In this document: piece after piece, positions 1 to 64,000 of the stretch
How the letters are laid out: each line of letters begins with the position of its first letter
Numbering within the stretch: the stretch's first letter is position 1
DNA from: an uncultured bacterium
GTDB taxonomy: Bacteria > Patescibacteriota > Patescibacteriia > CAIQCM01
Reading direction: 5' to 3'
DNA length: 64,000 nt
NCBI GenBank assembly: GCA_963708045.1
Contig: OY970181.1
Location: 451,740 to 515,739 of the forward strand
Notes under the pieces: model-generated
Database searches by the model: none
What the model saw: only the letters and a program-made list of their open reading frames with translations
What the model was told of the DNA's origin: nothing
Made by a program: the position numbers and the translations under genes

Positions 1-1471
1 CCTCTCCGGCGGCAAGCGCAAATATGCCCTGCGCGCGCTAAATAAAATTTTTGTCGCTTTTTCGGTGCTGGTTTTGCTTTCAATTTTTTCCATCATTATT
101 TCTGTTGAACCGATCGCGACTCTGACGATTTCCTTGCGGCTTGCCGAAGGGATGGTGTTGTTTTTTATTATTATTACCGCTCCGTCGGAGCGCGAAGCGC
201 GGTTTGCTTTTCTTGCGTCGGCCCTGCTTCAGGCACTTGTCGCGATCAGTCAATTTATTTTTGGCAGTGTTTTTGGTTCAACGCTTTTGGGTGTTTCGCC
301 GCAAGCGGCTTATAACCTCGGCGCGAGCGTTGTTGAAGCTCATGGTATGCGTTTACTGCGCGCCTATGGAACTTTGCCGCACCCGAATATTTTGGGCGGA
401 ATGCTTGTTGCCGCTATTTTGCTCGCGCGTTCGCTTTTTCGTCGCGCGAGCGCTCTTAGTGTGGCCGCGTACGTCCTGCTCACGGTTGGTTTGTTTTTAA
501 GTTTTTCGCGTTTGGCTTGGGCGGCGCTCGCGGTGGGTTTAATTACCCAATGGTTCTTTGCGCGGCGCGATCGCGTGTTTATTAAAAATGCTTTTGTTAT
601 TCTTGCTATTTTTATTTTGCTCGCTGGATTATTTCAGTCGTTTGTTTTTGCCCGTCTTTCGGCGTCTGGCCGGCTTGAAGAAAAATCAATAACAACAAGG
701 ATTGGGTCAATGGAAGATGCGTGGCAACTAATTCGGACGCGTCCCTTCGCTGGCGTTGGCGCTGGTTCATTCTCATCGTATCTTTATAAAAACGTTGATC
801 AAAACAGGGGTGCTTATGGTTATGAACCGGCACACAGTGCATTTGTTTTAGTTTTTGCCGAAATTGGTTTTCTGGGATTAATTATTTTGTTGATTTTATT
901 TCGCGACCTAGCCTTAATGGCGTGGCGAAGTGGTAAGCCCGGGCTTGCTGCCGCGCTTATAATTTTTGCCGCGGGCGACCATTGGCCAGTTACGACCTTT
1001 GCTGGAATCATGATCTTTTTTGCCGCTTGGGGACTATCGCTTCGCGGTTGTAATGACGGAAAAATAACACACAAGGCTGGCGCAATTATTCTTTCAAAAA
1101 ATGATCCGTCAAAAATTCTTCTTCTTTATCGTTTTGGTCCGGCGTATTGCGATTGGACGTTTCCAAAGGGGCATATGGAGCCGGCCGAGTCGTACGAAGA
1201 CACAATGCGCCGCGAGGTTTGGGAAGAGACCGGGCTTGTCGTGGATATTATTAGCCAGCTGCCGAATCGCGAGTATGTGACCGGACACGGCCACGACGCG
1301 CTGGCTCATTTTTTTCTCGTCCGTTCGCTTGATGATTCAAAATTGCGCGTTGAACCAACGTACTCTGAAAACAAATTGGAATGGGTTCACATAAACAAAG
1401 TTGAATCGCGCCTCACGTTTGAAAATCTAAAAGAGTATTTTGAAAAGATAAGGCCGGAAATTCAGCTATGA
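1..1471 (+). CDS. O-antigen ligase (Wzy_C)-like polytopic membrane domain fused to a C-terminal NUDIX hydrolase; 5' end probably outside the window (frame open to nt 2; track start 65 is GTG)
   Basis: Many TM helices; Wzy_C-like stretch RLAWAALAVG...GVGAGSFSSY...AEIGFLGLIILL; C-terminal NUDIX box GHMEPAESYEDTMRREVWEETGL. Confidence 0.6.
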   Translation, partial: LSGGKRKYALRALNKIFVAFSVLVLLSIFSIIISVEPIATLTISLRLAEGMVLFFIIITAPSEREARFAFLASALLQALVAISQFIFGSVFGSTLLGVSPQAAYNLGASVVEAHGMRLLRAYGTLPHPNILGGMLVAAILLARSLFRRASALSVAAYVLLTVGLFLSFSRLAWAALAVGLITQWFFARRDRVFIKNAFVILAIFILLAGLFQSFVFARLSASGRLEEKSITTRIGSMEDAWQLIRTRPFAGVGAGSFSSYLYKNVDQNRGAYGYEPAHSAFVLVFAEIGFLGLIILLILFRDLALMAWRSGKPGLAAALIIFAAGDHWPVTTFAGIMIFFAAWGLSLRGCNDGKITHKAGAIILSKNDPSKILLLYRFGPAYCDWTFPKGHMEPAESYEDTMRREVWEETGLVVDIISQLPNREYVTGHGHDALAHFFLVRSLDDSKLRVEPTYSENKLEWVHINKVESRLTFENLKEYFEKIRPEIQL

Positions 1472-1562
1472 ACCATGAACCACGCACCATGAACCACCCG
1501 TATGGTACATGCGGAAGGCCTTGACGTTTTAAGCGGTTTTAACTAAGCTCTAAGCAACACAA

Positions 1563-1589
1563 TTAGCACTCCAGGAAGGAGTCTGCTAA
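1563..1589 (+). promoter_or_regulatory. CIRCE-like HrcA operator upstream of groES
   Basis: TTAGCACTC-N9-GTCTGCTAA, 2 mismatches from the consensus TTAGCACTC-N9-GAGTGCTAA, 30 nt before the groES start. Confidence 0.6.
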
Positions 1590-1618
1590 TCGCTTTTATT
1601 CGCTAATTTTATTTTAAT

Positions 1619-1906
1619 ATGGCGCTATTGCCTTTAAACGATCATATTGTTATTAAAGCGGTTACCGAAGAAAAAACTGCAAGCGGGATAATCCTTCCAG
1701 ACACGGCGGACAAGGAAAAACCAGAGCGCGGCGAAGTTGTCGCGGTTGGTCCGGGTAAGATGCTGGAAAACGGAACACGTGGCGCGATTTCGGTTAAGGC
1801 CGGCGACATTGTAGTTTTTAAAAAATATAGTCCCGACGAAGTCAAAATCGGCAAAGAAGAATATCTCGTTATAAGCGAAGGCGACATCCTTGCAATCGTG
1901 AAATAG
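1619..1906 (+). CDS. groES: co-chaperonin GroES
   Basis: 95 aa; LPLNDHIVIK...ASGIILPDTA...GEVVAVGPG...GDIVVF is the typical Cpn10 sequence; directly upstream of groEL. Confidence 0.95.
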   Translation: MALLPLNDHIVIKAVTEEKTASGIILPDTADKEKPERGEVVAVGPGKMLENGTRGAISVKAGDIVVFKKYSPDEVKIGKEEYLVISEGDILAIVK

Positions 1907-1936
1907 GAAGAAAGATAACTAAAAGTTAACAGTTAA

Positions 1937-3604
<1,668 letters not shown>

Positions 3605-3647
3605 TTTGCAAATAGCGTTTCGCATATAGCAAATAGAAAATAAACAA

Positions 3648-3680
3648 CAAAAGCCCTCGCTTATTGCGGGGGCTTTTGTT
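3648..3680 (+). terminator. rho-independent terminator after groEL
   Basis: aaaagccctcgcttattgcgggggcttttgtt stem-loop followed by a T-run; the same 26-nt core recurs at 5616-5646. Confidence 0.6.
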
Positions 3681-3763
3681 AAAAATTTGACGGGGGGGGG
3701 CAAAAAACAGATACGATTTATCCTTCGCGCATAACGCGCGAAGAAAACGTATTGGAGGATTGG

Positions 3764-4798
3764 ATGCAACGTACCTGTTCCTTGTCAATTCTATTGCTAG
3801 CGGTCGCGACTCTTGGGGTCGTCTCCTGCTCGCCAGCCCAAAACGATCAAACTGTCGGAGTAGAATCAAGCGCCCACGAACTCGTCGCCGCAAATGGGTT
3901 CACCTACCCACTTTCTTCAATGAGCTCGTGGCCGAACAACAACTACGCCGCCTGTGGTTCGTACTACCTGACTAACAAATGTCACAACGGATCTGATATT
4001 TCTGCCAGCTATGGCACCACAGTGTACGCAATGGCGGCCGGAACAGTTATTGCAAGGAGTGGAACGCAAGACCCAGCAAACAACTGTTCTTCGGGCTGGG
4101 GCTATGATTACAATCAGGGTAATACTTGCAATATGGCGCTTGCGGTTCAGCACTATGATGACGATGGCAATCCGTTTGTAGTTGTTTACGGCCATCTTCG
4201 TTATAATTCCAATTATGGCCCCGGAACAACGTTTACGCCGGGCGCGGCAGTTGGTGTAATTGGTCGCTATTATAATACCAACGGTACTTTAATAGATGGT
4301 GATCATCTGCATTGGGGTGTGCGTCCTGGAACAACAGCGCCGACAAATTGGGGTCGGGTTACTTGCGCTGGAGCTTCGCAGCCAGCAGGACAATCATTCC
4401 CCGTTGGTTGTAGTTCCGACAGTTTCGTTGCACCAGGAACGTATACGAACACTGCTGGGCGTAATTGGGTTGCGCCGCCCGTAGCACCATCGCTTGTGAG
4501 TCCAGCAAACGGCGCGACAGTCATAGGTTCAATCGTGTTGCAATGGTCAAATGGTTCGGGAACATACCGGTCGCACGTAATGATTTGTATGAACGCGGCG
4601 TTAACGACCGGATGTATCAACCCCGATGGTGGAATGGTTGGTGCAGAAACTACTGGGACAGGAGCAAATCGCAGTACCTCATACTCTGCTTCTCTAGGGT
4701 ACACAACTTGGTATTGGGCTGTTCGCGGAATCGCTTACAACGATTACGGCGGTTGGGGAAATTATAGCGCCGTGAGATCGTTCGTCCATTCATACTGA
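3764..4798 (+). CDS. secreted M23 (LytM) family metallopeptidase, probable lipoprotein with a C-terminal beta-rich (FN3-like) domain
   Basis: GGAGGA Shine-Dalgarno 5 nt upstream of ATG 3764 (track start 3752 is TTG); signal/lipobox ...LLAVATLGVVSC; M23 motifs HNGSD (HxxxD) and GDHLHWG (HxH). Confidence 0.75.
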   Translation: MQRTCSLSILLLAVATLGVVSCSPAQNDQTVGVESSAHELVAANGFTYPLSSMSSWPNNNYAACGSYYLTNKCHNGSDISASYGTTVYAMAAGTVIARSGTQDPANNCSSGWGYDYNQGNTCNMALAVQHYDDDGNPFVVVYGHLRYNSNYGPGTTFTPGAAVGVIGRYYNTNGTLIDGDHLHWGVRPGTTAPTNWGRVTCAGASQPAGQSFPVGCSSDSFVAPGTYTNTAGRNWVAPPVAPSLVSPANGATVIGSIVLQWSNGSGTYRSHVMICMNAALTTGCINPDGGMVGAETTGTGANRSTSYSASLGYTTWYWAVRGIAYNDYGGWGNYSAVRSFVHSY

Positions 4799-4906
4799 CA
4801 ACCCAAACTCGTAATCAATCAACTTGTTTGCTCGTGTGAGGCGTCGGATCGCCGATGCCTCACACTCTTCTCTTTAATATCAATTAACGTTTTATTTAAA
4901 ATCCTT

Positions 4907-5596
4907 ATGTCTAAACGTAATAAATATATTATTTTAAGTTTATTTTTACTGGTCGTACTGGTTGTTATTTGTTTTGTTATATTTTTTCCTAAAACAAAAC
5001 AGGTTTCTCAAACTAATCCAATAGGAACACCGATTATTGATAATCCCGACTGGAAAACCATAAACAATGCTGGTTGCGGTCTAAGTTTTAAAATTCCAAA
5101 CGACTGGACGGTTGGGGGTATGCTTGGTATATCAAAAATTTTAAGTCCAGAAGACGTGCGTGTGAATTTAGAATTTGACCAGACACATCAAGAATTAATA
5201 AAAAATTCACAGGGCGATGCGCCGCTTGGACCGGACGCAAGAACCATTTCTGTTATATGTCAGTCTGATCTAAATGATTTCATTGGATCGTTTACTCGAT
5301 CAAAAGATTTTAAAGATTTTTCTGGTTCTAAAACGCTTGCTTCTCTTGTTGCTACTAATGCGTTTAATGACAAAGGTGCAAACCCGGCACTTATCAATAC
5401 GATGTTTATTGATGGTCAAGTGGTTTATGAGATTTCTTCTACCAATACAGTGCCGGGTGTTGGTACGTTTACAATTTATGAAATGGTGTTTGAAAGGAAT
5501 GGAAAAATAGGCGAGATAATGACGGGTCAGGTTACATACGAACAACTTTCTGATACGGCAAAAGATATCATTAAGACAATTAAATTCGCGAAGTAG
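4907..5596 (+). CDS. hypothetical N-terminally membrane-anchored secreted protein
   Basis: 229 aa ORF; N-terminal TM helix LSLFLLVVLVVICFVIFF; no recognisable motif. Confidence 0.55.
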   Translation: MSKRNKYIILSLFLLVVLVVICFVIFFPKTKQVSQTNPIGTPIIDNPDWKTINNAGCGLSFKIPNDWTVGGMLGISKILSPEDVRVNLEFDQTHQELIKNSQGDAPLGPDARTISVICQSDLNDFIGSFTRSKDFKDFSGSKTLASLVATNAFNDKGANPALINTMFIDGQVVYEISSTNTVPGVGTFTIYEMVFERNGKIGEIMTGQVTYEQLSDTAKDIIKTIKFAK

Positions 5597-5614
5597 TAGA
5601 AAATCTTTGCAAGC

Positions 5615-5646
5615 GAAAACCCTCGCTTATTGCGGGGGCTTTTGTA
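5615..5646 (+). terminator. rho-independent terminator, second copy of the groEL terminator core
   Basis: aaaaccctcgcttattgcgggggcttttgt; 26-nt identity with 3651-3677. Confidence 0.55.
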
Positions 5647-5714
5647 TATTTTCAGGGTGAAATTCGCGAAAATTGTCCCTTGGCTCGCGGCCGGATTATG
5701 CTATACTCAAAGCT

Positions 5715-6023
5715 ATGGAAACTATATCAACTAAGCGAAAATTTTTAGCGGCGCTCTCGTATATACCGGTCATTTTTTTAATCCCGCTTTTGGGCTGGGT
5801 AAATGATGACTTTATTCAATTTCACGGCCGGCAAGGGTTGGCGCTTTTTATCGTCTGGTTTGTTTTTTGGGCGATCGGCCTAGTTCCGCTGCTTGGGCTG
5901 ATTGTTCCGTTTGGCTATCTCATTCTTATTGTTGTCGCGATTATCGGGATCGCAACAGTATTTTTTGGCCGTCGTTGGGTTTTGCCGATCATCGGCAAGT
6001 ACGCTGAAAAGTTTCGCCTCTAA
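5715..6023 (+). CDS. small membrane protein, DUF4870-like (F-HGRQG motif)
   Basis: ATG 5715 in the track frame; METISTKRKFLAALSYIPVIFLIPLL...DDFIQFHGRQGLALFIVW; two or three TM helices. Confidence 0.5.
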   Translation: METISTKRKFLAALSYIPVIFLIPLLGWVNDDFIQFHGRQGLALFIVWFVFWAIGLVPLLGLIVPFGYLILIVVAIIGIATVFFGRRWVLPIIGKYAEKFRL

Positions 6024-6140
6024 CTTAGGGTATAGGGTCAAGGGTATAGGGGATAGAGTATAGAAAAAGAACTATACCCTATACCCTAACCCCTAAACCC
6101 TACTCAACTAACCCCTAATCTCTGAACCCTAACCTCTAAA
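6023..6140. repeat. G-rich / C-rich CCCTAA-like inverted-repeat region (potential G-quadruplex and long hairpin) just upstream of prfB
   Basis: GGGtataGGGtcaaGGGtataGGGG at 6028-6052 on the + strand; its complement CCCtataCCCtaaCCCCtaaaCCC at 6077-6100; perfect 14-bp inverted arms TTAGGGTATAGGGT / ACCCTATACCCTAA; followed by degenerate CCCTAA-like tandem units up to 6140. Confidence 0.6.
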
Positions 6141-6143
6141 ACA

Positions 6144-7248
6144 ATGTCCGACCTAACTAAAGACATTCCTCGCCTCCTCATCCGCATTGCGGAAACGAGG
6201 AGGCTGCTTTGACCACGAAGGAAAAAAGGCGGAACTCGTCGCGCTAGACGCGGCGATGGCGGACGCAAGTTTTTGGAAAAACTCAAACGAAGCAACTAGA
6301 CGCTCCAAGCACGCCGGAGCGATTCGTGCTGAATTTTTGGAATGGGATAATTTAGAAAAAGATACAAACGAACTTAACGAGCTTTCCCTAATCGCCGAAA
6401 AAGAAAAAGACGCCGAACTCAGTAAAGAAGCGGAAAAAAATTACCAAGAAATTTTAAAACGTTTTGAAAAGCTGGAATTTTTCGTGTTAATGCGCGGCAG
6501 ATTTGACGAGTCCAACGCTTTGGTCGCCATTCACGCGGGAACCGGCGGCACCGAAGCGCAAGACTGGGCGGAAATGCTTCTTAGAATGATTCTTCGGTAC
6601 GCTGAACGACGCGGATTTTCCGCACGCGTCGTTGACGAGCATAAAGGCAACGAAGCGGGGATAAAATCCGCGACCGTTTCTATAGAAGGTCCTTATGCTT
6701 ACGGGTATCTTCGTTCCGAACATGGCGTGCATCGGTTGGTCAGAATTTCGCCCTTTGACGCGGAAAAAATGCGCCACACTTCTTTTGCGCTCATTGAAGT
6801 TTTGCCGGAAATTCCCGAAGACGAAGAATTAAAAATTGACCCAAAAGACATTCGCATAGATACTTATCTTTCGTCGGGGCACGGCGGACAAAGCGTGCAA
6901 ACGACCTATTCGGCCGTGCGTATCGTTCATCTGGCGACGGGGATTACGGTGACTTGCCAAAACGAACGCAGTCAGTTGCAAAACAAAGAAACGGCGATGA
7001 AAATTTTGCGCGCGCGACTGCTCATTATGCGCGAAAAAGAACGGGCCTCGGAACGCGCCGAACTTAGAGGCGAGTATCACGAAGCCGAGTGGGGCAACCA
7101 GATTCGTTCCTATGTTCTTCAGCCGTACCGAATGGTAAAAGATCACCGCACGGAATATGAAACCAGCGATACGCCCGCGGTCTTAGACGGAAAACTAGAA
7201 CCGTTTGTTGAAGCGTTTTTAAAGTGGTCTCGGGAGAACAAGAAATAA
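6144..7248 (+). CDS. prfB: peptide chain release factor 2 with programmed +1 ribosomal frameshift (6144..6209 in frame 0, then 6211..7248)
   Basis: Frame-0 ORF MSDLTKDIPRLLIRIAETRRLL ends at CTT TGA C preceded by the SD-like GAGGAGG (canonical RF2 autoregulatory frameshift site); downstream frame carries AGTGGTEAQDW, YAYGYLRSEHGVHRLVR, SGHGGQSVQTT. Confidence 0.9.
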
Positions 7249-7328
7249 CTTTTAAGTTTTAACTTTTAACTTTTAGTTTCTAGAAAGACGGCTAAAAGTT
7301 AACAGTTAATAGTTAAAAGTTTTGGACA

Positions 7329-8012
7329 ATGAAAGTAATCCGAATAAAAAAAGAAAACGCTTCGGTGTTAAGACCAGTTGTCGCGGAATTAAAAAAGGGT
7401 GCGATTGTTGTCTATCCAACCGACACGGCCTATGCGATTGGTTGTGATGCGACGAACGCGGCCGCGGTTCGCAAAATTTTTGTAATCAAGGGACGTCCTA
7501 AGACAAAGGCGATGCCGATTATTTGTGCCGATTTAAAAATGGTGGAAAAATATTTTCTAAACACTAAACGCTATTCTCTATACGCTAAAAAATATTGGCC
7601 AGCTCCACTCTCCGTTGTTGTAGAAGCGAAAAAGGGGATCGCGAAAGCGGCGCTCGCGAGTGGCACGGCCGCGGTGCGGGTTCCTGATTCGCTAATCGCG
7701 CAAACGATATCAAAATTTCTCGGCCGTCCACTTGTCGCCACTTCGGCAAATTTTTCTGGCGCGCCAACGTGCTATTCAGCCAAAGCCTTTCTGCGGCAGT
7801 TTGAAAAACAACCCGCTCCTCGCCTACGTGGCGAGCAAGCCGCCCTTTCGGGCACCCTCTCCCGCCCTCGGGCGAGGGAAATAATGAATCTTGTTGTCCT
7901 AGACGCCGGCGCCCTGCGTCATCGCAAACCCTCCACGATAATTAAAATAAATAAAGACGGGTTAATCAACGTAATTCGTAAAGGCTCCATCGGATTAGAC
8001 ATTAGACATTAG
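7329..8012 (+). CDS. tsaC: L-threonylcarbamoyladenylate synthase (TsaC/YrdC/Sua5 family)
   Basis: VVYPTDTAYAIGCDA, KGRPKTKAMP, ...PSTIIKI C-terminal motif; an apparent palindrome-rich insert at about 7806-7880 encoding QPAPRLRGEQAALSGTLSRPRARE. Confidence 0.8.
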   Translation: MKVIRIKKENASVLRPVVAELKKGAIVVYPTDTAYAIGCDATNAAAVRKIFVIKGRPKTKAMPIICADLKMVEKYFLNTKRYSLYAKKYWPAPLSVVVEAKKGIAKAALASGTAAVRVPDSLIAQTISKFLGRPLVATSANFSGAPTCYSAKAFLRQFEKQPAPRLRGEQAALSGTLSRPRAREIMNLVVLDAGALRHRKPSTIIKINKDGLINVIRKGSIGLDIRH

Positions 8013-8028
8013 ACATTATAAATTTTGT

Positions 8029-9183
8029 ATGTCCCTCCGTGAATCATTCCGAAAATTTTTTCCCGACTCACTCGGCAGCCAGATGCGTGAGTTTTATGCA
8101 TCAACGGCGATTTTTGATTTTGGGGTTAGTTTAACAATGATCTTTGAGCCGGTTTATCTTTGGAGCGCTGGTTGGTCAGTAAAAAATATCGTTATTTTAT
8201 TTCTCGCCTCATATATTATTTATTTTTGCGTGGCGCCGCTTGGGGCAAAATTTGCTCGCGCCCACGGGCACGAAAATTCTATCGCGCTCTCTACGCCGTT
8301 TTGTTTGCTTTATTTTGTTGGTCTTTATTTGGCACCGCAGGGCGTATATTTTTCCGCGTTGGCCGCCGTCTCGCTAGCTTTCTTTAGAACTTTTTATTGG
8401 CCGGGCGCGCGATCAATCATTTCAAAATATTCGCCAGAAGGGGGAGGGGGGCGGGTTGTTTCTGGGCTTAATGCAATTTCTTTTTCCGCGGCGCTCGCGG
8501 GGCCGCTCATTGGCGGCGTCGTGCTTGGTCTCTTTGGATTTATGGCGCTCTTTATTGTTTCGGCAATTATTATTTTGCTCTCCAATATTCCAATGCTTAT
8601 TACGCCGGAGGTTTTTGAGCCGCGTCCAGTCGGTTATATAAATTCCTATCGCCGTTTACTGCGTCCGGATTTTCGACGAACAGTTGTCGGTCACTTTGGT
8701 TATGGTGAAGAATTTATTTCGGATTTTATTTGGCCGATCTTTGTCGTTATTGTCATTCCTTCGTATGCGGCAATGGGCGCAGCCTTTGCCATTGCTGGCG
8801 TCTTTACGCTTGTGGCGATAATTTTTATCGGCCGGATTACCGACGAACATCATCGGCATCCTATTTTACGGTCGGGTTCGCTTTTGACGTCGCTCTCTTG
8901 GGTTTTACGTATTTTTGTAGCCAGCCCGCTTTCGGTGCTTTTTACGCAGTCTTTTTATCGCGTCGCGCGTCTCGCGGTAACGACGCCCTTAATGAGTATT
9001 GCTGGGGAAAAGGCGCGCGAACACTCAAACACCAAGAGTTCACTTATCTACGAAATGAGTATCACGGTAGGAAAAATTTTAACCGCTAGCGTTGCTGTGC
9101 TTTTATTAACGCTTTTTCCGGGAAACCTGACGCCAATTTTTATTCTTGCCGCCGGCGTGACATTTTTTTATGCAATTTACTAA
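8029..9183 (+). CDS. MFS-type polytopic membrane transporter (putative)
   Basis: 384 aa; about 12 predicted TM segments; G-rich loops such as SPEGGGGRVVSGLNAISFSAALAGPLIGG. Confidence 0.55.
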   Translation: MSLRESFRKFFPDSLGSQMREFYASTAIFDFGVSLTMIFEPVYLWSAGWSVKNIVILFLASYIIYFCVAPLGAKFARAHGHENSIALSTPFCLLYFVGLYLAPQGVYFSALAAVSLAFFRTFYWPGARSIISKYSPEGGGGRVVSGLNAISFSAALAGPLIGGVVLGLFGFMALFIVSAIIILLSNIPMLITPEVFEPRPVGYINSYRRLLRPDFRRTVVGHFGYGEEFISDFIWPIFVVIVIPSYAAMGAAFAIAGVFTLVAIIFIGRITDEHHRHPILRSGSLLTSLSWVLRIFVASPLSVLFTQSFYRVARLAVTTPLMSIAGEKAREHSNTKSSLIYEMSITVGKILTASVAVLLLTLFPGNLTPIFILAAGVTFFYAIY

Positions 9184-10006
9184 ACTTCGCGGACAGCACA
9201 TTCTCGTGAACAAGGACGTTGCTTTAAAAATTGTTGAAGCCGCCGCCCTTACACCTACGACGACGGTTTTGGAAGTCGGCCCCGGACTGGGCGTTTTAAC
9301 GCACCTAATCTTGCCGAAGGTCGGACAATATTTTGCCGTAGAACTTGACCCGCGTTTCGTTAAAGAATTAAATAAGGATTTTGGCGCTAACCCCAAAGTA
9401 AAAATAACAGAAGGCGACATTTTAAAAATAAATATTAGCGATCTTTTTTCTAACTCAACGCTAGCCCCTAACCCCTATACCCTAATTTCTAATCTCCCTT
9501 ATAACATCACCTCGCCTTTTTTTAAAAAAATTCTTACCGAAAAAAATCCCCCCGAACGGATGGTCATAATGATTCAACACGAGGTCGCCGAGCGCGTCTG
9601 TCTACGAGCCACGAGCCACGAGCCACGTGCCAACTTGTTCGGTTTAATGTGCAACCTTTACGCCGAATGCGAATATCTTCTTCATGTTTCACGCGGTTCA
9701 TTTAATCCGCCGCCCAAGGTGGAGTCCGCAGTCGTGTGTCTAAAACCATATTCTGACAAGGCGTTTTTTGAAAAATGGGGGATAGAACGTTTAGTTGCCG
9801 AAGAGTTTATTGCTTTTACCGCGGTATTCTTCAAAAACCAGCGTAAAATGATGAGTAATGCCTTTGGCAAAAGTCGCGCAGAAGCGATTAGAGCCGCCTT
9901 GGTTGCCATAAACGAACGCCCTGACGCACGTCCGGCTGATCTTTCACTCAAAAAGTGGGTAGCGTTGTGGAAAATCTCAGCCCACTCTTTGCAAAAGAGG
10001 GGGTAG
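9170..10006 (+). CDS. rsmA: 16S rRNA (adenine1518/1519-N6)-dimethyltransferase RsmA/KsgA; last 8 codons and the stop are supplied by a dispersed repeat element
   Basis: GQHILVNKDV...LEVGPGLGVLT...NLPYNITSPF catalytic motif; 3' end ...SAHSLQKRG* is encoded by repeat family A; in-frame (acgagcc)x3 tandem at about 9604-9627. Confidence 0.85.
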   Translation: MQFTKLRGQHILVNKDVALKIVEAAALTPTTTVLEVGPGLGVLTHLILPKVGQYFAVELDPRFVKELNKDFGANPKVKITEGDILKINISDLFSNSTLAPNPYTLISNLPYNITSPFFKKILTEKNPPERMVIMIQHEVAERVCLRATSHEPRANLFGLMCNLYAECEYLLHVSRGSFNPPPKVESAVVCLKPYSDKAFFEKWGIERLVAEEFIAFTAVFFKNQRKMMSNAFGKSRAEAIRAALVAINERPDARPADLSLKKWVALWKISAHSLQKRG

Positions 10007-10090
10007 GGGGAGTTCGTTCGCGAAGTAACAACTTTAACGCAAAAAACAGAACTCTCCCTACCCTCCCTTTTACCAAAGGGAGGACTAGAT
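9976..10090 (+). repeat. MITE/REP-like element family A, copy A (L arm - spacer - R arm)
   Basis: cccactctttgcaaaagagggggtagggggagttcgtt ... aaaacagaactctccctaccctcccttttaccaaagggaggactag; the arms are imperfect inverted repeats; other copies at 35.9, 57.1, 58.2 and 61.5 kb. Confidence 0.8.
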
Positions 10091-10146
10091 TTCTCGCTTA
10101 TTTTTAGCTTCGTTTCAGGCAAAAGGTATTTCGCATCATTGATATT

Positions 10147-10175
10147 AGACATTGATCGTTCGTGTCTGCTATAAT
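10147..10175 (+). promoter_or_regulatory. sigma70-like promoter for the TSP3-repeat / giant-protein operon
   Basis: TAGACA-N17-TATAAT about 12 nt upstream of ATG 10188; the attagaca motif also recurs upstream of 8029. Confidence 0.45.
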
Positions 10176-10187
10176 CCACTAATATAT

Positions 10188-10814
10188 ATGTCCGGAAAAA
10201 CGTCGCAAATTTTTGGCGTAATTCTGTTTGTTGCCGTTGGCGTCTCGGCGATCTTTCTGAGTATTAAACAGTCAACGCAAAAAATAAATAGTCCGTTTGC
10301 GGCAGGTGACCGCACTGCGCTTGAACAATTGAATGAAAATGATTCAACTGTTTTAAAAACCAAAGACACTGACGGTGATGGTCTTTCCGATTATGATGAA
10401 ACAAATGTTTATCGCACCTCTCCTTATCTTAAAGACACCGACTCCGACGGTCTTTCCGATGGCGAAGAGTTAAAAAACAACACCGACCCAAATTGTCCGC
10501 AAGGAAAAACTTGTGCCAACCCGACCCCAGTGAATAATCAAATTCCGTCTGACTCCGAAATAAATTTTAACGGGCTTATGAATGAACAGGCTGGTCTGGA
10601 GGCGCCTGTAAATACTTCAGCCGATGCGTTAAATGTAAACACATCCACCGCGCCAACTGCGGCCGAAGTCAGGGCGATGCTTATCAACGCCGGTTTGGAC
10701 GAACAATCGCTCAAGGGGATAAGCGACGTTGATTTGCTTCAGCTTTACAACGACTCGCTTAAAGAAACGACTACGACAAACGCTAACGTAAACGGAAATA
10801 AAAATACTCCGTAA
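10188..10814 (+). CDS. secreted/anchored protein with thrombospondin type-3-like Ca-binding repeats
   Basis: N-terminal TM/signal MSGKTSQIFGVILFVAVGVSAIFL; DTDGDGLSDYDE and DTDSDGLSDGEE repeats; stop 3 nt before the giant gene. Confidence 0.65.
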   Translation: MSGKTSQIFGVILFVAVGVSAIFLSIKQSTQKINSPFAAGDRTALEQLNENDSTVLKTKDTDGDGLSDYDETNVYRTSPYLKDTDSDGLSDGEELKNNTDPNCPQGKTCANPTPVNNQIPSDSEINFNGLMNEQAGLEAPVNTSADALNVNTSTAPTAAEVRAMLINAGLDEQSLKGISDVDLLQLYNDSLKETTTTNANVNGNKNTP

Positions 10815-10816
10815 AA

Positions 10817-13800
10817 ATGAATTATTTTAAAAACAAAAAAAATTTTCTGGCCTTGGCGGCTATATTGTTAGTTGTTCTAAGTTGTGGTTTTGTTTTTCCA
10901 AAACAAGCGGCTGCGATTCCGGTAGAGGTCACCGTGGACGCGCAGGCAACGCAAGAACAAATAATGAACAAAGCGGTAGACGCGACCATGGACAGTTGGA
11001 AACTCGCAACGACGCAGGCGCTTATAACGGCTTTGGATATGGCCACGCAAACAATGGCAAAAAATTATGCCACCTGGCTTGCGACCGGCGGCGCCTCGCG
11101 TAGTCCGCTCGCCTGGCTCAAGTCGCTTGGCAAAATTGCTGGCGATTCGTATGCTAACGCGGCCTCGGATTTTTTAAATACCTTAGCCGTTAAATACACT
11201 GGCTACGGCCTTTGTCAACCAGTTGACCCGCAGATAACTCTTAATATTAAATTAGGAATTTTCCGCGATCTTCAGCCGTCCAAGCCAAAATGTACATGGA
11301 ATCAGCTTTCAAAAAATTACGATACGATGAAGAACACGCTTCAGACCGGAGCTTTTCTTAAGAATTTCTCCGTGGCTTTTCAGCCGGCGCAAAATGATAT
11401 TGATAACGCGCTAACTTTACACTATGCCGCGCGCAATGAAGCGCAAAAAACCAGCAGTCTTACTATTTTAGACGCGACTAAAGCCGGCGGCTTTTCTGAT
11501 TTGACCAGTCTGATTTCTGGCGATATAAAAACGCCGGCGTCAATGATTCAGGAAAATTTGTCCATCGTTGAAAAATCGGCCGATGACACCAACAAGCATA
11601 AATTTGAAGCAACAATCGGCGCTGTTGACGTGATGAAAAGCGCAGCGTCGGGTATTGCCGCGAACGCCGGAAAAATGTTTTTAAATACTCTATCCACTAA
11701 GTTGGTTGATAAATATACCAAAGGGGGAATGTTTTCGCTTGCCGGCGCGATTTGCGCAACTAGGCTTGCGGGTGAACTTGACGTATGCAAAAAAAACGGC
11801 GACTCCGGCGTTCCGGATACGGTCGCGCTTGGCGCTAACGCCGTTGCTTTGGCCGACGCTTACTACACGTCAATTTTTACCGCAACGCCAAGCACTAATT
11901 CGGACTATAGTTTGTTGGCTGATCTAATTGCTTGTCCTGACGGTGTGGCGCGCAACGTTTATAATTGCGCTATGGATCAGCAATTTGCAAACGCGCTTCA
12001 AAAACAAACCACGGGCGGTTATTTGACCGTTGAACGAGCTCTTCTTCAGGGCATTATTCCCAATAATGCCATTATTGGAAAAGGAAATCCTGACGATGGG
12101 ACGCGTGAGTGTTATACCAAAGGATATTGTTATACCAATTTGCGAAAATTGCGCCGCGCGGACATTGTTCCTGTCGGTTGGGAGTTGGCGGCTGAGGCAA
12201 TCGGCACCAGACAAGGCGTAACGCTGAGAGAGGTAATGTCAAGATTTAATGATTGTAATTCATCGGGCAGCATTGATGGGACACATCCATATTGTCACCT
12301 GATTGATCCAGATTGGGTTTTAAAAATACCGCTTGAACGATGTAATGCGCTTGTGAGTGGTCAGACGCTTGAAGCAACCGGCGCCCCTGATCGCGCCCAA
12401 GTCTGTACCGATGTTAGTACTTGTATTTCTGAAGATACAAACGGCAAGTGCACTGGCGGATATGGATACTGCACGCGGGAAAAGGGTGGTTGGTCAGTTA
12501 ATGCCGATTCGTGTCCGTCGCAATATGGAAGTTGTGAAGCTTACGCTAAAACCAACGTTGCTGATGGTGAAGTTGATCAAAACGGCGCTTGGCTTTCAAA
12601 TACTTTAGACGCCAAAGCGTGCACGGCCACGACCGCTGGTTGTCGCGCCTTTGCTATTAATAAAAGTTTTGGGAAATGGGTTGACAACAAGCGTCTTTAT
12701 ATAACTTCATCGGCGCCAGTTTGCGAAGCTTCGGCCGCTGGTTGCGCAGCCCTCCAAGACGCCGCAACAACTTCAACACGTAATTTAATTTCCAACCCGA
12801 GTTTTGAAAACGCGCGCGCCGACGGACTTGCCGTTAGTTGGCTTGGTTTGGGCGGCGCTTATGTTGCGAGTGACGTTGTTAATGCTTTTGACGGCAAGGC
12901 GTCTTATCATGTTCAAGGCGATGGGCTTAAGCTCGGCGGTTATAATTACGGCCAACCTACCGACGCCGATCATTATGGCGAAGTTGTTGTCCAGCCAAAG
13001 TCGGTTTACACGTTTTCTTTTTACGCCAAAGGCAGTGGTACGGGCACGCTCACAATGAAGGCTTTTGATTCGCCTTTTTACGGAGCTGATCATGCTTGCG
13101 ACAATGGCACAAATACCACCAAACCGTCTTGTCTTCAAAATATGACGGCGGATGTTGGGATTCTTCCAGCTTGTGCAACAACCGGTTCGGGAGCTGTAAG
13201 CTGTACGATTATTGATAATTTTGATTTTGGAACTGCGGTTCCAAAATCCGCTTTTGGTTTTAACTTCCCGCTATCTTCCGGCTATGAGCGTTACACGATG
13301 ACTTTTGCCACCTCAAGTAATACTCACTATCTAGATTTCCTCTTCAATGGCGGTGATTTTTATCTGGACGCCATTCAACTGGAACTTGCGCCGTCGGCAA
13401 CAACTTTTCACGTTGGTGGATCGGATTTAAATGGTACGACGTCTAATATAAAAATTCCGCCGGCCTACTTAAAATGTTCTGGCGATGAAAAAACTGATCC
13501 TGCTGATTGTAAAAAATACGCCGCCGCCTGTCGCGCCACCGAAGCTGGTTGCGATGGTTTTACACCAGTTCTTGGTGGAACCACAATCCCAGGCGTTGTG
13601 AATGCTACCGATATTTGTCCGGCGGTTTGTGTTGGTTACAGTACGTTTAAACAGGAGGCGACGCAGTGGGAAGTGACAGCTACCGATACGGTGCGTTTTC
13701 CAAAATATTTTATTCCGTCAACTGGAAAATCTTGTTCGCTTCCTGACGTTGGTTGCGATGAGTTTACTAATTTAGAAAAAGTCGCCGCGGGTGGCGAATC

Positions 13801-16800
13801 AAAAAATTATTTTACTTTCCTTCGCGCCTGTCGCAAGTCTGATCAGGCGAACGAATCCACCTTCTTTATTTGGGAAGGCTCTGACACCTCTGGTTATCAA
13901 CTTAAGTCGTTTGTTCTGCGTACTGGCCCCGCGACCGACACGCGAATGAGTATTGTAAGCGCGGCGGGAGATACGTCGCCCGCAAACGGACCGACTTATA
14001 TTCGCACGACTGACGCGTCCAAATGTTCGTCGGCGATTGTTAATCTAGCGGCGACTGATCCCAATTACAATCCTGATTGTCGTGAATTTATTAACGCCAA
14101 TGGCGATCGTTATTATCGTCTGCTTTCGCGAACGATTAGCTCCACCGATGAGTGCAATAATTTCCGCAAAACAATTTCTGCTGAGGCTGATTGTGTTGGC
14201 ACGGGCGGTATTTGGGATGCAAACAGTTGTACATACGAAGGTTTGTCAGCGGAAAGCATAACCTGCCAAGCGCAAGTCAACGGTTGTCGTCTTTACACCG
14301 GTAATAACGGCGCCAACACCGAAACGATTTTGTTTGATGATTTTGAAAGCGGTTCAAACGGCTGGGTCGGTGGACAAATTTCTGGCGAAGCAACGGTTGT
14401 TGGCGGGCATTCGCTTGCATCGTCAAACGTACCGCCCAACGGAACCGTTGACGCGATAGCCTATAAACCCCTTGTTGGTGTTGACGGAACAAGTATCCTT
14501 AAAAAGGGGAAATCTTACACGGTGACCGTTTGGGCAAAGGGAAAGGGCAGTTTTGGTGCAGGGATTCTTCCTAATTCTAGGAATTTTGGCGGTGGGAAAA
14601 TTTATATTTTAAATGGTGATTATTCAAATACTTTGGCTTTGACGTCCAATTGGCAAAGATATGTTTTGGGACCGGTCTTTATTGATTCGGATTTGTCTAG
14701 CGAGGCAGTTCTTAATTTTTTCTTTGCTGGGAAAAATATTAACGATATTGATTATCTTGACAATATAGAAATTACGGCAACAAATGGCCAGTTTGCGATT
14801 GTTAAGGATTCGTGGAAAACGCCGGACGTTTGCGATAAGACCGTGGACGGCGCGCCTTTGCCGCAAGCTCAGCTTGGTTGCGCCGCTTACAATAATACCG
14901 CCGGCACGATTACCAATCTTAAATCGTTTACCAGCCTTTGCCGGAACAGTGCCATTGGCTGCAAGGCATTTATTGATCGCGCGGGCACAGTCTCGCCGTT
15001 TACTGGTTCGTATAATGTTCGTTGCGAAACCGCGAGCTCGGCCGATGTTCTTGTTTCCACACCATGCGTGATTGGTACAGAAACGCTTTGCACAATTTCG
15101 GCCAATAGCTCTTTCTGTCGCTTTAACAAAGATGGAATTTTGCCCGCGAGCACGCCGGCCTTTAAGATTGTAAGCAATGTTGGCAACGCCGCCGCTCCTG
15201 ATATTTTTGCTGTCCCCGCCGACACAATACGTTACTTTGTTGCCAAAGAAGAAAATAATTGCGAACGCGCGGCCGTCGGTTGCACTGAGCTTGGCAAAAT
15301 TGAATACGGAAAAACTTCCACCTGTACGCTCGCGGGGGGAGTAGTCTGTAATGTAAAAAGTGGCTGTGCTTGCACCGGTGTTTCTGATAGTATCTTGCAA
15401 ACAAAAACCAATCCGGCAGTCGCCTGTTTTGTGGCTAAAGGTGATACCTCCTGTACTTATTCTGTTGATCCAAACAAGCCTTCATTTCCTGCAAGTTCGG
15501 TTTACCGAATTGTAAAACCCGATAATTTTGCCAAAGGCGATTTGTGTAACGCCGACGCGGTTGGTTGCGATGCATGGACGTCTGGCGCTGGCACGACTCA
15601 ATACTTTAAAAATCCGGGCGATGTTCTTTGTGAATATAAAAGCAACGTCATTGTGGCTGGAACAGAATCAAGCGGTTGGTTTAAGAAAAATTCAAACGAA
15701 CCGTGCGATCCAAAATTTGTCGTTACCGGTTCAACCTTTGGGATTCACAAAAATCTTGATGAGTACTATGCCAATTTTGCTGGCGTTTGTATAACGTCGG
15801 CGGCCGGTTGTACCGAATATCGCGACACCTTTGACCAATCGGTGCTTGGTGGTAAGTCATACTTCTTTATTAAAAACAACAAGATTACCGACGCGTCGGC
15901 AAACTGTGCCAAAGGTGCTTCCAATAAAAAAGGCTGCGTTCTCTTTAATGATCAGTCAAACCCGAGCGCGATTTGGAATGCCGCCGCGACTTATGACGCG
16001 AGCGCCAAAAATAATTTTGATTTTACGCCGCCAGTTTCTACCGCTGGAACAGCGACACCAAATGACGCCAATATTGTGCTTGAAGCCCAACTTGACCGTA
16101 CTTGTTCCGAATGGTTGGAGTGTAACAGTTGGGAAACGGTTAAAAATTCGGCAAACGGGCAAACGGTTTCGCAATGCTTGTCGCTGGGCTCGTGTATAGA
16201 AAAAGACGCGAACGGAAACTGCGCCAAGTGGCAAGACAACGGTGTTGGCACATTGCTGGCCGAAACTTATGCTAGCCGGCCGGTGGTTTTTGGTTCGCCG
16301 GACTTTACAGGTTATTCCGCCCCGGGTCTTGGATCACTCGGTACGGCGCGGCAGATTATTGCGAGTGTTGGCGCGGATTATGCTGGCAACGCGCTTTCGG
16401 TTTCCGGAAAGAATTTTGCCCAATCCTGCAAGTCATATCCCGAAGCCAGTGCGCCGTTTTCCCAAGGCTTGGCGCCAAAAGGCGGAAATGTTTGCGACTT
16501 GCCAAATGGTAATCCGACCGGAAAAACTTGCGACTGTTCGTATCGCAAAGTTTCTTACAGTGGTGGTCTTAATAAATATTTCCCACCTACAGCCGAAACC
16601 AGTGATTATCCAATTAGGGGACAGGTTTTGCTTCAGCCGGCGGAAATTCCTTCGGCGGTTTGTGTTGGTGGTGCTGTGGAAAAAGAGGGTAAAAAGTGTA
16701 ACCCGCTTGCCGCGGATCAAGAAAACGAGTGTCCCGACGGAACTTGCACTAAGATTTCAAAAATTGAGTCGGTGATTGGCGGAAAAGGATATTGCTTGGA

Positions 16801-19393
16801 GTATGACTCGTCTATTGGCAGTGGGACAATGGTGAATGGGGTAGACCCGGGCGCTTGCCTCACTTGGTTCCCAATTGATCAGCCAAACGGCAAGGATATT
16901 CTTAATCAATTTGCTTCAGCCGCTTTTGTCCCAAATCCGGGTCAGGAACGCTATTGCGCCGCCCCGCTTAAAGCCTGTGGTGCCGACCTTTGCGACAATG
17001 GCAGTGAACAATATAACTTCTGCAAAAAAATTAAAAAAACTCAATACAGCGTTCCGCCTCCGATAGGTGGATATAAAGATGGTGGCAGTTGCGCGAACAG
17101 TGTTAATTATCCAAGCGATTGCGGTGCTGAAACACCCTCGCCGTGGTGCGACAATACTGCACGGAAGAACACAAAAATAACTGATGCCGGAAGTAAGAGT
17201 ATGTGCAGTTATATGATTAGCCAGGCTTGTTCCGTGGCTGGCGCTCAAACGGTTTGTCAAAATAATATTAAAAAAGCATATCCAGATCAGTGTGGTACCG
17301 ATGCGAATTTTGATGATGTTTATGGTGGGGATAATTTTCATCAAGACTGTTTTGATATGCGCGAGTCTTGCGTTAATAGTCCGTTTTTAAGATCGACCAA
17401 CTGTCAATCGCTGATTGCCCCTGGTGCTGATTGTGACGATCTTAAACGCAAAGATACGCCAGAACAGGTTATAACCAATGAGCTAATTCAAGCGCGCATT
17501 ATTACCTGCGCCGTGCTGATTGGCGCTAGCGTTTGTTTGCCAGTAACGCCAGCACAATGCGAAAGCTTGGGCAAAATATATTGCACCAATGACAGCGAAT
17601 GCAAGGCCTCGGTGCCAAGCGCCAGCTGTCAGGCGGTTAAGGAAATTGCCGTTAATAATACTGAATATACGGCCAATGAATTTGGCAAAGGAACAGTAAA
17701 TAGTCCCGACCATAATGCTTATGACTATCCGCCAAACGCCCACTCGCTTGGTTGGTCAACAGAAATGAATAGCAACGGAAATAATAAAGCCTACACGGTT
17801 GATGGTGTTTTGCAGTTTGCCGTTAGCACGGCACCCGAAAGTGTTTCCGGTCCGTGGTCAGACTATAAGAGTAATGATGATAGCGGTAGCAAAAGACAGC
17901 CAGTTGATTTTGAAACCGGACATATCATTAGCGGTTATCCGGCCGATTTTACGGGAATGTATTATATAACCGAAAAAGAAATGGGCACGGTTAATTATGA
18001 TTTGGTTTATCCAGCGCTTCTTCTCCAAAGCCAGCTTTCGCACATTACAATTGCTGTTGCCTCTAAGCAGAACGAACTTTCTAATATTTGTTCTTCGGAT
18101 TTTTCTTGGACAAAGTTTGGTTTGGCTGTCGGTGCGGGTAATGGTTTAGGGGTCTTTATTTCGCCGGTTACGATTGTTGTTGGTTTGTTTGCTGGTTGGT
18201 TTTGGGACAGCGAATGTTCACACCTAAACCTTGGCTATACTTTTTATAGCAATAACGATGATGAGAATTTTACCAAAAATTTTGCCGTGCTAAGCACTTC
18301 AAACGGCTGGTCGGCAACGCTCGCTGGTAAAGAAGGTAACGCAACCTTTAAAGCCTTGTTTAGTAATACCACACCGGTTCGTCTTACCGGAATGCGTGTG
18401 GAATTTCTTGATAATGTCACTAAGGGCTACTTTTACATTAACGGCGCTAATTATCACCTAGAAGACCGGCGTGATGGTAAAGACCAAAACAAGGTTGACT
18501 CGCCAGCCTGCGGCCTAGCTGGCTATATTGGTTCTTCAAACCCACAAGCGGAAAAAAATATTCCAACCGCTTTTACCAATCGTCTTAATTCAATTAAAAA
18601 TTACGACGCTTCGGTTACGGCTTTTGCCGACATAAACGATGCTAGTGGCAAGCCGCCAACAATTACTTATAACAACAAAAATTGTCCCTGGGGTGTCTTT
18701 ACCTACCCCGATCCGGCCTCTATTATTTTGGATAGCACGATAAACAGCGGCACGCGCACCCAGTGTCAGTTTGGCAAGGGCGCGATCTTTAGTTCGTGGG
18801 GCGCGCTTAAGCGTTTGTATCAAAATATTTGGGATTGGCGTTTGTTTAACGAAGACCCGGTTGGTTCCGACCCAACTGGCGTTAAGCCCGGCGGCTTTGC
18901 CTTTACTCAGCCTTATAATTCCAACGGTTTGCCGATTGATAATTCTGGCACCTCGCCAGCTGACAGTGGGATTAATGGTTCAATGCCAAGTGTAAGCAAT
19001 ATAAAAATTAACGGCTCGGGTGATCCGGTTAATGCGGTTGCGCCGTTTAAGGCTGACCTAAAGTTTTATGCTGGCGCCGACGCCAACCATATGCCGCTTC
19101 GTTCCATTAGAATTGACTGGAACGACGGGACGGTTTATGATTCCGGCATTTATAATTCGTTTAAAAACCATTTGTCTAATTGCGCTGCAAACGACGCGGC
19201 GGCGTCAAGTTTTGCGCTTGCGCCATCGGCTTGCGACACAACGCCATTTTCCTTTTCACATGTTTACACTTGTGCAAGCGACAGTTGTGTTTTTACCCCA
19301 ATCATTACCGTCGGCGACAATTGGCGCATAGGGAACGCTCTTTACACCGCCGTGGCCATTGCCCCGACGATTACCCTTAAAAAAGCCGAGTAG
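10817..19393 (+). CDS. giant secreted cysteine-rich repeat protein (2858 aa) with an N-terminal signal peptide and a hydrophobic segment near the C-terminus
   Basis: Single uninterrupted ORF; signal MNYFKNKKNFLALAAILLVVLSCGFVFPKQAAA; at least 9 copies of a [AVI]GC-x-[AE]-[FWYL] module (AGCRAF, AGCDGF, VGCDEF, NGCRLY, IGCKAF, VGCTEL, VGCDAW, AGCTEY, AGCAAL); TM-like FGLAVGAGNGLGVFISPVTIVVGLFAGWFW. Confidence 0.85.
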   Translation: MNYFKNKKNFLALAAILLVVLSCGFVFPKQAAAIPVEVTVDAQATQEQIMNKAVDATMDSWKLATTQALITALDMATQTMAKNYATWLATGGASRSPLAWLKSLGKIAGDSYANAASDFLNTLAVKYTGYGLCQPVDPQITLNIKLGIFRDLQPSKPKCTWNQLSKNYDTMKNTLQTGAFLKNFSVAFQPAQNDIDNALTLHYAARNEAQKTSSLTILDATKAGGFSDLTSLISGDIKTPASMIQENLSIVEKSADDTNKHKFEATIGAVDVMKSAASGIAANAGKMFLNTLSTKLVDKYTKGGMFSLAGAICATRLAGELDVCKKNGDSGVPDTVALGANAVALADAYYTSIFTATPSTNSDYSLLADLIACPDGVARNVYNCAMDQQFANALQKQTTGGYLTVERALLQGIIPNNAIIGKGNPDDGTRECYTKGYCYTNLRKLRRADIVPVGWELAAEAIGTRQGVTLREVMSRFNDCNSSGSIDGTHPYCHLIDPDWVLKIPLERCNALVSGQTLEATGAPDRAQVCTDVSTCISEDTNGKCTGGYGYCTREKGGWSVNADSCPSQYGSCEAYAKTNVADGEVDQNGAWLSNTLDAKACTATTAGCRAFAINKSFGKWVDNKRLYITSSAPVCEASAAGCAALQDAATTSTRNLISNPSFENARADGLAVSWLGLGGAYVASDVVNAFDGKASYHVQGDGLKLGGYNYGQPTDADHYGEVVVQPKSVYTFSFYAKGSGTGTLTMKAFDSPFYGADHACDNGTNTTKPSCLQNMTADVGILPACATTGSGAVSCTIIDNFDFGTAVPKSAFGFNFPLSSGYERYTMTFATSSNTHYLDFLFNGGDFYLDAIQLELAPSATTFHVGGSDLNGTTSNIKIPPAYLKCSGDEKTDPADCKKYAAACRATEAGCDGFTPVLGGTTIPGVVNATDICPAVCVGYSTFKQEATQWEVTATDTVRFPKYFIPSTGKSCSLPDVGCDEFTNLEKVAAGGESKNYFTFLRACRKSDQANESTFFIWEGSDTSGYQLKSFVLRTGPATDTRMSIVSAAGDTSPANGPTYIRTTDASKCSSAIVNLAATDPNYNPDCREFINANGDRYYRLLSRTISSTDECNNFRKTISAEADCVGTGGIWDANSCTYEGLSAESITCQAQVNGCRLYTGNNGANTETILFDDFESGSNGWVGGQISGEATVVGGHSLASSNVPPNGTVDAIAYKPLVGVDGTSILKKGKSYTVTVWAKGKGSFGAGILPNSRNFGGGKIYILNGDYSNTLALTSNWQRYVLGPVFIDSDLSSEAVLNFFFAGKNINDIDYLDNIEITATNGQFAIVKDSWKTPDVCDKTVDGAPLPQAQLGCAAYNNTAGTITNLKSFTSLCRNSAIGCKAFIDRAGTVSPFTGSYNVRCETASSADVLVSTPCVIGTETLCTISANSSFCRFNKDGILPASTPAFKIVSNVGNAAAPDIFAVPADTIRYFVAKEENNCERAAVGCTELGKIEYGKTSTCTLAGGVVCNVKSGCACTGVSDSILQTKTNPAVACFVAKGDTSCTYSVDPNKPSFPASSVYRIVKPDNFAKGDLCNADAVGCDAWTSGAGTTQYFKNPGDVLCEYKSNVIVAGTESSGWFKKNSNEPCDPKFVVTGSTFGIHKNLDEYYANFAGVCITSAAGCTEYRDTFDQSVLGGKSYFFIKNNKITDASANCAKGASNKKGCVLFNDQSNPSAIWNAAATYDASAKNNFDFTPPVSTAGTATPNDANIVLEAQLDRTCSEWLECNSWETVKNSANGQTVSQCLSLGSCIEKDANGNCAKWQDNGVGTLLAETYASRPVVFGSPDFTGYSAPGLGSLGTARQIIASVGADYAGNALSVSGKNFAQSCKSYPEASAPFSQGLAPKGGNVCDLPNGNPTGKTCDCSYRKVSYSGGLNKYFPPTAETSDYPIRGQVLLQPAEIPSAVCVGGAVEKEGKKCNPLAADQENECPDGTCTKISKIESVIGGKGYCLEYDSSIGSGTMVNGVDPGACLTWFPIDQPNGKDILNQFASAAFVPNPGQERYCAAPLKACGADLCDNGSEQYNFCKKIKKTQYSVPPPIGGYKDGGSCANSVNYPSDCGAETPSPWCDNTARKNTKITDAGSKSMCSYMISQACSVAGAQTVCQNNIKKAYPDQCGTDANFDDVYGGDNFHQDCFDMRESCVNSPFLRSTNCQSLIAPGADCDDLKRKDTPEQVITNELIQARIITCAVLIGASVCLPVTPAQCESLGKIYCTNDSECKASVPSASCQAVKEIAVNNTEYTANEFGKGTVNSPDHNAYDYPPNAHSLGWSTEMNSNGNNKAYTVDGVLQFAVSTAPESVSGPWSDYKSNDDSGSKRQPVDFETGHIISGYPADFTGMYYITEKEMGTVNYDLVYPALLLQSQLSHITIAVASKQNELSNICSSDFSWTKFGLAVGAGNGLGVFISPVTIVVGLFAGWFWDSECSHLNLGYTFYSNNDDENFTKNFAVLSTSNGWSATLAGKEGNATFKALFSNTTPVRLTGMRVEFLDNVTKGYFYINGANYHLEDRRDGKDQNKVDSPACGLAGYIGSSNPQAEKNIPTAFTNRLNSIKNYDASVTAFADINDASGKPPTITYNNKNCPWGVFTYPDPASIILDSTINSGTRTQCQFGKGAIFSSWGALKRLYQNIWDWRLFNEDPVGSDPTGVKPGGFAFTQPYNSNGLPIDNSGTSPADSGINGSMPSVSNIKINGSGDPVNAVAPFKADLKFYAGADANHMPLRSIRIDWNDGTVYDSGIYNSFKNHLSNCAANDAAASSFALAPSACDTTPFSFSHVYTCASDSCVFTPIITVGDNWRIGNALYTAVAIAPTITLKKAE

Positions 19394-19396
19394 TCT

Positions 19397-19440
19397 GTTA
19401 TTGCGAGGAGTGAGCCGAAGTGAACGACGTGGCAATCTCC
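19397..19440 (+). repeat. REP-like repeat family C, copy 1
   Basis: ttgcgaggagtgagccgaagtgaacgacgtggcaatctcc; near-identical cores at 39153-39196 and 42125-42168. Confidence 0.65.
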
Positions 19441-19621
19441 ACTTTTTTCACACCCTCGCCCGAGTGCGGGAGAGGGTGGCCGAAGGCCGGGTGAGGGTGT
19501 ACGGCAATCTCAATAAATTTAAAAAACCCCCACACAGTGTTTAATGCTCATCGGATGAGCGCACTGTATGAGGGCTTCTTCGTATCGCTTCAATCATCTT
19601 ATTCCCTTCTTGTTGTTCGGT

Positions 19622-20197
19622 TCAGTTAGAACCGCTTCTTGGTGTCATTGTGAAGATGCCAAGGTGTTCGCCTGTCTTGATGTGGTAGAACTTGCCTTTG
19701 ACCACGAGGTTGATACAACCCGTTGTAAAGTTGTACCAACAGGTCTTGGTAAAATCAACCACTTTGCCTTCAAATCGGCCGTTTCCAATGGTAAACGTCC
19801 ACGAACCGTCTTTGGTGATGTTGCCGGCAAAGTTCGCCGGATCTGATGGCCGACCATTAACTATATCAGCCGTGAATGATCCACCTGTCTGGCTGGTTAC
19901 GTTAAATTCGTAACCGTAGAAGTTGTCGCCAACTTCTTTCTCCATGGCAATTTCCCAAGTGTTCATGGTCAGCGTCAGGTAGCCATCGGTTGTGGTGCTG
20001 GTGGCGGTGCTGGTGTCGGTCGTGATACTGGTGTCAGTGTCGGTTGTGGTGACGCAGTTAGGGCTTGCGCCGCCGGTTCCCTCAACGCAGATCGTTGGGG
20101 GATCGGATCCGTCACCGCCGCATCCGAAAAGGGTTGTGCCGCCAAAGAAGGCAGCGATAAGGATTGCGAATACAACAAACAGATTCTTCTTGAACAT
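19622..20197 (-). CDS. hypothetical secreted lipoprotein with a Thr-rich linker
   Basis: Signal + lipobox ...TTLFGCGG; TTTDTDTSITTDTSTATSTTTDG low-complexity linker. Confidence 0.6.
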   Translation of the reverse strand: MFKKNLFVVFAILIAAFFGGTTLFGCGGDGSDPPTICVEGTGGASPNCVTTTDTDTSITTDTSTATSTTTDGYLTLTMNTWEIAMEKEVGDNFYGYEFNVTSQTGGSFTADIVNGRPSDPANFAGNITKDGSWTFTIGNGRFEGKVVDFTKTCWYNFTTGCINLVVKGKFYHIKTGEHLGIFTMTPRSGSN

Positions 20198-20561
20198 GAT
20201 GTACCTCCGTCTTGGGTTGCAAATCTACCGCCGCTTTTTGGAGCGACGAATTGAAACGATGAATTGTAAAGAGCGCTGAAACGTGTAAATGGCCGTATTA
20301 GCCAGAGTACAATTTCCCGCGTTTAGTGTACTTAAACCATACTCCTATTTCCGGTTTTTGTCAAGCCTTTTCCCCTCCTTTTTGGCTATTTCTAGTTATT
20401 TTTTTAACATTTTTTCGTCGCCTTTTAAGTTTTTTAGTTTTGTTAGTTTTAATTTAACAATAGTTATATTGCGGAGTTAATTTATAAATCTTTCTTTGCT
20501 AAAACAGCCTGATGATGATACCTTTTTAAGGTATTTACTTTTGGTTCCGTGATTAATTTAC

Positions 20562-22097
20562 ATGAAATTTATTGGCCATAAAAATAAATTTGCTATTTAT
20601 CATATGAATAGCAATAGCTTCCTAGGTGATTGCACCTCTGTTGTTTATCGTCCTAGTAAAAAAGAGATAACAAATGATCATTTATTGGTGAATCACTTAC
20701 TTGTCATTATCAAAAGTCGTGTAGATTTAAAAAAATTACTTACCATTGAAGATATCAGAAAGGCGAATATTTTTGTAAACGATAAACCTGTTTTATTACG
20801 ATTGTCTTCGGAGTGTCTGTTTAGTTCTTTTGGAGATACGCATTGCGACTGCGAGTCACAACGGATTTGTACGCTTCGAGAAATCCATAAATATGGTGAA
20901 GGGATATTTATTCATATACCCCAGGAAGCGCAGGGTAATGGTTTGTTCTATAAGGCAATGGAATTAGAGCTTCAAGTGAACGGGTTTTTGCCTGATGGAA
21001 AATTCGTTGGTCAGAAAAGCGTCACCGAAGCAGCAAAGCTTATGCTGGGTGATTTGAAAAAATTAGATAAAAGAAAGTATTTATCAATAAAAACAGTCTT
21101 TGAAAGTCTGAACCTTCGTAAATATAAGTTCGCGTTGATGAGTGAAAATCCGAAGAAGAAAAAATTTCTTGAAAAAATTTTGGGAGTTAAGATTAGTTCA
21201 ACATACAAGGTCAAGGGTCATATAACCATTGAAAATATCGGAGAATATTTGTCCAAGCTTTATTCAAAAAGTTTTGTTTTGTCCGACGAAGAGCTAAAGG
21301 ATATATACGGTATCATTAATTCAAGTAAAGAAATTCCAGAGCGAGCCGCCTCTGTATTGCGTTTCATTAGCGAGGATATAAAACTAGGAAAACATTTTAA
21401 TGCTAATGGCGAATTATTGGAACATTTGATCGGGCTACTCAACATTAAGAAAAAACGCGAGTTGATTCAGGGTCTCGATCTTTTTCAAGACTCGGAAGCT
21501 TATGAGGAATACCACACGGAACTACGCATTGATACTGATGGCTTGGAAAAACTGTTCAAGTCTGGGATATTGATAAGTGATGAATTGTTGCGTTATGAAG
21601 AGAACTTTTTTTACGACCTGCCTTACTTCTCATTAATTCCTTGCCGGACTCTTAAAATACGAAAAGCGTTCAAATTGAATGACCTCAAACATCCATTACA
21701 ATGCGAGTTAATCTATAAAATCCCAATCAAAGACAAAAATAATTTGATCAAGTGTATTGGGATTGATAATGAAGATATTATCAATTTAATTGATGTTTCC
21801 CTTAAGGATTATAATGTTCATGCTTTGCCTGTTTTTACGCATAAGGTAGTAAATAAATCTAAAAACATAAAAACTTTGATCAAACGGTATTCACATGACT
21901 TGCGGGTCTTGAGCCTGATGGGAGAAAAGAACGAGGTTGATATTTTAATGAACGAAATTAATAAACTACTAAAGACTTCGGAAATCAACATACTTTCTGA
22001 TCAGAGCCATGCAAATGCTAAGACGCCTACTAACTTCAATTGGAATAAATTAGCGCTTGAGGAAACTAATTTCTATAAAAAATATTTCATTGGTTAA
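20562..22097 (+). CDS. hypothetical protein with a GTP cyclohydrolase II (RibA)-like N-terminal domain; first gene of the AT-rich island
   Basis: GDTHCDCESQRICTLREIHKYGEGIFIHIPQEAQGNGLFYKAMELELQ parallels the RibA zinc/catalytic region (CDCG-Q...EGRG...GL..K..AY.LQ); C-terminal about 350 aa unassigned; AT-rich codon usage. Confidence 0.5.
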   Translation: MKFIGHKNKFAIYHMNSNSFLGDCTSVVYRPSKKEITNDHLLVNHLLVIIKSRVDLKKLLTIEDIRKANIFVNDKPVLLRLSSECLFSSFGDTHCDCESQRICTLREIHKYGEGIFIHIPQEAQGNGLFYKAMELELQVNGFLPDGKFVGQKSVTEAAKLMLGDLKKLDKRKYLSIKTVFESLNLRKYKFALMSENPKKKKFLEKILGVKISSTYKVKGHITIENIGEYLSKLYSKSFVLSDEELKDIYGIINSSKEIPERAASVLRFISEDIKLGKHFNANGELLEHLIGLLNIKKKRELIQGLDLFQDSEAYEEYHTELRIDTDGLEKLFKSGILISDELLRYEENFFYDLPYFSLIPCRTLKIRKAFKLNDLKHPLQCELIYKIPIKDKNNLIKCIGIDNEDIINLIDVSLKDYNVHALPVFTHKVVNKSKNIKTLIKRYSHDLRVLSLMGEKNEVDILMNEINKLLKTSEINILSDQSHANAKTPTNFNWNKLALEETNFYKKYFIG

Positions 22098-22101
22098 AAT
22101 T

Positions 22102-22740
22102 ATGCCTGTTGAAAGAGAAATAAAATACTTTTTTCCGTTATCAAGATTTGGAGAGCTGCGCTCTATTTTAAGCATGTTTGAATATACGGGGACAACTCAT
22201 GAGATGACGTCAATGTTTGATAATCCTAACCCCGACTTAAGCTTTTATCACCCGAAAGTTGATGGTCGGTTAAGATTAAGGGTGGCGAAATGTTTGGATG
22301 GTGATACACAAAACAAAACAACTGGTTTGTTATCTTGGAAACAGCGAATTCCCGAACATGCCCACTCGGCGATTCGTCATGAGCACGAGGTGGAATGTGA
22401 GATTTCTGATAATTCAATTGCAAATATGCAAACTATTCTTCAGGATATTTTAAAATGTCCGCTAATTTCGTCGTATGAACGAGAGCGATCTCATTATTAT
22501 GACGATGGTTTAAAAATAACTCTTGACCGTTTTCCTTATGGGTTAATGTTGGAAATTGAATTTGCTAACGAAACGATTGGTCACAGCGCACTGGAAAAGA
22601 TCTTGGGAAAAATTGGCCTAAAAGAAGATGACGCTTCAAGATTATCCTGTGATGATATGTATAAGCGCCTATGTAAGTTGCAGAATAAACAAATTAAGGA
22701 GCATATCCACTTTGGTGACAAAGATATACCTTTAATATAA
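22102..22740 (+). CDS. CYTH-domain (triphosphate tunnel metalloenzyme) protein
   Basis: N-terminal ExExK (VEREIKYFF), RLRLR, HEHEVECEI (ExExE), ITLDRFPYGLMLEIEF (D..G..LEIE); start at ATG 22102 rather than the overlapping track start. Confidence 0.65.
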   Translation: MPVEREIKYFFPLSRFGELRSILSMFEYTGTTHEMTSMFDNPNPDLSFYHPKVDGRLRLRVAKCLDGDTQNKTTGLLSWKQRIPEHAHSAIRHEHEVECEISDNSIANMQTILQDILKCPLISSYERERSHYYDDGLKITLDRFPYGLMLEIEFANETIGHSALEKILGKIGLKEDDASRLSCDDMYKRLCKLQNKQIKEHIHFGDKDIPLI

Positions 22741-22745
22741 TTTAA

Positions 22746-23397
22746 ATGGCCACTTTTAATAAAAATAAATTGATCGTCTTTGATCTAGACAAAACCATAA
22801 CTGCTGGTTATAGCTGGGCGCGCTTGAATTTTGGCCTAGGTATGACGCGAGACGAAGATATTAGTTTGTCTGAAGAATATTATCAAAAAAACAAATTCAC
22901 AGAATGGACTTCTCGGGTATTAGATATTTATAAAACGCGAAGTATTCCCACTAAGAAAAATGTTCAAAATATATTGAAGGACTTTGAATATACATCTGGC
23001 GCCGAAGAGTGTATAAAAAAATTAAAAAAAATGAATTTTAAAATTGCTATTATTTCTTCTGCGCCAGATGTTTTTGTTAAATTAGTTAGTAATAAACTAA
23101 AAATCAAGAATTTTCGTTTTAATAATACACTAATCTTTGGTGAAAACAATTTTTTAATTAATATTTCAACGGATGGGGAGGATAAGTATACAAAATTTGC
23201 ACATTTGAAAGACCTCTGCCATTTAAGAAAAAGTGGATATGGAAGAAACAGTTATTGTGGGTGACGGGGATAATGATGAATTGTTGTTTAAAGCCTCAAA
23301 ATATTCAATCACCTTCAATGATAGTAAGTTTAAAGATGTGGTTTGGAAGACAATCGACAGCCTTGCCGACCTACCTAAAATTTTGAAGAATAGATAG
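22746..23397 (+). pseudogene. HAD-superfamily phosphatase interrupted by a 1-nt frameshift in an A5 run (about 23222-23230)
   Basis: Motif I FDLDKTIT in frame 0 ends ...LRKSGYGRNSYCG*; the conserved motif IV ...VGDGDNDELLF continues in the +1 frame to a stop at 23397; removing one A from agaaaaagt restores a single ORF. Confidence 0.6.
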
Positions 23398-23527
23398 TTG
23401 TTTCTGATCCTGTAGTAATTTGTTAACGAAATAATTTGGACAAGCAGAGATCTAATCAGCGGCGAGCAACAAAACTCGCCGTCGTTTCTTATAGTTTAAT
23501 AATGAATATGCGCAGTTTTTAATATTA

Positions 23528-23588
23528 GTTTTGCATAATTTTTAGCCCTCCCATCTTTCCACGGTCGTGGAAAGATGGGAGGCGAGGG
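23528..23588 (+). repeat. 62-bp hairpin repeat family B, copy 1 (downstream of the PaaX-like gene)
   Basis: ttgcataatttttagccctcccatctttccacggtcgtggaaagatgggaggcgaggg; 13-bp palindromic stem cccatctttccac / gtggaaagatggg. Confidence 0.75.
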
Positions 23589-23609
23589 AAAAAGTGTTGC
23601 AATTAAAAA

Positions 23610-24179
23610 TTATTCATTTGGATTTAGTCCCAAGCCAAAATTAAATGCTAATTTATCATCGCCGTTGAATCTGTTGCAGACAAAATATATAACGCCGCGT
23701 CTAATATGATAATTTGTTTTAGCAAGTTCAATAATGTCTTCGCATGGGAATGGATATATCCAGACGCTCATTTGCAATTGAACCAATCCTAGGTTTTTAA
23801 AAAACGTTCTTATGTTGTCGCGAGAATATCTTTGTCGTTCAGGAACATCAAATGATATTATTCGCCACTTATTATCCCAACGTTTTTGTTGTTTAATTTT
23901 GATATTTTTCATCTCATATCGTAAAAGTTCTGCCTTACCTTTCGCGGTAAGTGAATAATAGGCGATTCCTTTTGTTCTAATTAATTTTATCCATCCGCGT
24001 TCGCGCAAACGACGTGTTGTATAATTTATCCGCCAGTGTGATTTAAAATCAGTTCGTTTAATTGAACAAGGATCAATAGCCTCGTCAATAAATGTTAAAA
24101 ATTTCTTTAAAGTCACGACTCCGTGATCTCCGATAATTTTTAATGCAGCGAATGTATTTTTTGAATATTTGTTTTGCAT
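23610..24179 (-). CDS. PaaX-like transcriptional regulator (short form: wHTH + PaaX middle-domain motif)
   Basis: WDNKWRIISFDVPERQRYSRDNIRTFFKNLGLVQLQMSVWIYP matches the PaaX signature W.G.W..v.yDiPe..R..Rd.lR..L...GF..Lq.SvW..P; N-terminal RERGWI winged-helix-like; start taken at the second Met. Confidence 0.5.
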   Translation of the reverse strand: MQNKYSKNTFAALKIIGDHGVVTLKKFLTFIDEAIDPCSIKRTDFKSHWRINYTTRRLRERGWIKLIRTKGIAYYSLTAKGKAELLRYEMKNIKIKQQKRWDNKWRIISFDVPERQRYSRDNIRTFFKNLGLVQLQMSVWIYPFPCEDIIELAKTNYHIRRGVIYFVCNRFNGDDKLAFNFGLGLNPNE

Positions 24180-24232
24180 AATTTTTAGCCCTCCCATCTT
24201 TCAACGGTCGTGGAAAGATGGGATGGGGTAGA
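24171..24232 (+). repeat. 62-bp hairpin repeat family B, copy 2 (overlaps the PaaX-like gene start)
   Basis: ttgcataatttttagccctcccatctttcaacggtcgtggaaagatgggatggggtag; direct repeat of copy 1 about 640 bp away with 3 mismatches. Confidence 0.75.
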
Positions 24233-24484
24233 CGAGATAAAAAATAAAGAAAGAAAATGTTAGTAAATTTTTGTTTATAATATTTTTTTAATATATCTGC
24301 TGAATGTAATTTTTGTGTTATTTGAAATTGTTTTTTAATTTTAAAAATACGAAATTTATTTAAGTTATCCCGACGGAGAAACAAGTTTCTCCGTCGGGAT
24401 TTTGCGGTGCGCGGTTGGCGCGGGCGGGCAAACCAAGTCATTTGAAGTAATTGGTCAGATTGTTTTTTGGTTTGCGGTGGCGCG

Positions 24485-25087
24485 TTATATGCCGAGAGCG
24501 GCGACGGCAACGGGGGCGGTGAGGGCGGCAAGAATTGCGGCAACTGACCCTGAAACGCCGGCGGCAATAAGACTGTTCTTGACCGACGTTTTCATCCCAA
24601 TCTTGGGATTGTCAAAGCATCCCTTGAGGCAAAAACCGTAGGCAATGACGCTTTTGTTTATTACCCCGATGCACGGCGTTCGGCTTTTAAACCAACCGGC
24701 AAGATGCAGTTCAACAAGCGTGATTGTTGTGCGTTCGTTCGTTACTTCCAAAACAAGATGCGGCGCCCATTGGTTGATACAGCCGGCCATGTACTCGCTT
24801 GAAACGTAAATCTTGATTTTGAATTTACCAACGGAAACAGTTGGCCCTTCATCCGAAGAAAACGTAAGTTCAAAAGCGTTTTCTTCGGTTATGAGCGGGG
24901 GACTGACTGCAATTAATGCTTCGTATTCGGTAATGTTGGCGGCGGTCGCACCGTTTTCAAAAACAACATTTACGTTGTCTTCATCGCTTCCAACGGACGT
25001 CGCTCGTCCCAGTGTTTCCTTGCTGCAGGCGGTTTGTGAAAAAAGCGCTATGAAAAAAATCGGCAATACCGTTTTTCTTGTCTTCAT
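24485..25087 (-). CDS. hypothetical lipoprotein
   Basis: MKTRKTVLPIFFIALFSQTAC signal/lipobox; C-terminal hydrophobic tail. Confidence 0.55.
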   Translation of the reverse strand: MKTRKTVLPIFFIALFSQTACSKETLGRATSVGSDEDNVNVVFENGATAANITEYEALIAVSPPLITEENAFELTFSSDEGPTVSVGKFKIKIYVSSEYMAGCINQWAPHLVLEVTNERTTITLVELHLAGWFKSRTPCIGVINKSVIAYGFCLKGCFDNPKIGMKTSVKNSLIAAGVSGSVAAILAALTAPVAVAALGI

Positions 25088-25444
25088 CGTGTTGCTCCTT
25101 GTAAATGACCAATGCCAAATGGCATCTTCATCGTACCGAATACGAAAAAAAATTTAACCAAAGTGTTGGCGTGCATCAACAAGTGTCATTTTTAATCGGA
25201 AAAAGCGTTGGCGGTGGATAACAGGTGAATATTTTTTCGTCGTTAAAAAAAGTTGTTCGGTTTTTTAAAAAATATTTTTAAAGTGTCGGGCGGCGCCGAC
25301 ATATTTTTTTGCTGGTTAAACAAAATTTTTTGCGTGTTGTTATGCACAGCCGACACTTTGCTAAAAGGGTTTTTTGCTATTGCGTACACTGGTTGTGGGT
25401 GAAAGCACCTTGAAAAATCAACCAAACAACGAAAGGCACGGAAA

Positions 25445-26932
25445 ATGAAGACGAAGACACTCGCAATCGTAGTTTTGTTTTTGGCATCCTGCGGCGCGGA
25501 AATAAAGGTTAAAAAACCCGCAACAGAAACAACGACTGGTACGCGATCGGGGACAACGGTCACACAAAAGTTTGACGCTGGTGTTTCCACGCCCGCAACA
25601 AAATCAACACCAAACTCGGTCAGCGAATCAACGGGTGCCGTGATCACGGCGGCGCAGGTTTTGCGTCATCTCCCAGGGACGGCGGTCAAACTGGCAGGCG
25701 GGGGAACGGTATACTTGGTCGCGAGCGACGGCACACTGTCTTCGTTTTCCAACACGACTGCGCTGCACACCTCGGGATATTCGGACGCGATGGTCGCGAC
25801 AATTACGGCGGCGGAATTTTCTTGCTATCGCACGGGGAAAACGATTAAAAGCGGTCTGCCGGCGCCTGGCGAAGGACATCTGCGCGACGGGACGCTTGTT
25901 AAAGAGAATAACAAATCCACGGTTTATATTGTTTCCGATGGTATTGCTTGGTCAATTGTCAGTATGGATGTTTTTACGGCCGCCGGTTATAAAACAGAAT
26001 CAGTTGAAATCGTAAACGCCGGAACAATAAGAAATCTTGTTGATGAAGTTGGAAGTTGCGCCGACGGATTGGCTTGTTTGGATGCTGAATATTTAAGTTC
26101 GTGCGCTAAAGAAGAAATCGGCGACATTTCGCTTCCGCCGATTACGGTGGAAGACACGGGCGTCAAAACTTCGGCCACGACTTCGGTGGGAACGTCGGTC
26201 GCGACGCAAACCCGTACGACAATTGCGACTTCGGTGCAAACAGCAACAACCATGGCGACCGCGGCTCCAACTTCGGTCGCGACCTCGGTTGCGACAACAA
26301 TGCCGACTTCGGTTGCAACTTCAATTGCGACTTCGGTGCCTATACAAACACAAACCGTCGTAATGGTGCAAACAGCGACGCAAAATACAGTTCAAGTGAC
26401 GAGCGCCGCGACGGCGCTTGCGACAAGTACGCAAACGGCAAGTGTGGTTTCGGTTACTTCGGTCGCAACCTCAGCGCAAACGCAAACAACGACGCAGACA
26501 ACTACCATAACCGCTGTTGCAACAGGTACGCCAGCAACCTGGGTTTGGATGGGGGATGGGACGAAACTTTGTTTGAATGCGGTTTACTTTATGCCGCGTT
26601 CGGCAACACGGGCGGTGCTAAGAACGTGGACAGGACCGTATGTAACTGGCACAAATGCCGGACCGGTTACGGGCAAGGACGCACAAAATCGTTTTTGCTG
26701 GGACTTTGTCGGAATGCCAGCGGGAATTTACCGTCTTTGGGCCGATGTGCCGGCAACGACTTGCGCCAATACTGATTTTTGCGGCGATGATGGAATGGGT
26801 GGGGACGGCGCACAATATGGCACAGCGCCGAACGCTACGGCGACCGAACGTAAATGGCTCTACTGCCTAGACACAGGTTGCGATGGTTACGCTGTTTTTA
26901 ACGGAACAGCCTGGATTCCGGCCAATTCTTAA
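25445..26932 (+). CDS. hypothetical cell-surface lipoprotein with a Thr/Ser/Val/Ala tandem-repeat region
   Basis: MKTKTLAIVVLFLASCG lipobox; nucleotide tandem repeats acttcggt(c/t)gcgac encode TSVATSVATTMPTSVATSIATSVP... Confidence 0.6.
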   Translation: MKTKTLAIVVLFLASCGAEIKVKKPATETTTGTRSGTTVTQKFDAGVSTPATKSTPNSVSESTGAVITAAQVLRHLPGTAVKLAGGGTVYLVASDGTLSSFSNTTALHTSGYSDAMVATITAAEFSCYRTGKTIKSGLPAPGEGHLRDGTLVKENNKSTVYIVSDGIAWSIVSMDVFTAAGYKTESVEIVNAGTIRNLVDEVGSCADGLACLDAEYLSSCAKEEIGDISLPPITVEDTGVKTSATTSVGTSVATQTRTTIATSVQTATTMATAAPTSVATSVATTMPTSVATSIATSVPIQTQTVVMVQTATQNTVQVTSAATALATSTQTASVVSVTSVATSAQTQTTTQTTTITAVATGTPATWVWMGDGTKLCLNAVYFMPRSATRAVLRTWTGPYVTGTNAGPVTGKDAQNRFCWDFVGMPAGIYRLWADVPATTCANTDFCGDDGMGGDGAQYGTAPNATATERKWLYCLDTGCDGYAVFNGTAWIPANS

Positions 26933-27063
26933 CAATTTCGCAAACTTCCTTTTCAGCCGCTCCAATGCTATCGGGGCGGCTGATTTTCTTATATTTTTGC
27001 GGATAAATTTGGCCTATGAGCAAAATATTCTTTCTGCTATACTATATTAAATTACTGCGCACA

Positions 27064-29610
27064 ATGAAAAAGTTTTTAAACAATATAAAATTTTGGCTGG
27101 TCAGCCTTGGGGCGGTGACTCTGTCTTTTGCTTTTGCGACCGCGGCTAAGGCTGCAGGAGAAACCGTTACCTCTCAGGTTATTTCCGAAGGTATTGGTTG
27201 GGCGCTAAATAAATTAGTTATTTCTCCGCTCGTTGGCGTGCTTGGTAATGTCGCGCTAATTTTAATAGATTTTTTGGTTAAAGTCGTAAGTTATACCGGC
27301 TATATGACGTCGCCAGCGGTGGTGAACGGTTGGATTGTTGTGCGCGACGTTGCCAATATGTTCTTTGTGGCAATGTTTCTCGTCATCGCCATTGGTACTA
27401 TTGTTAACCCGGGAAAATTTCAGGGAATGCGCGCCATTGTCCGCCTGCTTCTTTATGCCATCTTTGTAAACTTTAGCAAAACCATCGCTGGACTTTGTAT
27501 TGACGCTTCCAACATTGTAATGCTCACTTTTGTTAATGGTTTTAAAGCCGCGGCTGGTGGTAATTTTGTGGACGCCCTTGGAATGCGCAGTTTGGTGACA
27601 ATAAACCCGAACGAAGCCGCTCCTTTAACCGGCCTTATTGGCGCGCAACTAGTTGGTTTAATAATGATGGTCATCATCGTTGTTTTGATCGGCATAATTT
27701 TGATCGCAATGGTAATGCGTATGATAACGCTGTGGTTTTTAATTGTCGTCTCACCGCTCGCTTTTGCAATGGGCGGAACAGAAATGACCAAGCCGCGTTA
27801 TGCCGAATGGTGGAAGCGTTTTTCCGCCCAGCTCACAACTGGTCCGCTGGTTGCCTTTTTCTTGTGGCTAACTTTGGCAACGGTTCAGCAACAGCCGGTC
27901 GGTGCCGATCTTGCTGGTACTGGCCCGGGCAGTATTTCGGGCGCGCAAACTGCTGGTGCTAAAGAAATCACTTCTTGCACCAGCGAATTTTGCAAACAGT
28001 CACAAATAATGCGTTTCGTGATCGCTGCGCTAATGCTCTTGGGCGGTCTTATGTTTGCCAAAGAATTTGAAGGTGTGGGTGGCGAGCTCGCTGGCGCGGC
28101 GTTAAACAAAGGAAAAGGCGCGATGAACTATGTTGGTAAGCGCGCACTCAAACTTGGCGCAATCGGCGTCGGCGTGGCGGCGGCGCCGGTTTTGGGCGGA
28201 GCTATTGCTGGTGGTTATTTGATGTCAAGAACCGAAACCGGAAAAGGTATTTTGGGTCGGGCGGGAACTGGCATAGGACGCGGAATATCGGCGGCGCAAA
28301 ATAAAAATATCGCCGCTCGGTGGGCAATGCGACTTACGGGAATTGGTGCGGCTGGCCGTTTAGCAACTTCGCTTGGCAATAAACAATTAGCCGCCGCCGA
28401 TAAAACGGCGCGTGACAGGATGCAGTATTACAGTCAAGATCAGGTTGAAGAAGTTGCTTCCAGTAGCCTTTCTAGTTACCCAGAAAAACGTGCCGCCGCG
28501 TTGCGTATTGCGAAGGATAAAGATTATCGCAATGCCAATATTAATGATGCTGATCCCGAAAAACGCGCCAAGGCCGAACGTCGGCTTAAAATATTGCAAC
28601 AGTCAATTAAAACGCTTTCCGAAATTAACGGCGACAAAGATGCGGATGATGCGATTAAGGAAGTTAAGGAAGTTCGTCCCGAAGCCTTGGCAATGGGGCC
28701 GAAACCGGTTAATTTTGCCGACTTTGGTCACGGGTTTAATATTCGCGAAGGCGCGTCAAAACTTCGCCTTGACCTAATGTCGGAAGCGAATAGAAATGAA
28801 TTTTTGCACAACCTTCGTCCTGACGATCTTAAAGAATTGTATAAGCGCACCAGCGCCGACGGCAAACGGGCGATTGATGCGTATAGAATGGGCTCGCTTC
28901 CAACAAGGCCGGAATTGGATACGGCAGTTAAGAGTGGTCAACTCACCGCAGATGATATAGCTGATCTACCCGCAGAACGTTATGTTCCAGGGAGGACGGA
29001 TGGCTCTACCGAAACCAATATTGATTTAGCAAGAAGTGTTTTGGAAAACGGCAAACCCGGGCAGATACGCGCATTTTTGTCGCGCGAGGATGCTCATCTT
29101 TTTGGCGAGGCTATGCGCGATGCTTTGCGGGGGAATTTAAATTTTTCAACTGGTGCTGGTTTTGATGGTCATACTGGAACAATGACCGACGACAATATGC
29201 GTTTGGCCGAGGGTGCGATTATCGCCAATATAGGAGCTAACGCACAAAGCCGGGAAAAGCTTTTGAAAGACACATACCGCGTTAAAGATGATGGAACTTT
29301 TGTTGATCCGAGAATGGAGTCGTCTTTTGTCGCGGCGTTAAGCTCGCCGCGAAAAGTTGACATGCTTATGAGTTTGCCGGAAAGTGCTTATAATGACGAA
29401 ACAAAAAAAATTACTCAGCACATAATAAGCAGTTTACAAGATCAAGATCTTGTTGATTTTGCTAGTCGTGCCACGACCGCCGAAGACGATCGCAGATTAA
29501 ATTGGTTGTTAAAGACGGTAGCTGCCGCTGGTAATGCTGGTAATGCAAGAGCGGCCTCTCTTGCACAAAATGCAAGCATACATCCCGACCTTGGGCATCA
29601 TATGTCGTAA
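27064..29610 (+). CDS. TrbL/VirB6-like type IV secretion inner-membrane protein with a long hydrophilic C-terminal extension
   Basis: Signal MKKFLNNIKFWLVSLGAVTLSFAFATAAKAAG, then 5-6 TM helices in the first about 290 aa; head of a cluster with a PrgI/VirB3-like protein and VirB4; track start 27016 is probably too early. Confidence 0.55.
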   Translation: MKKFLNNIKFWLVSLGAVTLSFAFATAAKAAGETVTSQVISEGIGWALNKLVISPLVGVLGNVALILIDFLVKVVSYTGYMTSPAVVNGWIVVRDVANMFFVAMFLVIAIGTIVNPGKFQGMRAIVRLLLYAIFVNFSKTIAGLCIDASNIVMLTFVNGFKAAAGGNFVDALGMRSLVTINPNEAAPLTGLIGAQLVGLIMMVIIVVLIGIILIAMVMRMITLWFLIVVSPLAFAMGGTEMTKPRYAEWWKRFSAQLTTGPLVAFFLWLTLATVQQQPVGADLAGTGPGSISGAQTAGAKEITSCTSEFCKQSQIMRFVIAALMLLGGLMFAKEFEGVGGELAGAALNKGKGAMNYVGKRALKLGAIGVGVAAAPVLGGAIAGGYLMSRTETGKGILGRAGTGIGRGISAAQNKNIAARWAMRLTGIGAAGRLATSLGNKQLAAADKTARDRMQYYSQDQVEEVASSSLSSYPEKRAAALRIAKDKDYRNANINDADPEKRAKAERRLKILQQSIKTLSEINGDKDADDAIKEVKEVRPEALAMGPKPVNFADFGHGFNIREGASKLRLDLMSEANRNEFLHNLRPDDLKELYKRTSADGKRAIDAYRMGSLPTRPELDTAVKSGQLTADDIADLPAERYVPGRTDGSTETNIDLARSVLENGKPGQIRAFLSREDAHLFGEAMRDALRGNLNFSTGAGFDGHTGTMTDDNMRLAEGAIIANIGANAQSREKLLKDTYRVKDDGTFVDPRMESSFVAALSSPRKVDMLMSLPESAYNDETKKITQHIISSLQDQDLVDFASRATTAEDDRRLNWLLKTVAAAGNAGNARAASLAQNASIHPDLGHHMS

Positions 29611-29617
29611 ATAATCC

Positions 29618-31426
29618 ATGCCAATACCTGACCAGATAAAAAGTTTTATCGTCGCACCTGACAATATAAAAAAGCGTATAGATTTAATGCGCCGTTATTC
29701 GGTATCGTTAGAGGCCAGTATTAAATTTACGAAAACCATCAATCGTCTTTATGAAAAAGAAATCGGATTAAATGATTTAATCCCTGAACTTACTAAAACG
29801 ACAGGACTACCCGAAGACACAGTTAAAAAAATAATTTTGGAATTTGCCGGCCATGAGTTTTTGCCGGCCTCGTCATATTTGGGAAATGTTAGCGAATACA
29901 TAAAAAGTATGGGTGGTGATCCCGCGAGTTATCCCGCGACGAGAATCACGATTCGTTCGCTTACGCCCGAAGAGGTTGTGTCTGAAGTTTTACATGAAAA
30001 TACCTTGCCGCTTGCGGCGCACCTAGAAGGGCGGTTACGCGAAATTTTGGAATCATTTGTGCGTGGCGTACGCAGTAAAGACGAAACAATCCATCGCTTG
30101 ACGCGCGCGGAAAAAATCGGCGGCGTGGCTTTTCTTGACGCCGATGCCGAGAAAATCGTAAATATTTTGGCCGAAAAAACCGCCAGCGTTAAAATTGATT
30201 TTTCCGCGCCGGTTGCGGCCGAGGCGAAACCTCGACCAGAAGAGGTTCCGACGCCGGTTTTGGCCGAGGTTTCGCCTCGGCCGTCCGATCAAGCTGCCGT
30301 GCCGCAAATGTTGCCGGCGGTGTCGGTATTGTCAACGATGACCGTTAGACCGCCAGAAGTAAAACGCGAAATAAGTATTTCCCAAGCTAATATTGATTTT
30401 GAACGCCGTCTTTTTGGAACGGCTGTACGCATCGCAGGCGGCGTTGGCGTCCCTGTGCCAAAAGAACTTAGCGATCGGTTGATGGCAATTATCGTCGCGT
30501 TTCTAAAAGAAGCACGCAAGTCGGGCGACACCTTAGCAACCTTAAAAAAGACCACCACCTCGGGGGGAATGGGTTTTGACGATGTCATCGCGCAAAAAAC
30601 GATTGGTCTTTTAAATGACGAACTCAAAAAGATTCAGTTGGAAAACGCCATGGTGATGAAAAAAGAAAAAGAAGATTTTTCTAAAAAACAAAACGCCGAG
30701 ATGCTGGAAAGAGAAAACGCCCGTCAAAATGCGGAGATTGCCGAGCGTGATAAATTATACTCAAAACTTTCTGGTAAAAATCCATTTGCTTTCAAAATTG
30801 CGCCGAAAACTGAAAACGCCGCGCGTTCAATAACGCTGGCGAAAATTGTGCCGCCGCCGGTTCCCCCGGTTGCTCCTTCTGCTCCCGAGGCGAAACCTCG
30901 GCAGGAAGAGGTTTTGACCGAACAAGTAGCGCCTCAAGTTGTGCCAGAAGTAGTTTTGGCTCGCCCGGTTGCGCCATTGGCTCGGGTTGTGCCGCCGCCG
31001 GTTTCGCCCGTACCAAGTCCTTCGTTGCCGCCGCCGGTTTTTGTCCCGCCACCCGTTGCGCCACTTCCAAAAATGCAGGATATTCGCAAAACCGCTTTGC
31101 ATCTTACGGGTCCGGCTGAAGAACTCCGCAATATGAATTTGCAAGATTTTCGTCGGCTTTCTTCTAATTCAGAAGAAGCTTGCCGAAAATTAAATGACAA
31201 AGTGCTTCTTTTGGACGAACAATCTTATGCCGATCGCGCCGAAGGCGTAAAAGCTTGGCAAGAATCGCCGCTTTACAAGCTTTATCTTTCAATTTTGAAT
31301 GAATCGTTTGGTGGCGGCGGGGGAGTGTCGGCAGTGATTCGTGCGCGTGAAACAAGTAACAAGGAATCGCTCACCGAAGCCGAAGTTCGTGCTATAATGG
31401 TATTGAATCGCAAACTAAAGAGTTAA
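29618..31426 (+). CDS. hypothetical protein with Pro-rich repeats (possible T4SS structural component)
   Basis: 602 aa; repeated EAKPRPEEV and PPPV stretches, also visible as nucleotide repeats at about 30225 and 30886; lies between the VirB6-like and VirB3-like genes. Confidence 0.5.
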   Translation: MPIPDQIKSFIVAPDNIKKRIDLMRRYSVSLEASIKFTKTINRLYEKEIGLNDLIPELTKTTGLPEDTVKKIILEFAGHEFLPASSYLGNVSEYIKSMGGDPASYPATRITIRSLTPEEVVSEVLHENTLPLAAHLEGRLREILESFVRGVRSKDETIHRLTRAEKIGGVAFLDADAEKIVNILAEKTASVKIDFSAPVAAEAKPRPEEVPTPVLAEVSPRPSDQAAVPQMLPAVSVLSTMTVRPPEVKREISISQANIDFERRLFGTAVRIAGGVGVPVPKELSDRLMAIIVAFLKEARKSGDTLATLKKTTTSGGMGFDDVIAQKTIGLLNDELKKIQLENAMVMKKEKEDFSKKQNAEMLERENARQNAEIAERDKLYSKLSGKNPFAFKIAPKTENAARSITLAKIVPPPVPPVAPSAPEAKPRQEEVLTEQVAPQVVPEVVLARPVAPLARVVPPPVSPVPSPSLPPPVFVPPPVAPLPKMQDIRKTALHLTGPAEELRNMNLQDFRRLSSNSEEACRKLNDKVLLLDEQSYADRAEGVKAWQESPLYKLYLSILNESFGGGGGVSAVIRARETSNKESLTEAEVRAIMVLNRKLKS

Positions 31427-31493
31427 ATGAAATAATTAAGAAGTTTGCTATTAATCTTCTAACGTCTAATCTCTAACGTCTAATCTCTAAAAA

Positions 31494-31931
31494 ATGCCCC
31501 AACAGTTCGTTGTCCCGCAATTTATTGATGTTGAAGATAAAATCATCGGGCCGATTACCACCCGTCAGTTTTTAATTTTGCTCGCAACCTCGCTTATCTT
31601 ATTTATAATGTACGCGATTTTGGCGATGGCTTATTTTATCGGTTTTGGTTTGCCAATTTTGGTCGTCGGAATTGTGTTTTCTTTTGCAAAAATTAACGGC
31701 CAGCCTTTTCATTATTTTTTTCTTAACGTAATTCAAACTAGCCGCAAACCAAAATTACGCGTTTGGTATAAAGAAGAAACCAATGTTGAGCTAATGGCGC
31801 GCATTTCCGCGCCGCCCGCGCCACCCTCTGTTCCGACATTAACCAAAGAAAGAGCAACCAGTTCGCGTTTACAAGAATTAACGCTTATCGCCAATACCGG
31901 CGGCGTTTATCGCCCCGAGGATTGGGTGTGA
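31494..31931 (+). CDS. VirB3/PrgI/TcpE-like small T4SS membrane protein
   Basis: FIDVEDKIIGPITTRQFLILLATSLILFIMYAI fits the PrgI/TcpE pattern E.KI.Gl..RQf plus two TM helices; immediately upstream of VirB4. Confidence 0.5.
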   Translation: MPQQFVVPQFIDVEDKIIGPITTRQFLILLATSLILFIMYAILAMAYFIGFGLPILVVGIVFSFAKINGQPFHYFFLNVIQTSRKPKLRVWYKEETNVELMARISAPPAPPSVPTLTKERATSSRLQELTLIANTGGVYRPEDWV

Positions 31932-31996
31932 ACAATATGAATCATGTTCCACGCACCATATACCACCAATGATGAGCGGTTAATGGTTCATGATTC

Positions 31997-32701
31997 ATGT
32001 TTCATGAAAATATGCCCGAAATGCAATCGGCAAAACTTTCAAGAGCCAAACCCGGACCGTCCACTGTCCGCTTTCTTGATATTTCCGAAATTCGTGACGA
32101 CGTCGTTGTGCTAAAAGACGGCACAGTGCGCGCTGTGCTCGCTGTTTCTTCAATCAACTTCGCGCTTAAGGCGGAAAACGAGCAAGAGGCGATTATTTCT
32201 GCCTATGTCGGTTTTCTAAATTTAATTGACCACCCGGTTCAGGTAATGATTCAGTCGCGCAAGTTTAATATTGAGCCGTACTTAAACGAACTTAACGCTC
32301 GCGAAAAAATAATTAGCAACGAGCTACTCCGTGCCCAGCTTCGCGATTATCGCGCTTTCGTTGAACAACTTGTTAAAAGCGGCGAGGCGATGAGTAAAAA
32401 ATTCTTCGTGATCGTGCCGTATGACCCAATTACTGAAAAGAAAAAGAATTTTTGGACGCGAATGGGCGAAGTTCTTTCCCCGGCCGCGGCGATTAAATTA
32501 AAAGAAAAGCAGTTTCAAGAAAGAAAAGAAGGGTTGATTCAACGGGTCACAAACGTGATCGGCGCGCTTTCGGCGATGAGTCTTACAGTAACGATGCTAG
32601 ACACACAGACGCTGATTGAATTGTATTACAGTTTTTATAATCCGGTCGCGTCCGAAACGCAAAAACTTCCTGACGCTAACGAAGTCCGCATAGAAAACTA
32701 A
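31997..32701 (+). CDS. VirB4/TrbE N-terminal domain encoded as a separate ORF
   Basis: 234 aa; a TAA stop lies 1 nt before the start of the VirB4 ATPase ORF, which is in a different frame; the combined 857 aa equals a full-length Gram-positive-type VirB4. Confidence 0.5.
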   Translation: MFHENMPEMQSAKLSRAKPGPSTVRFLDISEIRDDVVVLKDGTVRAVLAVSSINFALKAENEQEAIISAYVGFLNLIDHPVQVMIQSRKFNIEPYLNELNAREKIISNELLRAQLRDYRAFVEQLVKSGEAMSKKFFVIVPYDPITEKKKNFWTRMGEVLSPAAAIKLKEKQFQERKEGLIQRVTNVIGALSAMSLTVTMLDTQTLIELYYSFYNPVASETQKLPDANEVRIEN

Positions 32702-32702
32702 T

Positions 32703-34574
32703 ATGGCCTTGTTTGGAAAAAAGAAAACCACACCAAAAAAGCAAACCCCCGACGAACTCGCGATCGTGGCGGCGGAAAAAGTTACCCTGGAAGAAGAGCG
32801 CGTTTATCGCCGCGGCGCTGTTTCTATCCGCGACCTGATCGCGCCGGCATCGTTTGAAGTTAACCCGTCGTTTGTTCGTTTGGGCGATCTTTATGCGGCG
32901 ACGGTTTTCGTCGTTACTTATCCGCGTTACGTTTCGGTCGGCTGGTCATATCCGATTATCAGTATGAATCGGTCGCTGGATGTTTCAATGTTTTTTTATC
33001 CTGTTAAAGCCGAAGTTATTTTGAAACAATTAAAAAATAAGGTCGGCGCGCTTGAAGCCCAGATTATTATGGACGCGGAAAAAGGCGCGGCGCGCGACCC
33101 GCTTCGCGAAACGGCATTGCGCGACATTGAAAAATTGCGCGACGACCTCACCCAGGGAGTAGAGCATTTTTTCCAATACGCCTTCTACGTCACCGCTTAC
33201 GCGCGCACGACCGACGACCTAGACAAAATTGTCCAAGAAATTGATTCGGTTTTTGGTGCTAAACTAATTTTTTCAAAACGCGTTTTTTATCAATCGGAAC
33301 AGGGCTTTAATTCCTGCCTGCCGCTTGGAAACGACGAGCTTCAGATTACCTTTAACATGAATAGCTCGCCCATTGCCTCGTCCTTTCCGTTTATTTGCGC
33401 CGATCTGACCTCAAACTCCGGCGTGCTTTACGGCCTTAACAAACACAACAGCTCGCTCGTCGTCTTTGACCGGTTCTCAATGCAAAACCCCAATATGGTC
33501 GTCTTTGCCACGTCCGGCGCGGGAAAATCATTTGCTGTCAAACTGGAAATTTTACGGTCACTCATGCTTGGCACGGACGTTATCGTGATTGACCCAGAAA
33601 TGGAATACAAACATTTGTCCGACGCTGTCGGCGGCACCTACATTAGTATTTCGCTTTCGTCCGACTCCAAGATCAATCCTTTTGACCTGCCGCGGCCAAT
33701 GGATCAAACGCAAACGGCCGAAGATATTATTAGGAGCGCGGTCATTACCGTCAAAGGTTTGCTCCGTATTATGCTTGGTGCGATCACAACGGCCGAAGAT
33801 TCAATTTTGGACCGGGCACTACTTGAAGCATATGCCAAGAAAGACATTGTCCCGGGCATTAATCCGCTTGAGCTCGGACAATACGAACCGCCGATTCTTC
33901 AAGATCTTGAAGAAGTGCTTTCGGGAATGGTTGGCACGACCGATCTTGTTGAACGGTTAAAGAAATATACCGACGGAACTTTTGCTGGGCTTTTAAATTC
34001 GCCGACAACGGTTGATATGAAAAACCAGTTCGTGATTTTTTCCGTGCGCGATCTTGAAGACGAACTTCGTCCGATGGCGATTTACACGATTGTTAGCTAT
34101 ATTTGGAACGTCGTTCGCTCGGTCAGCAAAAAGCGCATTCTCGTGATTGACGAAGCGTGGTGGCTAATGCAACACGAGGATTCGGCCAAATTTATTTTCG
34201 CGCTCGTTAAGCGCTGTCGCAAATATTACCTTGGCGTTACGACGATTACGCAGGACGTTAATGACTTTTTAACTTCTACCTACGGGCAGGCGATTATCAA
34301 CAACTCGGCTATTCAGCTTCTGCTAAAGCAGTCGCCAGCGGCAATTGACCTTATTCAAAAGACGTTTATGCTCACCGACACGGAAAAATATTTGCTTTTA
34401 GAGTCCGATGTCGGTAATGGAATTTTCTTTGCCGGTTCGTCGCACGTTGGAATTCAAGTTATTTCTTCGTACACCGAAGAACAGCTTATTACGACCGACC
34501 CGCGCCAACTGCTTGAAATTGAAGAGGAGAAAAAACGTTTTGCCGAAGAAAATGCGCCCCCCGCGCAACAATAA
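32703..34574 (+). CDS. virB4: VirB4-family type IV secretion ATPase (C-terminal ATPase part)
   Basis: Walker A VVFATSGAGKSF; Walker B/DEAW box RILVIDEAWWLM; typical VirB4 length and organisation. Confidence 0.8.
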   Translation: MALFGKKKTTPKKQTPDELAIVAAEKVTLEEERVYRRGAVSIRDLIAPASFEVNPSFVRLGDLYAATVFVVTYPRYVSVGWSYPIISMNRSLDVSMFFYPVKAEVILKQLKNKVGALEAQIIMDAEKGAARDPLRETALRDIEKLRDDLTQGVEHFFQYAFYVTAYARTTDDLDKIVQEIDSVFGAKLIFSKRVFYQSEQGFNSCLPLGNDELQITFNMNSSPIASSFPFICADLTSNSGVLYGLNKHNSSLVVFDRFSMQNPNMVVFATSGAGKSFAVKLEILRSLMLGTDVIVIDPEMEYKHLSDAVGGTYISISLSSDSKINPFDLPRPMDQTQTAEDIIRSAVITVKGLLRIMLGAITTAEDSILDRALLEAYAKKDIVPGINPLELGQYEPPILQDLEEVLSGMVGTTDLVERLKKYTDGTFAGLLNSPTTVDMKNQFVIFSVRDLEDELRPMAIYTIVSYIWNVVRSVSKKRILVIDEAWWLMQHEDSAKFIFALVKRCRKYYLGVTTITQDVNDFLTSTYGQAIINNSAIQLLLKQSPAAIDLIQKTFMLTDTEKYLLLESDVGNGIFFAGSSHVGIQVISSYTEEQLITTDPRQLLEIEEEKKRFAEENAPPAQQ

Positions 34575-34578
34575 TAAT

Positions 34579-35154
34579 ATGGATAGACGCACTAAATTTG
34601 TTTTTCTTTTTGGAGCCGGCGCGATCGCGATCGCAGCGATTCTAGTTTTTATTTTTTGGCCGAGTAGTACCCCCACCCCTGCGCCGGGTGCGAATACAAA
34701 CGCGGGCACAGGATCACTTTCGCCAAGTACGACGACAAACGTAAACGCACCCTCCGCCCCGCGCCCGATGACTGATATTGAAAAAGCCGCGACCCAGCCC
34801 AAAACCATCGCCATTACTTTTGCCGAACGTTTTGATAGTTATTCCAGTCAAAGCAATTTGAAAAATTTGGACGATCTCGCGCCGCTTGTTACCGCCGAGG
34901 CGTATAAATTTATTGATACCGATTATCGCGCCAAGCTTTTAAAAACGTTTCCCCCAAAAAATGCCTATTTGGGCGTCTCCGCCAAAGTAATCAGCGTTCG
35001 TCAACTTTCTTTTGACGGAACGACCGCTGATTTTGAATTAAGTATGCAAGAAGTTTGGTCAGGAACGGTGAGCGAAACAAAATATACGACGCTTGAAATT
35101 AAATTAATAAAAGACGAGGCAAGTTGGTTGGTAAATTTCTTCAAATGGAAATAA
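34579..35154 (+). CDS. hypothetical membrane-anchored protein
   Basis: ATG 34579, 4 nt after the VirB4 stop; TM helix FVFLFGAGAIAIAAILVFIFW; Pro/Thr-rich linker. Confidence 0.5.
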   Translation: MDRRTKFVFLFGAGAIAIAAILVFIFWPSSTPTPAPGANTNAGTGSLSPSTTTNVNAPSAPRPMTDIEKAATQPKTIAITFAERFDSYSSQSNLKNLDDLAPLVTAEAYKFIDTDYRAKLLKTFPPKNAYLGVSAKVISVRQLSFDGTTADFELSMQEVWSGTVSETKYTTLEIKLIKDEASWLVNFFKWK

Positions 35155-35861
35155 ACACCTTCTCAAGCCGAAGAGGAGCAACACAAATTCTCCGCGCCGC
35201 GCTTGATGCTGTTCTTCCGGTCTATTGCGTTGGTTGTAAAGAGGAAGGGAAGATTTTATGTGCAAATTGTCGGAGCGCGATTACTCGCGCTCCGCTTTTT
35301 ATTTGTAGCGCCTGCGGGCTTTTTTCGCCGGCTGGAACAACACATCCCGATTGCCAAACAAAAACGCCGCTCTCGTCGCTGATCGCGCCTTACCCGTATG
35401 CCAATCCGCTTGTCCGTAATCTGATAAAAAATTTTAAATACCGCGGCGCGGGGGAGAGTAAAAAAATTATTGCAGATCTTTCCGCCGCGTCGGCAAACGC
35501 CCTGCGCTTGTTATTTTCAGAAAACGCGATTGTCGTCGCGATGCCGCTTCATATTCGTCGTGAGCGCGAGCGCGGTTTTAATCAGTCGGAGGTTATTGGC
35601 CGAGCGGTTGCTACCGCGCTTGGGTTTAAATTTGACAGTGAAATTATTTGTCGGACGCGGCGGACTGACGAGCAGGCGCGCTTGCCGTTTCACGAGCGCG
35701 CGGAAAATTGTGAAAATGCTTTTCGTGCTAAGCCGACAAGCGGAACAATTATTTTGGTTGACGACGTCGTCACAACCGGCGCGACAATGAAAGCCGCCGC
35801 CCTTGCTTTAAAATCCGCCGGCGCCGAGCGCGTTGTTGGTTTCGCCCTCACGCACGGATGA
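35145..35861 (+). CDS. comFC: ComF family protein (competence, phosphoribosyltransferase domain)
   Basis: N-terminal Cys4 zinc ribbon YCVGCKEEGKILCANC...CSACG; C-terminal PRTase motif ILVDDVVTTGATM. Confidence 0.75.
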   Translation: MEINTFSSRRGATQILRAALDAVLPVYCVGCKEEGKILCANCRSAITRAPLFICSACGLFSPAGTTHPDCQTKTPLSSLIAPYPYANPLVRNLIKNFKYRGAGESKKIIADLSAASANALRLLFSENAIVVAMPLHIRRERERGFNQSEVIGRAVATALGFKFDSEIICRTRRTDEQARLPFHERAENCENAFRAKPTSGTIILVDDVVTTGATMKAAALALKSAGAERVVGFALTHG

Positions 35862-35883
35862 GGGATATAAAAAACATATTTTT

Positions 35884-36034
35884 AAAACAGAACTCTCCCT
35901 ACCCTCCCTTTTACCAAAGGGAGGGCTAAAGATTTTTTGTTTCGCATTAGATCCTCTTTGCATAATGGTAGCCTTGTGAGATACAACCAGTCTTAGCCCA
36001 CTCTTTGCAAAAGAGGGGGTAGGGGGAGTTCGTT
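35884..36034 (+). repeat. repeat family A, copy B (arms in R...L order with a 65-bp spacer)
   Basis: aaaacagaactctccctaccctcccttttaccaaagggagggctaa ... cttagcccactctttgcaaaagagggggtagggggagttcgtt. Confidence 0.75.
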
Positions 36035-36050
36035 CATCCTATCTTAAAAT

Positions 36051-37094
36051 CTACTTCCACTGATAATGCGTCCATGCCCATTTGGCGAGGGCGTCGGCGT
36101 CGCTCATGCTTGTGGCGAGTTTGGGTTCGCCAAAAATTACCAAAATCAGTTCGCGTGGCGCGCCTTTGGCGCTCTTTAGTCCGACGGCGAGGTTCCAGCC
36201 GACCTCGGCGCCAAGATAGCCGGTTTTGCTCGCAGTAACGAGGATGTCATCATATTCGGGCAAGGTAAGAAGCGCGTCGCTGTTTTTAACAACTAATTTT
36301 TTTCGGCTCGGAAGTTTATATAAAGTGCGTTTCGCGGTTGTGGTAAAACGGCGAATCGCGTCTTTTCCAAAGATGGACTGGGCGAGCGCGGCAAATTCCC
36401 GCGGCGTGGAAATATTATTTTCATTAAGGCCAGTGGGGTCGGCAAAAATGGTGCGGTTTAGCCCAAGCACTTGAGCCGCCGCGTTCATCGCGGTAACAAA
36501 TTTTTCACGCGAAAGTCCGGTTGCATCGGCAAGGGCGTTTGCCGCGTCGTTAGCCGAAGGAAGCAGGGCTGCGTAAAAAAGATCGTTCACGCTAAATTTG
36601 GTTCCGGCGGGCACACCAAGCCGCGAGCCGCCGACTTGATCGTCCGCGGTAATTGTTTGGATTTTTGTAAGCGGCACCTTGCGTGAAAGAACAATGTTGG
36701 CCGTCATCAATTTGGTTAGCGAGGCAATAGCGCGGGGCGCATTGGCGTTTTTTTCGGACAAAATTAACCCAGTCGCTTTATCAATAATGATATAGCTAGC
36801 TGCGGAAACGTCGGGTGCTGGGGTTGTGTTAATAGGTGTTGGAATTTTTCCGGTCGGTTTGTAGAAAAGCAATTTTTTGTCTTCACGCCAGCCATATTGT
36901 TTTGCCCAATCCTCCAAACCAAGCGCCGAAGTATTTGCTTCGGGTTTTGTTAAATATGTTTTTTCGTCAAAAAGCGTTTGTAGGTCGGCGCGCTCGGCGT
37001 AAAGTGATTTAAGATACGGCCCAACTGCCGCCTTGGTGGTAAAGGGGATAATCGCCGCAAAAAATATTAATATAGCGAAGATCGTTTGGCGCAT
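36051..37094 (-). CDS. dacA: D-alanyl-D-alanine carboxypeptidase (S11 / PBP5-like)
   Basis: Signal MRQTIFAILIFFAAIIPFTT; SxxK active-site motif ASLTK; start taken at an internal Met of the track ORF. Confidence 0.7.
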   Translation of the reverse strand: MRQTIFAILIFFAAIIPFTTKAAVGPYLKSLYAERADLQTLFDEKTYLTKPEANTSALGLEDWAKQYGWREDKKLLFYKPTGKIPTPINTTPAPDVSAASYIIIDKATGLILSEKNANAPRAIASLTKLMTANIVLSRKVPLTKIQTITADDQVGGSRLGVPAGTKFSVNDLFYAALLPSANDAANALADATGLSREKFVTAMNAAAQVLGLNRTIFADPTGLNENNISTPREFAALAQSIFGKDAIRRFTTTAKRTLYKLPSRKKLVVKNSDALLTLPEYDDILVTASKTGYLGAEVGWNLAVGLKSAKGAPRELILVIFGEPKLATSMSDADALAKWAWTHYQWK

Positions 37095-37199
37095 AGAATA
37101 AAAGTATACTACAAAAATCTTGTTTGCGCGCTCAAATAAAATTAACAAACAAAAAATCAGCCGCTGGCTGATTTTTTTGGATTAATAAATATTATAGGG

Positions 37200-37769
37200 C
37201 TAGTCAATAATATTGATGATGTGTTCCAAAACTGCGCTGTAGGCATTCATATCAAAATTAGCCGGATATTTTTTGGTGAAAGTAAATAAGTTATTTTTTG
37301 CGACTTGTTTTCCTGCGCTATCTTCGTAGTAGCTATGAAAAACAAAATAATCAGTTCGTTCGCTGGGGCCAGCGTTAAGGGCGGTTGTTGTTTGGCAGGC
37401 GGTTTCAAAACTAAATCCGGTCGTTCGTTTATATACCGTATTTTCCGTAACGTAACAATCTCCTTTAAGGTGCGGATCGTCGTTTGCAAGGAGAGTGTAT
37501 GTCCAAGTTGGCGCGTAGGAACCCTTGATTGGCGCACGAAGGGTAACGCCGGTTTTGGTCGTCGTTGTTTTCCAAGCGCTGTCGTCAATCGGCGTCGCGC
37601 TCGGCGTGATTGCGGGAAGTTCGTTCATATCACTAACGGCGGGAATATTTTCCGCCGGTTTTTGATTATTTTCGTTTTTCGCGTTTGGTGACTCGTTTGG
37701 TTTGGCGCACCCGGCGCCGAGCAAGGCCATAACGGCGATTGTTCCGATAATTAAGGTGGTTTTCTTCAT
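37200..37769 (-). CDS. hypothetical lipoprotein
   Basis: MKKTTLIIGTIAVMALLGAGC signal/lipobox. Confidence 0.55.
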   Translation of the reverse strand: MKKTTLIIGTIAVMALLGAGCAKPNESPNAKNENNQKPAENIPAVSDMNELPAITPSATPIDDSAWKTTTTKTGVTLRAPIKGSYAPTWTYTLLANDDPHLKGDCYVTENTVYKRTTGFSFETACQTTTALNAGPSERTDYFVFHSYYEDSAGKQVAKNNLFTFTKKYPANFDMNAYSAVLEHIINIID

Positions 37770-37934
37770 AAAGCATTAGATTAATTCTAGTCGGTTATCT
37801 TACCACGATCCCAAGGCGCTGCAACCGCAAAGAGTGACATTGATTATTTTGTTCTAATTTGTTAAAAGAAGGGGGGTGTGGTCTTTCATATTTAGAACGT
37901 TTCAAAACCCCTAACGATAGAGGAGGATGAATAA

Positions 37935-38942
37935 ATGGCAAACGATACAGACCTTAGGACAAGTCTTGTGAAAATTCTTGACACGAACATTAGGAGAGGA
38001 AAGCTGGCTGCGTCGCTTGGTGGGCTCTTGGCTCTTTCTGACGAGCAGATGGAAGTTATAATGGATCCGATTTTTGCCTTGACGGAATTCGTTGGGGGAC
38101 GAAAGTTGAATGAAGGTACAGAAGAGCATCTTCGGCATGTAATGAGTCTTCTTACGAGTATGACCAATATGGTCAAGGGCGGTGTTCTAAGCTCGCGAAC
38201 GCTTGAGGTCTTTATTAACTTGCAGCGCGATCAACAACGGGCCGTGAATTATTTGCCAGAGCCGTTCCGTGGACCGCAACAAGTGGGAGCGATCATCTTG
38301 ATGGCAAAAGTCAGATGTGCGCGTCTTGAAATTGATTTGCCAGAAATCGCCATCGGGTGGGGAGAAAAATTGGGCAAGCCTGTTGCGCTTGATGGTGAAT
38401 TTCCAGGGAAACATCCGTGTATGATGCCGGTGACATTTGCCGCTGACAATGGGATGAATCGGATCATTGAGAATCCTCAAGAGTATTTCGGCATTCATCC
38501 GGCACTGCGTTCTGGGTGTTCAACAGCTCCACTCGTCGCTTCTTGTGAAAGGTGGCCGATGGAAAATAGTTTTGCTTTTTCGCCCTTGCCTACTTGGGCC
38601 GCCGATGATAGCGGAAAAAAGTTTTGGTTGGAAAATCATACTTGGCCAGAACAGCAAGACGAGCTCCGTAGACTGCAACGACAGTATCCTAATTTTACAG
38701 TGCGTTTTGCGCGCCTGCACGAGTTAGTGTTCATTGATTTGTGCTGGCGTCTGGCGACACTGTGCTCGCCTATGCACATTTTTAGTTTCCGCTGTGAGAA
38801 TCCGGCCGATGGGAAAAATTGTTTGACCTACGGCGGCGTTGATCAGTATGGAGGCGAGATTGAAACGGAAAGAGATTCGGCCAGACTTGAGCATGGCGTT
38901 CTGCCGTTGTTCTTTGTCAAAGGCGAGAAGAAAAAGAAGTAG
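37935..38942 (+). CDS. hypothetical protein
   Basis: 335 aa ORF; no recognisable motif. Confidence 0.45.
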   Translation: MANDTDLRTSLVKILDTNIRRGKLAASLGGLLALSDEQMEVIMDPIFALTEFVGGRKLNEGTEEHLRHVMSLLTSMTNMVKGGVLSSRTLEVFINLQRDQQRAVNYLPEPFRGPQQVGAIILMAKVRCARLEIDLPEIAIGWGEKLGKPVALDGEFPGKHPCMMPVTFAADNGMNRIIENPQEYFGIHPALRSGCSTAPLVASCERWPMENSFAFSPLPTWAADDSGKKFWLENHTWPEQQDELRRLQRQYPNFTVRFARLHELVFIDLCWRLATLCSPMHIFSFRCENPADGKNCLTYGGVDQYGGEIETERDSARLEHGVLPLFFVKGEKKKK

Positions 38943-39039
38943 CAGGGTTAGTTTTTTTCTCGCAGACAATTTATCGTCAACATAACGGCGCGTCCCAACC
39001 AGGACGCGCCGTAAATATTAGATGGCGTCATCCCGAGTG

Positions 39040-39200
39040 ATAACGAGGGAACTCAAAGTCTCTAGCAAGCTCCGTGTTTCCTCGCCGAGCTGAGCTCGGC
39101 TGAGCCTTGGACAAAACGACCTTACAGGCTCGGAATGACGGCGGGGGTGGCGTCATTTGCGAGAAGTGAGATGGAGCGAACGATGCGGCAATCTCCTTGG
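39040..39200 (+). repeat. structured intergenic region containing REP-like family C copy 2 (39153-39196) plus two further palindromes
   Basis: cgtcatcccgag ... ctcggaatgacg inverted repeat; perfect palindrome gccgagctgagctcggc; core gtcatttgcgagaagtgagatggagcgaacgatgcggcaatctcc. Confidence 0.6.
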
Positions 39201-39207
39201 AGTATCA

Positions 39208-41019
39208 CTATATAAACAACCGCGCTAACCGTAACTCTTCAAAAGAATAATCTTCGCCTAGTATTTCGCGAACCATTGTTAGTGTCGTATTGTTTGGGTT
39301 TTTAAAAGCGTCAGCGATTTTATTAAGACGCTCGGTGGATGGTTTAAGATAATCAATATTTATGGATGGGTCGTCAAGAAAGAGTTTCTCAATATGGCCG
39401 ACAATGGTTCCGGGCGAGAGACCGCGTTTTAAACTAATCTCGTTCACTGACATTTTTTGCAACAAATATTTTTTTGTTTCATCATACGTTGAACCAGCAC
39501 ACATAAAGACGTTTGGTTTTTGTCCGTCGCGCGCGGCGGCGTAGCGCCGGATGGTCGTCATAAATAACTCGCCGTATTGGGAAAGCTTTTGTTCGCCGAC
39601 GCCGCTAATGTCCAAAAAGGCGTCATTAGTTTGTGGCAAAGAAGCGGCGATTGCTTTAAGTGTTCTGTCGCCAAAAATAATGTATGGCGGAACGCCCAAA
39701 CGGCGCGCCTCTTGCATACGGATACTGCGCAATTCTTCAAAAAGCGCCGGATCGTAATCGCTTACGATCGCCGTCGTCCGCGTTTTTCTTGACCGATCGT
39801 CGTCATAAATTTTCTCCGACATCACAAGCGGCGCAAATTTTATACAGCCGTCACAATTTCCGCAATTATCAAGCAGATATTTTTCGTGAAAATACTCAAG
39901 CAAATACCGGCGGCGACAGCTTTTTAAATATCCGTAATCAATAACCTGTGCCAATTTTAGCTGCGCCTGACGGCGTTCGGCGTCGTCGGTAATACTGTTG
40001 ATGAAATATTCCTGCTTAAATTTGTCGGCAAAAGAAAATAACAGAACGCAGCGCGCGGGCAAACCGTCGCGCCCAGCGCGGCCGGTTTCTTGATAATAAC
40101 CTTCAATGGATTTTGGTAGGCCGTGATGGATAACCAAACGCACATCGGGTTTGTCTATACCCATACCAAAAGCAATCGTCGCGACCATAATATTTATTTC
40201 GTCTTTAATAAATCGCTCCTGATTTTCTTTGCGCGTTTCCGGAGCCAGCCCGGCATGATACGCCGCCGCCTTAAACCCGTGTCGTTCCAAATTTTCAACT
40301 AACTTTTCCGTATCGTTTCTGGAAAAACAATAAATGATCGCGCTTTTGTCGTGGTAATCGCGCAAAAGCGCCAAGACCAAGGCAAGCGAATCTTTCTTTG
40401 GCAAAACTTCGTAACTTAAGTTGGGGCGATTAAAACTTGAAATAAAAATCTGCGGATCTTTAAGTCCAAGTTGTTTAATTATATCTTCCCGTACTTTGGG
40501 AGTGGCGGTGGCGGTTAGCGCGATAATTGGAACTTTTGGAAACAACAAACGCAAGGAACGCAAATTTCTATAATCCGGGCGGAAATCATGTCCCCACTCG
40601 GAGATGCAGTGCGCTTCGTCAATGGCAAACAAACTAATCTTTAATGCGCGGAGAAAATCTTCAAATCCGGTCGCCGGAAATCTTTCCGGCGCTACATATA
40701 AGATTTTCAACCCGCCGTTTAAGGCGCGTCCCATCACTTCCCGAATATCTTCGGGTGACAGCGTGCTGTTGATGAGCGCCGCGGGAACGCCGTTTGCCGA
40801 GAGCGCATCAACCTGATCTTTCATTAAGGAAATGAGCGGCGAAACAACTACGGTCAGACCTTCTTGTATTATGGCTGGCAGCTGAAAACAAAGCGACTTG
40901 CCCCCGCCCGTTGGCATAAGGACGACGTTATCCCGCCCAGCCAGGACATTGTTGATTATGTCTTGTTGGAGCGGGCGGAACTCATCGTACCCAAAATATT
41001 TTTTAAGTGTTTTAAACAT
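39208..41019 (-). CDS. recQ: ATP-dependent DNA helicase RecQ
   Basis: FGYDEFRPLQQDIIN, PTGGGKSLCFQLPA, DEAHCISEWGHDFRPDY, zinc-binding Cys cluster and a C-terminal HRDC-like region. Confidence 0.9.
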   Translation of the reverse strand: MFKTLKKYFGYDEFRPLQQDIINNVLAGRDNVVLMPTGGGKSLCFQLPAIIQEGLTVVVSPLISLMKDQVDALSANGVPAALINSTLSPEDIREVMGRALNGGLKILYVAPERFPATGFEDFLRALKISLFAIDEAHCISEWGHDFRPDYRNLRSLRLLFPKVPIIALTATATPKVREDIIKQLGLKDPQIFISSFNRPNLSYEVLPKKDSLALVLALLRDYHDKSAIIYCFSRNDTEKLVENLERHGFKAAAYHAGLAPETRKENQERFIKDEINIMVATIAFGMGIDKPDVRLVIHHGLPKSIEGYYQETGRAGRDGLPARCVLLFSFADKFKQEYFINSITDDAERRQAQLKLAQVIDYGYLKSCRRRYLLEYFHEKYLLDNCGNCDGCIKFAPLVMSEKIYDDDRSRKTRTTAIVSDYDPALFEELRSIRMQEARRLGVPPYIIFGDRTLKAIAASLPQTNDAFLDISGVGEQKLSQYGELFMTTIRRYAAARDGQKPNVFMCAGSTYDETKKYLLQKMSVNEISLKRGLSPGTIVGHIEKLFLDDPSINIDYLKPSTERLNKIADAFKNPNNTTLTMVREILGEDYSFEELRLARLFI

Positions 41020-41313
41020 ACGGCGATTATATCATTATATTTAAGACTGCACCGCGTGAGAGGCGACCACTAATCCATAATAGGGGAACGAAGCGTTTTT
41101 GTGACAAAAATGTTATACACAACTAACACACTCTTTCAGTCACGTTGATTTTTGTTGATTCTATTAAGTTTTTAATGAACGCGGGCTGTTAGCAAATGCT
41201 AACAAATAAACCCGACTTCATTTTCTATATTGTATTAACCAAGGGGCTTGAAATATTTATTAAAAATTGCTAAGGTCTGGCCAAGCAAATGAACCCTAAC
41301 AACTTGCTGGGAG

Positions 41314-42060
41314 ATGCCGATGGATATCACCGCTCTGTTCGCAAAATTGCATGAATCGCCTATTTACCACAGCGAGATCATCACCAAAGCTCTCGCGCTC
41401 AAAGGTATTCCGGCGGATAGCGCTTTGCTAGACTACCCACTTCTCCGAGAGTACCACTTGGATTCCGAACATTTACGCGTTCTTGCTCGCCACAACATTC
41501 GCGCGAGCGAGACTCGCGATCAGCTGATACTAACCGACGATGATGTTAAAGAGCCTGAAATAAACGGCGAGCCGTTCCTGAATGCTTGGGTTTTCAAGAG
41601 ACACTCCGATCCCAAAGACGACGATTTCCGGATCACCTTATATCTCAAGCTCTACATTGACTCAATGGATGAGAAAGGTGTCACAATCGTACCGATCTCC
41701 TGCGGACAAGAAGAACAAGGGATTTGTCAGGCCTCCAACAGAAAGATGTTTGATATTCTCGTTGGCAACGATCCTAATCCGCCGGCATACGCCGTCCAAT
41801 TCACCGGTCTCACGCGCGCGTCGCACCTAAGTTGGCAAAACCTTGGCCACGAGAATCTTAAGAGCGTCTTTACGCTCTTCCGTATAGTAACCAAAGGCAA
41901 TCAATTTCTTGCGGAGTTGGCAACCAAGGGTGTCTTAAGCCCAACATCAGAAAAGAACGATGGCCGCGGCTTGCCCTATCACGGGAATGATACTCAAACT
42001 ATGCTCATAGCGCATTGGCGCGAGCAGCTTGAAGTTTACAAGTCCAAGCTCGTCATCTAG
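41314..42060 (+). CDS. hypothetical protein
   Basis: 248 aa ORF; no recognisable motif. Confidence 0.45.
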   Translation: MPMDITALFAKLHESPIYHSEIITKALALKGIPADSALLDYPLLREYHLDSEHLRVLARHNIRASETRDQLILTDDDVKEPEINGEPFLNAWVFKRHSDPKDDDFRITLYLKLYIDSMDEKGVTIVPISCGQEEQGICQASNRKMFDILVGNDPNPPAYAVQFTGLTRASHLSWQNLGHENLKSVFTLFRIVTKGNQFLAELATKGVLSPTSEKNDGRGLPYHGNDTQTMLIAHWREQLEVYKSKLVI

Positions 42061-42124
42061 TCCGATGAAATTCCTAAAACGCGAACCACTTCCCTAAGTG
42101 GTTCGCGTCTTTCTTTTTTTCTTT

Positions 42125-42168
42125 GTCATTGCGAGGAGTGAGCCAAAGCGAACGACGCGGCAATCTCC
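42125..42168 (+). repeat. REP-like repeat family C, copy 3
   Basis: gtcattgcgaggagtgagccaaagcgaacgacgcggcaatctcc. Confidence 0.65.
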
Positions 42169-42264
42169 TCGGAAGGGGACATGACACTTCACCGTTCTTA
42201 ATGAATGAAGGGTTTTGAGGTGTGAAAGTCGGAAGTGAATTTAAATTGGACTTGACCCCATTTC

Positions 42265-42597
42265 TTATTTCTTTACAGAAGACAGCTCTTTGTCTGTGAT
42301 CATTATTAGGTCGCGCAACTTTTTTCCGTCATCCGTATCCTCAATCAAGAAATGCAGCTTTGCTCCGGGGTATGGCGATTGTTCGTCAACCGTGCCGAGA
42401 AAATCCTTTCCCATTCGCGTCGGCCTGATATAAAGCTGGTTGTCACAGATAAGCGCAACAACTTTCTTGTTGCGATAGATCGCACAACCCCCGAACATGT
42501 ATTTGTGCGAAATATTCCCGACACTATGGATCTGATCAATGACGAATTCCACGAACGACTTGTCCAACGTTTTCTTTTTGGGAGATATGTCTTTCAT
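42265..42597 (-). CDS. TfoX/Sxy N-terminal-domain protein (competence-regulator family)
   Basis: KYMFGGCAIYRNKKVVALICDNQLYIRP matches TfoX_N (MFGG.g.Y.dg..Falv.dd.LYlK). Confidence 0.55.
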   Translation of the reverse strand: MKDISPKKKTLDKSFVEFVIDQIHSVGNISHKYMFGGCAIYRNKKVVALICDNQLYIRPTRMGKDFLGTVDEQSPYPGAKLHFLIEDTDDGKKLRDLIMITDKELSSVKK

Positions 42598-42705
42598 AAT
42601 GATTCTCGGTGATGCGGACGCGGTGTTAACAAAGATATTATAGTACAAAACCAACATTGGCTGATAGTCATTTTTGAGGTGTATGAGTCGGAGCTAAAAA
42701 TATTG

Positions 42706-43071
42706 TTATGGGCACCCTTTTCGGTAACTGGTATCTACAAATTTAACGTTAAAAAAAGTATATAGCTCAACCTTAATATACCCGCATAGCTCGTCAGTAT
42801 CGCTGTCGGTAATTAGTATGCGTCTAGTAAGTATGTCTTGACCCAGACGGCCGATACCGTTATTAGAATGGAAAAGAAAGCCCACCGTGCTGAGATCGTT
42901 TTTCGTGATGTTTACGTTTGTTGTTTTGTCAACAAAAATTGGACCGGCTAACCCCCCAAACGCACCGACCTTTTCACCGTTTGGCGATGTCCAAAATGCT
43001 AAAACTAATAACAAGGCGAAGACCGCCAGACCTATAAATATTTTTGCCTCCAGAGATATTTTGCTTTTCAT
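42706..43071 (-). CDS. hypothetical membrane-anchored protein
   Basis: TM helix IFIGLAVFALLLVLAFW; bracketed by family D repeats. Confidence 0.45.
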   Translation of the reverse strand: MKSKISLEAKIFIGLAVFALLLVLAFWTSPNGEKVGAFGGLAGPIFVDKTTNVNITKNDLSTVGFLFHSNNGIGRLGQDILTRRILITDSDTDELCGYIKVELYTFFNVKFVDTSYRKGCP

Positions 43072-43311
43072 ATTTGATGCGTGTAAATAAATGTAAATGG
43101 CTAAATGGGGTCAAGTCCCATTATATTAAAGATGTTTAAAAATTGGACTTGACCCCATTTCGTATGGTTTGATATTACCCCTAGAAATTAAAAAAGACCA
43201 ACATTGCTGCTGATCTTCTTAAACGGTGAGTGTAGGATTTGAATAAACCGAAACAGGGCATGTCCCCATTTATATACTCGATTATCCAAGGTGCCTGACC
43301 CCATAAAAATT

Positions 43312-44976
43312 TTACTCAACAAAATAAGTTACCACTTTCCCATCCTTACGAATTGAATTTTGGGCCAGCCCTAATTTGATCTGAACTCCCTTTCCCTTGA
43401 AGGCTTCAGCCATTTTTATAACGGAAAGAATATCCGGCGCGACCGGAATTTTATCTTCAGGCATCTCAACGGCATCAGTATGAGAGAAGCCAATCGTGAG
43501 AATATATTTAGTTTTCCCATCCCTCTCATCTTTTCTTACCTCGTGAATGTTAACGGCATGTATCAGCGAAGGATAATCCAGGCTGAATTGCGCTCGAACT
43601 TTCTTGTGCTTACTTTTTAGCAGTTCTGGATCTTCAATCATCAATTCCCCACCATCCTCACTTGAGGATATTTTACCCCCATGATTTTTTAGCCATTCGA
43701 TAATGACATCCATCAGCTGATCTTTGTCTTCAGCAATAATGTTAAAAACGGTATTGTCCTCAATGGGTATATAATGCTCATTTACTTGCTGCATGGTGCG
43801 ATAGCTCTTAAGCCTCCATTGTCCTAAATCGTATTTTTTGATAGCAGTTTCGGCATCAGCAATTGATTCTGCCAATGTTTGCGATCGGTTAATTTTTAAC
43901 TCACGGACAAAATCTTCTTCCGATAATATTCCGGAAGCCAACGCTTCTTTTAATCGTGTGGCCTGAATAAATTGATTTTCTCTCGGATCACTTAGATATG
44001 GTAAACCAGTTTCTACCGGGAACGACTCAACTCTCTCAACCAAATCCTCTAATTTCTTTTTCTCTAAGCGCTCCACTGGAAAGATATTTTCCAATGGATT
44101 ATACAGACATTTTCCTTGTTCATTATAAACTGGAATCTGCTCGTTTTTTGGCAATAGTTTATTCTGGACATTAATAATGTGTTCTAGTGCCGCTTCTTTT
44201 GTTGGTGGGGCATCTCCACGCCTATTTTCCCTCATGTCGTCCGGTATAACAATCGCGTTAATCGTTTTACAGCTTAAAAGTTGACGATAGGCGCGTTTAT
44301 CTTTTTCCTTGTCATCCGGCAAAAATTCACCAGCCTCATATGTTTTTTTACCATCTTTGCCCACATAACTTTTTTCTCCTTTGAATTCGGGGATTAAAAG
44401 TTGTTCTGGTTCCGGGAAGTTTTCTAATTTGCCCCAATCCGCATGGTCAATGCCGTAAAATTCTATTCTACCTAGGTCCTCATGTAAGTCACCATCGCCG
44501 TGTCTAACTAATATTTCACCACCAACACCATTAGTAACCCGGCCGCTAGTAAGATTAACCACGCCATTTATTAAATTCGGCCACAATTTTTTAAAAATAT
44601 CTGTAACAAAAATAATTTGGCCACCAAATATTACTCTATCTTGGCCAAACCCAATTTTAGTGTTATGACCAGAGTTATCAACCGCTGGAACACCAATAAG
44701 ATTAAAATCTACATTATATTTTTCTATCCCATCTGGTAGACGATACCACCCCAATCCTTTAGTAAGAATGCCTTCGAGATTACTTAAATCACTACCGTGT
44801 ACAGCTAACCCATCCTCATTAATATTGAAGGACTCTATTGCTTCTGGCGAGCGCAATTTTAATCTCTCAAGCAAAAGATAACCCTCTTGTTCCTTGCTTA
44901 CTTCTGTGGGTTCCTGGTTTTTTTGATTCGACTCCCGCTCCGAATCCTGTGAGAATGATTCTATCTCTCTTGGCAT
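43312..44976 (-). CDS. hypothetical protein (554 aa)
   Basis: Long ORF with no recognisable motif; flanked by direct family D repeats at 43256-43279 and 45002-45029. Confidence 0.5.
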   Translation of the reverse strand: MPREIESFSQDSERESNQKNQEPTEVSKEQEGYLLLERLKLRSPEAIESFNINEDGLAVHGSDLSNLEGILTKGLGWYRLPDGIEKYNVDFNLIGVPAVDNSGHNTKIGFGQDRVIFGGQIIFVTDIFKKLWPNLINGVVNLTSGRVTNGVGGEILVRHGDGDLHEDLGRIEFYGIDHADWGKLENFPEPEQLLIPEFKGEKSYVGKDGKKTYEAGEFLPDDKEKDKRAYRQLLSCKTINAIVIPDDMRENRRGDAPPTKEAALEHIINVQNKLLPKNEQIPVYNEQGKCLYNPLENIFPVERLEKKKLEDLVERVESFPVETGLPYLSDPRENQFIQATRLKEALASGILSEEDFVRELKINRSQTLAESIADAETAIKKYDLGQWRLKSYRTMQQVNEHYIPIEDNTVFNIIAEDKDQLMDVIIEWLKNHGGKISSSEDGGELMIEDPELLKSKHKKVRAQFSLDYPSLIHAVNIHEVRKDERDGKTKYILTIGFSHTDAVEMPEDKIPVAPDILSVIKMAEAFKGKGVQIKLGLAQNSIRKDGKVVTYFVE

Positions 44977-45096
44977 ACTATTTTATTTAAAAATTATAAT
45001 CAGGGACATGACCCCTTATTTATACTCTATACAAAAACTCCGCGCCAGAGCGTGGAGTTTTTGAACGGTGTGTACCGGTCTGGTACCAACCTGCTG

Positions 45097-45128
45097 GCTT
45101 GCCATAAACCCCATGCGGTTTGTGGCGG
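45097..45128 (+). repeat. att-like direct repeat (distal end of the tRNA-Ser-associated island)
   Basis: gcttgccataaaccccatgcggtttgtggcgg; 29/32 identical to 50731-50762, which overlaps the 3' end of tRNA-Ser(GCU). Confidence 0.6.
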
Positions 45129-45314
45129 TATTATAAGGTGTTTTGAAGGCTTTGGCCAATGGCGATTTTGAGGTGTGTAGGTCGGCGGTCGGATTTCAAA
45201 ATGAGACAAATGAGACACTTTAATCGAGTTTTTTGGAGTGTCTCACTTTGGGCTTTTAAGCCATTTCTTTTTAGCTTAAAAGGAGTATCCTTTATTAGGA
45301 AAGATTGGATTTTT

Positions 45315-45494
45315 ATGAAAAAAATAACGGATAAAATCGAATACCTCCTCCGCCAAAAGAGGCGTTCTAGGCGTAGTGAAAAAGCGCGATTACGGCACAG
45401 AAAAAAACAGAAGCGAGTAAGGCGGCTTCTTTATAAAAGAAGCTGGGATAATCGTAAAAAATTTTTAAAGGAATTTTCGAGCATTTGGAGATAA
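45315..45494 (+). CDS. small highly basic protein (59 aa; doubtful)
   Basis: MKKITDKIEYLLRQKRRSRRSEKARLRHRKKQKRVRRLLYKRSWDNRKKFLKEFSSIWR; Arg/Lys-rich; could be a spurious ORF. Confidence 0.3.
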   Translation: MKKITDKIEYLLRQKRRSRRSEKARLRHRKKQKRVRRLLYKRSWDNRKKFLKEFSSIWR

Positions 45495-45528
45495 CCGCGT
45501 TCGTGCACCGAAAATTTTTTCTTTATTA

Positions 45529-46410
45529 TTGAATACTGAGGAAACCGTTCGTTTCCTGCAACGAATTAATGCGTTATGGCAAAAGAGGGAGTGCGTTTTT
45601 GTCGCGTTAAAAGATGTAGAGATCATTGACCATAGCGCTACGACGGTGCTCCTTTCTTTAATACACCGTTTTCGCGTCGCCAATATTAAATTCAATGGCG
45701 ATTTTCCTGCAAACCAAACCGCGAATACGATTATTCAGGAGTCTCAATTTTTTGAAAGATTGAACATGGTTCGCCCGAGTAGCAAGGATTACACCATTAA
45801 ACGAAACAACCAAATTATTGGAGAGGCTGGTACGCAGACGATAGACCCGAATACCTCTTTGGCGATATGCGATGACGTATCGCAAACTATTACAGGGTCG
45901 TCAAAATACGTGTTCCCAACACTGCACCCGATGTTTATGGAATTGATGCAAAATACGTATGAGCACGCGGGAGAACACAAAGGAACCGTCCATTGGTGGT
46001 TATCAACAAATCATGATAAAGATAATAAAACCGTGTCTTTCCACTATATAGATTACGGTTGCGGCATAATCGACAGCGTCCTAAATAAGGAGAACAATCG
46101 TATTGCAAAAAAGTTCAAGAGATTGGCTTTTTCATTATTCCAAAAAGATCAATTTTCTAATATTATTTTGCGCTTGCTGAACAATGAACACCGTGAATCG
46201 CAAACCGAATACTACAGGGGGAAAGGAATTCCGAGCTTAAAAAAATCCCTTGATAATAAACGCTTAAAATGCTTAAATGTTGTTACTAACAGAGCGGTAG
46301 TCGATGCTGGCAACGGCGTAGCCAGAGATCTCAGCGAGGATTTTACTGGCACATATATTAGCTGGATGCTTGATAAAGATTGTGAGAAAAAAATATGGGC
46401 GAAACAATAA
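45529..46410 (+). CDS. GHKL/histidine-kinase-like ATPase-domain protein (RsbW-like kinase fold) with an about 120-aa N-terminal extension
   Basis: N-box ELMQNTYEHAG, G1 box IDYGCGIID, G2-like YRGKGIPSLKK; TTG start on the track. Confidence 0.5.
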   Translation: MNTEETVRFLQRINALWQKRECVFVALKDVEIIDHSATTVLLSLIHRFRVANIKFNGDFPANQTANTIIQESQFFERLNMVRPSSKDYTIKRNNQIIGEAGTQTIDPNTSLAICDDVSQTITGSSKYVFPTLHPMFMELMQNTYEHAGEHKGTVHWWLSTNHDKDNKTVSFHYIDYGCGIIDSVLNKENNRIAKKFKRLAFSLFQKDQFSNIILRLLNNEHRESQTEYYRGKGIPSLKKSLDNKRLKCLNVVTNRAVVDAGNGVARDLSEDFTGTYISWMLDKDCEKKIWAKQ

Positions 46411-46730
46411 AAACTTCCGTTAAAGATTTCTCATACACCCCCGGACCACGAAACAAAAGGGAGGGTGATTTTTCGGCCGAGCTTTTTTTGGAAACGATTC
46501 TGGAACCAATATTCAAACGAATGGATGCGGACAAAGATTTAAAATTGGAGATTAATCTCAATGGTACCTTAGGCTACGGAACAAGTTTTCTTGAAGAAAT
46601 TTTTGGCGGAACCGCGCGCAATAGAGGCGTTGATTTTGTGAGAAACCGAATAGAGATAACATCAAATGAAGAGCCGTGGCTGAAAGATGAAATAAAAGGT
46701 TATGTTGATGATGTTGAAAAGCATACTTAA
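46395..46730 (+). CDS. DUF4325 / STAS-like domain protein (partner of the GHKL ATPase)
   Basis: LKLEINLNGTLGYGTSFLEEIFGG matches the DUF4325 core I.LDF.GV....SSFL.E.FG; 16-nt overlap with the upstream ATPase gene. Confidence 0.5.
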   Translation: MGETIKTSVKDFSYTPGPRNKREGDFSAELFLETILEPIFKRMDADKDLKLEINLNGTLGYGTSFLEEIFGGTARNRGVDFVRNRIEITSNEEPWLKDEIKGYVDDVEKHT

Positions 46731-47328
46731 GTGGTTAATCAGCCCGATATTATTTTTGCTCTTGGGAATCTGCATTGGCTCTCCTGTTTGGTTGCGCCAT
46801 GCTGAATGGCTGAAATGGAGCGAGCTGGATCTGTCAAACACCCTATCGATATTAGGACTTGTCATAAATACGATTCTCGCGGTCGTCATCGTGCTTGTAT
46901 TGCAAAGATTGCAAGATATCCAACGCGTAGAGAAAAACATACTCATAAGCCGGCTCGAGGAAGAACTTAAGTGCATTAAGGATTTTGTCGATGGTTGTTG
47001 CGTGAGCGGCAATCCAGTGGATTTTTCTTCCGTCACTAGTTTTTTTAAAACGATAAATATTCGAATTAGCAAAATCACCGATACTCACAGTAATTGCAAA
47101 AAAGAAACTGATGATTTGTTTGAGGAGACCTTGGCTTTAAATTCTTTATTGACAGACCCTAAAGGAACAGACGATTTGAAAATTGACAATAATAAAATAT
47201 CAATAACGCCCAAAAGGATACAGGAGATAAAAATACAGATTGCCGAAGTTCAAAACCGAACTCTGGAACTTATCATTTGTATTAATAGACAGGCCACCAA
47301 AAGAGGCCGAACCAAAGAAAAGAAATAA
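46702..47328 (+). CDS. membrane-anchored coiled-coil protein
   Basis: Two N-terminal TM helices (ISPILFLLLGICIG and LSILGLVINTILAVVIVLVL), then a charged helical region. Confidence 0.45.
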   Translation: MLMMLKSILKWLISPILFLLLGICIGSPVWLRHAEWLKWSELDLSNTLSILGLVINTILAVVIVLVLQRLQDIQRVEKNILISRLEEELKCIKDFVDGCCVSGNPVDFSSVTSFFKTINIRISKITDTHSNCKKETDDLFEETLALNSLLTDPKGTDDLKIDNNKISITPKRIQEIKIQIAEVQNRTLELIICINRQATKRGRTKEKK

Positions 47329-47369
47329 CGGTAAACTTGCGAGGTTCTTTATTTAAAAGCTTTCCATTT

Positions 47370-48011
47370 TTAATGGAAAGCTTTTAAATATGGCCAGATT
47401 AAATATTTGCTGAGAATTTCTTTAGGATTATAAACTTCATACCATGGCTTCATTGCTATGGTATTTGGGCTTTCATTAAGAGGGACGGAGACGTATTTCA
47501 ATAATTTTTTAGGAGGTAGGATCCCCGCGTTGTCTTTTATCGTTAGTATCATGAAGCCGTTTTTAGAAACGGTTCTGGCTTTTAAAACGCCGTCGCGCAC
47601 GAGCTTTTTAACGGTCGGAGCTTTCAATTTCAAATATATATCGAGATCGCTTGAAGAGTACCAGCTTTCGTTGTTGCGGCAGGCACTGCCGGGGAGCTCT
47701 TTTTTGTTGACGGCATGTTGGCAAGCTAGGCATTTTTTACCCCACTTATCGTACCAAAGTTCCTCATTCTTTATTTGGGCCGAACAAATGGCGCAGCTAT
47801 ATGTCCCTCCGTTCATGATATGAAAACCATTGGGAGAAGTTTTTAATTTTTCTTTAAGCTGTCGTTCTCGTAAAGAACAATCGAATAGCACCTTGAAAAG
47901 ACCTATCAACCTATTTGCGGATTCGGTTGCTTCCTGACGGCTTATTTCCGTGCCGTACGTCTTTTTGTAAATTTCTTGGAATTCGTCAATTGCTTTTTCA
48001 GGTAGCAGCAT
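47370..48011 (-). CDS. zinc-ribbon-containing hypothetical protein
   Basis: CAIC...CLAC Cys4 pairs; 4 nt downstream of the HEPN-like gene on the same strand. Confidence 0.45.
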   Translation of the reverse strand: MLLPEKAIDEFQEIYKKTYGTEISRQEATESANRLIGLFKVLFDCSLRERQLKEKLKTSPNGFHIMNGGTYSCAICSAQIKNEELWYDKWGKKCLACQHAVNKKELPGSACRNNESWYSSSDLDIYLKLKAPTVKKLVRDGVLKARTVSKNGFMILTIKDNAGILPPKKLLKYVSVPLNESPNTIAMKPWYEVYNPKEILSKYLIWPYLKAFH

Positions 48012-48015
48012 AAAA

Positions 48016-49032
48016 CTATTGTTTTGGTTTTATAACGACCCTACCCAGTAGAACAAGGTAAAGATATAAAACCAACGTGGTATTTTCAAAATTACATTCC
48101 ATTGGTTCGATTTCACCGTGCGCAATTTTGTGCCTAATTCTATATCCCATTTGTTCAAATAGAACGAATTTTATTTGCCTGCAGAAGTCTTCGCTCCACG
48201 CCTTCTTAAATTCCTCTGAATCCAAATCCATTTCCGATAAGACTTTTGTTCTCGTTGCAATTCCTTGTTTTTGGTCTAATGCCACGATGTTAATACCTAG
48301 TCTCTCAGAGATTTTTAAGAAAACGTTTTCAAATTGCGGTACAAGAATATGTAACGCAGAGACATAATCGCGATCGAAATATTTCTGAAGGCCAACCAAG
48401 ATTATTTTAAGATTTTTATCCTCAAAAATTCTAGCCTCAGAAAAATATTCAGATAACTCCTTCATGTTTAAATTTATGCCGTGAGGTTTGTTTTCCATAA
48501 GTTCATAAATGACTCTGCCTAGATAAAATCGCATCACTAACTGTTGATGAAGATTATACATATCGATAAACCAAGAATACCTCCCGTCAGAACCCCCGCG
48601 CAAAATATGCCCATTATTGGAAATGGTTGACATGCTCGTAATCTGGCGAAAGATAGACATTTCCCCACTGGCCTGTTGTTGCATAATTGCTAATTTCGGA
48701 AAGAATAACGGACTTCTTCCTATCGCTCGTAAGATGGTTTTTAAGTCGCCCTGGTTTAAAAATTTCGTTATAAATTCCTCGCGCAATTTTATCTTATCTT
48801 CGGAAAGTGTTTGTGTAACAGAAAGTTCTTTGAAATCTTTGCCGGATGCCATCGATTTTTTGTTCATTTCGACAATTTTGTTTTTGCACAATGTTATGGC
48901 ATTGGATTTGCCCCGCTGTCCTATCGCAATCTTCAGCGCGTCTTTATAGAAAAAAGCAGCGCGAAAAAAGTCTTTCTGTTTTTCTGCTTCTTGGGCTTGA
49001 GAAAGCTTATTCTGCAATTCAATGTTATCCAT
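48016..49032 (-). CDS. HEPN-motif (Abi-like) protein, putative abortive-infection/RNase-type defence protein
   Basis: C-terminal Rx4HG motif GYRIRHKIAHGEIEP typical of HEPN (Abi_C/AbiD-like RN.IAHG); 338 aa. Confidence 0.4.
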   Translation of the reverse strand: MDNIELQNKLSQAQEAEKQKDFFRAAFFYKDALKIAIGQRGKSNAITLCKNKIVEMNKKSMASGKDFKELSVTQTLSEDKIKLREEFITKFLNQGDLKTILRAIGRSPLFFPKLAIMQQQASGEMSIFRQITSMSTISNNGHILRGGSDGRYSWFIDMYNLHQQLVMRFYLGRVIYELMENKPHGINLNMKELSEYFSEARIFEDKNLKIILVGLQKYFDRDYVSALHILVPQFENVFLKISERLGINIVALDQKQGIATRTKVLSEMDLDSEEFKKAWSEDFCRQIKFVLFEQMGYRIRHKIAHGEIEPMECNFENTTLVLYLYLVLLGRVVIKPKQ

Positions 49033-49404
49033 ATATGGGCTACATCATACACCCATAAAACCCACTTATCCACACGGTGTGCAAAAAGGCTTTTTTGAAG
49101 GTTTTTAGAATTCGTGAAAAACCATACTTCGAAAATCCAGATTTTAAGAGAAAAAATTAAAATTGATTTTGTAAGTCTTTACACTATTGACAATTTACCC
49201 AAATTAATCAAAATAGAGCCAAATATTGACTGTTTTTGGCACCGGACTTCATGAAGCGAAGGTGATATGACCATTCGCTGAAACAAAAAACTAAAAAAAG
49301 AAATAAATGGTCCCGTCCTATTCGTTAACTACTAATTAACATTATCCATTCTTTTAAATGACCAAAATAAATTGATTGTAAAATCAGAAAATAAGCGCGA
49401 CATG

Positions 49405-49746
49405 TTAATTGTTATTTTTAATTAAAAAATTCAAACCATTTATTTCGCCATCATGAGTATTCGTATAAATGTCGTAATGGGTGTCCTGATCGAAAATATT
49501 TTCTCCAAATTTTGACCACTTTTCTACGACTAAGGAAAACCAATTATCAATATTATCGTTTGATAATTCCCCGTTATACGGGATTTTGTAAAGGTCATTT
49601 AAATACTCCAACGATGAGCAAACAAATATTTTTGTATGTTTTTTCTCATCATCAGAGAGAATAATAATTCTAGCCCAATATAAGTCCCTACTAAAATCCC
49701 TTTTTAAAGTCCCTTTCTCTGCCTTCATATTAAAAACCTGCAACAA
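49405..49746 (-). CDS. hypothetical protein
   Basis: 113 aa ORF in the AT-rich island. Confidence 0.35.
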   Translation of the reverse strand: MLQVFNMKAEKGTLKRDFSRDLYWARIIILSDDEKKHTKIFVCSSLEYLNDLYKIPYNGELSNDNIDNWFSLVVEKWSKFGENIFDQDTHYDIYTNTHDGEINGLNFLIKNNN

Positions 49747-49767
49747 TAATTTTAAGCAAAAAATTAC

Positions 49768-50223
49768 CTATCTACGATTGCCATGTATTATATACAATAC
49801 GATGCGTTCAATACCTTGTATTAAAAACATGGTTAAAAAGCCCCAAAAAATTCCATTTATTATCGAATAACCATATACATCAATTGAATCACTAAAACGC
49901 CAATTGACTTCACCTTTTTCAATTAAATAACCAAATATTAATGAGACGAAAGAGACAAACCAACCTAAAACATTTAGCAATCTCTCCCACCAACTATCTT
50001 GAGTTAAAAAAGTAAAAAAAGAAATTTTAAATTGCTTCTTTTTGACATTCAAAAAAATAAAGGACGTAACAGAAATTATTAGGACAGTGAATCCACCAAA
50101 ACCTAAAAAATCCTCAATAAAACTATGTGAATAATTTTTTGAAAAAATGAACAAAAAAGATGCTATTAATATACAATATGACGCAAACACCAATGCGTTT
50201 TTATTTATGAATTTTATGAGCAT
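49768..50223 (-). CDS. hypothetical membrane protein (4 TM)
   Basis: 151 aa; hydrophobic helices throughout. Confidence 0.4.
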   Translation of the reverse strand: MLIKFINKNALVFASYCILIASFLFIFSKNYSHSFIEDFLGFGGFTVLIISVTSFIFLNVKKKQFKISFFTFLTQDSWWERLLNVLGWFVSFVSLIFGYLIEKGEVNWRFSDSIDVYGYSIINGIFWGFLTMFLIQGIERIVLYIIHGNRR

Positions 50224-50316
50224 ATCTTTTTGATTGTAATTCGTCTGGACAATACCACGTCGTTCGCCTCATACTCATAAGAGTTAAGGTCGCTCGATAC
50301 GAAATTGTCTTAGCTT

Positions 50317-50604
50317 TTATTCTACAACTGATTCCATAATAGTGCCATCGTTTACCAATAACGAATCTCTTAACATCATGCGCAGTGTTGATTTTCCCTT
50401 GGTTGTTTTTAAATAAATTTCTCGCCTCGTTGCATCGGATGTCGTGAGATACGCCTCATAATGGATTATTTTTAATGGGCGGTAAGCTTTTGTTGATTGT
50501 GTTTCGCCTCGTTCGTGTTGCTGGAAACGGCGTTTTAGATCTTTGGTGCTGCCAACATATATCCAGTTTCTATTTTGACTTTTTAAAACATATACATAGT
50601 GCAT
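50317..50604 (-). CDS. GIY-YIG nuclease-superfamily protein, YhbQ/UPF0213-like
   Basis: MHYVYVLKSQNRNWIYVGSTKDLKRRFQQHERGE matches the GIY-YIG core (YVYiL...YVG.T.dL.rR..qH..G); start taken at an internal Met of the longer track ORF. Confidence 0.7.
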   Translation of the reverse strand: MHYVYVLKSQNRNWIYVGSTKDLKRRFQQHERGETQSTKAYRPLKIIHYEAYLTTSDATRREIYLKTTKGKSTLRMMLRDSLLVNDGTIMESVVE

Positions 50605-50730
50605 ATAACATATTATAAACCCGGAAAGCGCCGCGCACCATGTGAGGTGCACGGCTGCCATAAACCACGTTTGCTTTGAGTATTCATCTATCAAAAAACA
50701 CGTAGAGCATGACAAACCATATATAGAATG

Positions 50731-50762
50731 GCTTGCCATAAACCCCACGTGGTTTATGGCGG
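50731..50762 (+). repeat. att-like direct repeat, proximal copy overlapping the tRNA-Ser 3' end
   Basis: gcttgccataaaccccacgtggtttatggcgg; partner at 45097-45128; a degenerate third copy ggctgccataaaccacgtttg at about 50654-50674. Confidence 0.6.
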
Positions 50763-50846
50763 AGAGTATAGGATTTGAACCTATGAGCCCCCTTACGGGA
50801 GCGCAGTTTAGCAAACTGCTGCCTTGGACCACTCGGCCAACTCTCC
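50757..50846 (-). tRNA. tRNA-Ser (anticodon GCU), class II with long variable arm, CCA encoded
   Basis: Reverse complement reads GGAGAGT-TG-GCC...anticodon loop tt-GCT-aa...variable arm gctcccgtaagggggc...T-arm ATAGG-TTCAAAT-CCTAT...ACTCTCC-G-CCA. Confidence 0.8.
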
Positions 50847-51095
50847 ATATTATTTTAATTGTTCGTTGGCCTCGTGGTAGAACCACTCCCAGCCAAAGGC
50901 TGGTGCGCCTCGGGCGCAGGCCAACTCTCCATATCTCGTTGATTGTGAGTAAAATATATTAAAAAAACGGCTAAATGTCAATTTTCTTTGTTTTTTTAGC
51001 TGAACAGAGCTTATCAAAAGCAACCCAAAGTAAATTGTATCAATGGGTAAAAGGAGTAGAATTGTTATTAGATTAACTGATTAACAAATTTTTTT

Positions 51096-51380
51096 ATGTG
51101 GGCAATTATTGGGTTTATTGTCGGTATCTGCGCGCCGCGGCTTGTATCAATATATCTTTACTTTTTTACTAGCTGGTTTGCGGGCGTATTTCATACCAAG
51201 GGCTGGCCGATTTTGGGTTTTATTTTTATGCCGCGGACAATGCTTTGGTATAGCGTTGTTGCTAATTGGTCTAACGGTCACTGGGGTTTTTGGCAGTATG
51301 CCATTTTGGTCATTGCAATAATTGGCGACCTTGGCGGCGGCAAATCAACTTACCACCGTAAGCCGTACGGATGCTTTTAG
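51096..51380 (+). CDS. small hypothetical membrane protein
   Basis: 94 aa, 3 TM helices. Confidence 0.4.
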   Translation: MWAIIGFIVGICAPRLVSIYLYFFTSWFAGVFHTKGWPILGFIFMPRTMLWYSVVANWSNGHWGFWQYAILVIAIIGDLGGGKSTYHRKPYGCF

Positions 51381-51416
51381 TGTTCGCTATCGGAAAACGA
51401 TCTCGTCCCGTATTTA

Positions 51417-51848
51417 ATGGGCGACATATATAATTATATAAAAAATAAAATAATCATCACCATTGCTTTCTTCCTAGCTATTATTGCGGTTGTTTTTTTA
51501 TTTTATTTTTACAAACCCCAACAAAACTTGCCGACTGGTGTTATTTCAAACGCGCCCAATGTTTCCAAAACCTGCGTTGATTGCGGAAAAGGGGGTTGGG
51601 AGAAAATGGACGAGCTTTGCGGAAAACAAATCATTTCTAAAAATGATTTTAAGGAGTGCCTGAAAAATTTTAGTTGGTCATCGGTTGGCAAAGACACGGA
51701 CGCTGGTGAAATACAGGAAGGATATATTGAAATCGGCAGTTTAGAAGTTTTGAAAAATTCTACTGTCGGATCAATTGGTGTTTTTATCTACCACCAGTGG
51801 GCGGTTGATAAAGATGGAAATTTATATTTATTAGGGCAACTAGGTTAA
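51417..51848 (+). CDS. hypothetical membrane-anchored protein
   Basis: N-terminal TM helix IIITIAFFLAIIAVVFLFYF. Confidence 0.45.
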   Translation: MGDIYNYIKNKIIITIAFFLAIIAVVFLFYFYKPQQNLPTGVISNAPNVSKTCVDCGKGGWEKMDELCGKQIISKNDFKECLKNFSWSSVGKDTDAGEIQEGYIEIGSLEVLKNSTVGSIGVFIYHQWAVDKDGNLYLLGQLG

Positions 51849-51920
51849 CGGATAGTATAACTGAATAAAATTCCTTATAATACTCTTTAGATTATTAGTA
51901 CCAAGTAACGCACAATAAAT

Positions 51921-52370
51921 ATGGTAATTACTATTTGCTCAAGCGTTGATTTTACGCCAAAAATAAAAGAAATCAGGGAGATTTTAGAAAATAAGGGCTG
52001 GAAAGTTAATATTCCTTATGTTTCCCAGAAGATTATTGACGGGCTTCTGTCTTATGAAGATTTTTTGAAAACAAAAGAAAGCAGTGGTGATATATCTATT
52101 AGAAAAGACCAAAACGTTGACCTAATAAAACGATATTGGGATTTTATTAAAAATTCTGATGCTATCCTGGTGCTTAATCTTGATAAAAAGGGGATTGCTG
52201 GTTATGTCGGCGGCAGTACTTTAATGGAGATGGGGTTTGCTTATGGGCACGGTAAAAAAATTTATCTCTTTAATAATATTCCGGCGCGAAGCGAAAGAAT
52301 TCATTACGTTGATGAGATAATGGATATGAAACCAATTGTTATAAACAGCGATCTAGATAAAATAATTTAA
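51921..52370 (+). CDS. nucleoside 2-deoxyribosyltransferase-like protein (putative)
   Basis: SDAILVLNLDKKGIAGYVGGSTLMEMGFAYGHGKKIYLF resembles the NDT/PF05014 core (D.G...E.GyA...gK.v). Confidence 0.4.
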   Translation: MVITICSSVDFTPKIKEIREILENKGWKVNIPYVSQKIIDGLLSYEDFLKTKESSGDISIRKDQNVDLIKRYWDFIKNSDAILVLNLDKKGIAGYVGGSTLMEMGFAYGHGKKIYLFNNIPARSERIHYVDEIMDMKPIVINSDLDKII

Positions 52371-52400
52371 CCTTTTTAATTTCATAAAAATAAATAGAAA

Positions 52401-52437
52401 AGCCGTTCGTCCCTGTGGGAACGAACGGCTTTTGGCG
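52401..52437. terminator. bidirectional stem-loop terminator between convergent genes
   Basis: aagccgttcgtccctgtgggaacgaacggctttt; 13-bp stem. Confidence 0.65.
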
Positions 52438-52457
52438 AGGGGTTGTCTAGGGTGAGT

Positions 52458-53162
52458 CTACCGTTGGCAGACTGTCTCGTCTTTGGCGCAAGCGGCTAGG
52501 CGCAGACCGTAGAGTTGTGTCACTATACCGCCGACATTGTCGCCAGCACGGAAAGCTACATCAACTGCTTTGACGGCGTCGGTTACGGCATCGTGCCACA
52601 TCGCAGTCTTGCCGTTGACGCAATCCTGTAGACGCTGAACCATGTGCTCGGCAAATCCAATACGCGCCTTACGGGCGAGATCCTTAAGCTCGGATTCTAG
52701 TTTCTTGTCGATCTCAAACATCGTCGCCAGGCTTACTGCCTGCGTTGCCTCGGCCACCGCGTTTTCGGCAGTGCCGATGACTTCGCCTGGTTTTTCATCA
52801 AAAGCGCGAAGAACAACGAACGACCTGTTAATGACGTGATGCCTGCGTGTAGCCGTGGCTAGCTTGCGCCACTGATTGCGAAGAGAGGTGTTGGTCGCAT
52901 CCAAATTATTGAGAGCCACATTGGCCTTCTCTATCACATTCTCCATTACCGAGATGTTTGAGAGAAACTGGTCATCAACGAACATTTGAAGCGCGAACAT
53001 AGCTTCGTAGGCGCGTAGCTTGACGAGGGGACTATCCGTTGGTTTGGACTTCTCGCCGATGCTCGTTGCGGCGGGTGTCGCCTTGGATACGCTGGACTTG
53101 TGAGCGCAGGACGCAAAGGCGAGGGCGAAAACAACAGAACCGAACATTGCGATCTTTTTCAT
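52458..53162 (-). CDS. hypothetical lipoprotein
   Basis: MKKIAMFGSVVFALAFASC lipobox. Confidence 0.55.
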   Translation of the reverse strand: MKKIAMFGSVVFALAFASCAHKSSVSKATPAATSIGEKSKPTDSPLVKLRAYEAMFALQMFVDDQFLSNISVMENVIEKANVALNNLDATNTSLRNQWRKLATATRRHHVINRSFVVLRAFDEKPGEVIGTAENAVAEATQAVSLATMFEIDKKLESELKDLARKARIGFAEHMVQRLQDCVNGKTAMWHDAVTDAVKAVDVAFRAGDNVGGIVTQLYGLRLAACAKDETVCQR

Positions 53163-53555
53163 TGAGTGTCTCCTTCTCCTGATTTCTGATTAAACAGTTA
53201 CTTCCGGCCACTCTGTTTACATATATGGTAATGTAAACAGAGTGGCCAAAAGCAACTGATTTTAAAGAGCTTATTAACGTAAGATAATACCAGATTTTGC
53301 TATTTTGTCAATAGAACACACGTGGCTTTTTAACAATTTTTGGCCTATTTTAAACAAAATGAATATAAAGTAGCTGGGCAGTATAAATTATCAAAAATCA
53401 ACTAGCTCCGTAGACAATACCCACAAAAACCCCTATAATCTCGGAAGGTGTTTGAAAAGACAAAAAAGCATTCTTCCGAGTTTGTCCGATCGGAAAAATC
53501 GGAAGAATATTTTTCTATAAAAAGAAAATTAGAATCATAAATTTATTGTCCGTGC

Positions 53556-53643
53556 GGAGAGGTGCCAGAGTGGACGATTGGGACAGTCTTGAAAACTGTT
53601 GAACCTTAATAGGGTTCCGTGAGTTTGAATCTCACCCTCTCCG
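53556..53643 (+). tRNA. tRNA-Ser (anticodon UGA), class II, no encoded CCA
   Basis: GGAGAGG-TG-CCA...anticodon stem ACAGT loop ct-TGA-aa ACTGT; variable arm tgaaccttaatagggttcc; T-arm GTGAG-TTTGAAT-CTCAC; acceptor CCTCTCC-G. Confidence 0.8.
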
Positions 53644-53681
53644 CTCGGATAGTAAGTTTTATCATTGTCGTCAAAATTTTT

Positions 53682-54041
53682 ATGAATAAACAATTAATTA
53701 AAGACGCGTTGGGGTGGGGGACTGTGCTTTGGCTGGTTGGATATATTTTGGGCTTTGTTTTTTTCTTTATTTTTCCTCCGGCGCTTATCGGTTGGTTTAT
53801 AATGCCGATCGCAACGCTCTTTACGCTTTGGGTATTGTTTAAAAAAGTTAAGGGCAACTCGTTTAAATATTATCTTATCGTCGCGGTTGTTTGGGCGATC
53901 ATCGCCGTTGCGATGGATTATCTTTTTATTGTAAAAATGTTAAAGCCCGCGGATGGTTATTATAAGGTGGATGTATATTTGTATTACATTTTGACACTCG
54001 TCCTACCGCTTGTTGTCGGCTTGAAACGAAAGGGGATATAA
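53682..54041 (+). CDS. small hypothetical membrane protein
   Basis: Start at an internal ATG because the track ORF overlaps the tRNA; 3-4 TM helices. Confidence 0.45.
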   Translation: MNKQLIKDALGWGTVLWLVGYILGFVFFFIFPPALIGWFIMPIATLFTLWVLFKKVKGNSFKYYLIVAVVWAIIAVAMDYLFIVKMLKPADGYYKVDVYLYYILTLVLPLVVGLKRKGI

Positions 54042-54044
54042 AAT

Positions 54045-54836
54045 ATGAATTTATTTAAAGTGATTCCGATTCACTCGCGCTGGAAATTAGCACTCAAAAC
54101 TTTGCCTTTTGTTATCGCGATCGTTATGGTTAAATTTATTGCCCACTATCTTGGTTACGAGTTTTTAACTTTAAATTCTCTTTTTACCGCGATAATCTCT
54201 GCTAACATATTTTTAATCGGTTTTCTTATTTCTGGTGTTTTGGTTGATTATAAGGAAAGCGAAAAAATACCAGGTGACCTTGCTTCAAGTATAGAAACAA
54301 TGGCCGATGAAGGGATGATTATTTTTAAAAATAAAAAATGCCAAGAAGCAAAAAACTTTTTGGTTAAGTTGTCGCAATTTAATGCGGAACTGTTGAATTG
54401 GTTTTATGGAAAAGAACGGACAGGTGGCATAATGAAAAAATTGTTTTCTTTTAATGATGATTTTTTGTCATTTGAAAGCCAAACGCAGGCAAATTTTATT
54501 GTTCGCCTTAAGCAAGAACAAAATTTTATCAGGAAAATGATTAACCGCGTTCATACGATTCGCGAAACATCATTTTTGGGAACGGGTTACGCCATTGCTG
54601 AGATCATTACTTTTGTCCTGACGGTTGGTTTGGTCTTTATTAAAATGGATCCGTTCTACGAAAGCGTTTTCTTTGTTTCTTTTGTTAGTTTTATTTTAAT
54701 TTATATGATTTATTTTATTAAAGATTTGGATAATCCATTTGGATACAATGATAATAGCAGCTTGGTTGAAGATGTATCCTTAAAACCGATTAAAGATAGT
54801 CAAAAAAGGTTGGACTCCTATCTTCAAGAAATTTAA
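54045..54836 (+). CDS. hypothetical membrane protein (possibly bestrophin/UPF0187-like)
   Basis: 263 aa with 4 TM helices in N- and C-terminal pairs; family assignment uncertain. Confidence 0.4.
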   Translation: MNLFKVIPIHSRWKLALKTLPFVIAIVMVKFIAHYLGYEFLTLNSLFTAIISANIFLIGFLISGVLVDYKESEKIPGDLASSIETMADEGMIIFKNKKCQEAKNFLVKLSQFNAELLNWFYGKERTGGIMKKLFSFNDDFLSFESQTQANFIVRLKQEQNFIRKMINRVHTIRETSFLGTGYAIAEIITFVLTVGLVFIKMDPFYESVFFVSFVSFILIYMIYFIKDLDNPFGYNDNSSLVEDVSLKPIKDSQKRLDSYLQEI

Positions 54837-54850
54837 GTTTAAAAATATAA

Positions 54851-55501
54851 ATGGAAATTATTTTAGGCGTCATAAATTTTATTCTTCATTTTGACGTTCA
54901 CTTGGGCGAAATTATCGCTCACTACGGGATTTTGGCATACGCGTTTTTGTTTGCAATAATATTTATTGAAACAGGTTTGGTGTTAATGCCATTTTTGCCC
55001 GGCGATTCGCTCTTGTTCGCGGCCGGCGCGTTTGCAGCCATCGGCCCGTTTAACATTGTTGTTTTGCTTATCTTGCTCTGGATCGCGGCTTTTTTGGGTG
55101 ATACGGTTAATTTTTTAATCGGACGTTACCTTGGACAAAAGTTAATTGCTAATTCAAAAATTCCTATCAACCAAAATCACATAGATAGAACGCATAAATT
55201 TTTTGACAAATACGGCGGCAAAGCGATTTTTTTGGCGCGCTTTGTGCCGATTGTCCGTACTTTTGCGCCGTTTGTCGCCGGAATCGGAAAAATGGATTAC
55301 AAAAAATTTGTCTATTACAACGTGATTGGCGGGTTGGTTTGGGTTTTTGGTTTTACTCTGCTTGGATATTTTTTCGGCAATATGCCGACGGTCAAGAAAA
55401 ATTTTTCCATTGTCATTTTGGCGATAATAATATTATCGGTTGCCCCGATTGCTATTGAATTTATAAAAGCAAAAATGCACCAAGCCAAGAATACTAAATA
55501 A
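54851..55501 (+). CDS. DedA/SNARE-associated (TVP38) family membrane protein
   Basis: FIETGLVLMPFLPGDSLLFAAGAFAA and FLARFVPIVRTFAPFVAGIGKM are the DedA signature regions. Confidence 0.75.
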   Translation: MEIILGVINFILHFDVHLGEIIAHYGILAYAFLFAIIFIETGLVLMPFLPGDSLLFAAGAFAAIGPFNIVVLLILLWIAAFLGDTVNFLIGRYLGQKLIANSKIPINQNHIDRTHKFFDKYGGKAIFLARFVPIVRTFAPFVAGIGKMDYKKFVYYNVIGGLVWVFGFTLLGYFFGNMPTVKKNFSIVILAIIILSVAPIAIEFIKAKMHQAKNTK

Positions 55502-55504
55502 CGC

Positions 55505-56551
55505 TTGATTGATATGGTTAATAAGGTAAAAATTTATACCAAAGAATTTGCTAGAAATTACTCGTTGTTTCAGATTGTTGCTAATAATGAATTTAACAAA
55601 CGATCAACGTCGGAATTTAGTGCCGTTCCCGATATAGGCCAGGCGCTTTATCTTCATACCGGCGGTTCGCTAGTAGATATTTATTATCTTCCTGGGGAGG
55701 TAAAAAGGATTTTTAACGAATTTGGAAGATTAGCCTCTAACGTCAGTTATTTTTACGGAGTTATTGCAAAATTTTTTGATGTTACAGAAGAAATAATGCC
55801 GTATTTTGAAAAGAAAAAATCAGTTAAAAATATTGATGAGTTAAAAGGCATTTATGAATTGTATAAGGATTATTGCTACGGCGAGTCCGCAGCTTGGGTT
55901 GCACCCTTGGTTGAAAGTTTATCAAAAGAGATAAGGGATAGAGCTTTGTCCGCCAGAGAAAAAACGCAACATTTGACCTCAATGCGTGATCAAATGTTTG
56001 ATTATAATCTGGTTACATTATTTCCAAAGCTTGGTGCGTTAACGCATTTTGTAACGCCGGAAAGCGTTTTCTCAGGAAAGCCATTGGAAGAGCTTTTTAA
56101 GGAGGCCAACGCAAACAAAAATGGTTTCATATATTTTGACGGCATTGTTTATGCGGGGGAACAAGATAAAATATTAAAAAAATTAAATATAGAACTGGAC
56201 GACAATACTCCAGCAAAAGGCACAAAATTTATTAAAGGCCAGTCGGCTTCGGTTGGAAAAGTAAGGGGACGAGTAAAAATTATTTTAACCGGCAAAGAAA
56301 TAGACAAAATTTCTTTGGGTGATATTTTGGTAAGCCCAATGACAAGGCCGGATTTTATTCCGGCGATGATTAAAGCGGCAGCCTTTGTTACCGATGAAGG
56401 CGGGGTGACCTGCCACGCTGCGATTGTTGCGCGTGAAATGAAAAAGCCTTGCGTTATTGGAACAAGAATCGCCACGCGAATTCTTAAGGATGGCGACCTT
56501 GTTGAAGTTGACGCTAATACGGGAGTGGTTGAAATTCTTGATGAAAAATAA
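55505..56551 (+). CDS. PEP-utilizing-enzyme mobile (His-swivel) domain protein, paralog 1
   Basis: C-terminal [11 protein letters not shown]...[45 protein letters not shown] (PEP-utilizers phospho-His region). Confidence 0.7.
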
Positions 56552-57077
56552 TTTTATGCAAAAAGATTTTGAAAAGACTAAATTCACGCTTGGCGCGTTT
56601 GGGGTGATTTTTGATGATGAAGGTCGGGTATTGCTTTGTCACCGAACTGACCACGACTTATGGAATTTGCCGGGCGGTACGGTTGAGCCGGGTGAAACAC
56701 CGGCGGATACCGTGATTAGAGAAGTTAAAGAAGAAACGGGATTTGAGGTGGAGATAGTTAAGTTAATTGGCGTTTACAGCAAAGAAAAGAAAAACGATTT
56801 GGTTTTTTCTTTTGCCTGCAAAATTATTTCTGGTGAACGGACATTAAATTTTGAAGCTGATAAAATTGAATATTTCGCCGTTAGTGATTTGCCAGTTAAT
56901 CTGCCGCCGAATCATTTAGACCGAATCAATGACGCACGTTTAGGTTTGAGTGAAACTATTTTTAAAATTCAAAAAGGCAAATCAAGTCTGGAGTTGCTTA
57001 AGGAATTAAAATTAAACGGCAATATTTCAGCCCCCCCGATGGCCATCGGGGGGAAGGGGGGGTTCGTTCCGTCCTAA
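56541..57077 (+). CDS. NUDIX hydrolase
   Basis: NUDIX box [26 protein letters not shown]; start ambiguous (56541 or 56556); the C-terminus overlaps a degenerate family A repeat arm that contains the palindrome cccccgatggccatcggggg. Confidence 0.75.
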
Positions 57078-57130
57078 CGTAATAAAACAGAACTCTCCCT
57101 ACCCTCCCTTTTACCAAAGGGAGGACTAAG
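57050..57130 (+). repeat. repeat family A, copy C (degenerate L arm, intact R arm)
   Basis: ggggggaagggggggttcgttccgtcctaacgtaataaaacagaactctccctaccctcccttttaccaaagggaggactaag. Confidence 0.65.
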
Positions 57131-57235
57131 ATTTTTCGTTCCATCTCATCCTCGTCTTTGCAAAAAAGATTGTATTGGATTTAAAAAAATTCTAATAAGC
57201 GGTATTATGGAATAATAATCATTAATTATAATGAT

Positions 57236-57676
57236 ATGTTAAAAATTGGAATTCAAGCGCCTGATTTTTCGGCGCCAGACCAAGCGGGGAAAATGCAACA
57301 TCTCTCCGACTACGTCGGAAAATGGGTGCTTCTTTATTTTTATCCAAAGGATTTTACTTCCGGTTGCACGACCGAAGCGTGTTCAATTCGCGATAACTAT
57401 GAAGGTTTTAAAAAAATAGACGCCGTTGTTTTGGGGGTCAGTACCGACTCGGTGGAAAGCCACACGGATTTTTCCGACGAATACTCACTGCCTTTTACGA
57501 TTATTTCCGATCCGGAAAAGAAAATCGTTGACGCGTACGGAGCAAATGGAATAATGACGCGCCGTGTTTCGTATTTAATTGATCCCGAAGGAAAAATTGC
57601 CAAGGCATACGATAAAGTTAAGCCCGAAGCGCATAGCGCCGAAGTGTTAAAGGATTTGGCAGAATTAAAAAAATAA
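57236..57676 (+). CDS. bcp: thiol peroxidase Bcp / peroxiredoxin Q
   Basis: APDFSAPDQAGK...VLLYFYPKDFTSGCTTEAC peroxidatic Cys motif. Confidence 0.85.
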   Translation: MLKIGIQAPDFSAPDQAGKMQHLSDYVGKWVLLYFYPKDFTSGCTTEACSIRDNYEGFKKIDAVVLGVSTDSVESHTDFSDEYSLPFTIISDPEKKIVDAYGANGIMTRRVSYLIDPEGKIAKAYDKVKPEAHSAEVLKDLAELKK

Positions 57677-58186
57677 ATGTCACCGATACAAATAATTGTT
57701 TTTCTCGTTTTGCTTGTTTTTCTCGTAAGCGCGGTTGCTGCGAGCGCGGCGCCTTGGTTGCCGACAAAACAAGGGGACGTTGAACGGATTCTAAAATTAG
57801 CCGAGATTAAAACGGGCGAAGTTTTTTACGACCTTGGTTGCGGCGACGGTCGGTTGGTCGGCGTGGCGTCGCGTGCCGGGGCAAAGGCTAGTGGTTTTGA
57901 TATTTCGCTTTTGCCGTACCTTTTGGCGCGCCTGCGTTTGGCGCGAGAAAAAGGCAACCCCAAAATAATCTTTAAGAATTTTTTTAAACAAGACTTATCT
58001 AAAGCGGATATTGTTTATTTATTTTTAACGCCGCCTGTGATGACAAAGGTTAAAGACAAGCTTGTCGCTGGTCTTAAAAAGGGGACGCGGGTAATTTCGT
58101 ATGCCTTCGCCATTCCTGGTTTGGAATTGGTCGTAAAAGACACCGCCCCCGGCCGGCCAAATATTTATTTATACCGAATATTTTAG
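57677..58186 (+). CDS. small class I SAM-dependent methyltransferase with an N-terminal hydrophobic segment
   Basis: Motif I VFYDLGCGDGRLV; the stop codon TAG is embedded in repeat family A copy D. Confidence 0.6.
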   Translation: MSPIQIIVFLVLLVFLVSAVAASAAPWLPTKQGDVERILKLAEIKTGEVFYDLGCGDGRLVGVASRAGAKASGFDISLLPYLLARLRLAREKGNPKIIFKNFFKQDLSKADIVYLFLTPPVMTKVKDKLVAGLKKGTRVISYAFAIPGLELVVKDTAPGRPNIYLYRIF

Positions 58187-58303
58187 CCCACTCTTTGCAA
58201 AAGAGGGGGTAGGGGGAGTTCGTTCCGTCATAAATAACCTTGACGTAATAAAACAGAACTCTCCCGGCCTTCGGCCACCCTCCCTTTTACCAAAGGGAGG
58301 GGC
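58183..58303 (+). repeat. repeat family A, copy D
   Basis: ttagcccactctttgcaaaagagggggtagggggagttcgtt...acgtaataaaacagaactctcccGGCCTTCGGCCaccctcccttttaccaaagggagggg, with a small ggccttcggcc hairpin inserted. Confidence 0.75.
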
Positions 58304-58340
58304 TATATGCCAAGACTTTTTTGCGCTATAATATATAACT

Positions 58341-58826
58341 ATGGAAAATCAATCGCCGCACGGACAAATTCTTCTTTCTTGGCCAACCTACGCCCATGAC
58401 CACTATATTCGCGGAACGGTCTGGTACGCGATTTTTGTTACACTCTGGACAGCGTCCGTCGTTTATTCGGTTTGGTCATATAATTTTACATTAGCCGCGA
58501 TTTTGGTGATGTTTGCGGCCGTTGTTGCGATTCAAGCCACGCGTCCGCCTCATAAGTACGAAGCCGTGCTTACCGATCGGGGAATATTAATCGGCGAAAG
58601 ATTTGTTTCCTACCGCGAGCTGGTTGATTTTTGGATTATCTACGATCCGCCGATTTGCTCGCTTTACTTGGATTTAAAAAGTGCTTTGGTTACCAGATTG
58701 CATGTTGGCTTGGAAAACATTGATCCCAATAAAGTGCGTGAAATTTTGCTTAAAAACGTAAAAGAAGATTTGACGCACGATAGCGAACCCGCGATTGATT
58801 CACTCTCAAGAATCCTGAAGATTTGA
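58341..58826 (+). CDS. hypothetical membrane protein
   Basis: 161 aa; two TM helices near the N-terminus. Confidence 0.45.
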   Translation: MENQSPHGQILLSWPTYAHDHYIRGTVWYAIFVTLWTASVVYSVWSYNFTLAAILVMFAAVVAIQATRPPHKYEAVLTDRGILIGERFVSYRELVDFWIIYDPPICSLYLDLKSALVTRLHVGLENIDPNKVREILLKNVKEDLTHDSEPAIDSLSRILKI

Positions 58827-58951
58827 CGAAAAACCACTTTTCGGGTAATCTTTTTTTGTTTCCGACGATATTATTTGCACGCGTATCTGCGCTTCGGTAA
58901 AGCAGGTGGCCTACGCTTGATACCCGTGGTCGTTCGGAGAAAATGCGTAAA

Positions 58952-59072
58952 GAACATCGGTTAAAAGCGCACAGCGCTTTTCTCGCAACATTGTATGTAA
59001 GGTTTTAAACAAACTCAAAACCTTACATACAATGTTGCGAGAAATCACCTCGGTGATTTTTAACCGATGTTA
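58952..59072 (+). ncRNA. highly structured about 120-nt element (three hairpins closed by an outer stem) upstream of tRNA-Arg; candidate structured RNA or regulatory element of unknown class
   Basis: Perfect 26-bp stem tctcgcaacattgtatgtaaggtttt / aaaaccttacatacaatgttgcgaga; flanking hairpins aaaagcgc-aca-gcgctttt and aaatcacc-tc-ggtgattt; outer stem gaacatcggttaaaa / tttttaaccgatgtt. Confidence 0.35.
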
Positions 59073-59096
59073 GGACGCACTTTCAATCCTCATCTC

Positions 59097-59174
59097 GCAC
59101 GCGTAGCTCAGCCCGGATAGAGCATCAGCTTGCGGAGCTGGTGGCCACAGGTTCAAATCCTGTCGCGTGCACCA
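59097..59174 (+). tRNA. tRNA-Arg (anticodon GCG), CCA encoded, followed by a terminator hairpin
   Basis: GCACGCG-TA-GCTC-AGCCCGGATA-GAGC...anticodon loop tt-GCG-ga...T-arm ACAGG-TTCAAAT-CCTGT-CGCGTGC-A-CCA; terminator atccaccaacgtggattttttt at 59180-59205. Confidence 0.8.
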
Positions 59175-59289
59175 AAAAAATCCACCAACGTGGATTTTTT
59201 TGTTTGGCAAACAAACTGCTTTGTTTGGCGCCTGGCCTCAATAACCCAAAAATCAAAAAATGTGGTAAATTGATACCGCCGTTATATAT

Positions 59290-60732
59290 ATGAAATATAT
59301 GCCAGATATCATCTACGAAAATATAAAATTTAACGTCACTTTTAAAGAGTTTTTCCCACCTCTTCAGCTTTCCTTTTGGTCAAGTGATGATTTTCTTAAA
59401 ACCTACGAACGGATTACTGGAACGGACGCTGGTTTTATTTATGAGGTAAAAAATTCAGACCTGACTGGGTATATGGAAAGCGCCGCGCCGGAACGCGTTT
59501 TAAAGTCTGTTCAGGATAAGATTTCTGTTGCCTGGATAGATGAACAGTTGAAAAATTTTGACGCGCATCTAGAAAATCTAAAAAAGATTGTGGAAGCGGC
59601 CAGAGATGCGGAATATAACAAAGCTGATCTAATTAAACTTTTTGAAACACTGCGACAAGAAACTGGCAATATTTATCCTTACAGCAACGCTTTTTATTTA
59701 TTAAGTGCCGAGGTTGAGAAAAATATTCTTAATACGCTCAAACGTGATCGTTCGGAAGCGGAAGCAAACCAACTCCTCGCAAAATTAAGCCGGCCGATTA
59801 AAGAAACGTTTTTGGATAAATATACAACCGCGACCGAGGCATTAGCTAAGGAGTTATTAGAAAAGACGGGTACTGTTCAAATCAACAAGGTTGGCGATCT
59901 TTATCGCAACGATCCGATCTTTAAGAAAAAAATTGACGAATTGCGTGATGAGTATTTTTGTTTAACTTCATTAAATGGGGGAGAGCGAACGGTTGAGTCG
60001 TTGTTTCCTGATATTGCGCGAAAAATAAAATTATCGGCGTCGCAAGAAGAAATTTTTGTTCCCGAAACAATAAAAAAAGATTTGTATCTTCTTAGGGCGG
60101 CATTATACTTTAAAGATGAACCGTCAACTTTTGCTGTTCCTTTTGTTCGTTACGGCTTAGCTAAACATTGGGCCGCTGCTGCAGCGTTTCTAAATATAAA
60201 CATCGTCGATCTTGATCAGTTGCTTATTGACGAAGTCATCGCCTGTCTTAAAGAAACAAAAGATGTAAGGGATCTGGTTGAAGAAAGAAAAAAGGCAACG
60301 TTTTTCTTTCATAAGCCATTCCATAGCACGACGATTATTCAGGGTGCAAGAGCCGAAAAAGAAATGAGCCCTCTTTTAAACCAAAATTCCTTGGCCGATT
60401 ATGGATCGCTTTCTGAAATTTCAGGCAAAGTTGGCTCTAGCGGCAAAGCCACCGGACCGGTAAAAAAGATTCTTCACTCGTCGGAAATATCCGATTTTAA
60501 AGAAGGCCAAGTGCTTGTCGCTGTCTATACCGCGCCGGAGTTTGTCCCGGCTATGAAAAAAGCGGTTGCTATTGTAACTGACACAGGTGGCATAACTTGC
60601 CACGCCGCTATTGTTTCGCGCGAGTTAAAAATTCCTTGCGTTATTGGAACCAAGATCGCCACTCAGGTCTTAAAAGACGGGGATATTGTTGAAGTGGATG
60701 CGGAAAAGGGTTTGATTAGGATTATTAAATAA
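59290..60732 (+). CDS. PEP-utilizing-enzyme mobile (His-swivel) domain protein, paralog 2
   Basis: C-terminal GKATGPVKKIL...VAVYTAPEFVPAMKKAVAIVTDTGGITCHAAIVSRELKIPCVIGT, about 60% identical to the C-terminus of the 55505 gene. Confidence 0.7.
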   Translation: MKYMPDIIYENIKFNVTFKEFFPPLQLSFWSSDDFLKTYERITGTDAGFIYEVKNSDLTGYMESAAPERVLKSVQDKISVAWIDEQLKNFDAHLENLKKIVEAARDAEYNKADLIKLFETLRQETGNIYPYSNAFYLLSAEVEKNILNTLKRDRSEAEANQLLAKLSRPIKETFLDKYTTATEALAKELLEKTGTVQINKVGDLYRNDPIFKKKIDELRDEYFCLTSLNGGERTVESLFPDIARKIKLSASQEEIFVPETIKKDLYLLRAALYFKDEPSTFAVPFVRYGLAKHWAAAAAFLNINIVDLDQLLIDEVIACLKETKDVRDLVEERKKATFFFHKPFHSTTIIQGARAEKEMSPLLNQNSLADYGSLSEISGKVGSSGKATGPVKKILHSSEISDFKEGQVLVAVYTAPEFVPAMKKAVAIVTDTGGITCHAAIVSRELKIPCVIGTKIATQVLKDGDIVEVDAEKGLIRIIK

Positions 60733-60801
60733 TAAAGCCACATTTTAGCATTGACTTGTTCGCCATAAAGTTATAAGGTTTGTTGTTCAGAAAGGAAGTG
60801 A

Positions 60802-61335
60802 ATGATGAAGCGAATAAGTCTCGTTCTTTTGGTAATTAGTTTTCTTGGTTGTGCAACAAAGTCAAATGGAAAAGTGACGACCGTTTTGTCTTCTCCAGAT
60901 GATCCCGTGCGGCCAAAAGTTTTGCCGCCGATACCTAGCGCCGAAGAAACGGCCGTGTTTGTTCGCACCTCGCCAACGCTTGAGTGCTTAGTAACGCGAA
61001 CGCATGTTTCGTTAAAGCTTAAGGGGCGGCTTGGTTTGTTCAAGTATGGCCAAAGCGGGCTAGAAAAAGGCTTTAACGTTTGCCTGATCGGCGAAATCAA
61101 CGAGTGGCGGCCGACGTCAGAATATTGTCGGTCATACGTTCCTGATCCGAACCACGAATATCTTCTGGGTCCATTTTTACTGCCAAAGAAAGACCGCGAT
61201 CGTTTTACTTTCGCAAACGTGGTTCAGAACCTTGAATATCGTTGGGGCGGGATTAAGTTCATTACCGTTTCCGGCGCTTGCCGCTTAGAGCCCGACGACG
61301 GCGGCGACCGCTTTGTTTTCACAAAGCACAAATGA
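60802..61335 (+). CDS. hypothetical lipoprotein
   Basis: MMKRISLVLLVISFLGCATK lipobox. Confidence 0.55.
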   Translation: MMKRISLVLLVISFLGCATKSNGKVTTVLSSPDDPVRPKVLPPIPSAEETAVFVRTSPTLECLVTRTHVSLKLKGRLGLFKYGQSGLEKGFNVCLIGEINEWRPTSEYCRSYVPDPNHEYLLGPFLLPKKDRDRFTFANVVQNLEYRWGGIKFITVSGACRLEPDDGGDRFVFTKHK

Positions 61336-61402
61336 CCGCGCGAAGAGCGACTATGGCCGATAACCTTCTTGGTTGTCGGCCATTAATTTTTTCATGTTTT
61401 TT

Positions 61403-61450
61403 AAAACCTCCCATCTTGGCGCGGCCGCGTCAAGATGGGAGGCGGGGGAG
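61403..61450 (+). repeat. hairpin repeat family B, variant copy 3
   Basis: aaaacctcccatcttggcgcggccgcgtcaagatgggaggcgggggagg; same cctcccatctt / aagatgggagg stem base as the 23.5 and 24.2 kb copies, with a different loop. Confidence 0.6.
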
Positions 61451-61479
61451 GTTATAAACTAGATTGTGTTTGGTAATAT

Positions 61480-61594
61480 CTTAGCCCACTCTTTGCAAAA
61501 GAGGGGGTAGGGGGAGTTCGTTTCGCCGTAAATAATTTTAACGTAATAAAACAGAACTCTCCCTACCCTCCCTTTTACCAAAGGGAGGGCTAAG
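61480..61594 (+). repeat. repeat family A, copy E (complete, with terminal inverted repeat cttagccc...gggctaag)
   Basis: cttagcccactctttgcaaaagagggggtagggggagttcgtttcgccgtaaataattttaacgtaataaaacagaactctccctaccctcccttttaccaaagggagggctaag. Confidence 0.8.
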
Positions 61595-61700
61595 ATTGGT
61601 AATCCAATCTCAACTTTCCACTTGCAAAGAGGTGGCCAAGACATTAGATATTTATTGGTAGTATTGTTGAAAAGTGTGTTTTGGAATACGCTTTTTGTGT

Positions 61701-63701
61701 ATGACGGAAACAACGCCAATTTCTGACCTTGGTCAATACGGAAAAGCGATTGCGGGAAGACTTAAAAAGATCGGAATAAAAACGGTTGGGGATTTGCTTA
61801 CCCATCCGCCGTTTCGTTACGAAGATTGGTCTAAAGTAAAAACAATCGCCAATCTTATTCCCGGGGAAACGGTTACGGTAAACGCGACCGTTGAAATTAT
61901 TGCTAATCGTCGTTCGCCAATAAAGCGCACGGTGCTCACTGAGGCGGTCTTAACCGACGAAACCGGAAAGATCGCCGCGGTTTGGTTTGGTCAACCATAT
62001 ATTACAAACACGCTCAAGCCAGGGACAAAAGCGTCGTTTGCCGGAAAAATTTCCGACGAGTATGGACGAAAACATTTAGTCAGTCCGGTTTATGAAACTG
62101 GCGCGCGCTCGGTGCATACCGGACGAATTGTGCCGGTATATCCTGCGACGGCGAATCTTACGCAAAAGCATCTTCGCGCACTTGTTGACATTGCTGCGCC
62201 GGCGCTCACGTCGTTTCGCGAGCCGCTTCCTGAAAAAATTTTAAACGAGCACCATTTTTTACCTTATGCGGCGGCGCTAAAGGAGATTCATTACCCGAGC
62301 TCAAACGCAACCCTGCTTGCTGCCCGGCGGCGTTTGCAATTTGACGAACTACTTTTGCATCAGCTGATTGCCATGCGAAGAAAACGCGAGGTCGCGGCCA
62401 ACGAATCGGTGCCCGTGTTGTTTAACGAAAAAGTGGTGCGCAAGTTTGTTGCCGGGTTGCCTTTTAAGTTAACCGACGATCAGCGCAAAGCGATTTGGCA
62501 GATTTTTAAAGATATGGAAAAAAATGAACCAATGCATCGTTTGTTAAATGGCGATGTTGGTTCGGGAAAAACGATTGTCGCCGCAGTTGCCGCGGTAAAC
62601 GTTGCAGCAATAGGTGGTGTAACCGCGCTCATGGCGCCAACCGAAGTTCTGGCTAAACAGCATTATGAAACGCTTTGCCGCGCGATGAATGGTCTTTCTA
62701 TTGCCTTGCGCACAAAGAGTTACCACGAAGGAAAAGACGACGCCGCGCTTCTTGTTGGCACGCACGCGCTTTTGGAAGATAAAATCAGCCTTCCCAATTT
62801 AACGCTTGCTGTTATTGACGAACAGCATCGTTTTGGCGTGGAACAGCGCAAAGAACTTATGGAAAAACGTTGTGACGAAAAAATGCCGCACCTACTTTCT
62901 ATGACCGCAACGCCGATTCCGCGCACCCTCCACCTCGCGCTCTACGGCGACCTGGATGTTTCTTTGCTTAAAGAAAAACCGGCCAATCGTTTGCCGATCA
63001 TAACCAAAGCAGTCAAACCGGAGCGTTACAACGAAGCCTATGCCGCCGTCGCCGCCGAAGTTGCGGCTGGTCGCCAAGCATTTTTCGTCGCGCCGATTAT
63101 TGATCCGTCGGACAAATACGGCGCCAAATCGGCCACCGAACTTTATGATGAGTTAAAGAAAAAAGTTTTTAAAACCTTTTCGGTCGGTTTGCTTCATGGC
63201 CGGATGAAATCCGACGAGAAAGAAAGCGTGATGAAAGATTTTGTTAGCGGGAAAATAAATATCCTTGTGGCCACGTCGGTTATTGAAGTCGGAATTGATG
63301 TGCCGAACGCGAGCGTGATGTGCGTTACCGGTGCTGAGCGTTTTGGTTTAGCTCAGCTTCATCAATTTCGCGGTCGCGTCGGGCGGGGGACAAACCAATC
63401 ATATTGCTTTGCTTTTGCACCTGCGGGCGCGATAACGAGCCGTCTAAAAGCTTTTGTTAATTCTAACGACGGCTTTGAACTCGCGGAAAAAGATTTGGAA
63501 TTGCGCGGTCCGGGCGAGGTTTTTGGCACGCGACAGTCGGGCATTGAAGAAATGAAATTTGCCACTTTTGACGATCTTCATTTGGTGGAAGAAGCCCACG
63601 AAGCGGCCGAGAAAATAATCGCTACCGATCCGGAGTTAAATGATTGTCCGGTTTTGCGCGAGAAAATAATTCGCCACGAAGAAGCAGTGCATTTGGAATA
63701 A
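61701..63701 (+). CDS. recG: ATP-dependent DNA helicase RecG
   Basis: N-terminal wedge/OB region, helicase motif I LNGDVGSGKT, motif II VIDEQHRFGV, motif VI QLHQFRGRVGRG. Confidence 0.9.
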   Translation: MTETTPISDLGQYGKAIAGRLKKIGIKTVGDLLTHPPFRYEDWSKVKTIANLIPGETVTVNATVEIIANRRSPIKRTVLTEAVLTDETGKIAAVWFGQPYITNTLKPGTKASFAGKISDEYGRKHLVSPVYETGARSVHTGRIVPVYPATANLTQKHLRALVDIAAPALTSFREPLPEKILNEHHFLPYAAALKEIHYPSSNATLLAARRRLQFDELLLHQLIAMRRKREVAANESVPVLFNEKVVRKFVAGLPFKLTDDQRKAIWQIFKDMEKNEPMHRLLNGDVGSGKTIVAAVAAVNVAAIGGVTALMAPTEVLAKQHYETLCRAMNGLSIALRTKSYHEGKDDAALLVGTHALLEDKISLPNLTLAVIDEQHRFGVEQRKELMEKRCDEKMPHLLSMTATPIPRTLHLALYGDLDVSLLKEKPANRLPIITKAVKPERYNEAYAAVAAEVAAGRQAFFVAPIIDPSDKYGAKSATELYDELKKKVFKTFSVGLLHGRMKSDEKESVMKDFVSGKINILVATSVIEVGIDVPNASVMCVTGAERFGLAQLHQFRGRVGRGTNQSYCFAFAPAGAITSRLKAFVNSNDGFELAEKDLELRGPGEVFGTRQSGIEEMKFATFDDLHLVEEAHEAAEKIIATDPELNDCPVLREKIIRHEEAVHLE

Positions 63702-63803
63702 AGTGATTCTTGCACAATCTGGGTAATTATGTTATAAAAAAATTGGAGAAGGGATTCCGCATCGCGCGGATTTTTGTTTTCTCCCAAAACCCAGGAGTCA
63801 GTT

Positions 63804-64000
63804 ATGGCAGTAGAAACCGGTCTGTGTGTTGGCTGCAAATGCGCCGTTTGCAGAACACAACCAGGTGTTCTTTCAAACGGCGAACAGTTTGGGCATATTG
63901 CCTGCGTGAGGGGTAAATATTATCCTGAGGGAGATGTTTCGTCCGAACTTCGTACCACGGTCGCCATACTCTTCGCCAAAACCAGAGAACCGACCAAACA
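63804..64000 (+). CDS. 3'-truncated ORF encoding a Cys-rich (CxxC...CxxC) small protein; runs off the window end
   Basis: AGGAG 6 nt upstream of ATG 63804; MAVETGLCVGCKCAVCRTQPG...; no stop before nt 64000, so it is absent from the ORF track. Confidence 0.4.
   Translation, partial: MAVETGLCVGCKCAVCRTQPGVLSNGEQFGHIACVRGKYYPEGDVSSELRTTVAILFAKTREPTK

What the first reader, a model, noticed from the sequence alone, without database searches (positions are those of the whole stretch)
10147..19393. Two-gene operon: TSP3-repeat Ca-binding protein plus a 2858-aa cysteine-rich secreted giant protein
The 8.6 kb ORF is uninterrupted and starts with a clear signal peptide. It contains at least nine copies of a G-C-x-[AE]-[FWYL] cysteine module spaced about 100-250 aa apart, and a single hydrophobic helix near residue 2430 of the 2858-aa protein. 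It is preceded, 3 nt upstream, by a small protein with two thrombospondin type-3-like DxDxDGxxDxxE calcium loops, and a TAGACA-N17-TATAAT promoter lies in front of the pair. Giant surface proteins are candidate host-attachment factors in episymbiotic CPR bacteria, and the repeat architecture looks like an undescribed repeat family.
Basis: seen in the sequence. Interest (0 to 1): 0.55.

Follow-up and report, generated by a model that had tools for sequence, protein, structure and literature searches.

The report
Conserved giant cysteine-rich surface protein pair
A 300-kDa secreted, disulfide-rich protein carrying sugar-binding modules, always paired with a small membrane-anchored calcium-binding partner, is conserved in hundreds of uncultured ultrasmall (Patescibacteria/CPR) species; it is probably their main surface attachment structure, but no database or paper I could find describes it.

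Summary
Both ORFs are real. An independent assembly gives the same 2858-aa protein.

The giant has a cleavable signal peptide, 111 Cys and two CBM_4_9-type jelly-roll modules. It also has 8 strict (11 relaxed) copies of a C-x6-C loop motif, C-x4-[AV]-G-C-x-x-aromatic, against about 0.01-0.2 copies expected by chance.

This is a large family, not an orphan. It forms 1354 clusters at 50% identity and occurs in at least 583 species genomes, mostly Uhrbacteria-type Patescibacteria. The family is collinear over aa 1-2050, and about 60 Cys are invariant. Other Cys are gained and lost strictly in pairs, which points to disulfides.

In 82 of 83 loci, a partner gene sits directly upstream. It encodes a TM helix, two TSP3 loops and a C-terminal helix.

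The C-terminal third is hypervariable: 25% identity where the rest is 64%. Homologs swap in other lectin modules.

The hydrophobic helix near aa 2444 is unique to this protein, so it is not a family anchor. The repeat is a short module of about 15-60 aa, not a large domain.

Pfam, NCBIfam, PDB and Foldseek recognise nothing except the CBMs and the TSP3 loops.

My best reading is a tethered, disulfide-stapled, glycan-binding surface fibre. Its function is inferred, not shown.

The parts
9986..10079 (+). Long hairpin downstream of ksgA. It is terminator-like and separates the pair from the upstream housekeeping genes.
   Evidence: RNA fold dG -50.4 kcal/mol, z = -5.3 against shuffles.
10146..10175 (+). 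Promoter-like site: TAGACA, 18-nt spacer, TG-n-TATAAT.
   Evidence: 11 of 12 matches, the best in 9800-20600. TAGACA-17-TATAAT is conserved upstream of the partner gene in L001, L002 and L007. Matches of 10/12 or better occur in 14 of 77 loci against 1 of 237 control windows.
10188..10814 (+). Small partner gene (208 aa): N-terminal TM helix, two TSP3 Ca-binding loops, a Cys pair, a low-complexity linker and a C-terminal helical motif.
   Evidence: An ortholog lies directly upstream of the giant in 82 of 83 loci. TSP3_bac scores above the gathering cut-off in 9 of 10 orthologs.
10209..10265 (+). Hydrophobic helix of the partner (aa 8-26, IFGVILFVAVGVSAIFLSI), read as a signal-anchor.
   Evidence: Sequence. 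A hydrophobic N-terminus is present in all 5 aligned orthologs. Topology is inferred.
10365..10514 (+). Two TSP3 calcium loops (aa 60-71 and 83-94) followed by the invariant DPNC-x5-C (Cys103, Cys109).
   Evidence: Invariant columns in A1. Pfam PF18884.
10656..10763 (+). Conserved C-terminal helical motif of the partner (R162, L165, G169, L175, D180). It is the candidate docking element.
   Evidence: Invariant columns in A1; the motif is duplicated in L005. No Pfam match.
10817..19393 (+). Giant gene: 2858 aa. The mature protein is about 300 kDa with pI about 5.0 and 111 Cys.
10817..10915 (+). Signal peptide (aa 1-33), with predicted cleavage at AAA|IP.
   Evidence: Sequence. An N-terminal hydrophobic segment is present in most homologs. 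AxA is conserved.
10916..11896 (+). Conserved N-terminal region (aa 34-360), predicted as long helices. Family motifs: ASGGKG, G-F-x-L-C-x-P and ISG-x-x-KTPA.
   Evidence: Aligned in all 27 homologs. Consensus. AF2 predicts helices, but pLDDT is below 50. No PDB profile hit.
11897..12406 (+). Conserved alpha/beta domain (aa 361-530) with invariant R446, G454, E456, D497, P498, W500 and Cys pairs.
   Evidence: pLDDT 70-90. Invariant columns. No fold or sequence match.
12407..12778 (+). Cys-loop cluster 1 (aa 531-654): C-x6-C modules at Cys545, 566, 602 and 636.
   Evidence: These Cys are invariant in 27 or 28 of the 28 sequences.
12779..13426 (+). CBM-like jelly roll 1 (aa 655-870). It is optional in the family.
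   Evidence: Foldseek matches CBM16/22/4/61 with prob 1.0. hhalign against CBM2 gives 96.7%. It is absent or replaced in about 8 homologs. P0023 carries two Laminin_G_3 domains in this region (aa 732-900 of P0023).
13469..14311 (+). Cys-loop cluster 2 plus a beta-rich conserved domain (aa 885-1165): modules at Cys898/905, 973 and 1150.
   Evidence: pLDDT is 75-88 for aa 970-1160.
14312..14791 (+). CBM_4_9 module 2 (aa 1166-1325).
   Evidence: Pfam PF02018, E=1.2e-8, 35.9 bits against a 25.9-bit cut-off. Foldseek matches CBM16/22/4/29.
14819..16096 (+). Cys-loop cluster 3 (aa 1335-1760): modules at Cys1355 (half), 1375, 1482, 1577 and 1658.
   Evidence: S3 against S4: 89.5% probability over 60 columns.
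16097..16966 (+). Conserved beta-rich region without the C-x6-C motif (aa 1761-2050).
   Evidence: Aligned in about 20-25 of 27 homologs. hhalign probability to the Cys-loop segments is about 5% or lower.
16967..18916 (+). Hypervariable region (aa 2051-2700). It includes the lineage-specific hydrophobic stretches aa 2228-2246 and 2444-2462 (nt 18146-18202).
   Evidence: Alignable in only 3 of 27 homologs. Identity to P0002 is 25% here against 64% for aa 1-1740. The hydrophobic stretches are absent from all homologs.
19019..19366 (+). Conserved C-terminal domain (aa 2735-2850) with the motifs MPLR-x-[IV]-x-[IV]-DW-[GN]-DG, F-x-H-[VA]-Y-x-C and DNW(G).
   Evidence: The motif is found in 20 of 28 sequences. 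Any PKD-like resemblance is by eye only: no Pfam PKD hit at E<=10.

Best explanation
The two genes encode a conserved two-component cell-surface structure of Uhrbacteria-type Patescibacteria.

The giant protein is exported by Sec, and its signal peptide is cut off. Outside the cell it folds into a long multi-domain scaffold of about 300 kDa. The scaffold is stiffened by some 50 disulfides. These include about 11 short C-x6-C loop modules, each sitting at the start of a beta-rich sub-domain.

The scaffold displays lectin-type modules. Here these are two CBM_4_9 jelly rolls. In relatives they are F5/8-C, Laminin-G, PA14 or dockerin modules. It also carries a fast-evolving C-terminal third. Together these parts bind glycans or other ligands on a partner or host cell, or on a surface.

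The giant has no membrane or wall anchor of its own. I propose it is held on the cell by the co-translated small partner. That partner has an N-terminal transmembrane helix, a Ca2+-loaded double TSP3 loop closed by a disulfide, and a flexible linker long enough to cross the wall. Its conserved C-terminal helix would dock onto the giant's conserved N-terminal helical region.

Shown: the ORFs, the signal peptide, the domains, the motif statistics, the family size, the gene pairing and the paired gain and loss of Cys.
Inferred: the disulfides, the tethering role of the partner, glycan binding and host attachment.
For: - The ORF is intact and reproduced by an independent assembly. It has a signal peptide.
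- CBM_4_9 scores above the Pfam cut-off, and both jelly rolls are recovered by Foldseek.
- Homologs carry F5/8-C, two Laminin_G_3, Dockerin and PA14 modules at equivalent places.
- About 60 Cys are invariant in 28 sequences that share 24-64% identity.
- Neighbouring Cys are gained and lost together: 432/438 both present in 20, neither in 8, one alone in 0; 1126/1138 gives 23/5/0; 1893/1905 gives 21/7/0.
- CPR genomes are enriched in an MdbA-like oxidoreductase with an adjacent VKOR, so extracellular disulfide formation is plausible (bioRxiv 10.1101/335083).
- Identity to P0002 falls along the protein: 64%, then 47%, then 25%.
- No anchor motif was found in the giant. There is no Pfam anchor domain, the C-terminus ends in ...TITLKKAE, and the hydrophobic stretch is not conserved.
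- A partner with a TM helix and two TSP3 loops lies directly upstream in 82 of 83 loci. The gap to the giant is 2 nt here.
- The pair has its own promoter-like site and an upstream hairpin.
- Papers on cultured CPR attribute attachment to giant or large surface proteins (PMC8080830; PMC11665869).
Against: - There is no experimental or expression evidence.
- About 85% of the giant has no recognisable fold. The AF2 models are poor, with mean pLDDT 57-59.
- Three features are more typical of a core envelope component than of a host-range adhesin: 2000 collinear residues conserved across the family, no second locus among the 80 loci returned (each from a different contig), and stable synteny with Sua5-MFS-KsgA.
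- CBM_4_9 modules usually accompany glycoside hydrolases, so an undetected catalytic domain cannot be excluded.
- The signal peptide could instead act as an uncleaved anchor.
Confidence: 0.5

Rival explanations
1. It is a structural envelope layer. The giant would be the main building block of the S-layer-like coat seen on ultrasmall CPR cells, and the small TM/TSP3 protein would be its membrane stalk. This is the logic of the archaeal SlaA/SlaB pair: a large canopy protein plus a small anchor, encoded in one operon.
For: - The family is present in at least 583 species genomes and forms 1354 clusters at 50% identity.
- No second locus appears among the 80 loci returned, each from a different contig.
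- Its position next to housekeeping genes is stable.
- The promoter is near consensus.
- The mature protein is acidic, pI 5.0.
- The Ca-binding partner carries a TM helix.
- From my own knowledge, not re-read here: cryo-TEM of groundwater CPR shows a surface layer (Luef et al. 2015, cited).
Against: - Cys content is 3-5%, whereas bacterial S-layer proteins are typically cysteine-poor (general knowledge).
- There are no SLH, CWB2 or other S-layer anchoring domains.
- At 300 kDa it is well above usual S-layer protein sizes.
- A hypervariable third and swapped lectin modules fit ligand recognition better than lattice formation.
- There is no evidence on abundance.
Confidence: 0.2
2. It is a secreted polysaccharide- or cell-wall-processing enzyme complex. 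The unannotated conserved regions, for example aa 361-530 or 1761-2050, would hide a new catalytic domain. The CBMs would then target it to a substrate such as host cell-wall glycans.
For: - CBM_4_9, CBM16 and CBM22 modules are typically appended to glycoside hydrolases (Pfam description; Foldseek targets).
- Invariant acidic residues (E456, D497, E555) lie in a confidently folded alpha/beta domain.
- Giant proteins of predatory bacteria have been linked to cell-wall degradation (bioRxiv 10.1101/2023.11.21.568195, listed).
Against: - No catalytic family was detected by Pfam, NCBIfam, PDB sequence or profile searches, or Foldseek.
- The invariant positions are dominated by Cys, Gly, Pro and aromatic residues, which is a structural pattern.
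- A hypervariable tail and a membrane-tether partner are not usual for enzymes.
Confidence: 0.12
3. It is an assembly artefact or a decaying pseudogene, and the cysteine motif is a chance pattern.
For: Nothing found here supports this. One homolog locus (L087) is fragmented, but neighbouring housekeeping genes in that locus are fragmented too, which points to sequencing errors in that contig.
Against: - An independent assembly gives the identical 2858-aa product.
- More than 1000 homolog clusters have similar length.
- Homologs are collinear.
- The motif occurs at 40 to 600 times the shuffle expectation and is positionally invariant in orthologs.
Confidence: 0.01

Closest known systems
Bacterial TSP3 repeat proteins (Pfam PF18884), for example Myxococcus CglD and MtsD, and eukaryotic thrombospondin/COMP type-3 repeats
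   Same: The small partner has two DxDxDGxxDxxE calcium loops above the Pfam cut-off. A Cys pair follows them, as in thrombospondin type-3 repeats. CglD and MtsD are also surface adhesion or cohesion components.
   Different: The partner is only 208 aa. It has a TM helix and a separate conserved C-terminal helix. Its scores against the CglD and MtsD equivalog models are 22-25 bits, against cut-offs of 400-800. It is therefore not a member of those families.
CBM_4_9 / CBM16 / CBM22 carbohydrate-binding modules
   Same: Two beta-jelly-roll modules at aa 655-870 and 1166-1325. They are supported by a Pfam hit above the cut-off and by Foldseek at prob 1.0 with TM 0.6-0.7 on the target.
   Different: They make up only about 13% of the protein and are not attached to any recognisable glycoside hydrolase. 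Ligand specificity is unknown. The first module is dispensable or replaced in some homologs.
Giant surface or adhesin-like proteins of episymbiotic CPR and DPANN (for example the 1392-4163-aa membrane proteins of Vampirococcus lugosii, PMC8080830)
   Same: It is a very large secreted protein in a reduced-genome CPR bacterium, it carries interaction domains, and it is proposed to mediate attachment.
   Different: Those proteins are described with WD40, TPR, PKD, DUF11, integrin and fibronectin domains. This family has none of these. Instead it has a cysteine-loop scaffold, an obligatory TSP3 partner, and clade-wide syntenic conservation. I did not test for homology with the Vampirococcus proteins.
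Sulfolobales SlaA/SlaB S-layer pair
   Same: The logic only: one large outer protein and one small membrane-anchored stalk protein, encoded side by side.
   Different: No sequence or fold similarity was found or tested. The domain of life, gene order, cysteine content and size all differ.
Cellulosome dockerin-cohesin tethering
   Same: A duplicated Ca-binding loop motif is used to hold large CBM-bearing extracellular proteins on a cell. One homolog (P0024) even contains a Dockerin_1 domain.
   Different: The partner's loops match TSP3_bac, not Dockerin_1. No cohesin was detected in the giant. The analogy is untested.

Membership tests
Pfam TSP3_bac (PF18884), small partner | Match to the family HMM above the gathering score, with DxDxDGxxDxxE calcium loops | tested here: met
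   41.1 bits against a 25-bit cut-off, two stretches. 9 of 10 orthologs also score above the cut-off.
NCBIfam CglD (NF033765) / MtsD (NF047639) equivalogs, small partner | Whole-protein score above the curated cut-off (400 / 800 bits) | tested here: not met
   25 and 21.8 bits. Only the TSP3 loops match.
Pfam CBM_4_9 (PF02018), two modules of the giant | HMM match above the gathering score, and a beta-jelly-roll fold | tested here: met
   35.9 bits against 25.9. Foldseek matches CBM16/22/4 with prob 1.0 for both models. Sugar binding itself was not tested.
Sortase-anchored Gram-positive adhesins (LPXTG / MSCRAMM type) | C-terminal LPXTG motif followed by a hydrophobic segment and a basic tail | tested here: not met
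   The C-terminus reads ...AIAPTITLKKAE, with no LPXTG and no terminal TM. The only internal hydrophobic stretches are not conserved.
RTX / LapA-type giant adhesins | Tandem Ig-like repeats, C-terminal RTX nonapeptides and a T1SS signal; no Sec signal peptide | tested here: not met
   A Sec signal peptide is present. There are no RTX or Ig-repeat Pfam hits at E<=1. Self-BLAST finds no tandem repeats.
Bacterial S-layer proteins | SLH, CWB2 or a comparable wall-anchoring domain | tested here: not met
   No such Pfam domain at E<=1.
Bacterial S-layer proteins | Cysteine-poor composition (general knowledge) | tested here: not met
   3.9% Cys here and 2.5-4.9% across the family.
Bacterial S-layer proteins | High abundance and self-assembly into a 2-D lattice | not testable with these tools
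   Needs proteomics, cryo-ET or in-vitro assembly.
PKD domain (C-terminal conserved domain) | Match to the Pfam PKD models | tested here: not met
   No PKD hit at E<=10 for the C-terminal segments of the window protein and four homologs. The WGDG / HxY resemblance is by eye only.
Glycoside hydrolase or lytic enzyme with appended CBMs | A recognisable catalytic domain | tested here: not met
   None found by Pfam, NCBIfam, PDB sequence or profile search, or Foldseek. The AF2 models are of low confidence, so a new fold is not excluded.

The most novel reading that the evidence does not exclude
The partner-plus-giant pair is the core of a previously unrecognised, clade-wide envelope organelle of Uhrbacteria-type Patescibacteria. 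This organelle could be their surface coat or their host-contact apparatus. It would be built on a new disulfide-loop (C-x6-C) repeat fold, and a Ca2+-dependent TSP3 tether would hold it to the membrane. The hypervariable C-terminal third would set host specificity.
Probability: 0.3. Interest if true: 0.7.

Novelty: new variant of a known kind. Interest (0 to 1): 0.5.

Why it matters
Almost nothing is known about how non-Saccharibacteria CPR bacteria build their surface or recognise partners, and none of the Uhrbacteria-type lineages is cultured.

This pair gives a concrete, testable candidate. It is conserved in hundreds of species genomes and consists of a membrane tether plus a 300-kDa disulfide-rich protein that carries lectin modules. 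It could serve as:
- a target for metaproteomics and cryo-ET;
- a marker for comparing host range through its hypervariable region and swapped lectin modules;
- the seed for a new protein-family or repeat entry. About 85% of a family with more than 1000 clusters currently has no annotation.

Tried and rejected
- Self-BLAST of the giant found no internal repeats. Only module HMMs and hhalign revealed the short repeat.
- My first hhalign parsing failed and printed nothing. It was redone.
- PDB searches found nothing, both with the single sequence and with the N-domain profile.
- PHROGs and NCBIfam gave nothing for the giant.
- Foldseek against PDB (both models) and against BFVD returned only CBM-type jelly rolls. 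The hits to binary toxins, reelin and tail fibres have high rmsd and are driven by the same sandwich fold, so I did not use them.
- The AF2 models of aa 1-1170 and 1141-2170 had mean pLDDT of only 57-59. I therefore make no claim about the scaffold fold.
- The profile search with the N-domain alignment in the word-indexed database returned only 2 proteins and was uninformative. One of them, P0177, is a fragment in a contig whose neighbouring housekeeping genes are split too.
- Seven literature searches found no description of this family.
- The idea that the hydrophobic helix at aa 2444 anchors the protein was rejected because it is absent from all homologs.
- A lipoprotein reading of 'LSCG' in the signal peptide was rejected. 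That Cys is kept in only 2 of 28 sequences, and the lipobox is imperfect.
- A search for MdbA or VKOR genes among the window ORFs I scanned found none.

Full report
**1. What is in the sequence**

The region holds two co-oriented ORFs.
- The small one is listed from TTG 10152. The start that fits its orthologs is ATG 10188, running to 10814 and giving 208 aa.
- The giant runs 10817-19393 and gives 2858 aa.
- Two nucleotides separate the small gene's TAA from the giant's ATG.
- An independent Logan assembly carries a 100% identical 2858-aa product. The NCBI/ENA record calls the same protein 16 residues shorter.
- The ATG at 10817 gives a canonical signal peptide (KNKK, a hydrophobic core, AAA|IP), and homologs start the same way.

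Upstream lie release factor, Sua5, an MFS transporter and KsgA, so this is a cellular genome. A very stable hairpin follows ksgA (dG -50 kcal/mol, z -5.3). After it comes the best promoter-like site of the region: TAGACA, 18 nt, TG-n-TATAAT at 10146-10175. The ATG at 10188 lies only 12 nt after the -10 box, so the transcript may be nearly leaderless. That last point is inference.

**2. The small protein**

It has four parts:
- a hydrophobic helix of about 19 residues at aa 8-26;
- two TSP3 calcium loops, DTDGDGLSDYDE and DTDSDGLSDGEE, followed by DPNC-x5-C;
- a low-complexity linker;
- a conserved helical C-terminal motif.

Pfam TSP3_bac scores above its cut-off, and does so in 9 of 10 orthologs as well. 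The matches to the CglD and MtsD models are far below their cut-offs and reflect only the loops.

**3. The giant protein**

Composition: 111 Cys (3.9%). The mature protein is about 300 kDa with pI about 5.

The only Pfam family is CBM_4_9. NCBIfam, PHROGs and PDB sequence search find nothing.

- Strict copies start at Cys602, 636, 905, 973, 1375, 1482, 1577 and 1658.
- Degenerate copies are at 566, 1150 and 1355.
- Shuffling gives 0.01-0.2 copies expected against 8 observed.

HMMs built from each module's orthologs find the other modules in register, but only over about 12-18 residues. Profile-profile comparison of the segments that carry the modules gives 40-90% probability over 20-60 columns. 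Segments without the motif give about 5% or less. The two CBMs match each other at 96.7%.

The repeat is therefore real and old, but it is a short unit of about 15-60 aa. It recurs at the start of beta-rich sub-domains. It is not a 100-250-aa domain.

**4. The family**
- A word-indexed search found 27 homologs of 1700-3800 aa at 24-64% identity.
- An exhaustive phmmer search with aa 1-1200 found 1354 clusters at 50% identity. Of these, 1101 have E<=1e-30, and nearly all members are 2500-3800 aa.
The best 80 are labelled Candidatus Uhrbacteria, Falkowbacteria, Parcubacteria or 'Patescibacteria group'.
- Many 'uncultured Gammaproteobacteria' labels come from one bulk submission and show the same synteny. 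I take these as placeholder names, but did not verify this.

The proteins are collinear over aa 1-2050. CBM1 (aa 655-870) and aa 1400-1550 are optional. Residues 2050-2700 are alignable in only three relatives. A C-terminal domain of about 100 aa is conserved again (MPLR..V.VDWGDG ... F.H.Y.C ... DNWG). That domain has no Pfam match, PKD included.

About 60 Cys are invariant in 28 sequences. The non-invariant ones are gained and lost strictly in neighbouring pairs, with 0 singletons for 432/438, 1126/1138, 1893/1905 and 373/384. This is the expected signature of disulfide bonds. CPR genomes are enriched in an MdbA-like oxidoreductase with an adjacent VKOR (bioRxiv 10.1101/335083), so the chemistry is plausible.

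Against the closest relative, P0002, identity falls from 64% (aa 1-1740) to 47% (aa 1741-2083) to 25% (aa 2231-2836).

Homologs carry other lectin-type modules on the same scaffold: F5/8 type C, two Laminin_G_3, Dockerin_1 and PA14.

The hydrophobic stretches at aa 2228-2246 and 2444-2462 occur in no homolog.

**5. The gene pair**

In six loci examined by gene calls, a 199-257-aa gene lies directly upstream of the giant, usually after KsgA. Five of these products align with the window's small protein through the TM helix, both TSP3 loops, the Cys pair and the C-terminal motif.

By tblastn, 82 of the 83 loci that have upstream DNA encode this partner immediately before the giant. KsgA precedes it in about 55 of them.

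The closest relatives keep TAGACA-17-TATAAT in front of the partner gene. Matches of 10/12 or better occur in 14 of 77 loci against 1 of 237 control windows.

**6. Structure**

AF2 with the 28-sequence alignment gave mean pLDDT of 58.9 for aa 1-1170 and 57.2 for aa 1141-2170.
- Confident parts: an alpha/beta domain at aa 361-500, both jelly rolls, and beta-rich blocks at aa 970-1160, 1390-1450, 1600-1640 and 1690-1750.
- aa 34-360 is modelled as long helices at low confidence.

Foldseek against PDB and BFVD returns only CBM16/22/4/29/61-type sandwiches and proteins that contain them. A profile of the N-terminal 530 residues finds nothing in PDB. The scaffold fold is therefore unassigned.

**7. 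Interpretation**

These facts point to an extracellular, disulfide-stabilised scaffold that presents ligand-binding modules. It has no membrane or wall anchor of its own.

The invariant upstream partner has what a tether needs: a TM helix, a rigid Ca-binding module, a flexible linker and a conserved terminal motif. My best explanation (confidence 0.5) is a tethered surface fibre used for binding glycans on partner cells or surfaces. This fits what is proposed for giant surface proteins in cultured CPR (PMC8080830; PMC11665869).

Clade-wide conservation and synteny with housekeeping genes keep a structural-coat reading alive (0.2). The high cysteine content, the lack of S-layer anchoring domains and the hypervariable third count against it.

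A hidden enzyme (0.12) cannot be excluded while most domains lack confident models.

An artefact is excluded as far as sequence data allow.

**8. Novelty**

Giant surface proteins in CPR are a known kind. This family is not in Pfam, NCBIfam or PDB, and seven full-text searches found no description of it. Its distinguishing features are the conserved cysteine-loop scaffold, the obligatory TSP3 tether partner and a presence in hundreds of species. I rate it a new variant of a known kind, of moderate interest, with function still inferred.

Noticed in passing
window 25445-35861: A run of co-oriented ORFs of 495, 864, 602, 234, 623, 248 and 245 aa. Only the 623-aa product has a Pfam match: TraG P-loop / AAA_10 / DUF87, that is, a VirB4- or TraG-like ATPase. 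It looks like the type IV secretion-like cluster reported for Patescibacteria (title PMC12102498, seen; paper not read).
   Followed up: partly
window 20000-24000 and 46000-56000: GC drops to 0.34-0.37, and to 0.34-0.42, against 0.45-0.49 elsewhere. The first island (a GTP cyclohydrolase II-like gene at 20562-22097 and a HAD phosphatase at 22746-23264) sits between the giant and a PaaX_M gene (23610-24197, minus strand). In relative L001, the PaaX_M gene lies much closer to the giant. This suggests an insertion.
   Followed up: partly
window 19622-20197 (-): A convergent gene directly downstream of the giant encodes a lipoprotein-like product: a signal sequence, then FGCGG, then a Thr-rich linker. 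L001, L002 and L003 also have a lipobox protein in this position, at only 24-30% identity.
   Followed up: partly
window 9986-10079 and 19440-19500: G/C-rich inverted repeats (GAGGGGGTAGGGGGAG ... CTCTCCCTACCCTCCC) form a -50 kcal/mol hairpin after ksgA. Another inverted repeat (CACACCCTCGCC ... GGGTGAGGGTGT) follows the giant gene. They could be terminators or a dispersed repeat element.
   Followed up: partly
window 10170-10190: The -10 box ends 12 nt before the partner's ATG, and no Shine-Dalgarno sequence is visible. None is visible before the giant's ATG either. The transcript may be nearly leaderless, and the giant may depend on translational coupling.
   Followed up: no
window 10817-10864: The public NCBI/ENA protein (P0001, 2842 aa) starts 16 codons downstream of the ATG used here, which removes the basic n-region of the signal peptide. 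The Logan gene call uses the full 2858 aa. The deposited start is probably wrong.
   Followed up: yes
L087 1-9319: A homolog locus in which the giant is split into ORFs of 889, 231 and 313 aa (and possibly more), and the leucyl-tRNA synthetase upstream is split as well. This is most likely a contig ridden with frameshift errors rather than a short natural variant.
   Followed up: partly
loci L008-L085 (record titles): About 30 of the best 80 genomes are titled 'uncultured Gammaproteobacteria bacterium isolate binchicken/SRP...', yet the ones I could check carry the same partner-then-giant arrangement (mostly with KsgA upstream) as the Uhrbacteria genomes. These taxonomic labels are probably placeholders.
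   Followed up: no

What the first reader, a model, noticed from the sequence alone, without database searches (positions are those of the whole stretch)
20280..24400. AT-rich island encoding a GTP-cyclohydrolase-II-like protein, a CYTH triphosphate-tunnel enzyme, a frameshifted HAD phosphatase and a PaaX-like regulator bracketed by 62-bp hairpin direct repeats
Base composition drops sharply between about 20.3 and 24.4 kb. The 511-aa protein carries a RibA-like zinc/catalytic segment (HCDCESQ...EGIFIHIPQEAQGNGLFYKAMELELQ) followed by about 350 aa of unknown sequence. The next gene has the full CYTH signature (ExExK, RLR, ExExE, D..G..LEIE). A HAD phosphatase follows. Together these form a compact nucleotide or triphosphate-processing cassette with no obvious pathway context, which could be a novel nucleotide-derived metabolite or signalling system. 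The adjacent PaaX-like regulator gene sits between two near-identical 62-bp elements at 23528-23588 and 24171-24232, each containing a 13-bp-stem palindrome; the same stem recurs at 61403-61450.
Basis: partly seen in the sequence, partly recalled or inferred. Interest (0 to 1): 0.7.

Follow-up and report, generated by a model that had tools for sequence, protein, structure and literature searches.

The report
Conserved GTP-cyclohydrolase-II-like plus triphosphate-tunnel gene pair
The AT-rich island holds a rare, uncharacterised but conserved enzyme pair (a zinc GTP-cyclohydrolase-II-like protein fused to a degenerate triphosphate-tunnel domain, followed by an intact triphosphate-tunnel enzyme), here joined by a frameshifted phosphatase; the neighbouring PaaX-like regulator is a separate unit, and its flanking palindromes are conserved in its homologues.

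Summary
GC falls from about 0.45-0.52 to 0.30-0.37 between 20.25 and 24.4 kb, and all four genes and the roughly 65-nt repeats are present.

The island contains two unrelated units.

(1) An operon of three genes.
- A (20562-22097) has a GTP-cyclohydrolase-II fold with the zinc cysteines and the catalytic Arg kept, but the catalytic Tyr is an invariant Leu.
- B (22102-22740) is a bona fide CYTH enzyme with the full charged-residue set.
- The third gene is a HAD-IB phosphatase broken by one extra A.

A is directly followed by B in nearly every one of about 40 loci from Patescibacteria, Clostridia, Bacilli and others. The third partner varies and is largely mutually exclusive: HAD, creatininase-family amidohydrolase, SIS, FolE2, Qng1-like, or an unknown 278-aa protein. 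No paper or curated family describes the pair. Most likely it is a GTP-derived ring-opening and phosphate-processing pathway. It is not riboflavin synthesis.

(2) The PaaX-like gene belongs to a conserved "200-aa lipoprotein + PaaX-like" pair. Its homologues elsewhere are also bracketed by two near-identical palindromes that covary between genomes.

Verdict: a new variant of known enzyme kinds, with unknown chemistry. Interest is moderate to high.

The parts
20198..20561 (+). AT-rich intergenic leader and promoter region upstream of gene A. The left edge of the composition drop lies here.
   Evidence: GC 0.31. No Rfam match even at E<=1. Promoter-like sites are no more frequent than in shuffles.
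20562..22097 (+). Gene A, 511 aa (the start could instead be Met15 at 20604). Three parts: a GCH-II-like zinc domain (residues about 1-235), a helical linker (about 240-305), and a degenerate CYTH/TTM-like beta-barrel (about 310-511, i.e. 21489-22094).
22102..22740 (+). Gene B, 212 aa. A CYTH / triphosphate tunnel metalloenzyme that starts 4 nt after the stop of A.
   Evidence: AlphaFold pLDDT 96. Foldseek top hits are SaTTM, PH1819, AtTTM3 and CyaB, E 1e-10 to 1e-8. Invariant E5 E7 R57 R59 R61 K81 R83 E95 E97 E99 R130 E152 E154.
22746..23397 (+). HAD-IB phosphatase gene, interrupted by a +1 frameshift. Motif I (FDLDKT) lies in the first frame and motif IV (GDGDND) in the second.
   Evidence: TIGR01488 52.8 bits against a cut-off of 45. 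tblastn of intact homologues switches frame between 23219 and 23236.
23228..23232 (+). A5 homopolymer, the most likely site of the single-base insertion that breaks the HAD gene.
   Evidence: Sequence. Removing one A restores ...RKVDMEETVIVGDGDND..., which matches the homologues.
23459..23492 (+). Intrinsic-terminator-like hairpin plus T-rich tail that ends the A-B-HAD operon.
23516..23582 (-). Downstream copy of the repeat: a perfect 17-bp-stem palindrome (23547-23582) plus a copy of the Shine-Dalgarno sequence, the ATG and two codons of the PaaX-like gene, followed by a stop codon (MQN*).
   Evidence: Fold -32.7 kcal/mol, z -6.5.
23610..24179 (-). PaaX-like gene, 189 aa: a winged-helix domain plus a Cas2-like PaaX_M domain. 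The PaaX C-terminal domain is absent.
   Evidence: PF20803 70.5 bits. TIGR02277 only 37 bits against a cut-off of 264. The public gene call is 189 aa.
24159..24226 (-). Upstream copy of the repeat: the palindrome (24189-24226) contains the GGGAGG Shine-Dalgarno sequence in its 3' arm, 10 nt before the ATG at 24179.
24367..24400 (-). 16-bp hairpin, the terminator of the 200-aa gene. Its sequence is conserved in L052. It marks the right edge of the AT-rich stretch.
24485..25087 (-). 200-aa predicted lipoprotein with a C-terminal hydrophobic helix. It is the conserved upstream partner of the PaaX-like gene and has normal GC (0.48).
   Evidence: The same pair occurs in L052-L056 and in the contig of P0092. 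49% identity to the L052 protein.
61407..61442 (-). Third palindrome of the same 36-nt size with the same outer 11 bp per arm. On the minus strand it is followed by an ATG after 11 nt and a 14-codon ORF.

Best explanation
The island contains two independent units.

Unit 1 (20.2-23.5 kb) is a horizontally mobile, AT-rich operon built around a conserved two-gene module.

Protein A. Its N-terminal domain has a GTP-cyclohydrolase-II-type active site: a zinc site (Cys85/95/97) and the Arg (R171) that in RibA attacks the alpha-phosphate and expels pyrophosphate. The Tyr needed by RibA to complete the reaction is an invariant Leu.

Inference for A: it binds GTP or a very similar purine NTP, releases pyrophosphate, and opens the imidazole ring. 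It probably stops at the formamido-pyrimidine ribotide (2-amino-5-formylamino-6-ribosylamino-4(3H)-pyrimidinone 5'-phosphate, AFRPP), or makes a related product. It probably does not make the riboflavin precursor.

Protein B is a catalytically complete triphosphate tunnel enzyme. Inference: it hydrolyses a tri- or pyrophosphate, either the PPi leaving group or the phosphate chain of the substrate or product.

The degenerate tunnel domain at the C-terminus of A keeps one invariant Arg. Inference: it binds a phosphate chain or docks B.

A lineage-specific third enzyme tailors the ribotide:
- a HAD-IB phosphatase (5'-dephosphorylation) here;
- a creatininase/ArfB/BrbF-type amidohydrolase (deformylation) in other Patescibacteria;
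- a SIS isomerase, a Qng1-like N-glycosidase or FolE2 in Firmicutes.

In this genome the phosphatase reads as frameshifted, which could be a sequencing error or recent decay.

Shown: folds, conserved residues, gene order and distribution. Inferred: substrate, product and the roles of the two tunnel domains.

Unit 2 (23.5-25.1 kb) is a native 'lipoprotein + PaaX-like wHTH/Cas2-like' gene pair. The regulator gene is bracketed by two copies of a palindrome. These are most likely binding sites for its own product (autoregulation, possibly by looping). The upstream copy also sequesters the ribosome-binding site if it is transcribed.
For: Folds and residues:
- GCH II fold and residues.
- Tyr105(Ec)->Leu135 is invariant in 31 sequences from several phyla.
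- Second CYTH-like fold in A.
- B has the CYTH fold and a full invariant charged set.

Gene order and distribution:
- B directly follows A in about 35 of about 40 loci, with 0-15 nt between the genes.
- The third partners are largely mutually exclusive and are all small-molecule or nucleotide enzymes. Counts are loci: HAD 4, creatininase family 6, SIS 5, FolE2 7, Q_salvage 10.

Literature:
- A creatininase-family enzyme (BrbF), like archaeal ArfB, deformylates exactly the formylamino-pyrimidine ribotide, and its bacterial producer is still unknown (PMC9478397).
- HAD phosphatases dephosphorylate pyrimidine ribitol-phosphates in riboflavin synthesis (PMC7017516).

Rarity and mobility:
- The C-terminal domain has 44 representatives among 1.84 billion proteins, all in this architecture.
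- The cassette is more AT-rich than its flanks in the window, L001 and L002. It sits inside a tRNA cluster in L004 and at a synteny break relative to L052.

Unit 2:
- The same gene pair and the same palindrome arrangement occur in L052 and L055, with different but internally matching sequences.
- The 17-bp stem is 97.5% paired, with 9 pairs changed on both sides.
Against: - No biochemical data exist for any member. Substrate and product are inferred from motifs and neighbours only.
- The link between loss of the Tyr and a formyl-retaining product rests on my recollection of work on Streptomyces coelicolor GCH II paralogues (Spoonamore and Bandarian 2008). I could not retrieve it here.
- The creatininase-family neighbours score better against the MftE and creatininase models than against ArfB, and all are below cut-off.
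- FolE2 and Qng1-like neighbours point towards pterin or queuosine chemistry, which the model does not explain directly.
- The most frequent partner (278 aa, 24 loci) and the 370-aa partner have no recognisable family.
- Why two tunnel domains are needed is unexplained.
- The model of A has low confidence exactly at the zinc loop (residues 86-94).
- For unit 2, palindromic covariation cannot distinguish a protein operator from an RNA or DNA hairpin.
Confidence: 0.45

Rival explanations
1. The module acts in 7-deazaguanine/queuosine salvage or in pterin metabolism rather than on GTP itself. For example, A and B could strip or hydrolyse the triphosphate of the FolE2 product dihydroneopterin triphosphate, or process a queuosine nucleotide upstream of the Qng1-like glycosidase. 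HAD would remove the last phosphate.
For: FolE2 (PF02649, 173 bits) lies upstream of A in 7 loci. A Q_salvage/Qng1-like protein (PF10343, 165 bits) lies directly after B in 10 loci. Both tunnel enzymes and the PPi-releasing half-reaction of GCH II suit removal of a triphosphate.
Against: None of these partners is present in the window or in any Patescibacteria locus. Those loci carry HAD or creatininase-family genes instead. The invariant zinc site suggests ring chemistry rather than phosphate removal alone. No preQ1, THF or other riboswitch was found upstream in 19 loci.
Confidence: 0.2
2. It is a nucleotide second-messenger system. B works as a class-IV (CyaB-type) nucleotide cyclase, and A makes or degrades the signal.
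For: B resembles CyaB-type adenylyl cyclases (Foldseek E 1.5e-8 to 3n0z and 2fjt). JGI annotates homologues as 'adenylate cyclase class IV'. Regulators sometimes sit nearby: TrmB in L002, a histidine kinase in L001 and PaaX-like here.
Against: The best structural matches are triphosphatases, not cyclases. The recurrent partners are metabolic hydrolases and isomerases. No effector or receptor domain recurs. The adjacent regulators are not conserved.
Confidence: 0.1
3. It is ordinary riboflavin biosynthesis: a RibA plus the pathway phosphatase.
For: Pfam and NCBIfam recognise a GCH II domain. HAD phosphatases are the pathway phosphatases.
Against: Scores are far below the RibA equivalog cut-offs (52.5 against 205.9; 55.1 against 148). 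The catalytic Tyr and Arg94 are replaced by invariant Leu and Gln. No ribD, ribB, ribH or ribE was noted among the neighbours annotated in the window or the 40 loci. The fused tunnel domain and the obligatory CYTH partner have no role in that pathway.
Confidence: 0.05
4. It is an anti-phage defence or toxin module carried on a genomic island.
For: Low-GC island, variable genomic contexts, a tRNA-cluster location in L004 and a YafQ toxin gene near L001.
Against: A, B and HAD get no PADLOC hit. No homologue is found in phage or plasmid collections beyond canonical RibA. The recurrent neighbours are metabolic enzymes.
Confidence: 0.05
5. For the PaaX-like unit: the flanking palindromes are the ends of a small mobile or recombining cassette, or REP-like elements serviced by the Cas2-like domain, rather than operators.
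For: The gene is bracketed by directly repeated hairpin-plus-tail units in three genomes. The two copies within a genome are 90-100% identical, while genomes differ. A third related hairpin lies elsewhere in the window. The gene is more AT-rich than its host in all four genomes. The protein has a Cas2-like fold domain.
Against: The gene keeps the same neighbour (the 200-aa gene) in six contigs, which is not the behaviour of a mobile gene. No transposase or recombinase is present. Only three copies occur in 64 kb. The metagenome scan for the motif found only unrelated hairpins.
Confidence: 0.15

Closest known systems
GTP cyclohydrolase II (RibA, PF00925; E. coli structure 2bz0)
   Different: Tyr105 is Leu and Arg94 is Gln, both invariant. 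There is a 10-residue insertion after the LQ motif. A linker and a CYTH-like domain are fused to it. There is no rib-gene context, and scores are far below the RibA equivalog cut-offs.
Two-step GTP ring opening: archaeal GTP cyclohydrolase III (ArfA) plus the formamidase ArfB, and the bacterial creatininase-family formamidase BrbF
   Same: The logic is a cyclohydrolase that stops at the formylamino-pyrimidine ribotide, followed by a separate creatininase-fold deformylase. A creatininase-family gene adjoins A-B in 6 loci.
   Different: ArfA is not a GCH II homologue. The creatininase-family neighbours here are below the ArfB cut-off. In the window the partner is a HAD phosphatase instead. No downstream riboflavin or F420 genes are present.
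UTP cyclohydrolase (GCH II homologue, PDB 7eev)
   Different: No significant sequence match was found. The domain additions differ, and no urc-type neighbours are present.
Triphosphate tunnel metalloenzymes / CYTH (SaTTM 7nsd, AtTTM3 5a5y, YgiF 5a60, CyaB 2fjt, ThTPase)
   Same: B has the eight-stranded tunnel, the N-terminal ExExK, and Arg/Lys and Glu ladders. The C-terminal domain of A has the same fold.
   Different: B has an extra conserved C-terminal S-x-x-SCDD-x-Y-x-x-LC helix. It is always coupled to a GCH-II-like partner. The copy in A has lost nearly all tunnel residues and has no detectable sequence similarity to B.
PaaX (phenylacetate catabolon repressor) and its palindromic operators
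   Same: A winged-helix domain plus a Cas2-like middle domain (PF20803, 70.5 bits). The associated DNA is palindromic.
   Different: Only 189 aa, with no PaaX C-terminal domain. There are no paa genes. Palindromes lie on both sides of the gene, and the upstream one covers the ribosome-binding site.

Membership tests
GTP cyclohydrolase II (RibA, EC 3.5.4.25) | Match to the PF00925 domain above the gathering score, and the GCH II fold | tested here: met
GTP cyclohydrolase II (RibA, EC 3.5.4.25) | Three zinc-ligand cysteines (E. coli C54, C65, C67) | tested here: met
   C85, C95 and C97 are invariant in 31 sequences.
GTP cyclohydrolase II (RibA, EC 3.5.4.25) | Arg128 (E. coli), which displaces pyrophosphate | tested here: met
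   R171 in DKRKY aligns with DERDF and is invariant. The role of Arg128 is from my knowledge of Ren et al. 2005.
GTP cyclohydrolase II (RibA, EC 3.5.4.25) | Tyr105 (E. coli), required for the complete ring-opening and deformylation reaction | tested here: not met
   It aligns with Leu135, which is invariant across phyla.
GTP cyclohydrolase II (RibA, EC 3.5.4.25) | Score above the curated RibA equivalog cut-off | tested here: not met
   TIGR00505 52.5 against 205.85. NF001591 55.1 against 148.
GTP cyclohydrolase II (RibA, EC 3.5.4.25) | Conversion of GTP to DARPP, formate and PPi | not testable with these tools
   Needs an enzyme assay.
CYTH / triphosphate tunnel metalloenzyme (PF01928): gene B | Eight-stranded antiparallel beta-barrel tunnel | tested here: met
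   AlphaFold pLDDT 96. Foldseek E 9e-11, TM 0.80 to SaTTM 7nsd.
CYTH / triphosphate tunnel metalloenzyme (PF01928): gene B | N-terminal ExExK motif and conserved basic and acidic tunnel residues | tested here: met
   E5-x-E7-x-K9 (K or R in homologues). R57 R59 R61 K81 R83 E95 E97 E99 R130 E152 E154 are invariant.
CYTH / triphosphate tunnel metalloenzyme (PF01928): gene B | Significant match to the Pfam CYTH model | tested here: inconclusive
   The window protein has no hit at E<=0.1. 15 of 33 homologues hit, best 1.1e-6.
CYTH / triphosphate tunnel metalloenzyme: C-terminal domain of A | Tunnel fold | tested here: met
CYTH / triphosphate tunnel metalloenzyme: C-terminal domain of A | ExExK and the charged catalytic ladder | tested here: not met
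   Only R367 is invariant. E346 and K441 are conserved in at least 90% of sequences. There is no profile similarity to the B family.
HAD-IB phosphatase | Family model above cut-off and motif I DxDxT | tested here: met
   TIGR01488 52.8 against 45. FDLDKT at residues 11-16.
HAD-IB phosphatase | Intact reading frame that includes motif IV (GDGxND) | tested here: not met
   Motif IV lies in the +1 frame after the A5 run at 23228-23232.
PaaX transcriptional repressor | PaaX middle (Cas2-like) domain | tested here: met
   PF20803 70.5 bits against 24.
PaaX transcriptional repressor | Full-length PaaX (equivalog score, C-terminal domain, paa operon context) | tested here: not met
   TIGR02277 37.3 against 264.55. 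The protein is 189 aa, and no paa genes were seen nearby.
Known anti-phage defence systems (PADLOC) | Any component model hit for A, B or HAD | tested here: not met
   No hits. Only weak Cas2 matches for the PaaX-like protein.

The most novel reading that the evidence does not exclude
The A-B pair defines a previously unrecognised GTP-derived small-molecule pathway shared by host-dependent Patescibacteria and gut Firmicutes. A would be a GCH-II-fold enzyme that has become a 'bacterial GTP cyclohydrolase III' making a formamidopyrimidine ribotide. It would work as a complex with a dedicated triphosphate tunnel enzyme. Lineage-specific tailoring (phosphatase, formamidase, isomerase, Qng1-like glycosidase, FolE2) would lead to an unknown pterin, deazapurine or pyrimidine product or salvage route.
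Probability: 0.3. Interest if true: 0.75.

Novelty: new variant of a known kind. Interest (0 to 1): 0.6.

Why it matters
GCH II and CYTH are well-studied superfamilies, yet this fixed pairing has no annotation or literature. The pairing is a GCH-II-like enzyme with a changed catalytic residue, fused to a dead tunnel domain and always followed by a live tunnel enzyme.

It occurs in organisms with minimal metabolism (Patescibacteria, Mycoplasma-like Bacilli) and in gut Clostridia. In such organisms every retained nucleotide or cofactor pathway is informative about dependence on the host.

Its neighbours link it to unresolved questions:
- which bacterial enzyme makes the substrate of creatininase-type formamidases (PMC9478397);
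- what bacterial Qng1-like proteins do;
- how pterin or deazapurine precursors are handled by auxotrophs.

Two cultured carriers make it testable: Fusibacter sp. JL216-2 and Claveliimonas monacensis DSM 108991.

The palindrome-bracketed PaaX-like gene is a separate, small but clean example of a regulator co-evolving with its flanking sites.

Tried and rejected
- Exact look-up of the window's gene A on contigs returned nothing, although an identical protein is on record from a 1.19-Mb contig.
- The PDB sequence search with B and with its profile found nothing. Only fold comparison worked.
- PADLOC found nothing for A, B or HAD.
- Plasmid and phage collections held only canonical RibA, or nothing.
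- Literature searches found nothing relevant. The term pairs were GCH II + CYTH, GCH II + Patescibacteria, DUF2419 + GCH II, queuosine salvage + triphosphate tunnel, Tyr105, SCO6655, and PaaX + Cas2-like.
- No riboswitch was found upstream of the operon: Rfam gathering scans on 18 loci, plus a permissive scan of the window leader.
- The 278-aa partner has no Pfam, NCBIfam or PDB relative.
- Profile-profile comparison of the A C-terminal domain with B found no sequence similarity.
- The metagenome scan for the hairpin motif returned five unrelated hairpins, so it is not a widespread element.
- Rejected: canonical RibA and riboflavin synthesis; a defence system; the PaaX-like gene as regulator of the cassette.

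Full report
**1. Observation**

The composition drop is real. Between 20250 and 24499, 500-nt windows have GC 0.30-0.37, against 0.44-0.54 on either side. The island is 0.337 and the rest of the window 0.447.

The ORFs are as described:
- A, 20562-22097 (+), 511 aa.
- B, best start at the ATG at 22102, ending at 22740 (+).
- A HAD gene split into 22746-23264 and 23233-23397.
- A PaaX-like gene on the minus strand, 23610-24179. Public gene callers also give 189 aa.

A 65-nt direct repeat lies at 23516-23580 and 24159-24223, 95% identical. Each copy contains a 17-18-bp-stem palindrome.

The claim that 'the same stem' recurs near 61.4 kb is only partly right. A 30-nt core search with up to 3 mismatches finds nothing there. 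However, 61407-61442 is a 36-nt palindrome with the same outer 11 bp per arm and a different, still complementary inner stem.

**2. Gene A**

Pfam GTP_cyclohydro2 matches residues 66-211 at 44.8 bits (cut-off 23.3). All NCBIfam RibA models match far below their cut-offs.

The profile alignment to E. coli RibA gives these correspondences:

| E. coli RibA | Gene A | Conservation |
|---|---|---|
| Cys54/65/67 | Cys85/95/97 | invariant |
| Arg128 | Arg171 | invariant |
| Lys101 | Lys131 | invariant |
| Tyr105 | Leu135 | invariant |
| Arg94 | Gln124 | conserved in at least 90% of sequences |

Conservation was measured in 31 full-length family members from several phyla.

These cover the eight strands of residues about 310-455 and the C-terminal helix.

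So the 'unknown' part of A is a helical linker plus a second tunnel-fold domain. That domain has lost the CYTH signature: only Arg367 is invariant, and it has no profile similarity to B.

A profile of this C-terminal region finds only 44 representatives among 1.84 billion proteins. Nearly all are in about 505-530-aa proteins at the same position, or are fragments. The architecture is therefore rare and fixed.

**3. Gene B**

The window protein has no Pfam hit, but 15 of 33 homologues hit CYTH.

The model (pLDDT 96) matches these proteins at Foldseek E 1e-10 to 1e-8:
- S. acidocaldarius TTM (E 9e-11, TM 0.80).
- PH1819.
- AtTTM3.
- CyaB.

E5-x-E7-x-K9, R57/R59/R61, K81/R83, E95/E97/E99, R130 and E152/E154 are invariant in 35 sequences. 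B therefore looks catalytically competent.

**4. HAD gene**

It matches HAD-IB above cut-off. Intact homologues align in one frame up to about 23219 and in the +1 frame from about 23236. One extra A in the A5 run at 23228-23232 explains this.

I cannot tell a homopolymer sequencing error from a real mutation.

**5. Conservation of the cassette**

The word-index search found 29 A homologues, all about 500 aa, from Patescibacteria-type metagenomes. It found 58 B homologues.

Gene maps show three arrangements:
- A-B-HAD in L001, L002 and L004.
- Creatininase-A-B in L005 and L011.
- SIS-A-B plus a 274-aa protein in L007 and L009.

A scan of species-representative genomes added 35 loci. These come from:
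- Patescibacteria: Saccharimonadia, WWE3 and Nomurabacteria.
- Clostridia.
- Bacilli.
- MAGs labelled Mycoplasma and Muribaculaceae.
- Two cultured organisms: Claveliimonas monacensis DSM 108991 and Fusibacter sp. JL216-2.

HMM searches of all ORFs show B immediately downstream of A wherever sequence is available. The exceptions are L014, where the genes are divergent, and two short-A loci.

Clustering of the neighbours gives these recurrent partners:

| Partner | Loci | Annotation |
|---|---|---|
| 278-aa protein | 24 | unknown family |
| Q_salvage / Qng1-like | 10 | PF10343, 165 bits |
| FolE2 | 7 | PF02649, 173 bits |
| Creatininase family | 6 | PF02633, 115-129 bits |
| 370-aa protein | 5 | unknown family |
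| SIS | 5 | |
| HAD | 4 | includes the window |

The HAD, creatininase, SIS and FolE2 partners never occur together. None of the other partners is encoded elsewhere in the 64-kb window.

**6. Mobility**

- The cassette is more AT-rich than its flanks in the window, L001 and L002.
- In L004 it sits between tRNA genes.
- Its flanks differ in every genome.
- Relative to L052, the closest available relative of this stretch, synteny holds through the 864/495/200-aa and PaaX-like genes. It breaks exactly where the cassette begins.
- No member is on a known plasmid or phage.

**7. Mechanism**

Shown: folds, invariant residues, gene coupling and partners.

Inferred, for A: it performs the GCH-II-type first half-reaction on GTP or a close analogue, namely PPi release via Arg171 and zinc-assisted attack on C8. 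It lacks the Tyr. From my knowledge of Ren et al. 2005, Kaiser et al. 2002 and Spoonamore and Bandarian 2008, that residue distinguishes full GCH II activity from enzymes that stop at the formamido intermediate or only make GMP. I could not retrieve these papers here.

The alternative partners fit a ribotide intermediate:
- Creatininase-fold enzymes (ArfB, BrbF) deformylate exactly that intermediate. The authors of PMC9478397 state that the bacterial enzyme producing it is unknown.
- HAD enzymes dephosphorylate the related riboflavin intermediate (PMC7017516).
- A Qng1-type enzyme would cleave a ribosyl-5'-phosphate bond.
- A SIS domain could isomerise the sugar phosphate.

B presumably hydrolyses the released PPi or another tri- or pyrophosphate. 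The dead tunnel domain of A may bind a phosphate chain or B.

I put about 0.75 on 'a conserved nucleotide-derived metabolic module starting from a purine NTP'. I put about 0.3 on the specific formamidopyrimidine product.

Rivals (pterin or queuosine processing, signalling, riboflavin, defence) are weighed in the Rival explanations section.

No riboswitch that could name the ligand was found.

**8. The PaaX-like unit**

The protein has the PaaX_M (Cas2-like) domain at 70.5 bits. It is far below the PaaX equivalog cut-off and lacks the C-terminal domain.

Only eight close homologues were found. In six contigs the gene follows the same 200-aa gene, as it does in the window, and the cassette is absent there. 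It is therefore not the cassette's regulator.

Homologues are bracketed in the same way:
- L052 has two 48-nt repeats, 90% identical, that contain CCTCCCACAAATGCTCG-GT-CGAGCATTTGTGGGAGG.
- L055 has two identical 38-nt copies of AACATCCCAAAAATTTGCGATCGCAAATTTTTGGGATG.

In each case one copy ends about 10 nt before the ATG and includes the Shine-Dalgarno sequence. The other copy follows the stop codon.

Aligning seven copies gives a 17-bp stem that is 97.5% paired. Nine pairs have changed on both sides, and the outer C-x-TCCCA and central CG-NN-CG are invariant. The hairpins fold at -23 to -33 kcal/mol (z -4.3 to -6.5).

The gene is more AT-rich than its host in all four genomes. This explains why the AT-rich stretch extends over it.

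The most likely reading is a pair of operators for the gene's own product. An RNA or DNA hairpin role or a recombining cassette cannot be excluded.

**9. Verdict**

The enzymes belong to known superfamilies, so it is a new variant of a known kind rather than a new kind. The chemistry is unknown and directly testable.

Noticed in passing
L052:3942-3989 and 4595-4642; L055:3080-3117 and 3813-3850; window 23547-23582 and 24189-24226: Homologues of the PaaX-like gene in other genomes are each bracketed by two near-identical palindromes. Their inner stems differ between genomes but stay complementary (17-bp stem, 9 pairs changed on both sides). The upstream copy always contains the ribosome-binding site.
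   Followed up: yes
window 61407-61442 (minus strand): Third palindrome of the same size with the same outer arms. It lies between two plus-strand genes and is followed on the minus strand by an ATG after 11 nt and a 14-codon ORF (MKKLMADNQEGYRP). It could be a remnant or a further binding site.
   Followed up: partly
window 23516-23545 (minus strand): The downstream repeat copy retains the Shine-Dalgarno sequence, the ATG and two codons of the PaaX-like gene, then a stop codon (MQN*). The repeat therefore duplicates the 5' end of the gene and is more than a hairpin.
   Followed up: partly
window 22992-23071: Imperfect 36-nt inverted repeat (75% complementary) inside the HAD coding sequence. 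The reverse strand even gives a weak HAD-like translation in tblastn. It is probably coincidental.
   Followed up: no
L004:5626-5898 and 8865-8947: The A-B-HAD cassette of this Patescibacteria contig sits directly between tRNA genes, three upstream and one downstream. This suggests insertion into a tRNA cluster.
   Followed up: no
L016, L017, L018 (about 299-330-aa versions of A): Short forms of A lack the C-terminal tunnel domain. One is in cultured Claveliimonas monacensis, where B and a creatininase-family gene still follow. Two are in Saccharimonadia, where no B was detected next to them.
   Followed up: partly
L035:3880-5562: In Fusibacter sp. JL216-2 an IS66-family transposase is inserted between the methyltransferase-FolE2-278-aa genes and A-B.
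   Followed up: no
L024:6358-6441; L005:5092-5150; L026:6449-7022: Known RNA elements lie next to, but not upstream of, the module. A SAM riboswitch follows B directly and controls the next gene. An MDR-NUDIX motif lies before a NUDIX gene 1.4 kb downstream of the pair. There is also a ROOL RNA.
   Followed up: no
window 10817-19393 and 32703-34574: A 2858-aa secreted-looking giant protein lies just left of the island. A TraG/VirB4-like P-loop ATPase lies further right. Several large ORFs between them have no Pfam family (27016-29610, 29618-31426).
   Followed up: no
window 24367-24400 and L052:3896-3928: The terminator hairpin after the 200-aa gene is conserved in sequence (ATCCCGACGGA...TC(C/G)TCGGGAT) between the window and a relative with only about 50% protein identity.
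   Followed up: no

What the first reader, a model, noticed from the sequence alone, without database searches (positions are those of the whole stretch)
27016..35154. Type IV secretion-like cluster: VirB6/TrbL-like, Pro-rich protein, VirB3/PrgI-like, and a VirB4 ATPase split into two ORFs
Consecutive same-strand genes encode a signal-peptide TrbL/VirB6-like polytopic protein with a 570-aa hydrophilic tail, a 602-aa Pro-rich protein, a PrgI/TcpE-like two-TM protein and a VirB4 ATPase (Walker A VVFATSGAGKSF, DEAW box). The VirB4 N-terminal domain (31997-32701) is a separate ORF ending in TAA one nucleotide before the ATPase ORF, in a different frame. No relaxase or VirD4 coupling protein is present, and the nearby comFC and TfoX-domain genes point towards DNA uptake or host interaction rather than conjugation. 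In a small episymbiont-type genome such a system is a candidate host-interaction or DNA-acquisition machine.
Basis: partly seen in the sequence, partly recalled or inferred. Interest (0 to 1): 0.65.

Follow-up and report, generated by a model that had tools for sequence, protein, structure and literature searches.

The report
Patescibacterial type IV secretion operon
This is a seven-gene chromosomal type IV secretion operon of the kind already described in 2025 for ultra-small Patescibacteria; the "split" VirB4 motor is the normal two-gene state in this lineage, so the locus is real but not new.

Summary
Window 27016-35861 (+) holds a tightly packed operon:
- VirB6/TrbL-like polytopic protein
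- 602-aa orphan protein
- PrgI/VirB3
- 234-aa protein homologous to the VirB4 N-terminus (TrsD-like)
- VirB4 ATPase
- 191-aa bitopic protein that I predict has a VirB8-like NTF2 fold
- ComFC

The VirB4 "split" is not an error or a pseudogene. The two genes are separate in 77 of 77 related Patescibacteria loci, with varying frames and spacers. In five relatives, 4.9-7.4 kb of other genes lie between them.

No relaxase or coupling protein was found in the window. Gene order, including ComFC, is conserved across the 80 relatives examined, out of 580 confirmed matches.

Nearly all of this is published in Quinonero-Coronel et al. 2025 (PMC12102498). That paper describes the Patescibacteria VirB4 clade, TrsD next to virB4, PrgI, VirB6, the absence of a relaxase, and comF/recG linkage in class ABY1.

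Small additions from this work:
- The gene between virB4 and comFC is conserved in 75/75 loci and is VirB8-like by predicted fold.
- The 602-aa protein belongs to a large family (2857 representatives at 50% identity) with no Pfam or PDB match.

Function is inferred: a VirB4-powered envelope translocon. DNA import handed to ComFC is the leading specific hypothesis.

The parts
27016..29610 (+). Extended VirB6/TrbL-like polytopic membrane protein. It is 864 aa from ATG 27016. The likely true start is ATG 27064, which gives a signal peptide ending ...ATAAKA. The C-terminal tail of about 465 aa is hydrophilic and poorly conserved.
   Evidence: At least 7 hydrophobic segments lie between residues 26 and 398. 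The protein itself has no Pfam hit and only a weak NCBIfam hit to a MMCAP2_0566 conjugal transfer protein, E 0.015. Homologues carry precomputed PF19590/PF04610, and 6/21 hit Pfam TrbL, best 1.6e-6. The gene is present upstream of virB4 in 58/80 relatives, with a median length of 1001 aa.
29618..31426 (+). 602-aa conserved orphan protein with no TM segment. It has three helical modules (1-193; 256-385, which includes a helix of about 60 residues; 499-601) joined by two Pro-rich disordered linkers.
   Evidence: No Pfam or NCBIfam hit. The AlphaFold2 model has mean pLDDT 73.5, with modules at 85-95. No fold match in PDB or BFVD and no PDB sequence match. The family has 2857 representatives at E<=1e-3. 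The gene is present in 70/80 related loci, just upstream of prgI.
31494..31931 (+). PrgI/VirB3-like protein of 145 aa with two TM segments.
   Evidence: Pfam PrgI, E 7.1e-10, 39.7 bits against a cut-off of 27. TM segments at 21-39 and 42-60. Present in 72/80 loci.
31997..32701 (+). TrsD-like protein, a free-standing homologue of the first ~170 residues of VirB4. It is 234 aa from ATG 31997; the public gene call starts at 32012 and gives 229 aa.
   Evidence: NCBIfam hits: VirB4_plasma profile positions 104-243/894, E 1.8e-7; TrsD/TraD, E 4e-6; CD1110 positions 12-108/752. Of 61 orthologues, 61 hit VirB4_plasma, 59 hit TrsD and 50 hit CD1110. Concatenated with the ATPase ORF, it aligns as one stretch to VirB4_plasma positions 105-891/894. 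It is a separate ORF in 77/77 loci. A precomputed PF26593 TraC-like hit is attached to the public gene call.
32703..34574 (+). VirB4-family ATPase of 623 aa. It lacks the extreme N-terminal segment.
   Evidence: NCBIfam CD1110-family VirB4, 351.3 bits against a cut-off of 325, covering profile positions 171-734/752. Pfam P-loop_TraG, E 1.5e-32. PDB 4AG5 (VirB4 C-terminal domain), E 4.4e-45. Walker A and B motifs are present. It is 69-76% identical to the 80 best of 580 confirmed matches in the genome collection, all Patescibacteria or unnamed MAGs.
34579..35154 (+). 191-aa bitopic protein: N-terminal TM helix, Pro/Asn-rich linker, then an NTF2-like (VirB8-like) domain.
   Evidence: AlphaFold2 gives pLDDT of roughly 80-94 over most of the domain. 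The model shows helices followed by a 4-stranded antiparallel sheet. Foldseek against PDB: PrgL VirB8 domain 7AED 2.3e-4, IcmL-like 5CNL 2.6e-4, TraM 3WZ3, TcpC 3UB1, CagV 6IQT. Other NTF2 folds such as ARC6 and RsgI9 score equally well. The profile-to-PDB hit to PrgL is weak, E 1.7. A homologous ORF sits between virB4 and comFC in 75/75 loci.
35124..35861 (+). ComFC (ComF family: double zinc ribbon plus phosphoribosyltransferase domain). Its start, TTG 35124 or ATG 35145, overlaps the stop of the preceding gene.
   Evidence: NCBIfam GntX E 9.2e-29 and comF TIGR00201 E 4.4e-27. Pfam DZR_2 plus Pribosyltran. It follows the VirB8-like gene in 75 of the 80 loci; a comFC match is present in 76.

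Best explanation
This is the chromosomal, relaxase-less type IV secretion system typical of Patescibacteria, in the gene order seen in the Uhrbacteria/Magasanikbacteria (ABY1-type) relatives. It is related to the monoderm MPF_FATA conjugation machinery.

Seven co-oriented genes are separated by -31 to +80 nt and encode the parts of a cytoplasmic-membrane translocon:
- an extended VirB6-like channel protein
- PrgI/VirB3
- a VirB4 motor made from two polypeptides (a TrsD-like N-terminal piece plus the ATPase body)
- a VirB8-like bitopic protein
- a cytoplasmic 602-aa protein of unknown role
- ComFC

What is shown: the homologies, the conserved two-gene state of VirB4, the conserved gene order, and the lack of a relaxase or coupling protein in the window.

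What is inferred:
- The TrsD-like protein and PrgI dock the VirB4 hexamer to the membrane, as the VirB4 N-terminal domain and VirB3 do in solved systems.
- The machine moves macromolecules across the envelope at the contact with a host cell rather than conjugating DNA.
- Because comFC is co-transcribed in nearly all relatives, my preferred specific mechanism is import of nucleic acid that is handed to ComFC on the cytoplasmic side. I give this about 0.35. A secretion or pilus-type host-interaction conduit gets about 0.45 as the broader alternative.
For: - VirB4: CD1110 family, above the curated cut-off.
- PrgI: above Pfam's gathering score.
- TrsD-like protein: 61/61 orthologues hit the VirB4 N-terminal region, and the two ORFs are collinear with a full-length VirB4 model.
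- The two genes are separate in 77/77 loci, with variable frames and spacers and with kb-scale inserts in several relatives.
- VirB6 link: through homologues that hit Pfam TrbL.
- VirB8-like fold.
- Synteny: B6-P602-PrgI-TrsD-VirB4-B8like-ComFC across 80 Patescibacteria loci.
- No relaxase or T4CP domain in any of about 57 window ORFs scanned; the genes of the focal region went through both Pfam and NCBIfam, most flanking ORFs through Pfam alone.
- GC content of the operon (0.47-0.49) equals the surrounding genome.
- The published description of the same system, with TrsD and comF/recG linkage in ABY1, is PMC12102498. Essentiality of the T4SS genes in a cultured saccharibacterium is summarised in PMC12857230.
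Against: - The window's VirB6-like protein does not itself reach any TrbL/VirB6 model threshold.
- The VirB8-like call rests on a generic NTF2 fold in a predicted model; non-T4SS NTF2 proteins score equally well.
- No VirB2-like pilin, VirB1-like hydrolase or T4CP lies in or next to the operon, so the apparatus may be incomplete or have parts elsewhere in the 1.19-Mb genome.
- For the import idea: in Southlakia epibionticum the T4SS is essential while comEC is dispensable, and competence there depends on type IV pili (PMC12857230).
- The comFC adjacency is limited to one class and could be historical.
Confidence: 0.85

Rival explanations
1. The VirB4 gene is broken by a frameshift or assembly error, so the cluster is a decaying or mis-assembled T4SS remnant.
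For: The stop and the next start are one base apart in different frames, which is how a single-base indel would look.
Against: The two ORFs are separate in 77/77 related loci (0 fused). They occur in all frame combinations, with spacers from -89 to +133 nt, and 1.2-7.4 kb of other genes lie between them in six relatives. The N-terminal protein has 29 invariant columns across 61 species. The same protein (TrsD) is known as a separate gene in pGO1-type systems and in 2272 Patescibacteria proteins (PMC12102498).
Confidence: 0.02
2. The cluster is the transfer module of an integrated conjugative element and mediates conjugative DNA export.
For: The best VirB4 model is a conjugation ATPase of the CD1110/CTn2 type. 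PrgI and TrsD come from Gram-positive conjugative plasmids.
Against: No relaxase, T4CP, integrase or repeat boundaries were found in the window. GC content equals the flanks. The same gene order sits beside housekeeping comFC in the 80 relatives examined, where VirB4 is 69-76% identical; 580 matches were confirmed in all. That pattern indicates vertical inheritance, not mobility. PMC12102498 finds relaxases in only 103 Patescibacteria genomes.
Confidence: 0.04
3. The system is a host-interaction conduit (effector secretion, pilus or adhesion, or nutrient uptake) unrelated to ComFC, and the comFC adjacency is incidental.
For: In Southlakia epibionticum the T4SS genes (including TrsD, PrgI and VirB6 homologues) are essential for epibiotic growth, whereas comEC is not (PMC12102498; PMC12857230). 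The comFC linkage is reported only for class ABY1.
Against: comFC overlaps the stop of the preceding T4SS gene in the window. It follows the VirB8-like gene directly in 75 of the 80 loci, despite deep divergence of the neighbours (25-55% identity) and rearrangements elsewhere in the cluster. No VirB2-like pilin genes lie near this operon.
Confidence: 0.45

Closest known systems
Patescibacteria-clade T4SS (Quinonero-Coronel et al. 2025, PMC12102498; functional data from Southlakia epibionticum ML1, Wang et al. 2023, as cited there)
   Same: Chromosomal and relaxase-less. VirB4 is of the clade sister to MPF_FATA. TrsD is encoded next to virB4, and PrgI/VirB3 and VirB6 are present. comF and recG lie nearby, as reported for class ABY1; recG is at 61674-63701 in this window.
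   Different: This locus has no VirB2-like pilin array and no VirB1-like hydrolase beside virB4. The paper detected VirB8 homologues only rarely, whereas the VirB8-like gene here is present in 75/75 relatives. The 602-aa family is not named in that work, as far as I could read.
pGO1/pSK41 Trs conjugation system of staphylococci (MPF_FATA subclass with TrsC-TrsD-TrsE)
   Same: A small VirB3-like protein, then a separate TrsD protein homologous to the VirB4 N-terminus, then the VirB4 ATPase, in that order.
   Different: The plasmid system has a relaxase, a T4CP and a lytic transglycosylase and conjugates DNA. The TrsD model score here is far below the family cut-off (26.7 against 200 bits). The best VirB4 model is the CTn2/CD1110 type, not pGO1.
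Helicobacter pylori ComB DNA-uptake T4SS
   Same: A T4SS without VirD4, VirB11 or a relaxase, with VirB4 as the only ATPase. It works with the ComEC/ComFC competence proteins (PMC12857230; the ComFC requirement is from my own knowledge).
   Different: ComB is a diderm system with VirB2, VirB7, VirB9 and VirB10, and it is not encoded with comFC. No DNA-uptake evidence exists for the present system.
Archaeal Ced DNA-import system (CedA/CedB)
   Same: A VirB4/HerA-like ATPase used for import rather than export, with no relaxase.
   Different: There is only local P-loop similarity (CedB model 45 bits against a cut-off of 700), and no CedA-like protein was identified.

Membership tests
Patescibacteria-clade T4SS (MPF_FATA-related) | VirB4-family ATPase with intact Walker A and B motifs, most similar to monoderm (FATA) VirB4s | tested here: met
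   CD1110 family, 351 bits against a cut-off of 325. PDB 4AG5, E 4.4e-45. Motifs ATSGAGKS and ILVIDEAW are present.
Patescibacteria-clade T4SS (MPF_FATA-related) | Separate TrsD-like protein homologous to the VirB4 N-terminus, encoded next to virB4 | tested here: met
   (homology and collinearity). (separate in 77/77 loci).
Patescibacteria-clade T4SS (MPF_FATA-related) | VirB3/PrgI-like small two-TM protein | tested here: met
   Pfam PrgI, 39.7 bits against a cut-off of 27. Two TM segments.
Patescibacteria-clade T4SS (MPF_FATA-related) | VirB6/TrbL-like polytopic membrane protein | tested here: inconclusive
   The window protein has no direct hit. Support is transitive: 6/21 homologues hit Pfam TrbL, best 1.6e-6, and hits carry precomputed PF04610/PF19590. 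Its polytopic topology fits.
Patescibacteria-clade T4SS (MPF_FATA-related) | VirB8-like bitopic protein (NTF2-like domain) | tested here: inconclusive
   The predicted fold is NTF2-like, with PrgL, CagV, TcpC and IcmL-like proteins among the top PDB matches. Other NTF2 proteins score equally, and the sequence-profile hit to PrgL is only E 1.7.
Patescibacteria-clade T4SS (MPF_FATA-related) | No relaxase near virB4; chromosomal, vertically conserved context | tested here: met
   No relaxase or T4CP domain in the scanned ORFs of the window. Synteny holds in 80 Patescibacteria loci. GC content equals the flanks. The rest of the genome was not available.
Patescibacteria-clade T4SS (MPF_FATA-related) | VirB2-like pilin genes near virB4 (frequent in the clade, not universal) | tested here: not met
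   No small two-TM ORF other than PrgI was found between 15 and 45 kb. No HMM for pilins was run.
Conjugative MPF_FATA T4SS (pGO1, pCF10, CTn2 types) | Relaxase and type IV coupling protein (VirD4/TcpA) associated with the transfer genes | tested here: not met
   None in the 64-kb window.
ComB-type or Ced-type DNA-import T4SS | Demonstrated dependence of DNA uptake on the VirB4-like ATPase | not testable with these tools
   Only the operonic link to comFC and the nearby TfoX_N, RecQ and RecG genes bear on this.
ComB-type or Ced-type DNA-import T4SS | Family-specific subunits (ComB2/7/9/10, or CedA/CedB) | tested here: not met
   CedB model 45 bits against a cut-off of 700, and CedD 23 bits against 600. 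No VirB9 or VirB10 hits in the cluster.

The most novel reading that the evidence does not exclude
In ABY1-type Patescibacteria the T4SS has been rebuilt into a DNA or nucleic-acid import machine that is co-transcribed with ComFC. In this reading the widespread, unannotated 602-aa cytoplasmic protein (three helical modules on Pro-rich tethers) acts as a new substrate-handling subunit in place of the missing coupling protein.
Probability: 0.2. Interest if true: 0.7.

Novelty: new member of a known kind. Interest (0 to 1): 0.28.

Why it matters
Patescibacteria make up a large share of bacterial diversity and depend on host cells. Their T4SS is the only one so far shown to be essential for the bacterium that carries it (Southlakia epibionticum; PMC12857230). 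Its substrate and direction of transport are unknown.

This locus adds no new kind of system, but it does three useful things:
- It shows that the two-gene VirB4 is native and should not be annotated as a pseudogene.
- It assigns a VirB8-like candidate that is conserved in the examined relatives, where the published sequence searches reported few VirB8 homologues.
- It flags a large orphan family (the 602-aa protein) and the tight ComFC coupling as concrete handles for testing whether these machines import nucleic acids.

Tried and rejected
- **TrsD-like profile against PDB sequences:** no hit at E<=1.
- **VirB6-like profile against PDB sequences:** only low-complexity or coiled-coil noise.
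- **602-aa protein:** nothing from Pfam or NCBIfam on the protein itself, nor from Pfam on 35 distant relatives. Nothing from a PDB sequence profile, Foldseek against PDB or Foldseek against BFVD.
- **Promoter and terminator scan:** counts were close to the shuffled controls (within about 1.5 sd), so operon boundaries rest on spacing and strand only.
- **Genes inserted between trsD and virB4 in high-GC relatives:** no Pfam hits except a 23S_rRNA_IVP protein in L029, and no homologue in the window.
- **Upstream 495-aa lipoprotein (25445-26932):** considered as part of the system and rejected. It matches only 2/80 related loci.
- **Recoding (programmed frameshift or readthrough) to fuse the two VirB4 ORFs:** rejected, because frames and spacers are not conserved.
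- **Source organism:** it could not be named. The proteins are on a 1,188,223-bp NCBI/ENA contig that carries no names.
Full report
**What is there**

Between 27016 and 35861 the + strand carries seven ORFs with very short spacers:

| From | To | Spacer (nt) |
|---|---|---|
| 864-aa ORF | 602-aa ORF | 7 |
| 602-aa ORF | 145-aa ORF | 67 |
| 145-aa ORF | 234-aa ORF | 65-80 |
| 234-aa ORF | 623-aa ORF | 1 |
| 623-aa ORF | 191-aa ORF | 4 |
| 191-aa ORF | comFC | overlap of 10-31 |

The next gene, a D-Ala-D-Ala carboxypeptidase at 36051-37148, is on the other strand. GC content of the block (0.47-0.49) matches the flanks.

**Gene identities**

- **623-aa protein.** It is a VirB4-family ATPase. It scores 351 bits on NCBIfam CD1110 (cut-off 325) over profile positions 171-734 of 752, and E 1.5e-32 on Pfam P-loop_TraG. 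The closest solved structure by sequence is the VirB4 C-terminal domain 4AG5, E 4.4e-45. Walker A (ATSGAGKS) and Walker B (ILVIDEAW) are present and conserved in relatives.
- **145-aa protein.** It is PrgI/VirB3-like: Pfam 39.7 bits against a cut-off of 27, with two TM segments.
- **864-aa protein.** It has a signal-peptide-like N-terminus, most plausibly starting at Met17, and at least seven hydrophobic segments up to residue 398, followed by a hydrophilic tail of about 465 aa. It has no Pfam hit of its own. However, 6 of its 21 homologues hit Pfam TrbL (best 1.6e-6), and several carry precomputed PF04610/PF19590. I therefore call it an extended VirB6-like protein on indirect evidence.
- **Last gene.** It is ComFC, with a double zinc ribbon plus a PRTase domain (ComF/GntX models at E 1e-27 to 1e-29).

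**The "split" VirB4**

The 234-aa ORF matches the N-terminal parts of full-length VirB4 models:
- VirB4_plasma, positions 104-243 of 894, E 1.8e-7
- CD1110, positions 12-108 of 752
- the TrsD/TraD family, E 4e-6

Of 61 orthologues, 61 hit VirB4_plasma, 59 hit TrsD and 50 hit CD1110. When the two ORFs are joined artificially, they align as one stretch to VirB4_plasma positions 105-891 of 894. The score is 288.8 bits, about the sum of the separate scores, so they are collinear with a full-length VirB4.

A scan of one genome per species confirmed 580 matches, and I fetched the best 80. All are Patescibacteria or unnamed MAGs: Uhr-, Magasanik-, Falkow- and Parcubacteria, plus MAGs mislabelled as "uncultured Gammaproteobacteria". 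Their VirB4 is 69-76% identical to the window's.

In all 77 loci where both parts were seen, they are separate ORFs and never fused. They occur in every frame combination, and most spacers are between -89 and +133 nt. Larger inserts separate the two genes in some relatives:
- In L025, L028, L049, L065 and L071, 4.9-7.4 kb holding several unrelated genes lies between them.
- L043 has 1.2 kb.
- L029 has a 23S_rRNA_IVP gene.

The N-terminal protein has 29 invariant columns across 61 sequences. The split is therefore the native, selected state. It is not an error, a pseudogene or a recoding site.

**Synteny**

tblastn of the window proteins against the 80 loci gave this conserved order: VirB6-like, 602-aa family, PrgI, TrsD-like, VirB4, 191-aa family, ComFC. 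Hits per gene were 58, 70, 72, 77, 80, 48 and 76 respectively; many of the misses are truncated contigs.

The 191-aa family is more conserved than the tblastn count suggests. In all 75 loci where comFC follows virB4, one ORF of 179-240 aa with a single N-terminal TM segment lies between them. All 75 match the family profile at E<=1e-18.

The upstream 495-aa lipoprotein is not conserved with the cluster (2/80 loci).

**The two unannotated proteins**

*191-aa protein.* The AlphaFold2 model is built on 10 sequences, and pLDDT is roughly 80-94 over most of the domain. It shows a TM helix, a disordered Pro/Asn-rich linker, then helices packed on a four-stranded antiparallel sheet.

Foldseek against the PDB returns NTF2-like folds. 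These include VirB8-type T4SS proteins: the PrgL VirB8 domain 7AED (2.3e-4), IcmL-like 5CNL, TraM 3WZ3, TcpC 3UB1, CagV 6IQT and OrfG 8S7L. ARC6, RsgI9 and CaMKII hub domains score at similar levels.

Fold, bitopic topology and position directly after virB4 together make it a VirB8-like candidate. Sequence-level homology is not established (PrgL E 1.7).

*602-aa protein.* It has no TM segment. It folds into three confident helical modules separated by two disordered Pro-rich linkers. Modules 1 and 2 appear, by eye in the alignment, to share a repeated motif of the form R-L...R...T...L.R...GG.G.

It has no match in Pfam, NCBIfam, PDB (by sequence or fold) or BFVD. The family is nevertheless large: 2857 representatives at 50% identity with E<=1e-3, of which 1491 are at E<=1e-30.

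**What is absent**

No relaxase, VirD4/TcpA coupling protein, VirB11, VirB9/10 or integrase domain was found in about 57 window ORFs. The genes of the focal region were run against both Pfam and NCBIfam; most flanking ORFs were run against Pfam alone.

No small two-TM pilin-like ORF lies near the operon. The nearest peptidoglycan hydrolase candidate, an M23 peptidase at 3752-4798, is 22 kb away.

The window also holds RecQ (39208-41019), a TfoX_N protein (42265-42657) and RecG (61674-63701).

**Comparison with the literature**

Quinonero-Coronel et al. 2025 (PMC12102498) describe the same system. Their main points are:
- The Patescibacteria VirB4 clade is sister to MPF_FATA.
- PrgI/VirB3 and VirB6 homologues are present.
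- VirB8 is rare and is found mostly in class ABY1.
- Relaxases are absent.
- In ABY1, T4SS loci commonly include comF, recG and radA.

The 2025 FEMS review (PMC12857230) summarises three further points. The T4SS and type IV pili are essential in S. epibionticum, while comEC is not. "Extended VirB6" proteins with large hydrophilic domains are known. ComB of H. pylori is a VirD4-less DNA-uptake T4SS.

The increments from this work are the universal VirB8-like gene, the size and orphan status of the 602-aa family, and the demonstration that trsD and virB4 can be pulled apart by kilobases.

**Mechanism**

*Shown:* homology, conserved gene order, and the absence of conjugation-specific genes in the window.

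*Inferred from established T4SS structural knowledge:*
- VirB4 hexamers dock on the membrane through their N-terminal domain together with VirB3 and VirB8 tails.
- The gene order PrgI-TrsD-VirB4-VirB8-like is collinear with that module.
- The TrsD-like protein therefore most likely supplies the membrane/VirB3-docking part of the motor as a separate chain.

*Substrate and direction are unknown.* I rate the options as follows:
- A host-interaction conduit unrelated to ComFC: about 0.45.
- Nucleic-acid import coupled to ComFC: about 0.35. The support is translational coupling in the window, 75/75 positional conservation, the ComB precedent, and nearby TfoX, RecQ and RecG genes.
- Conjugation: about 0.04.
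- A broken gene: about 0.02.

**Verdict**

This is a real, well-conserved, biologically important system. It is a further member of a published kind, so its interest as a discovery is low.

Noticed in passing
L025:2215-9656, L028:4341-9905, L049:3670-9836, L065:195-6912, L071:1132-5990 (also L043:8685-9896 and L029:9396-9881): In a high-GC group of relatives, 4.9-7.4 kb lies between the trsD-like gene and virB4. The insert has GC 0.61-0.65 against 0.55-0.58 for the whole locus and holds about four weakly conserved unknown genes. L043 has one 316-aa ORF there, and L029 has a 23S_rRNA_IVP four-helix-bundle gene. There are no Pfam hits otherwise and no homologue in the window.
   Followed up: partly
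window 10817-19393 (+): A giant 2858-aa ORF whose only Pfam hit is a CBM_4_9 carbohydrate-binding domain. It is preceded by a 220-aa ORF with bacterial TSP3 repeats (10152-10814). It is probably a large surface protein of the kind common in Patescibacteria.
   Followed up: no
window 20000-24000 and 42000-56000: GC content drops to 0.34-0.37 at 20-24 kb (GTP cyclohydrolase II-like, HAD phosphatase and PaaX-like genes) and to 0.34-0.42 at 42-56 kb, against 0.44-0.49 in most other parts of the window. These may be acquired segments. Many ORFs there have no family hit.
   Followed up: no
window 35271-35304 (+): A strong hairpin (10-bp stem with 8 G-C pairs) followed by a T-run lies inside the zinc-ribbon coding part of comFC. 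It may be a chance feature of the coding sequence or an internal attenuator.
   Followed up: no
window 25445-26932 (+): A 495-aa predicted lipoprotein (lipobox LASC) with a long Thr/Ser/Val/Ala-rich region and a Cys-rich C-terminal domain lies directly upstream of the operon. It has no family hit and is not conserved beside the T4SS in relatives (2/80).
   Followed up: partly
window 39208-41019 (-), 42265-42657 (-), 61674-63701 (+): RecQ helicase, a TfoX_N-domain protein and RecG helicase lie within 30 kb of the T4SS-comFC operon. This matches the recombination and competence neighbourhood reported for class ABY1.
   Followed up: partly
related loci L001-L080, between the VirB6-like gene and the 602-aa family gene: VirB6-like proteins in relatives have a median length of 1001 aa (range 187-1547), with poorly conserved tails. 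In about half of the loci they directly abut the 602-aa family gene, as in the window. In the rest, 1-4 kb of extra sequence intervenes and the 602-like ORF is shorter (about 350-400 aa). This suggests its N-terminal modules may be a separate gene there.
   Followed up: partly
window 55505-56551 (+) and 59290-60732 (+): Two ORFs each carry only the PEP-utilising enzyme mobile domain at their C-terminus, with no recognisable kinase domains.
   Followed up: no
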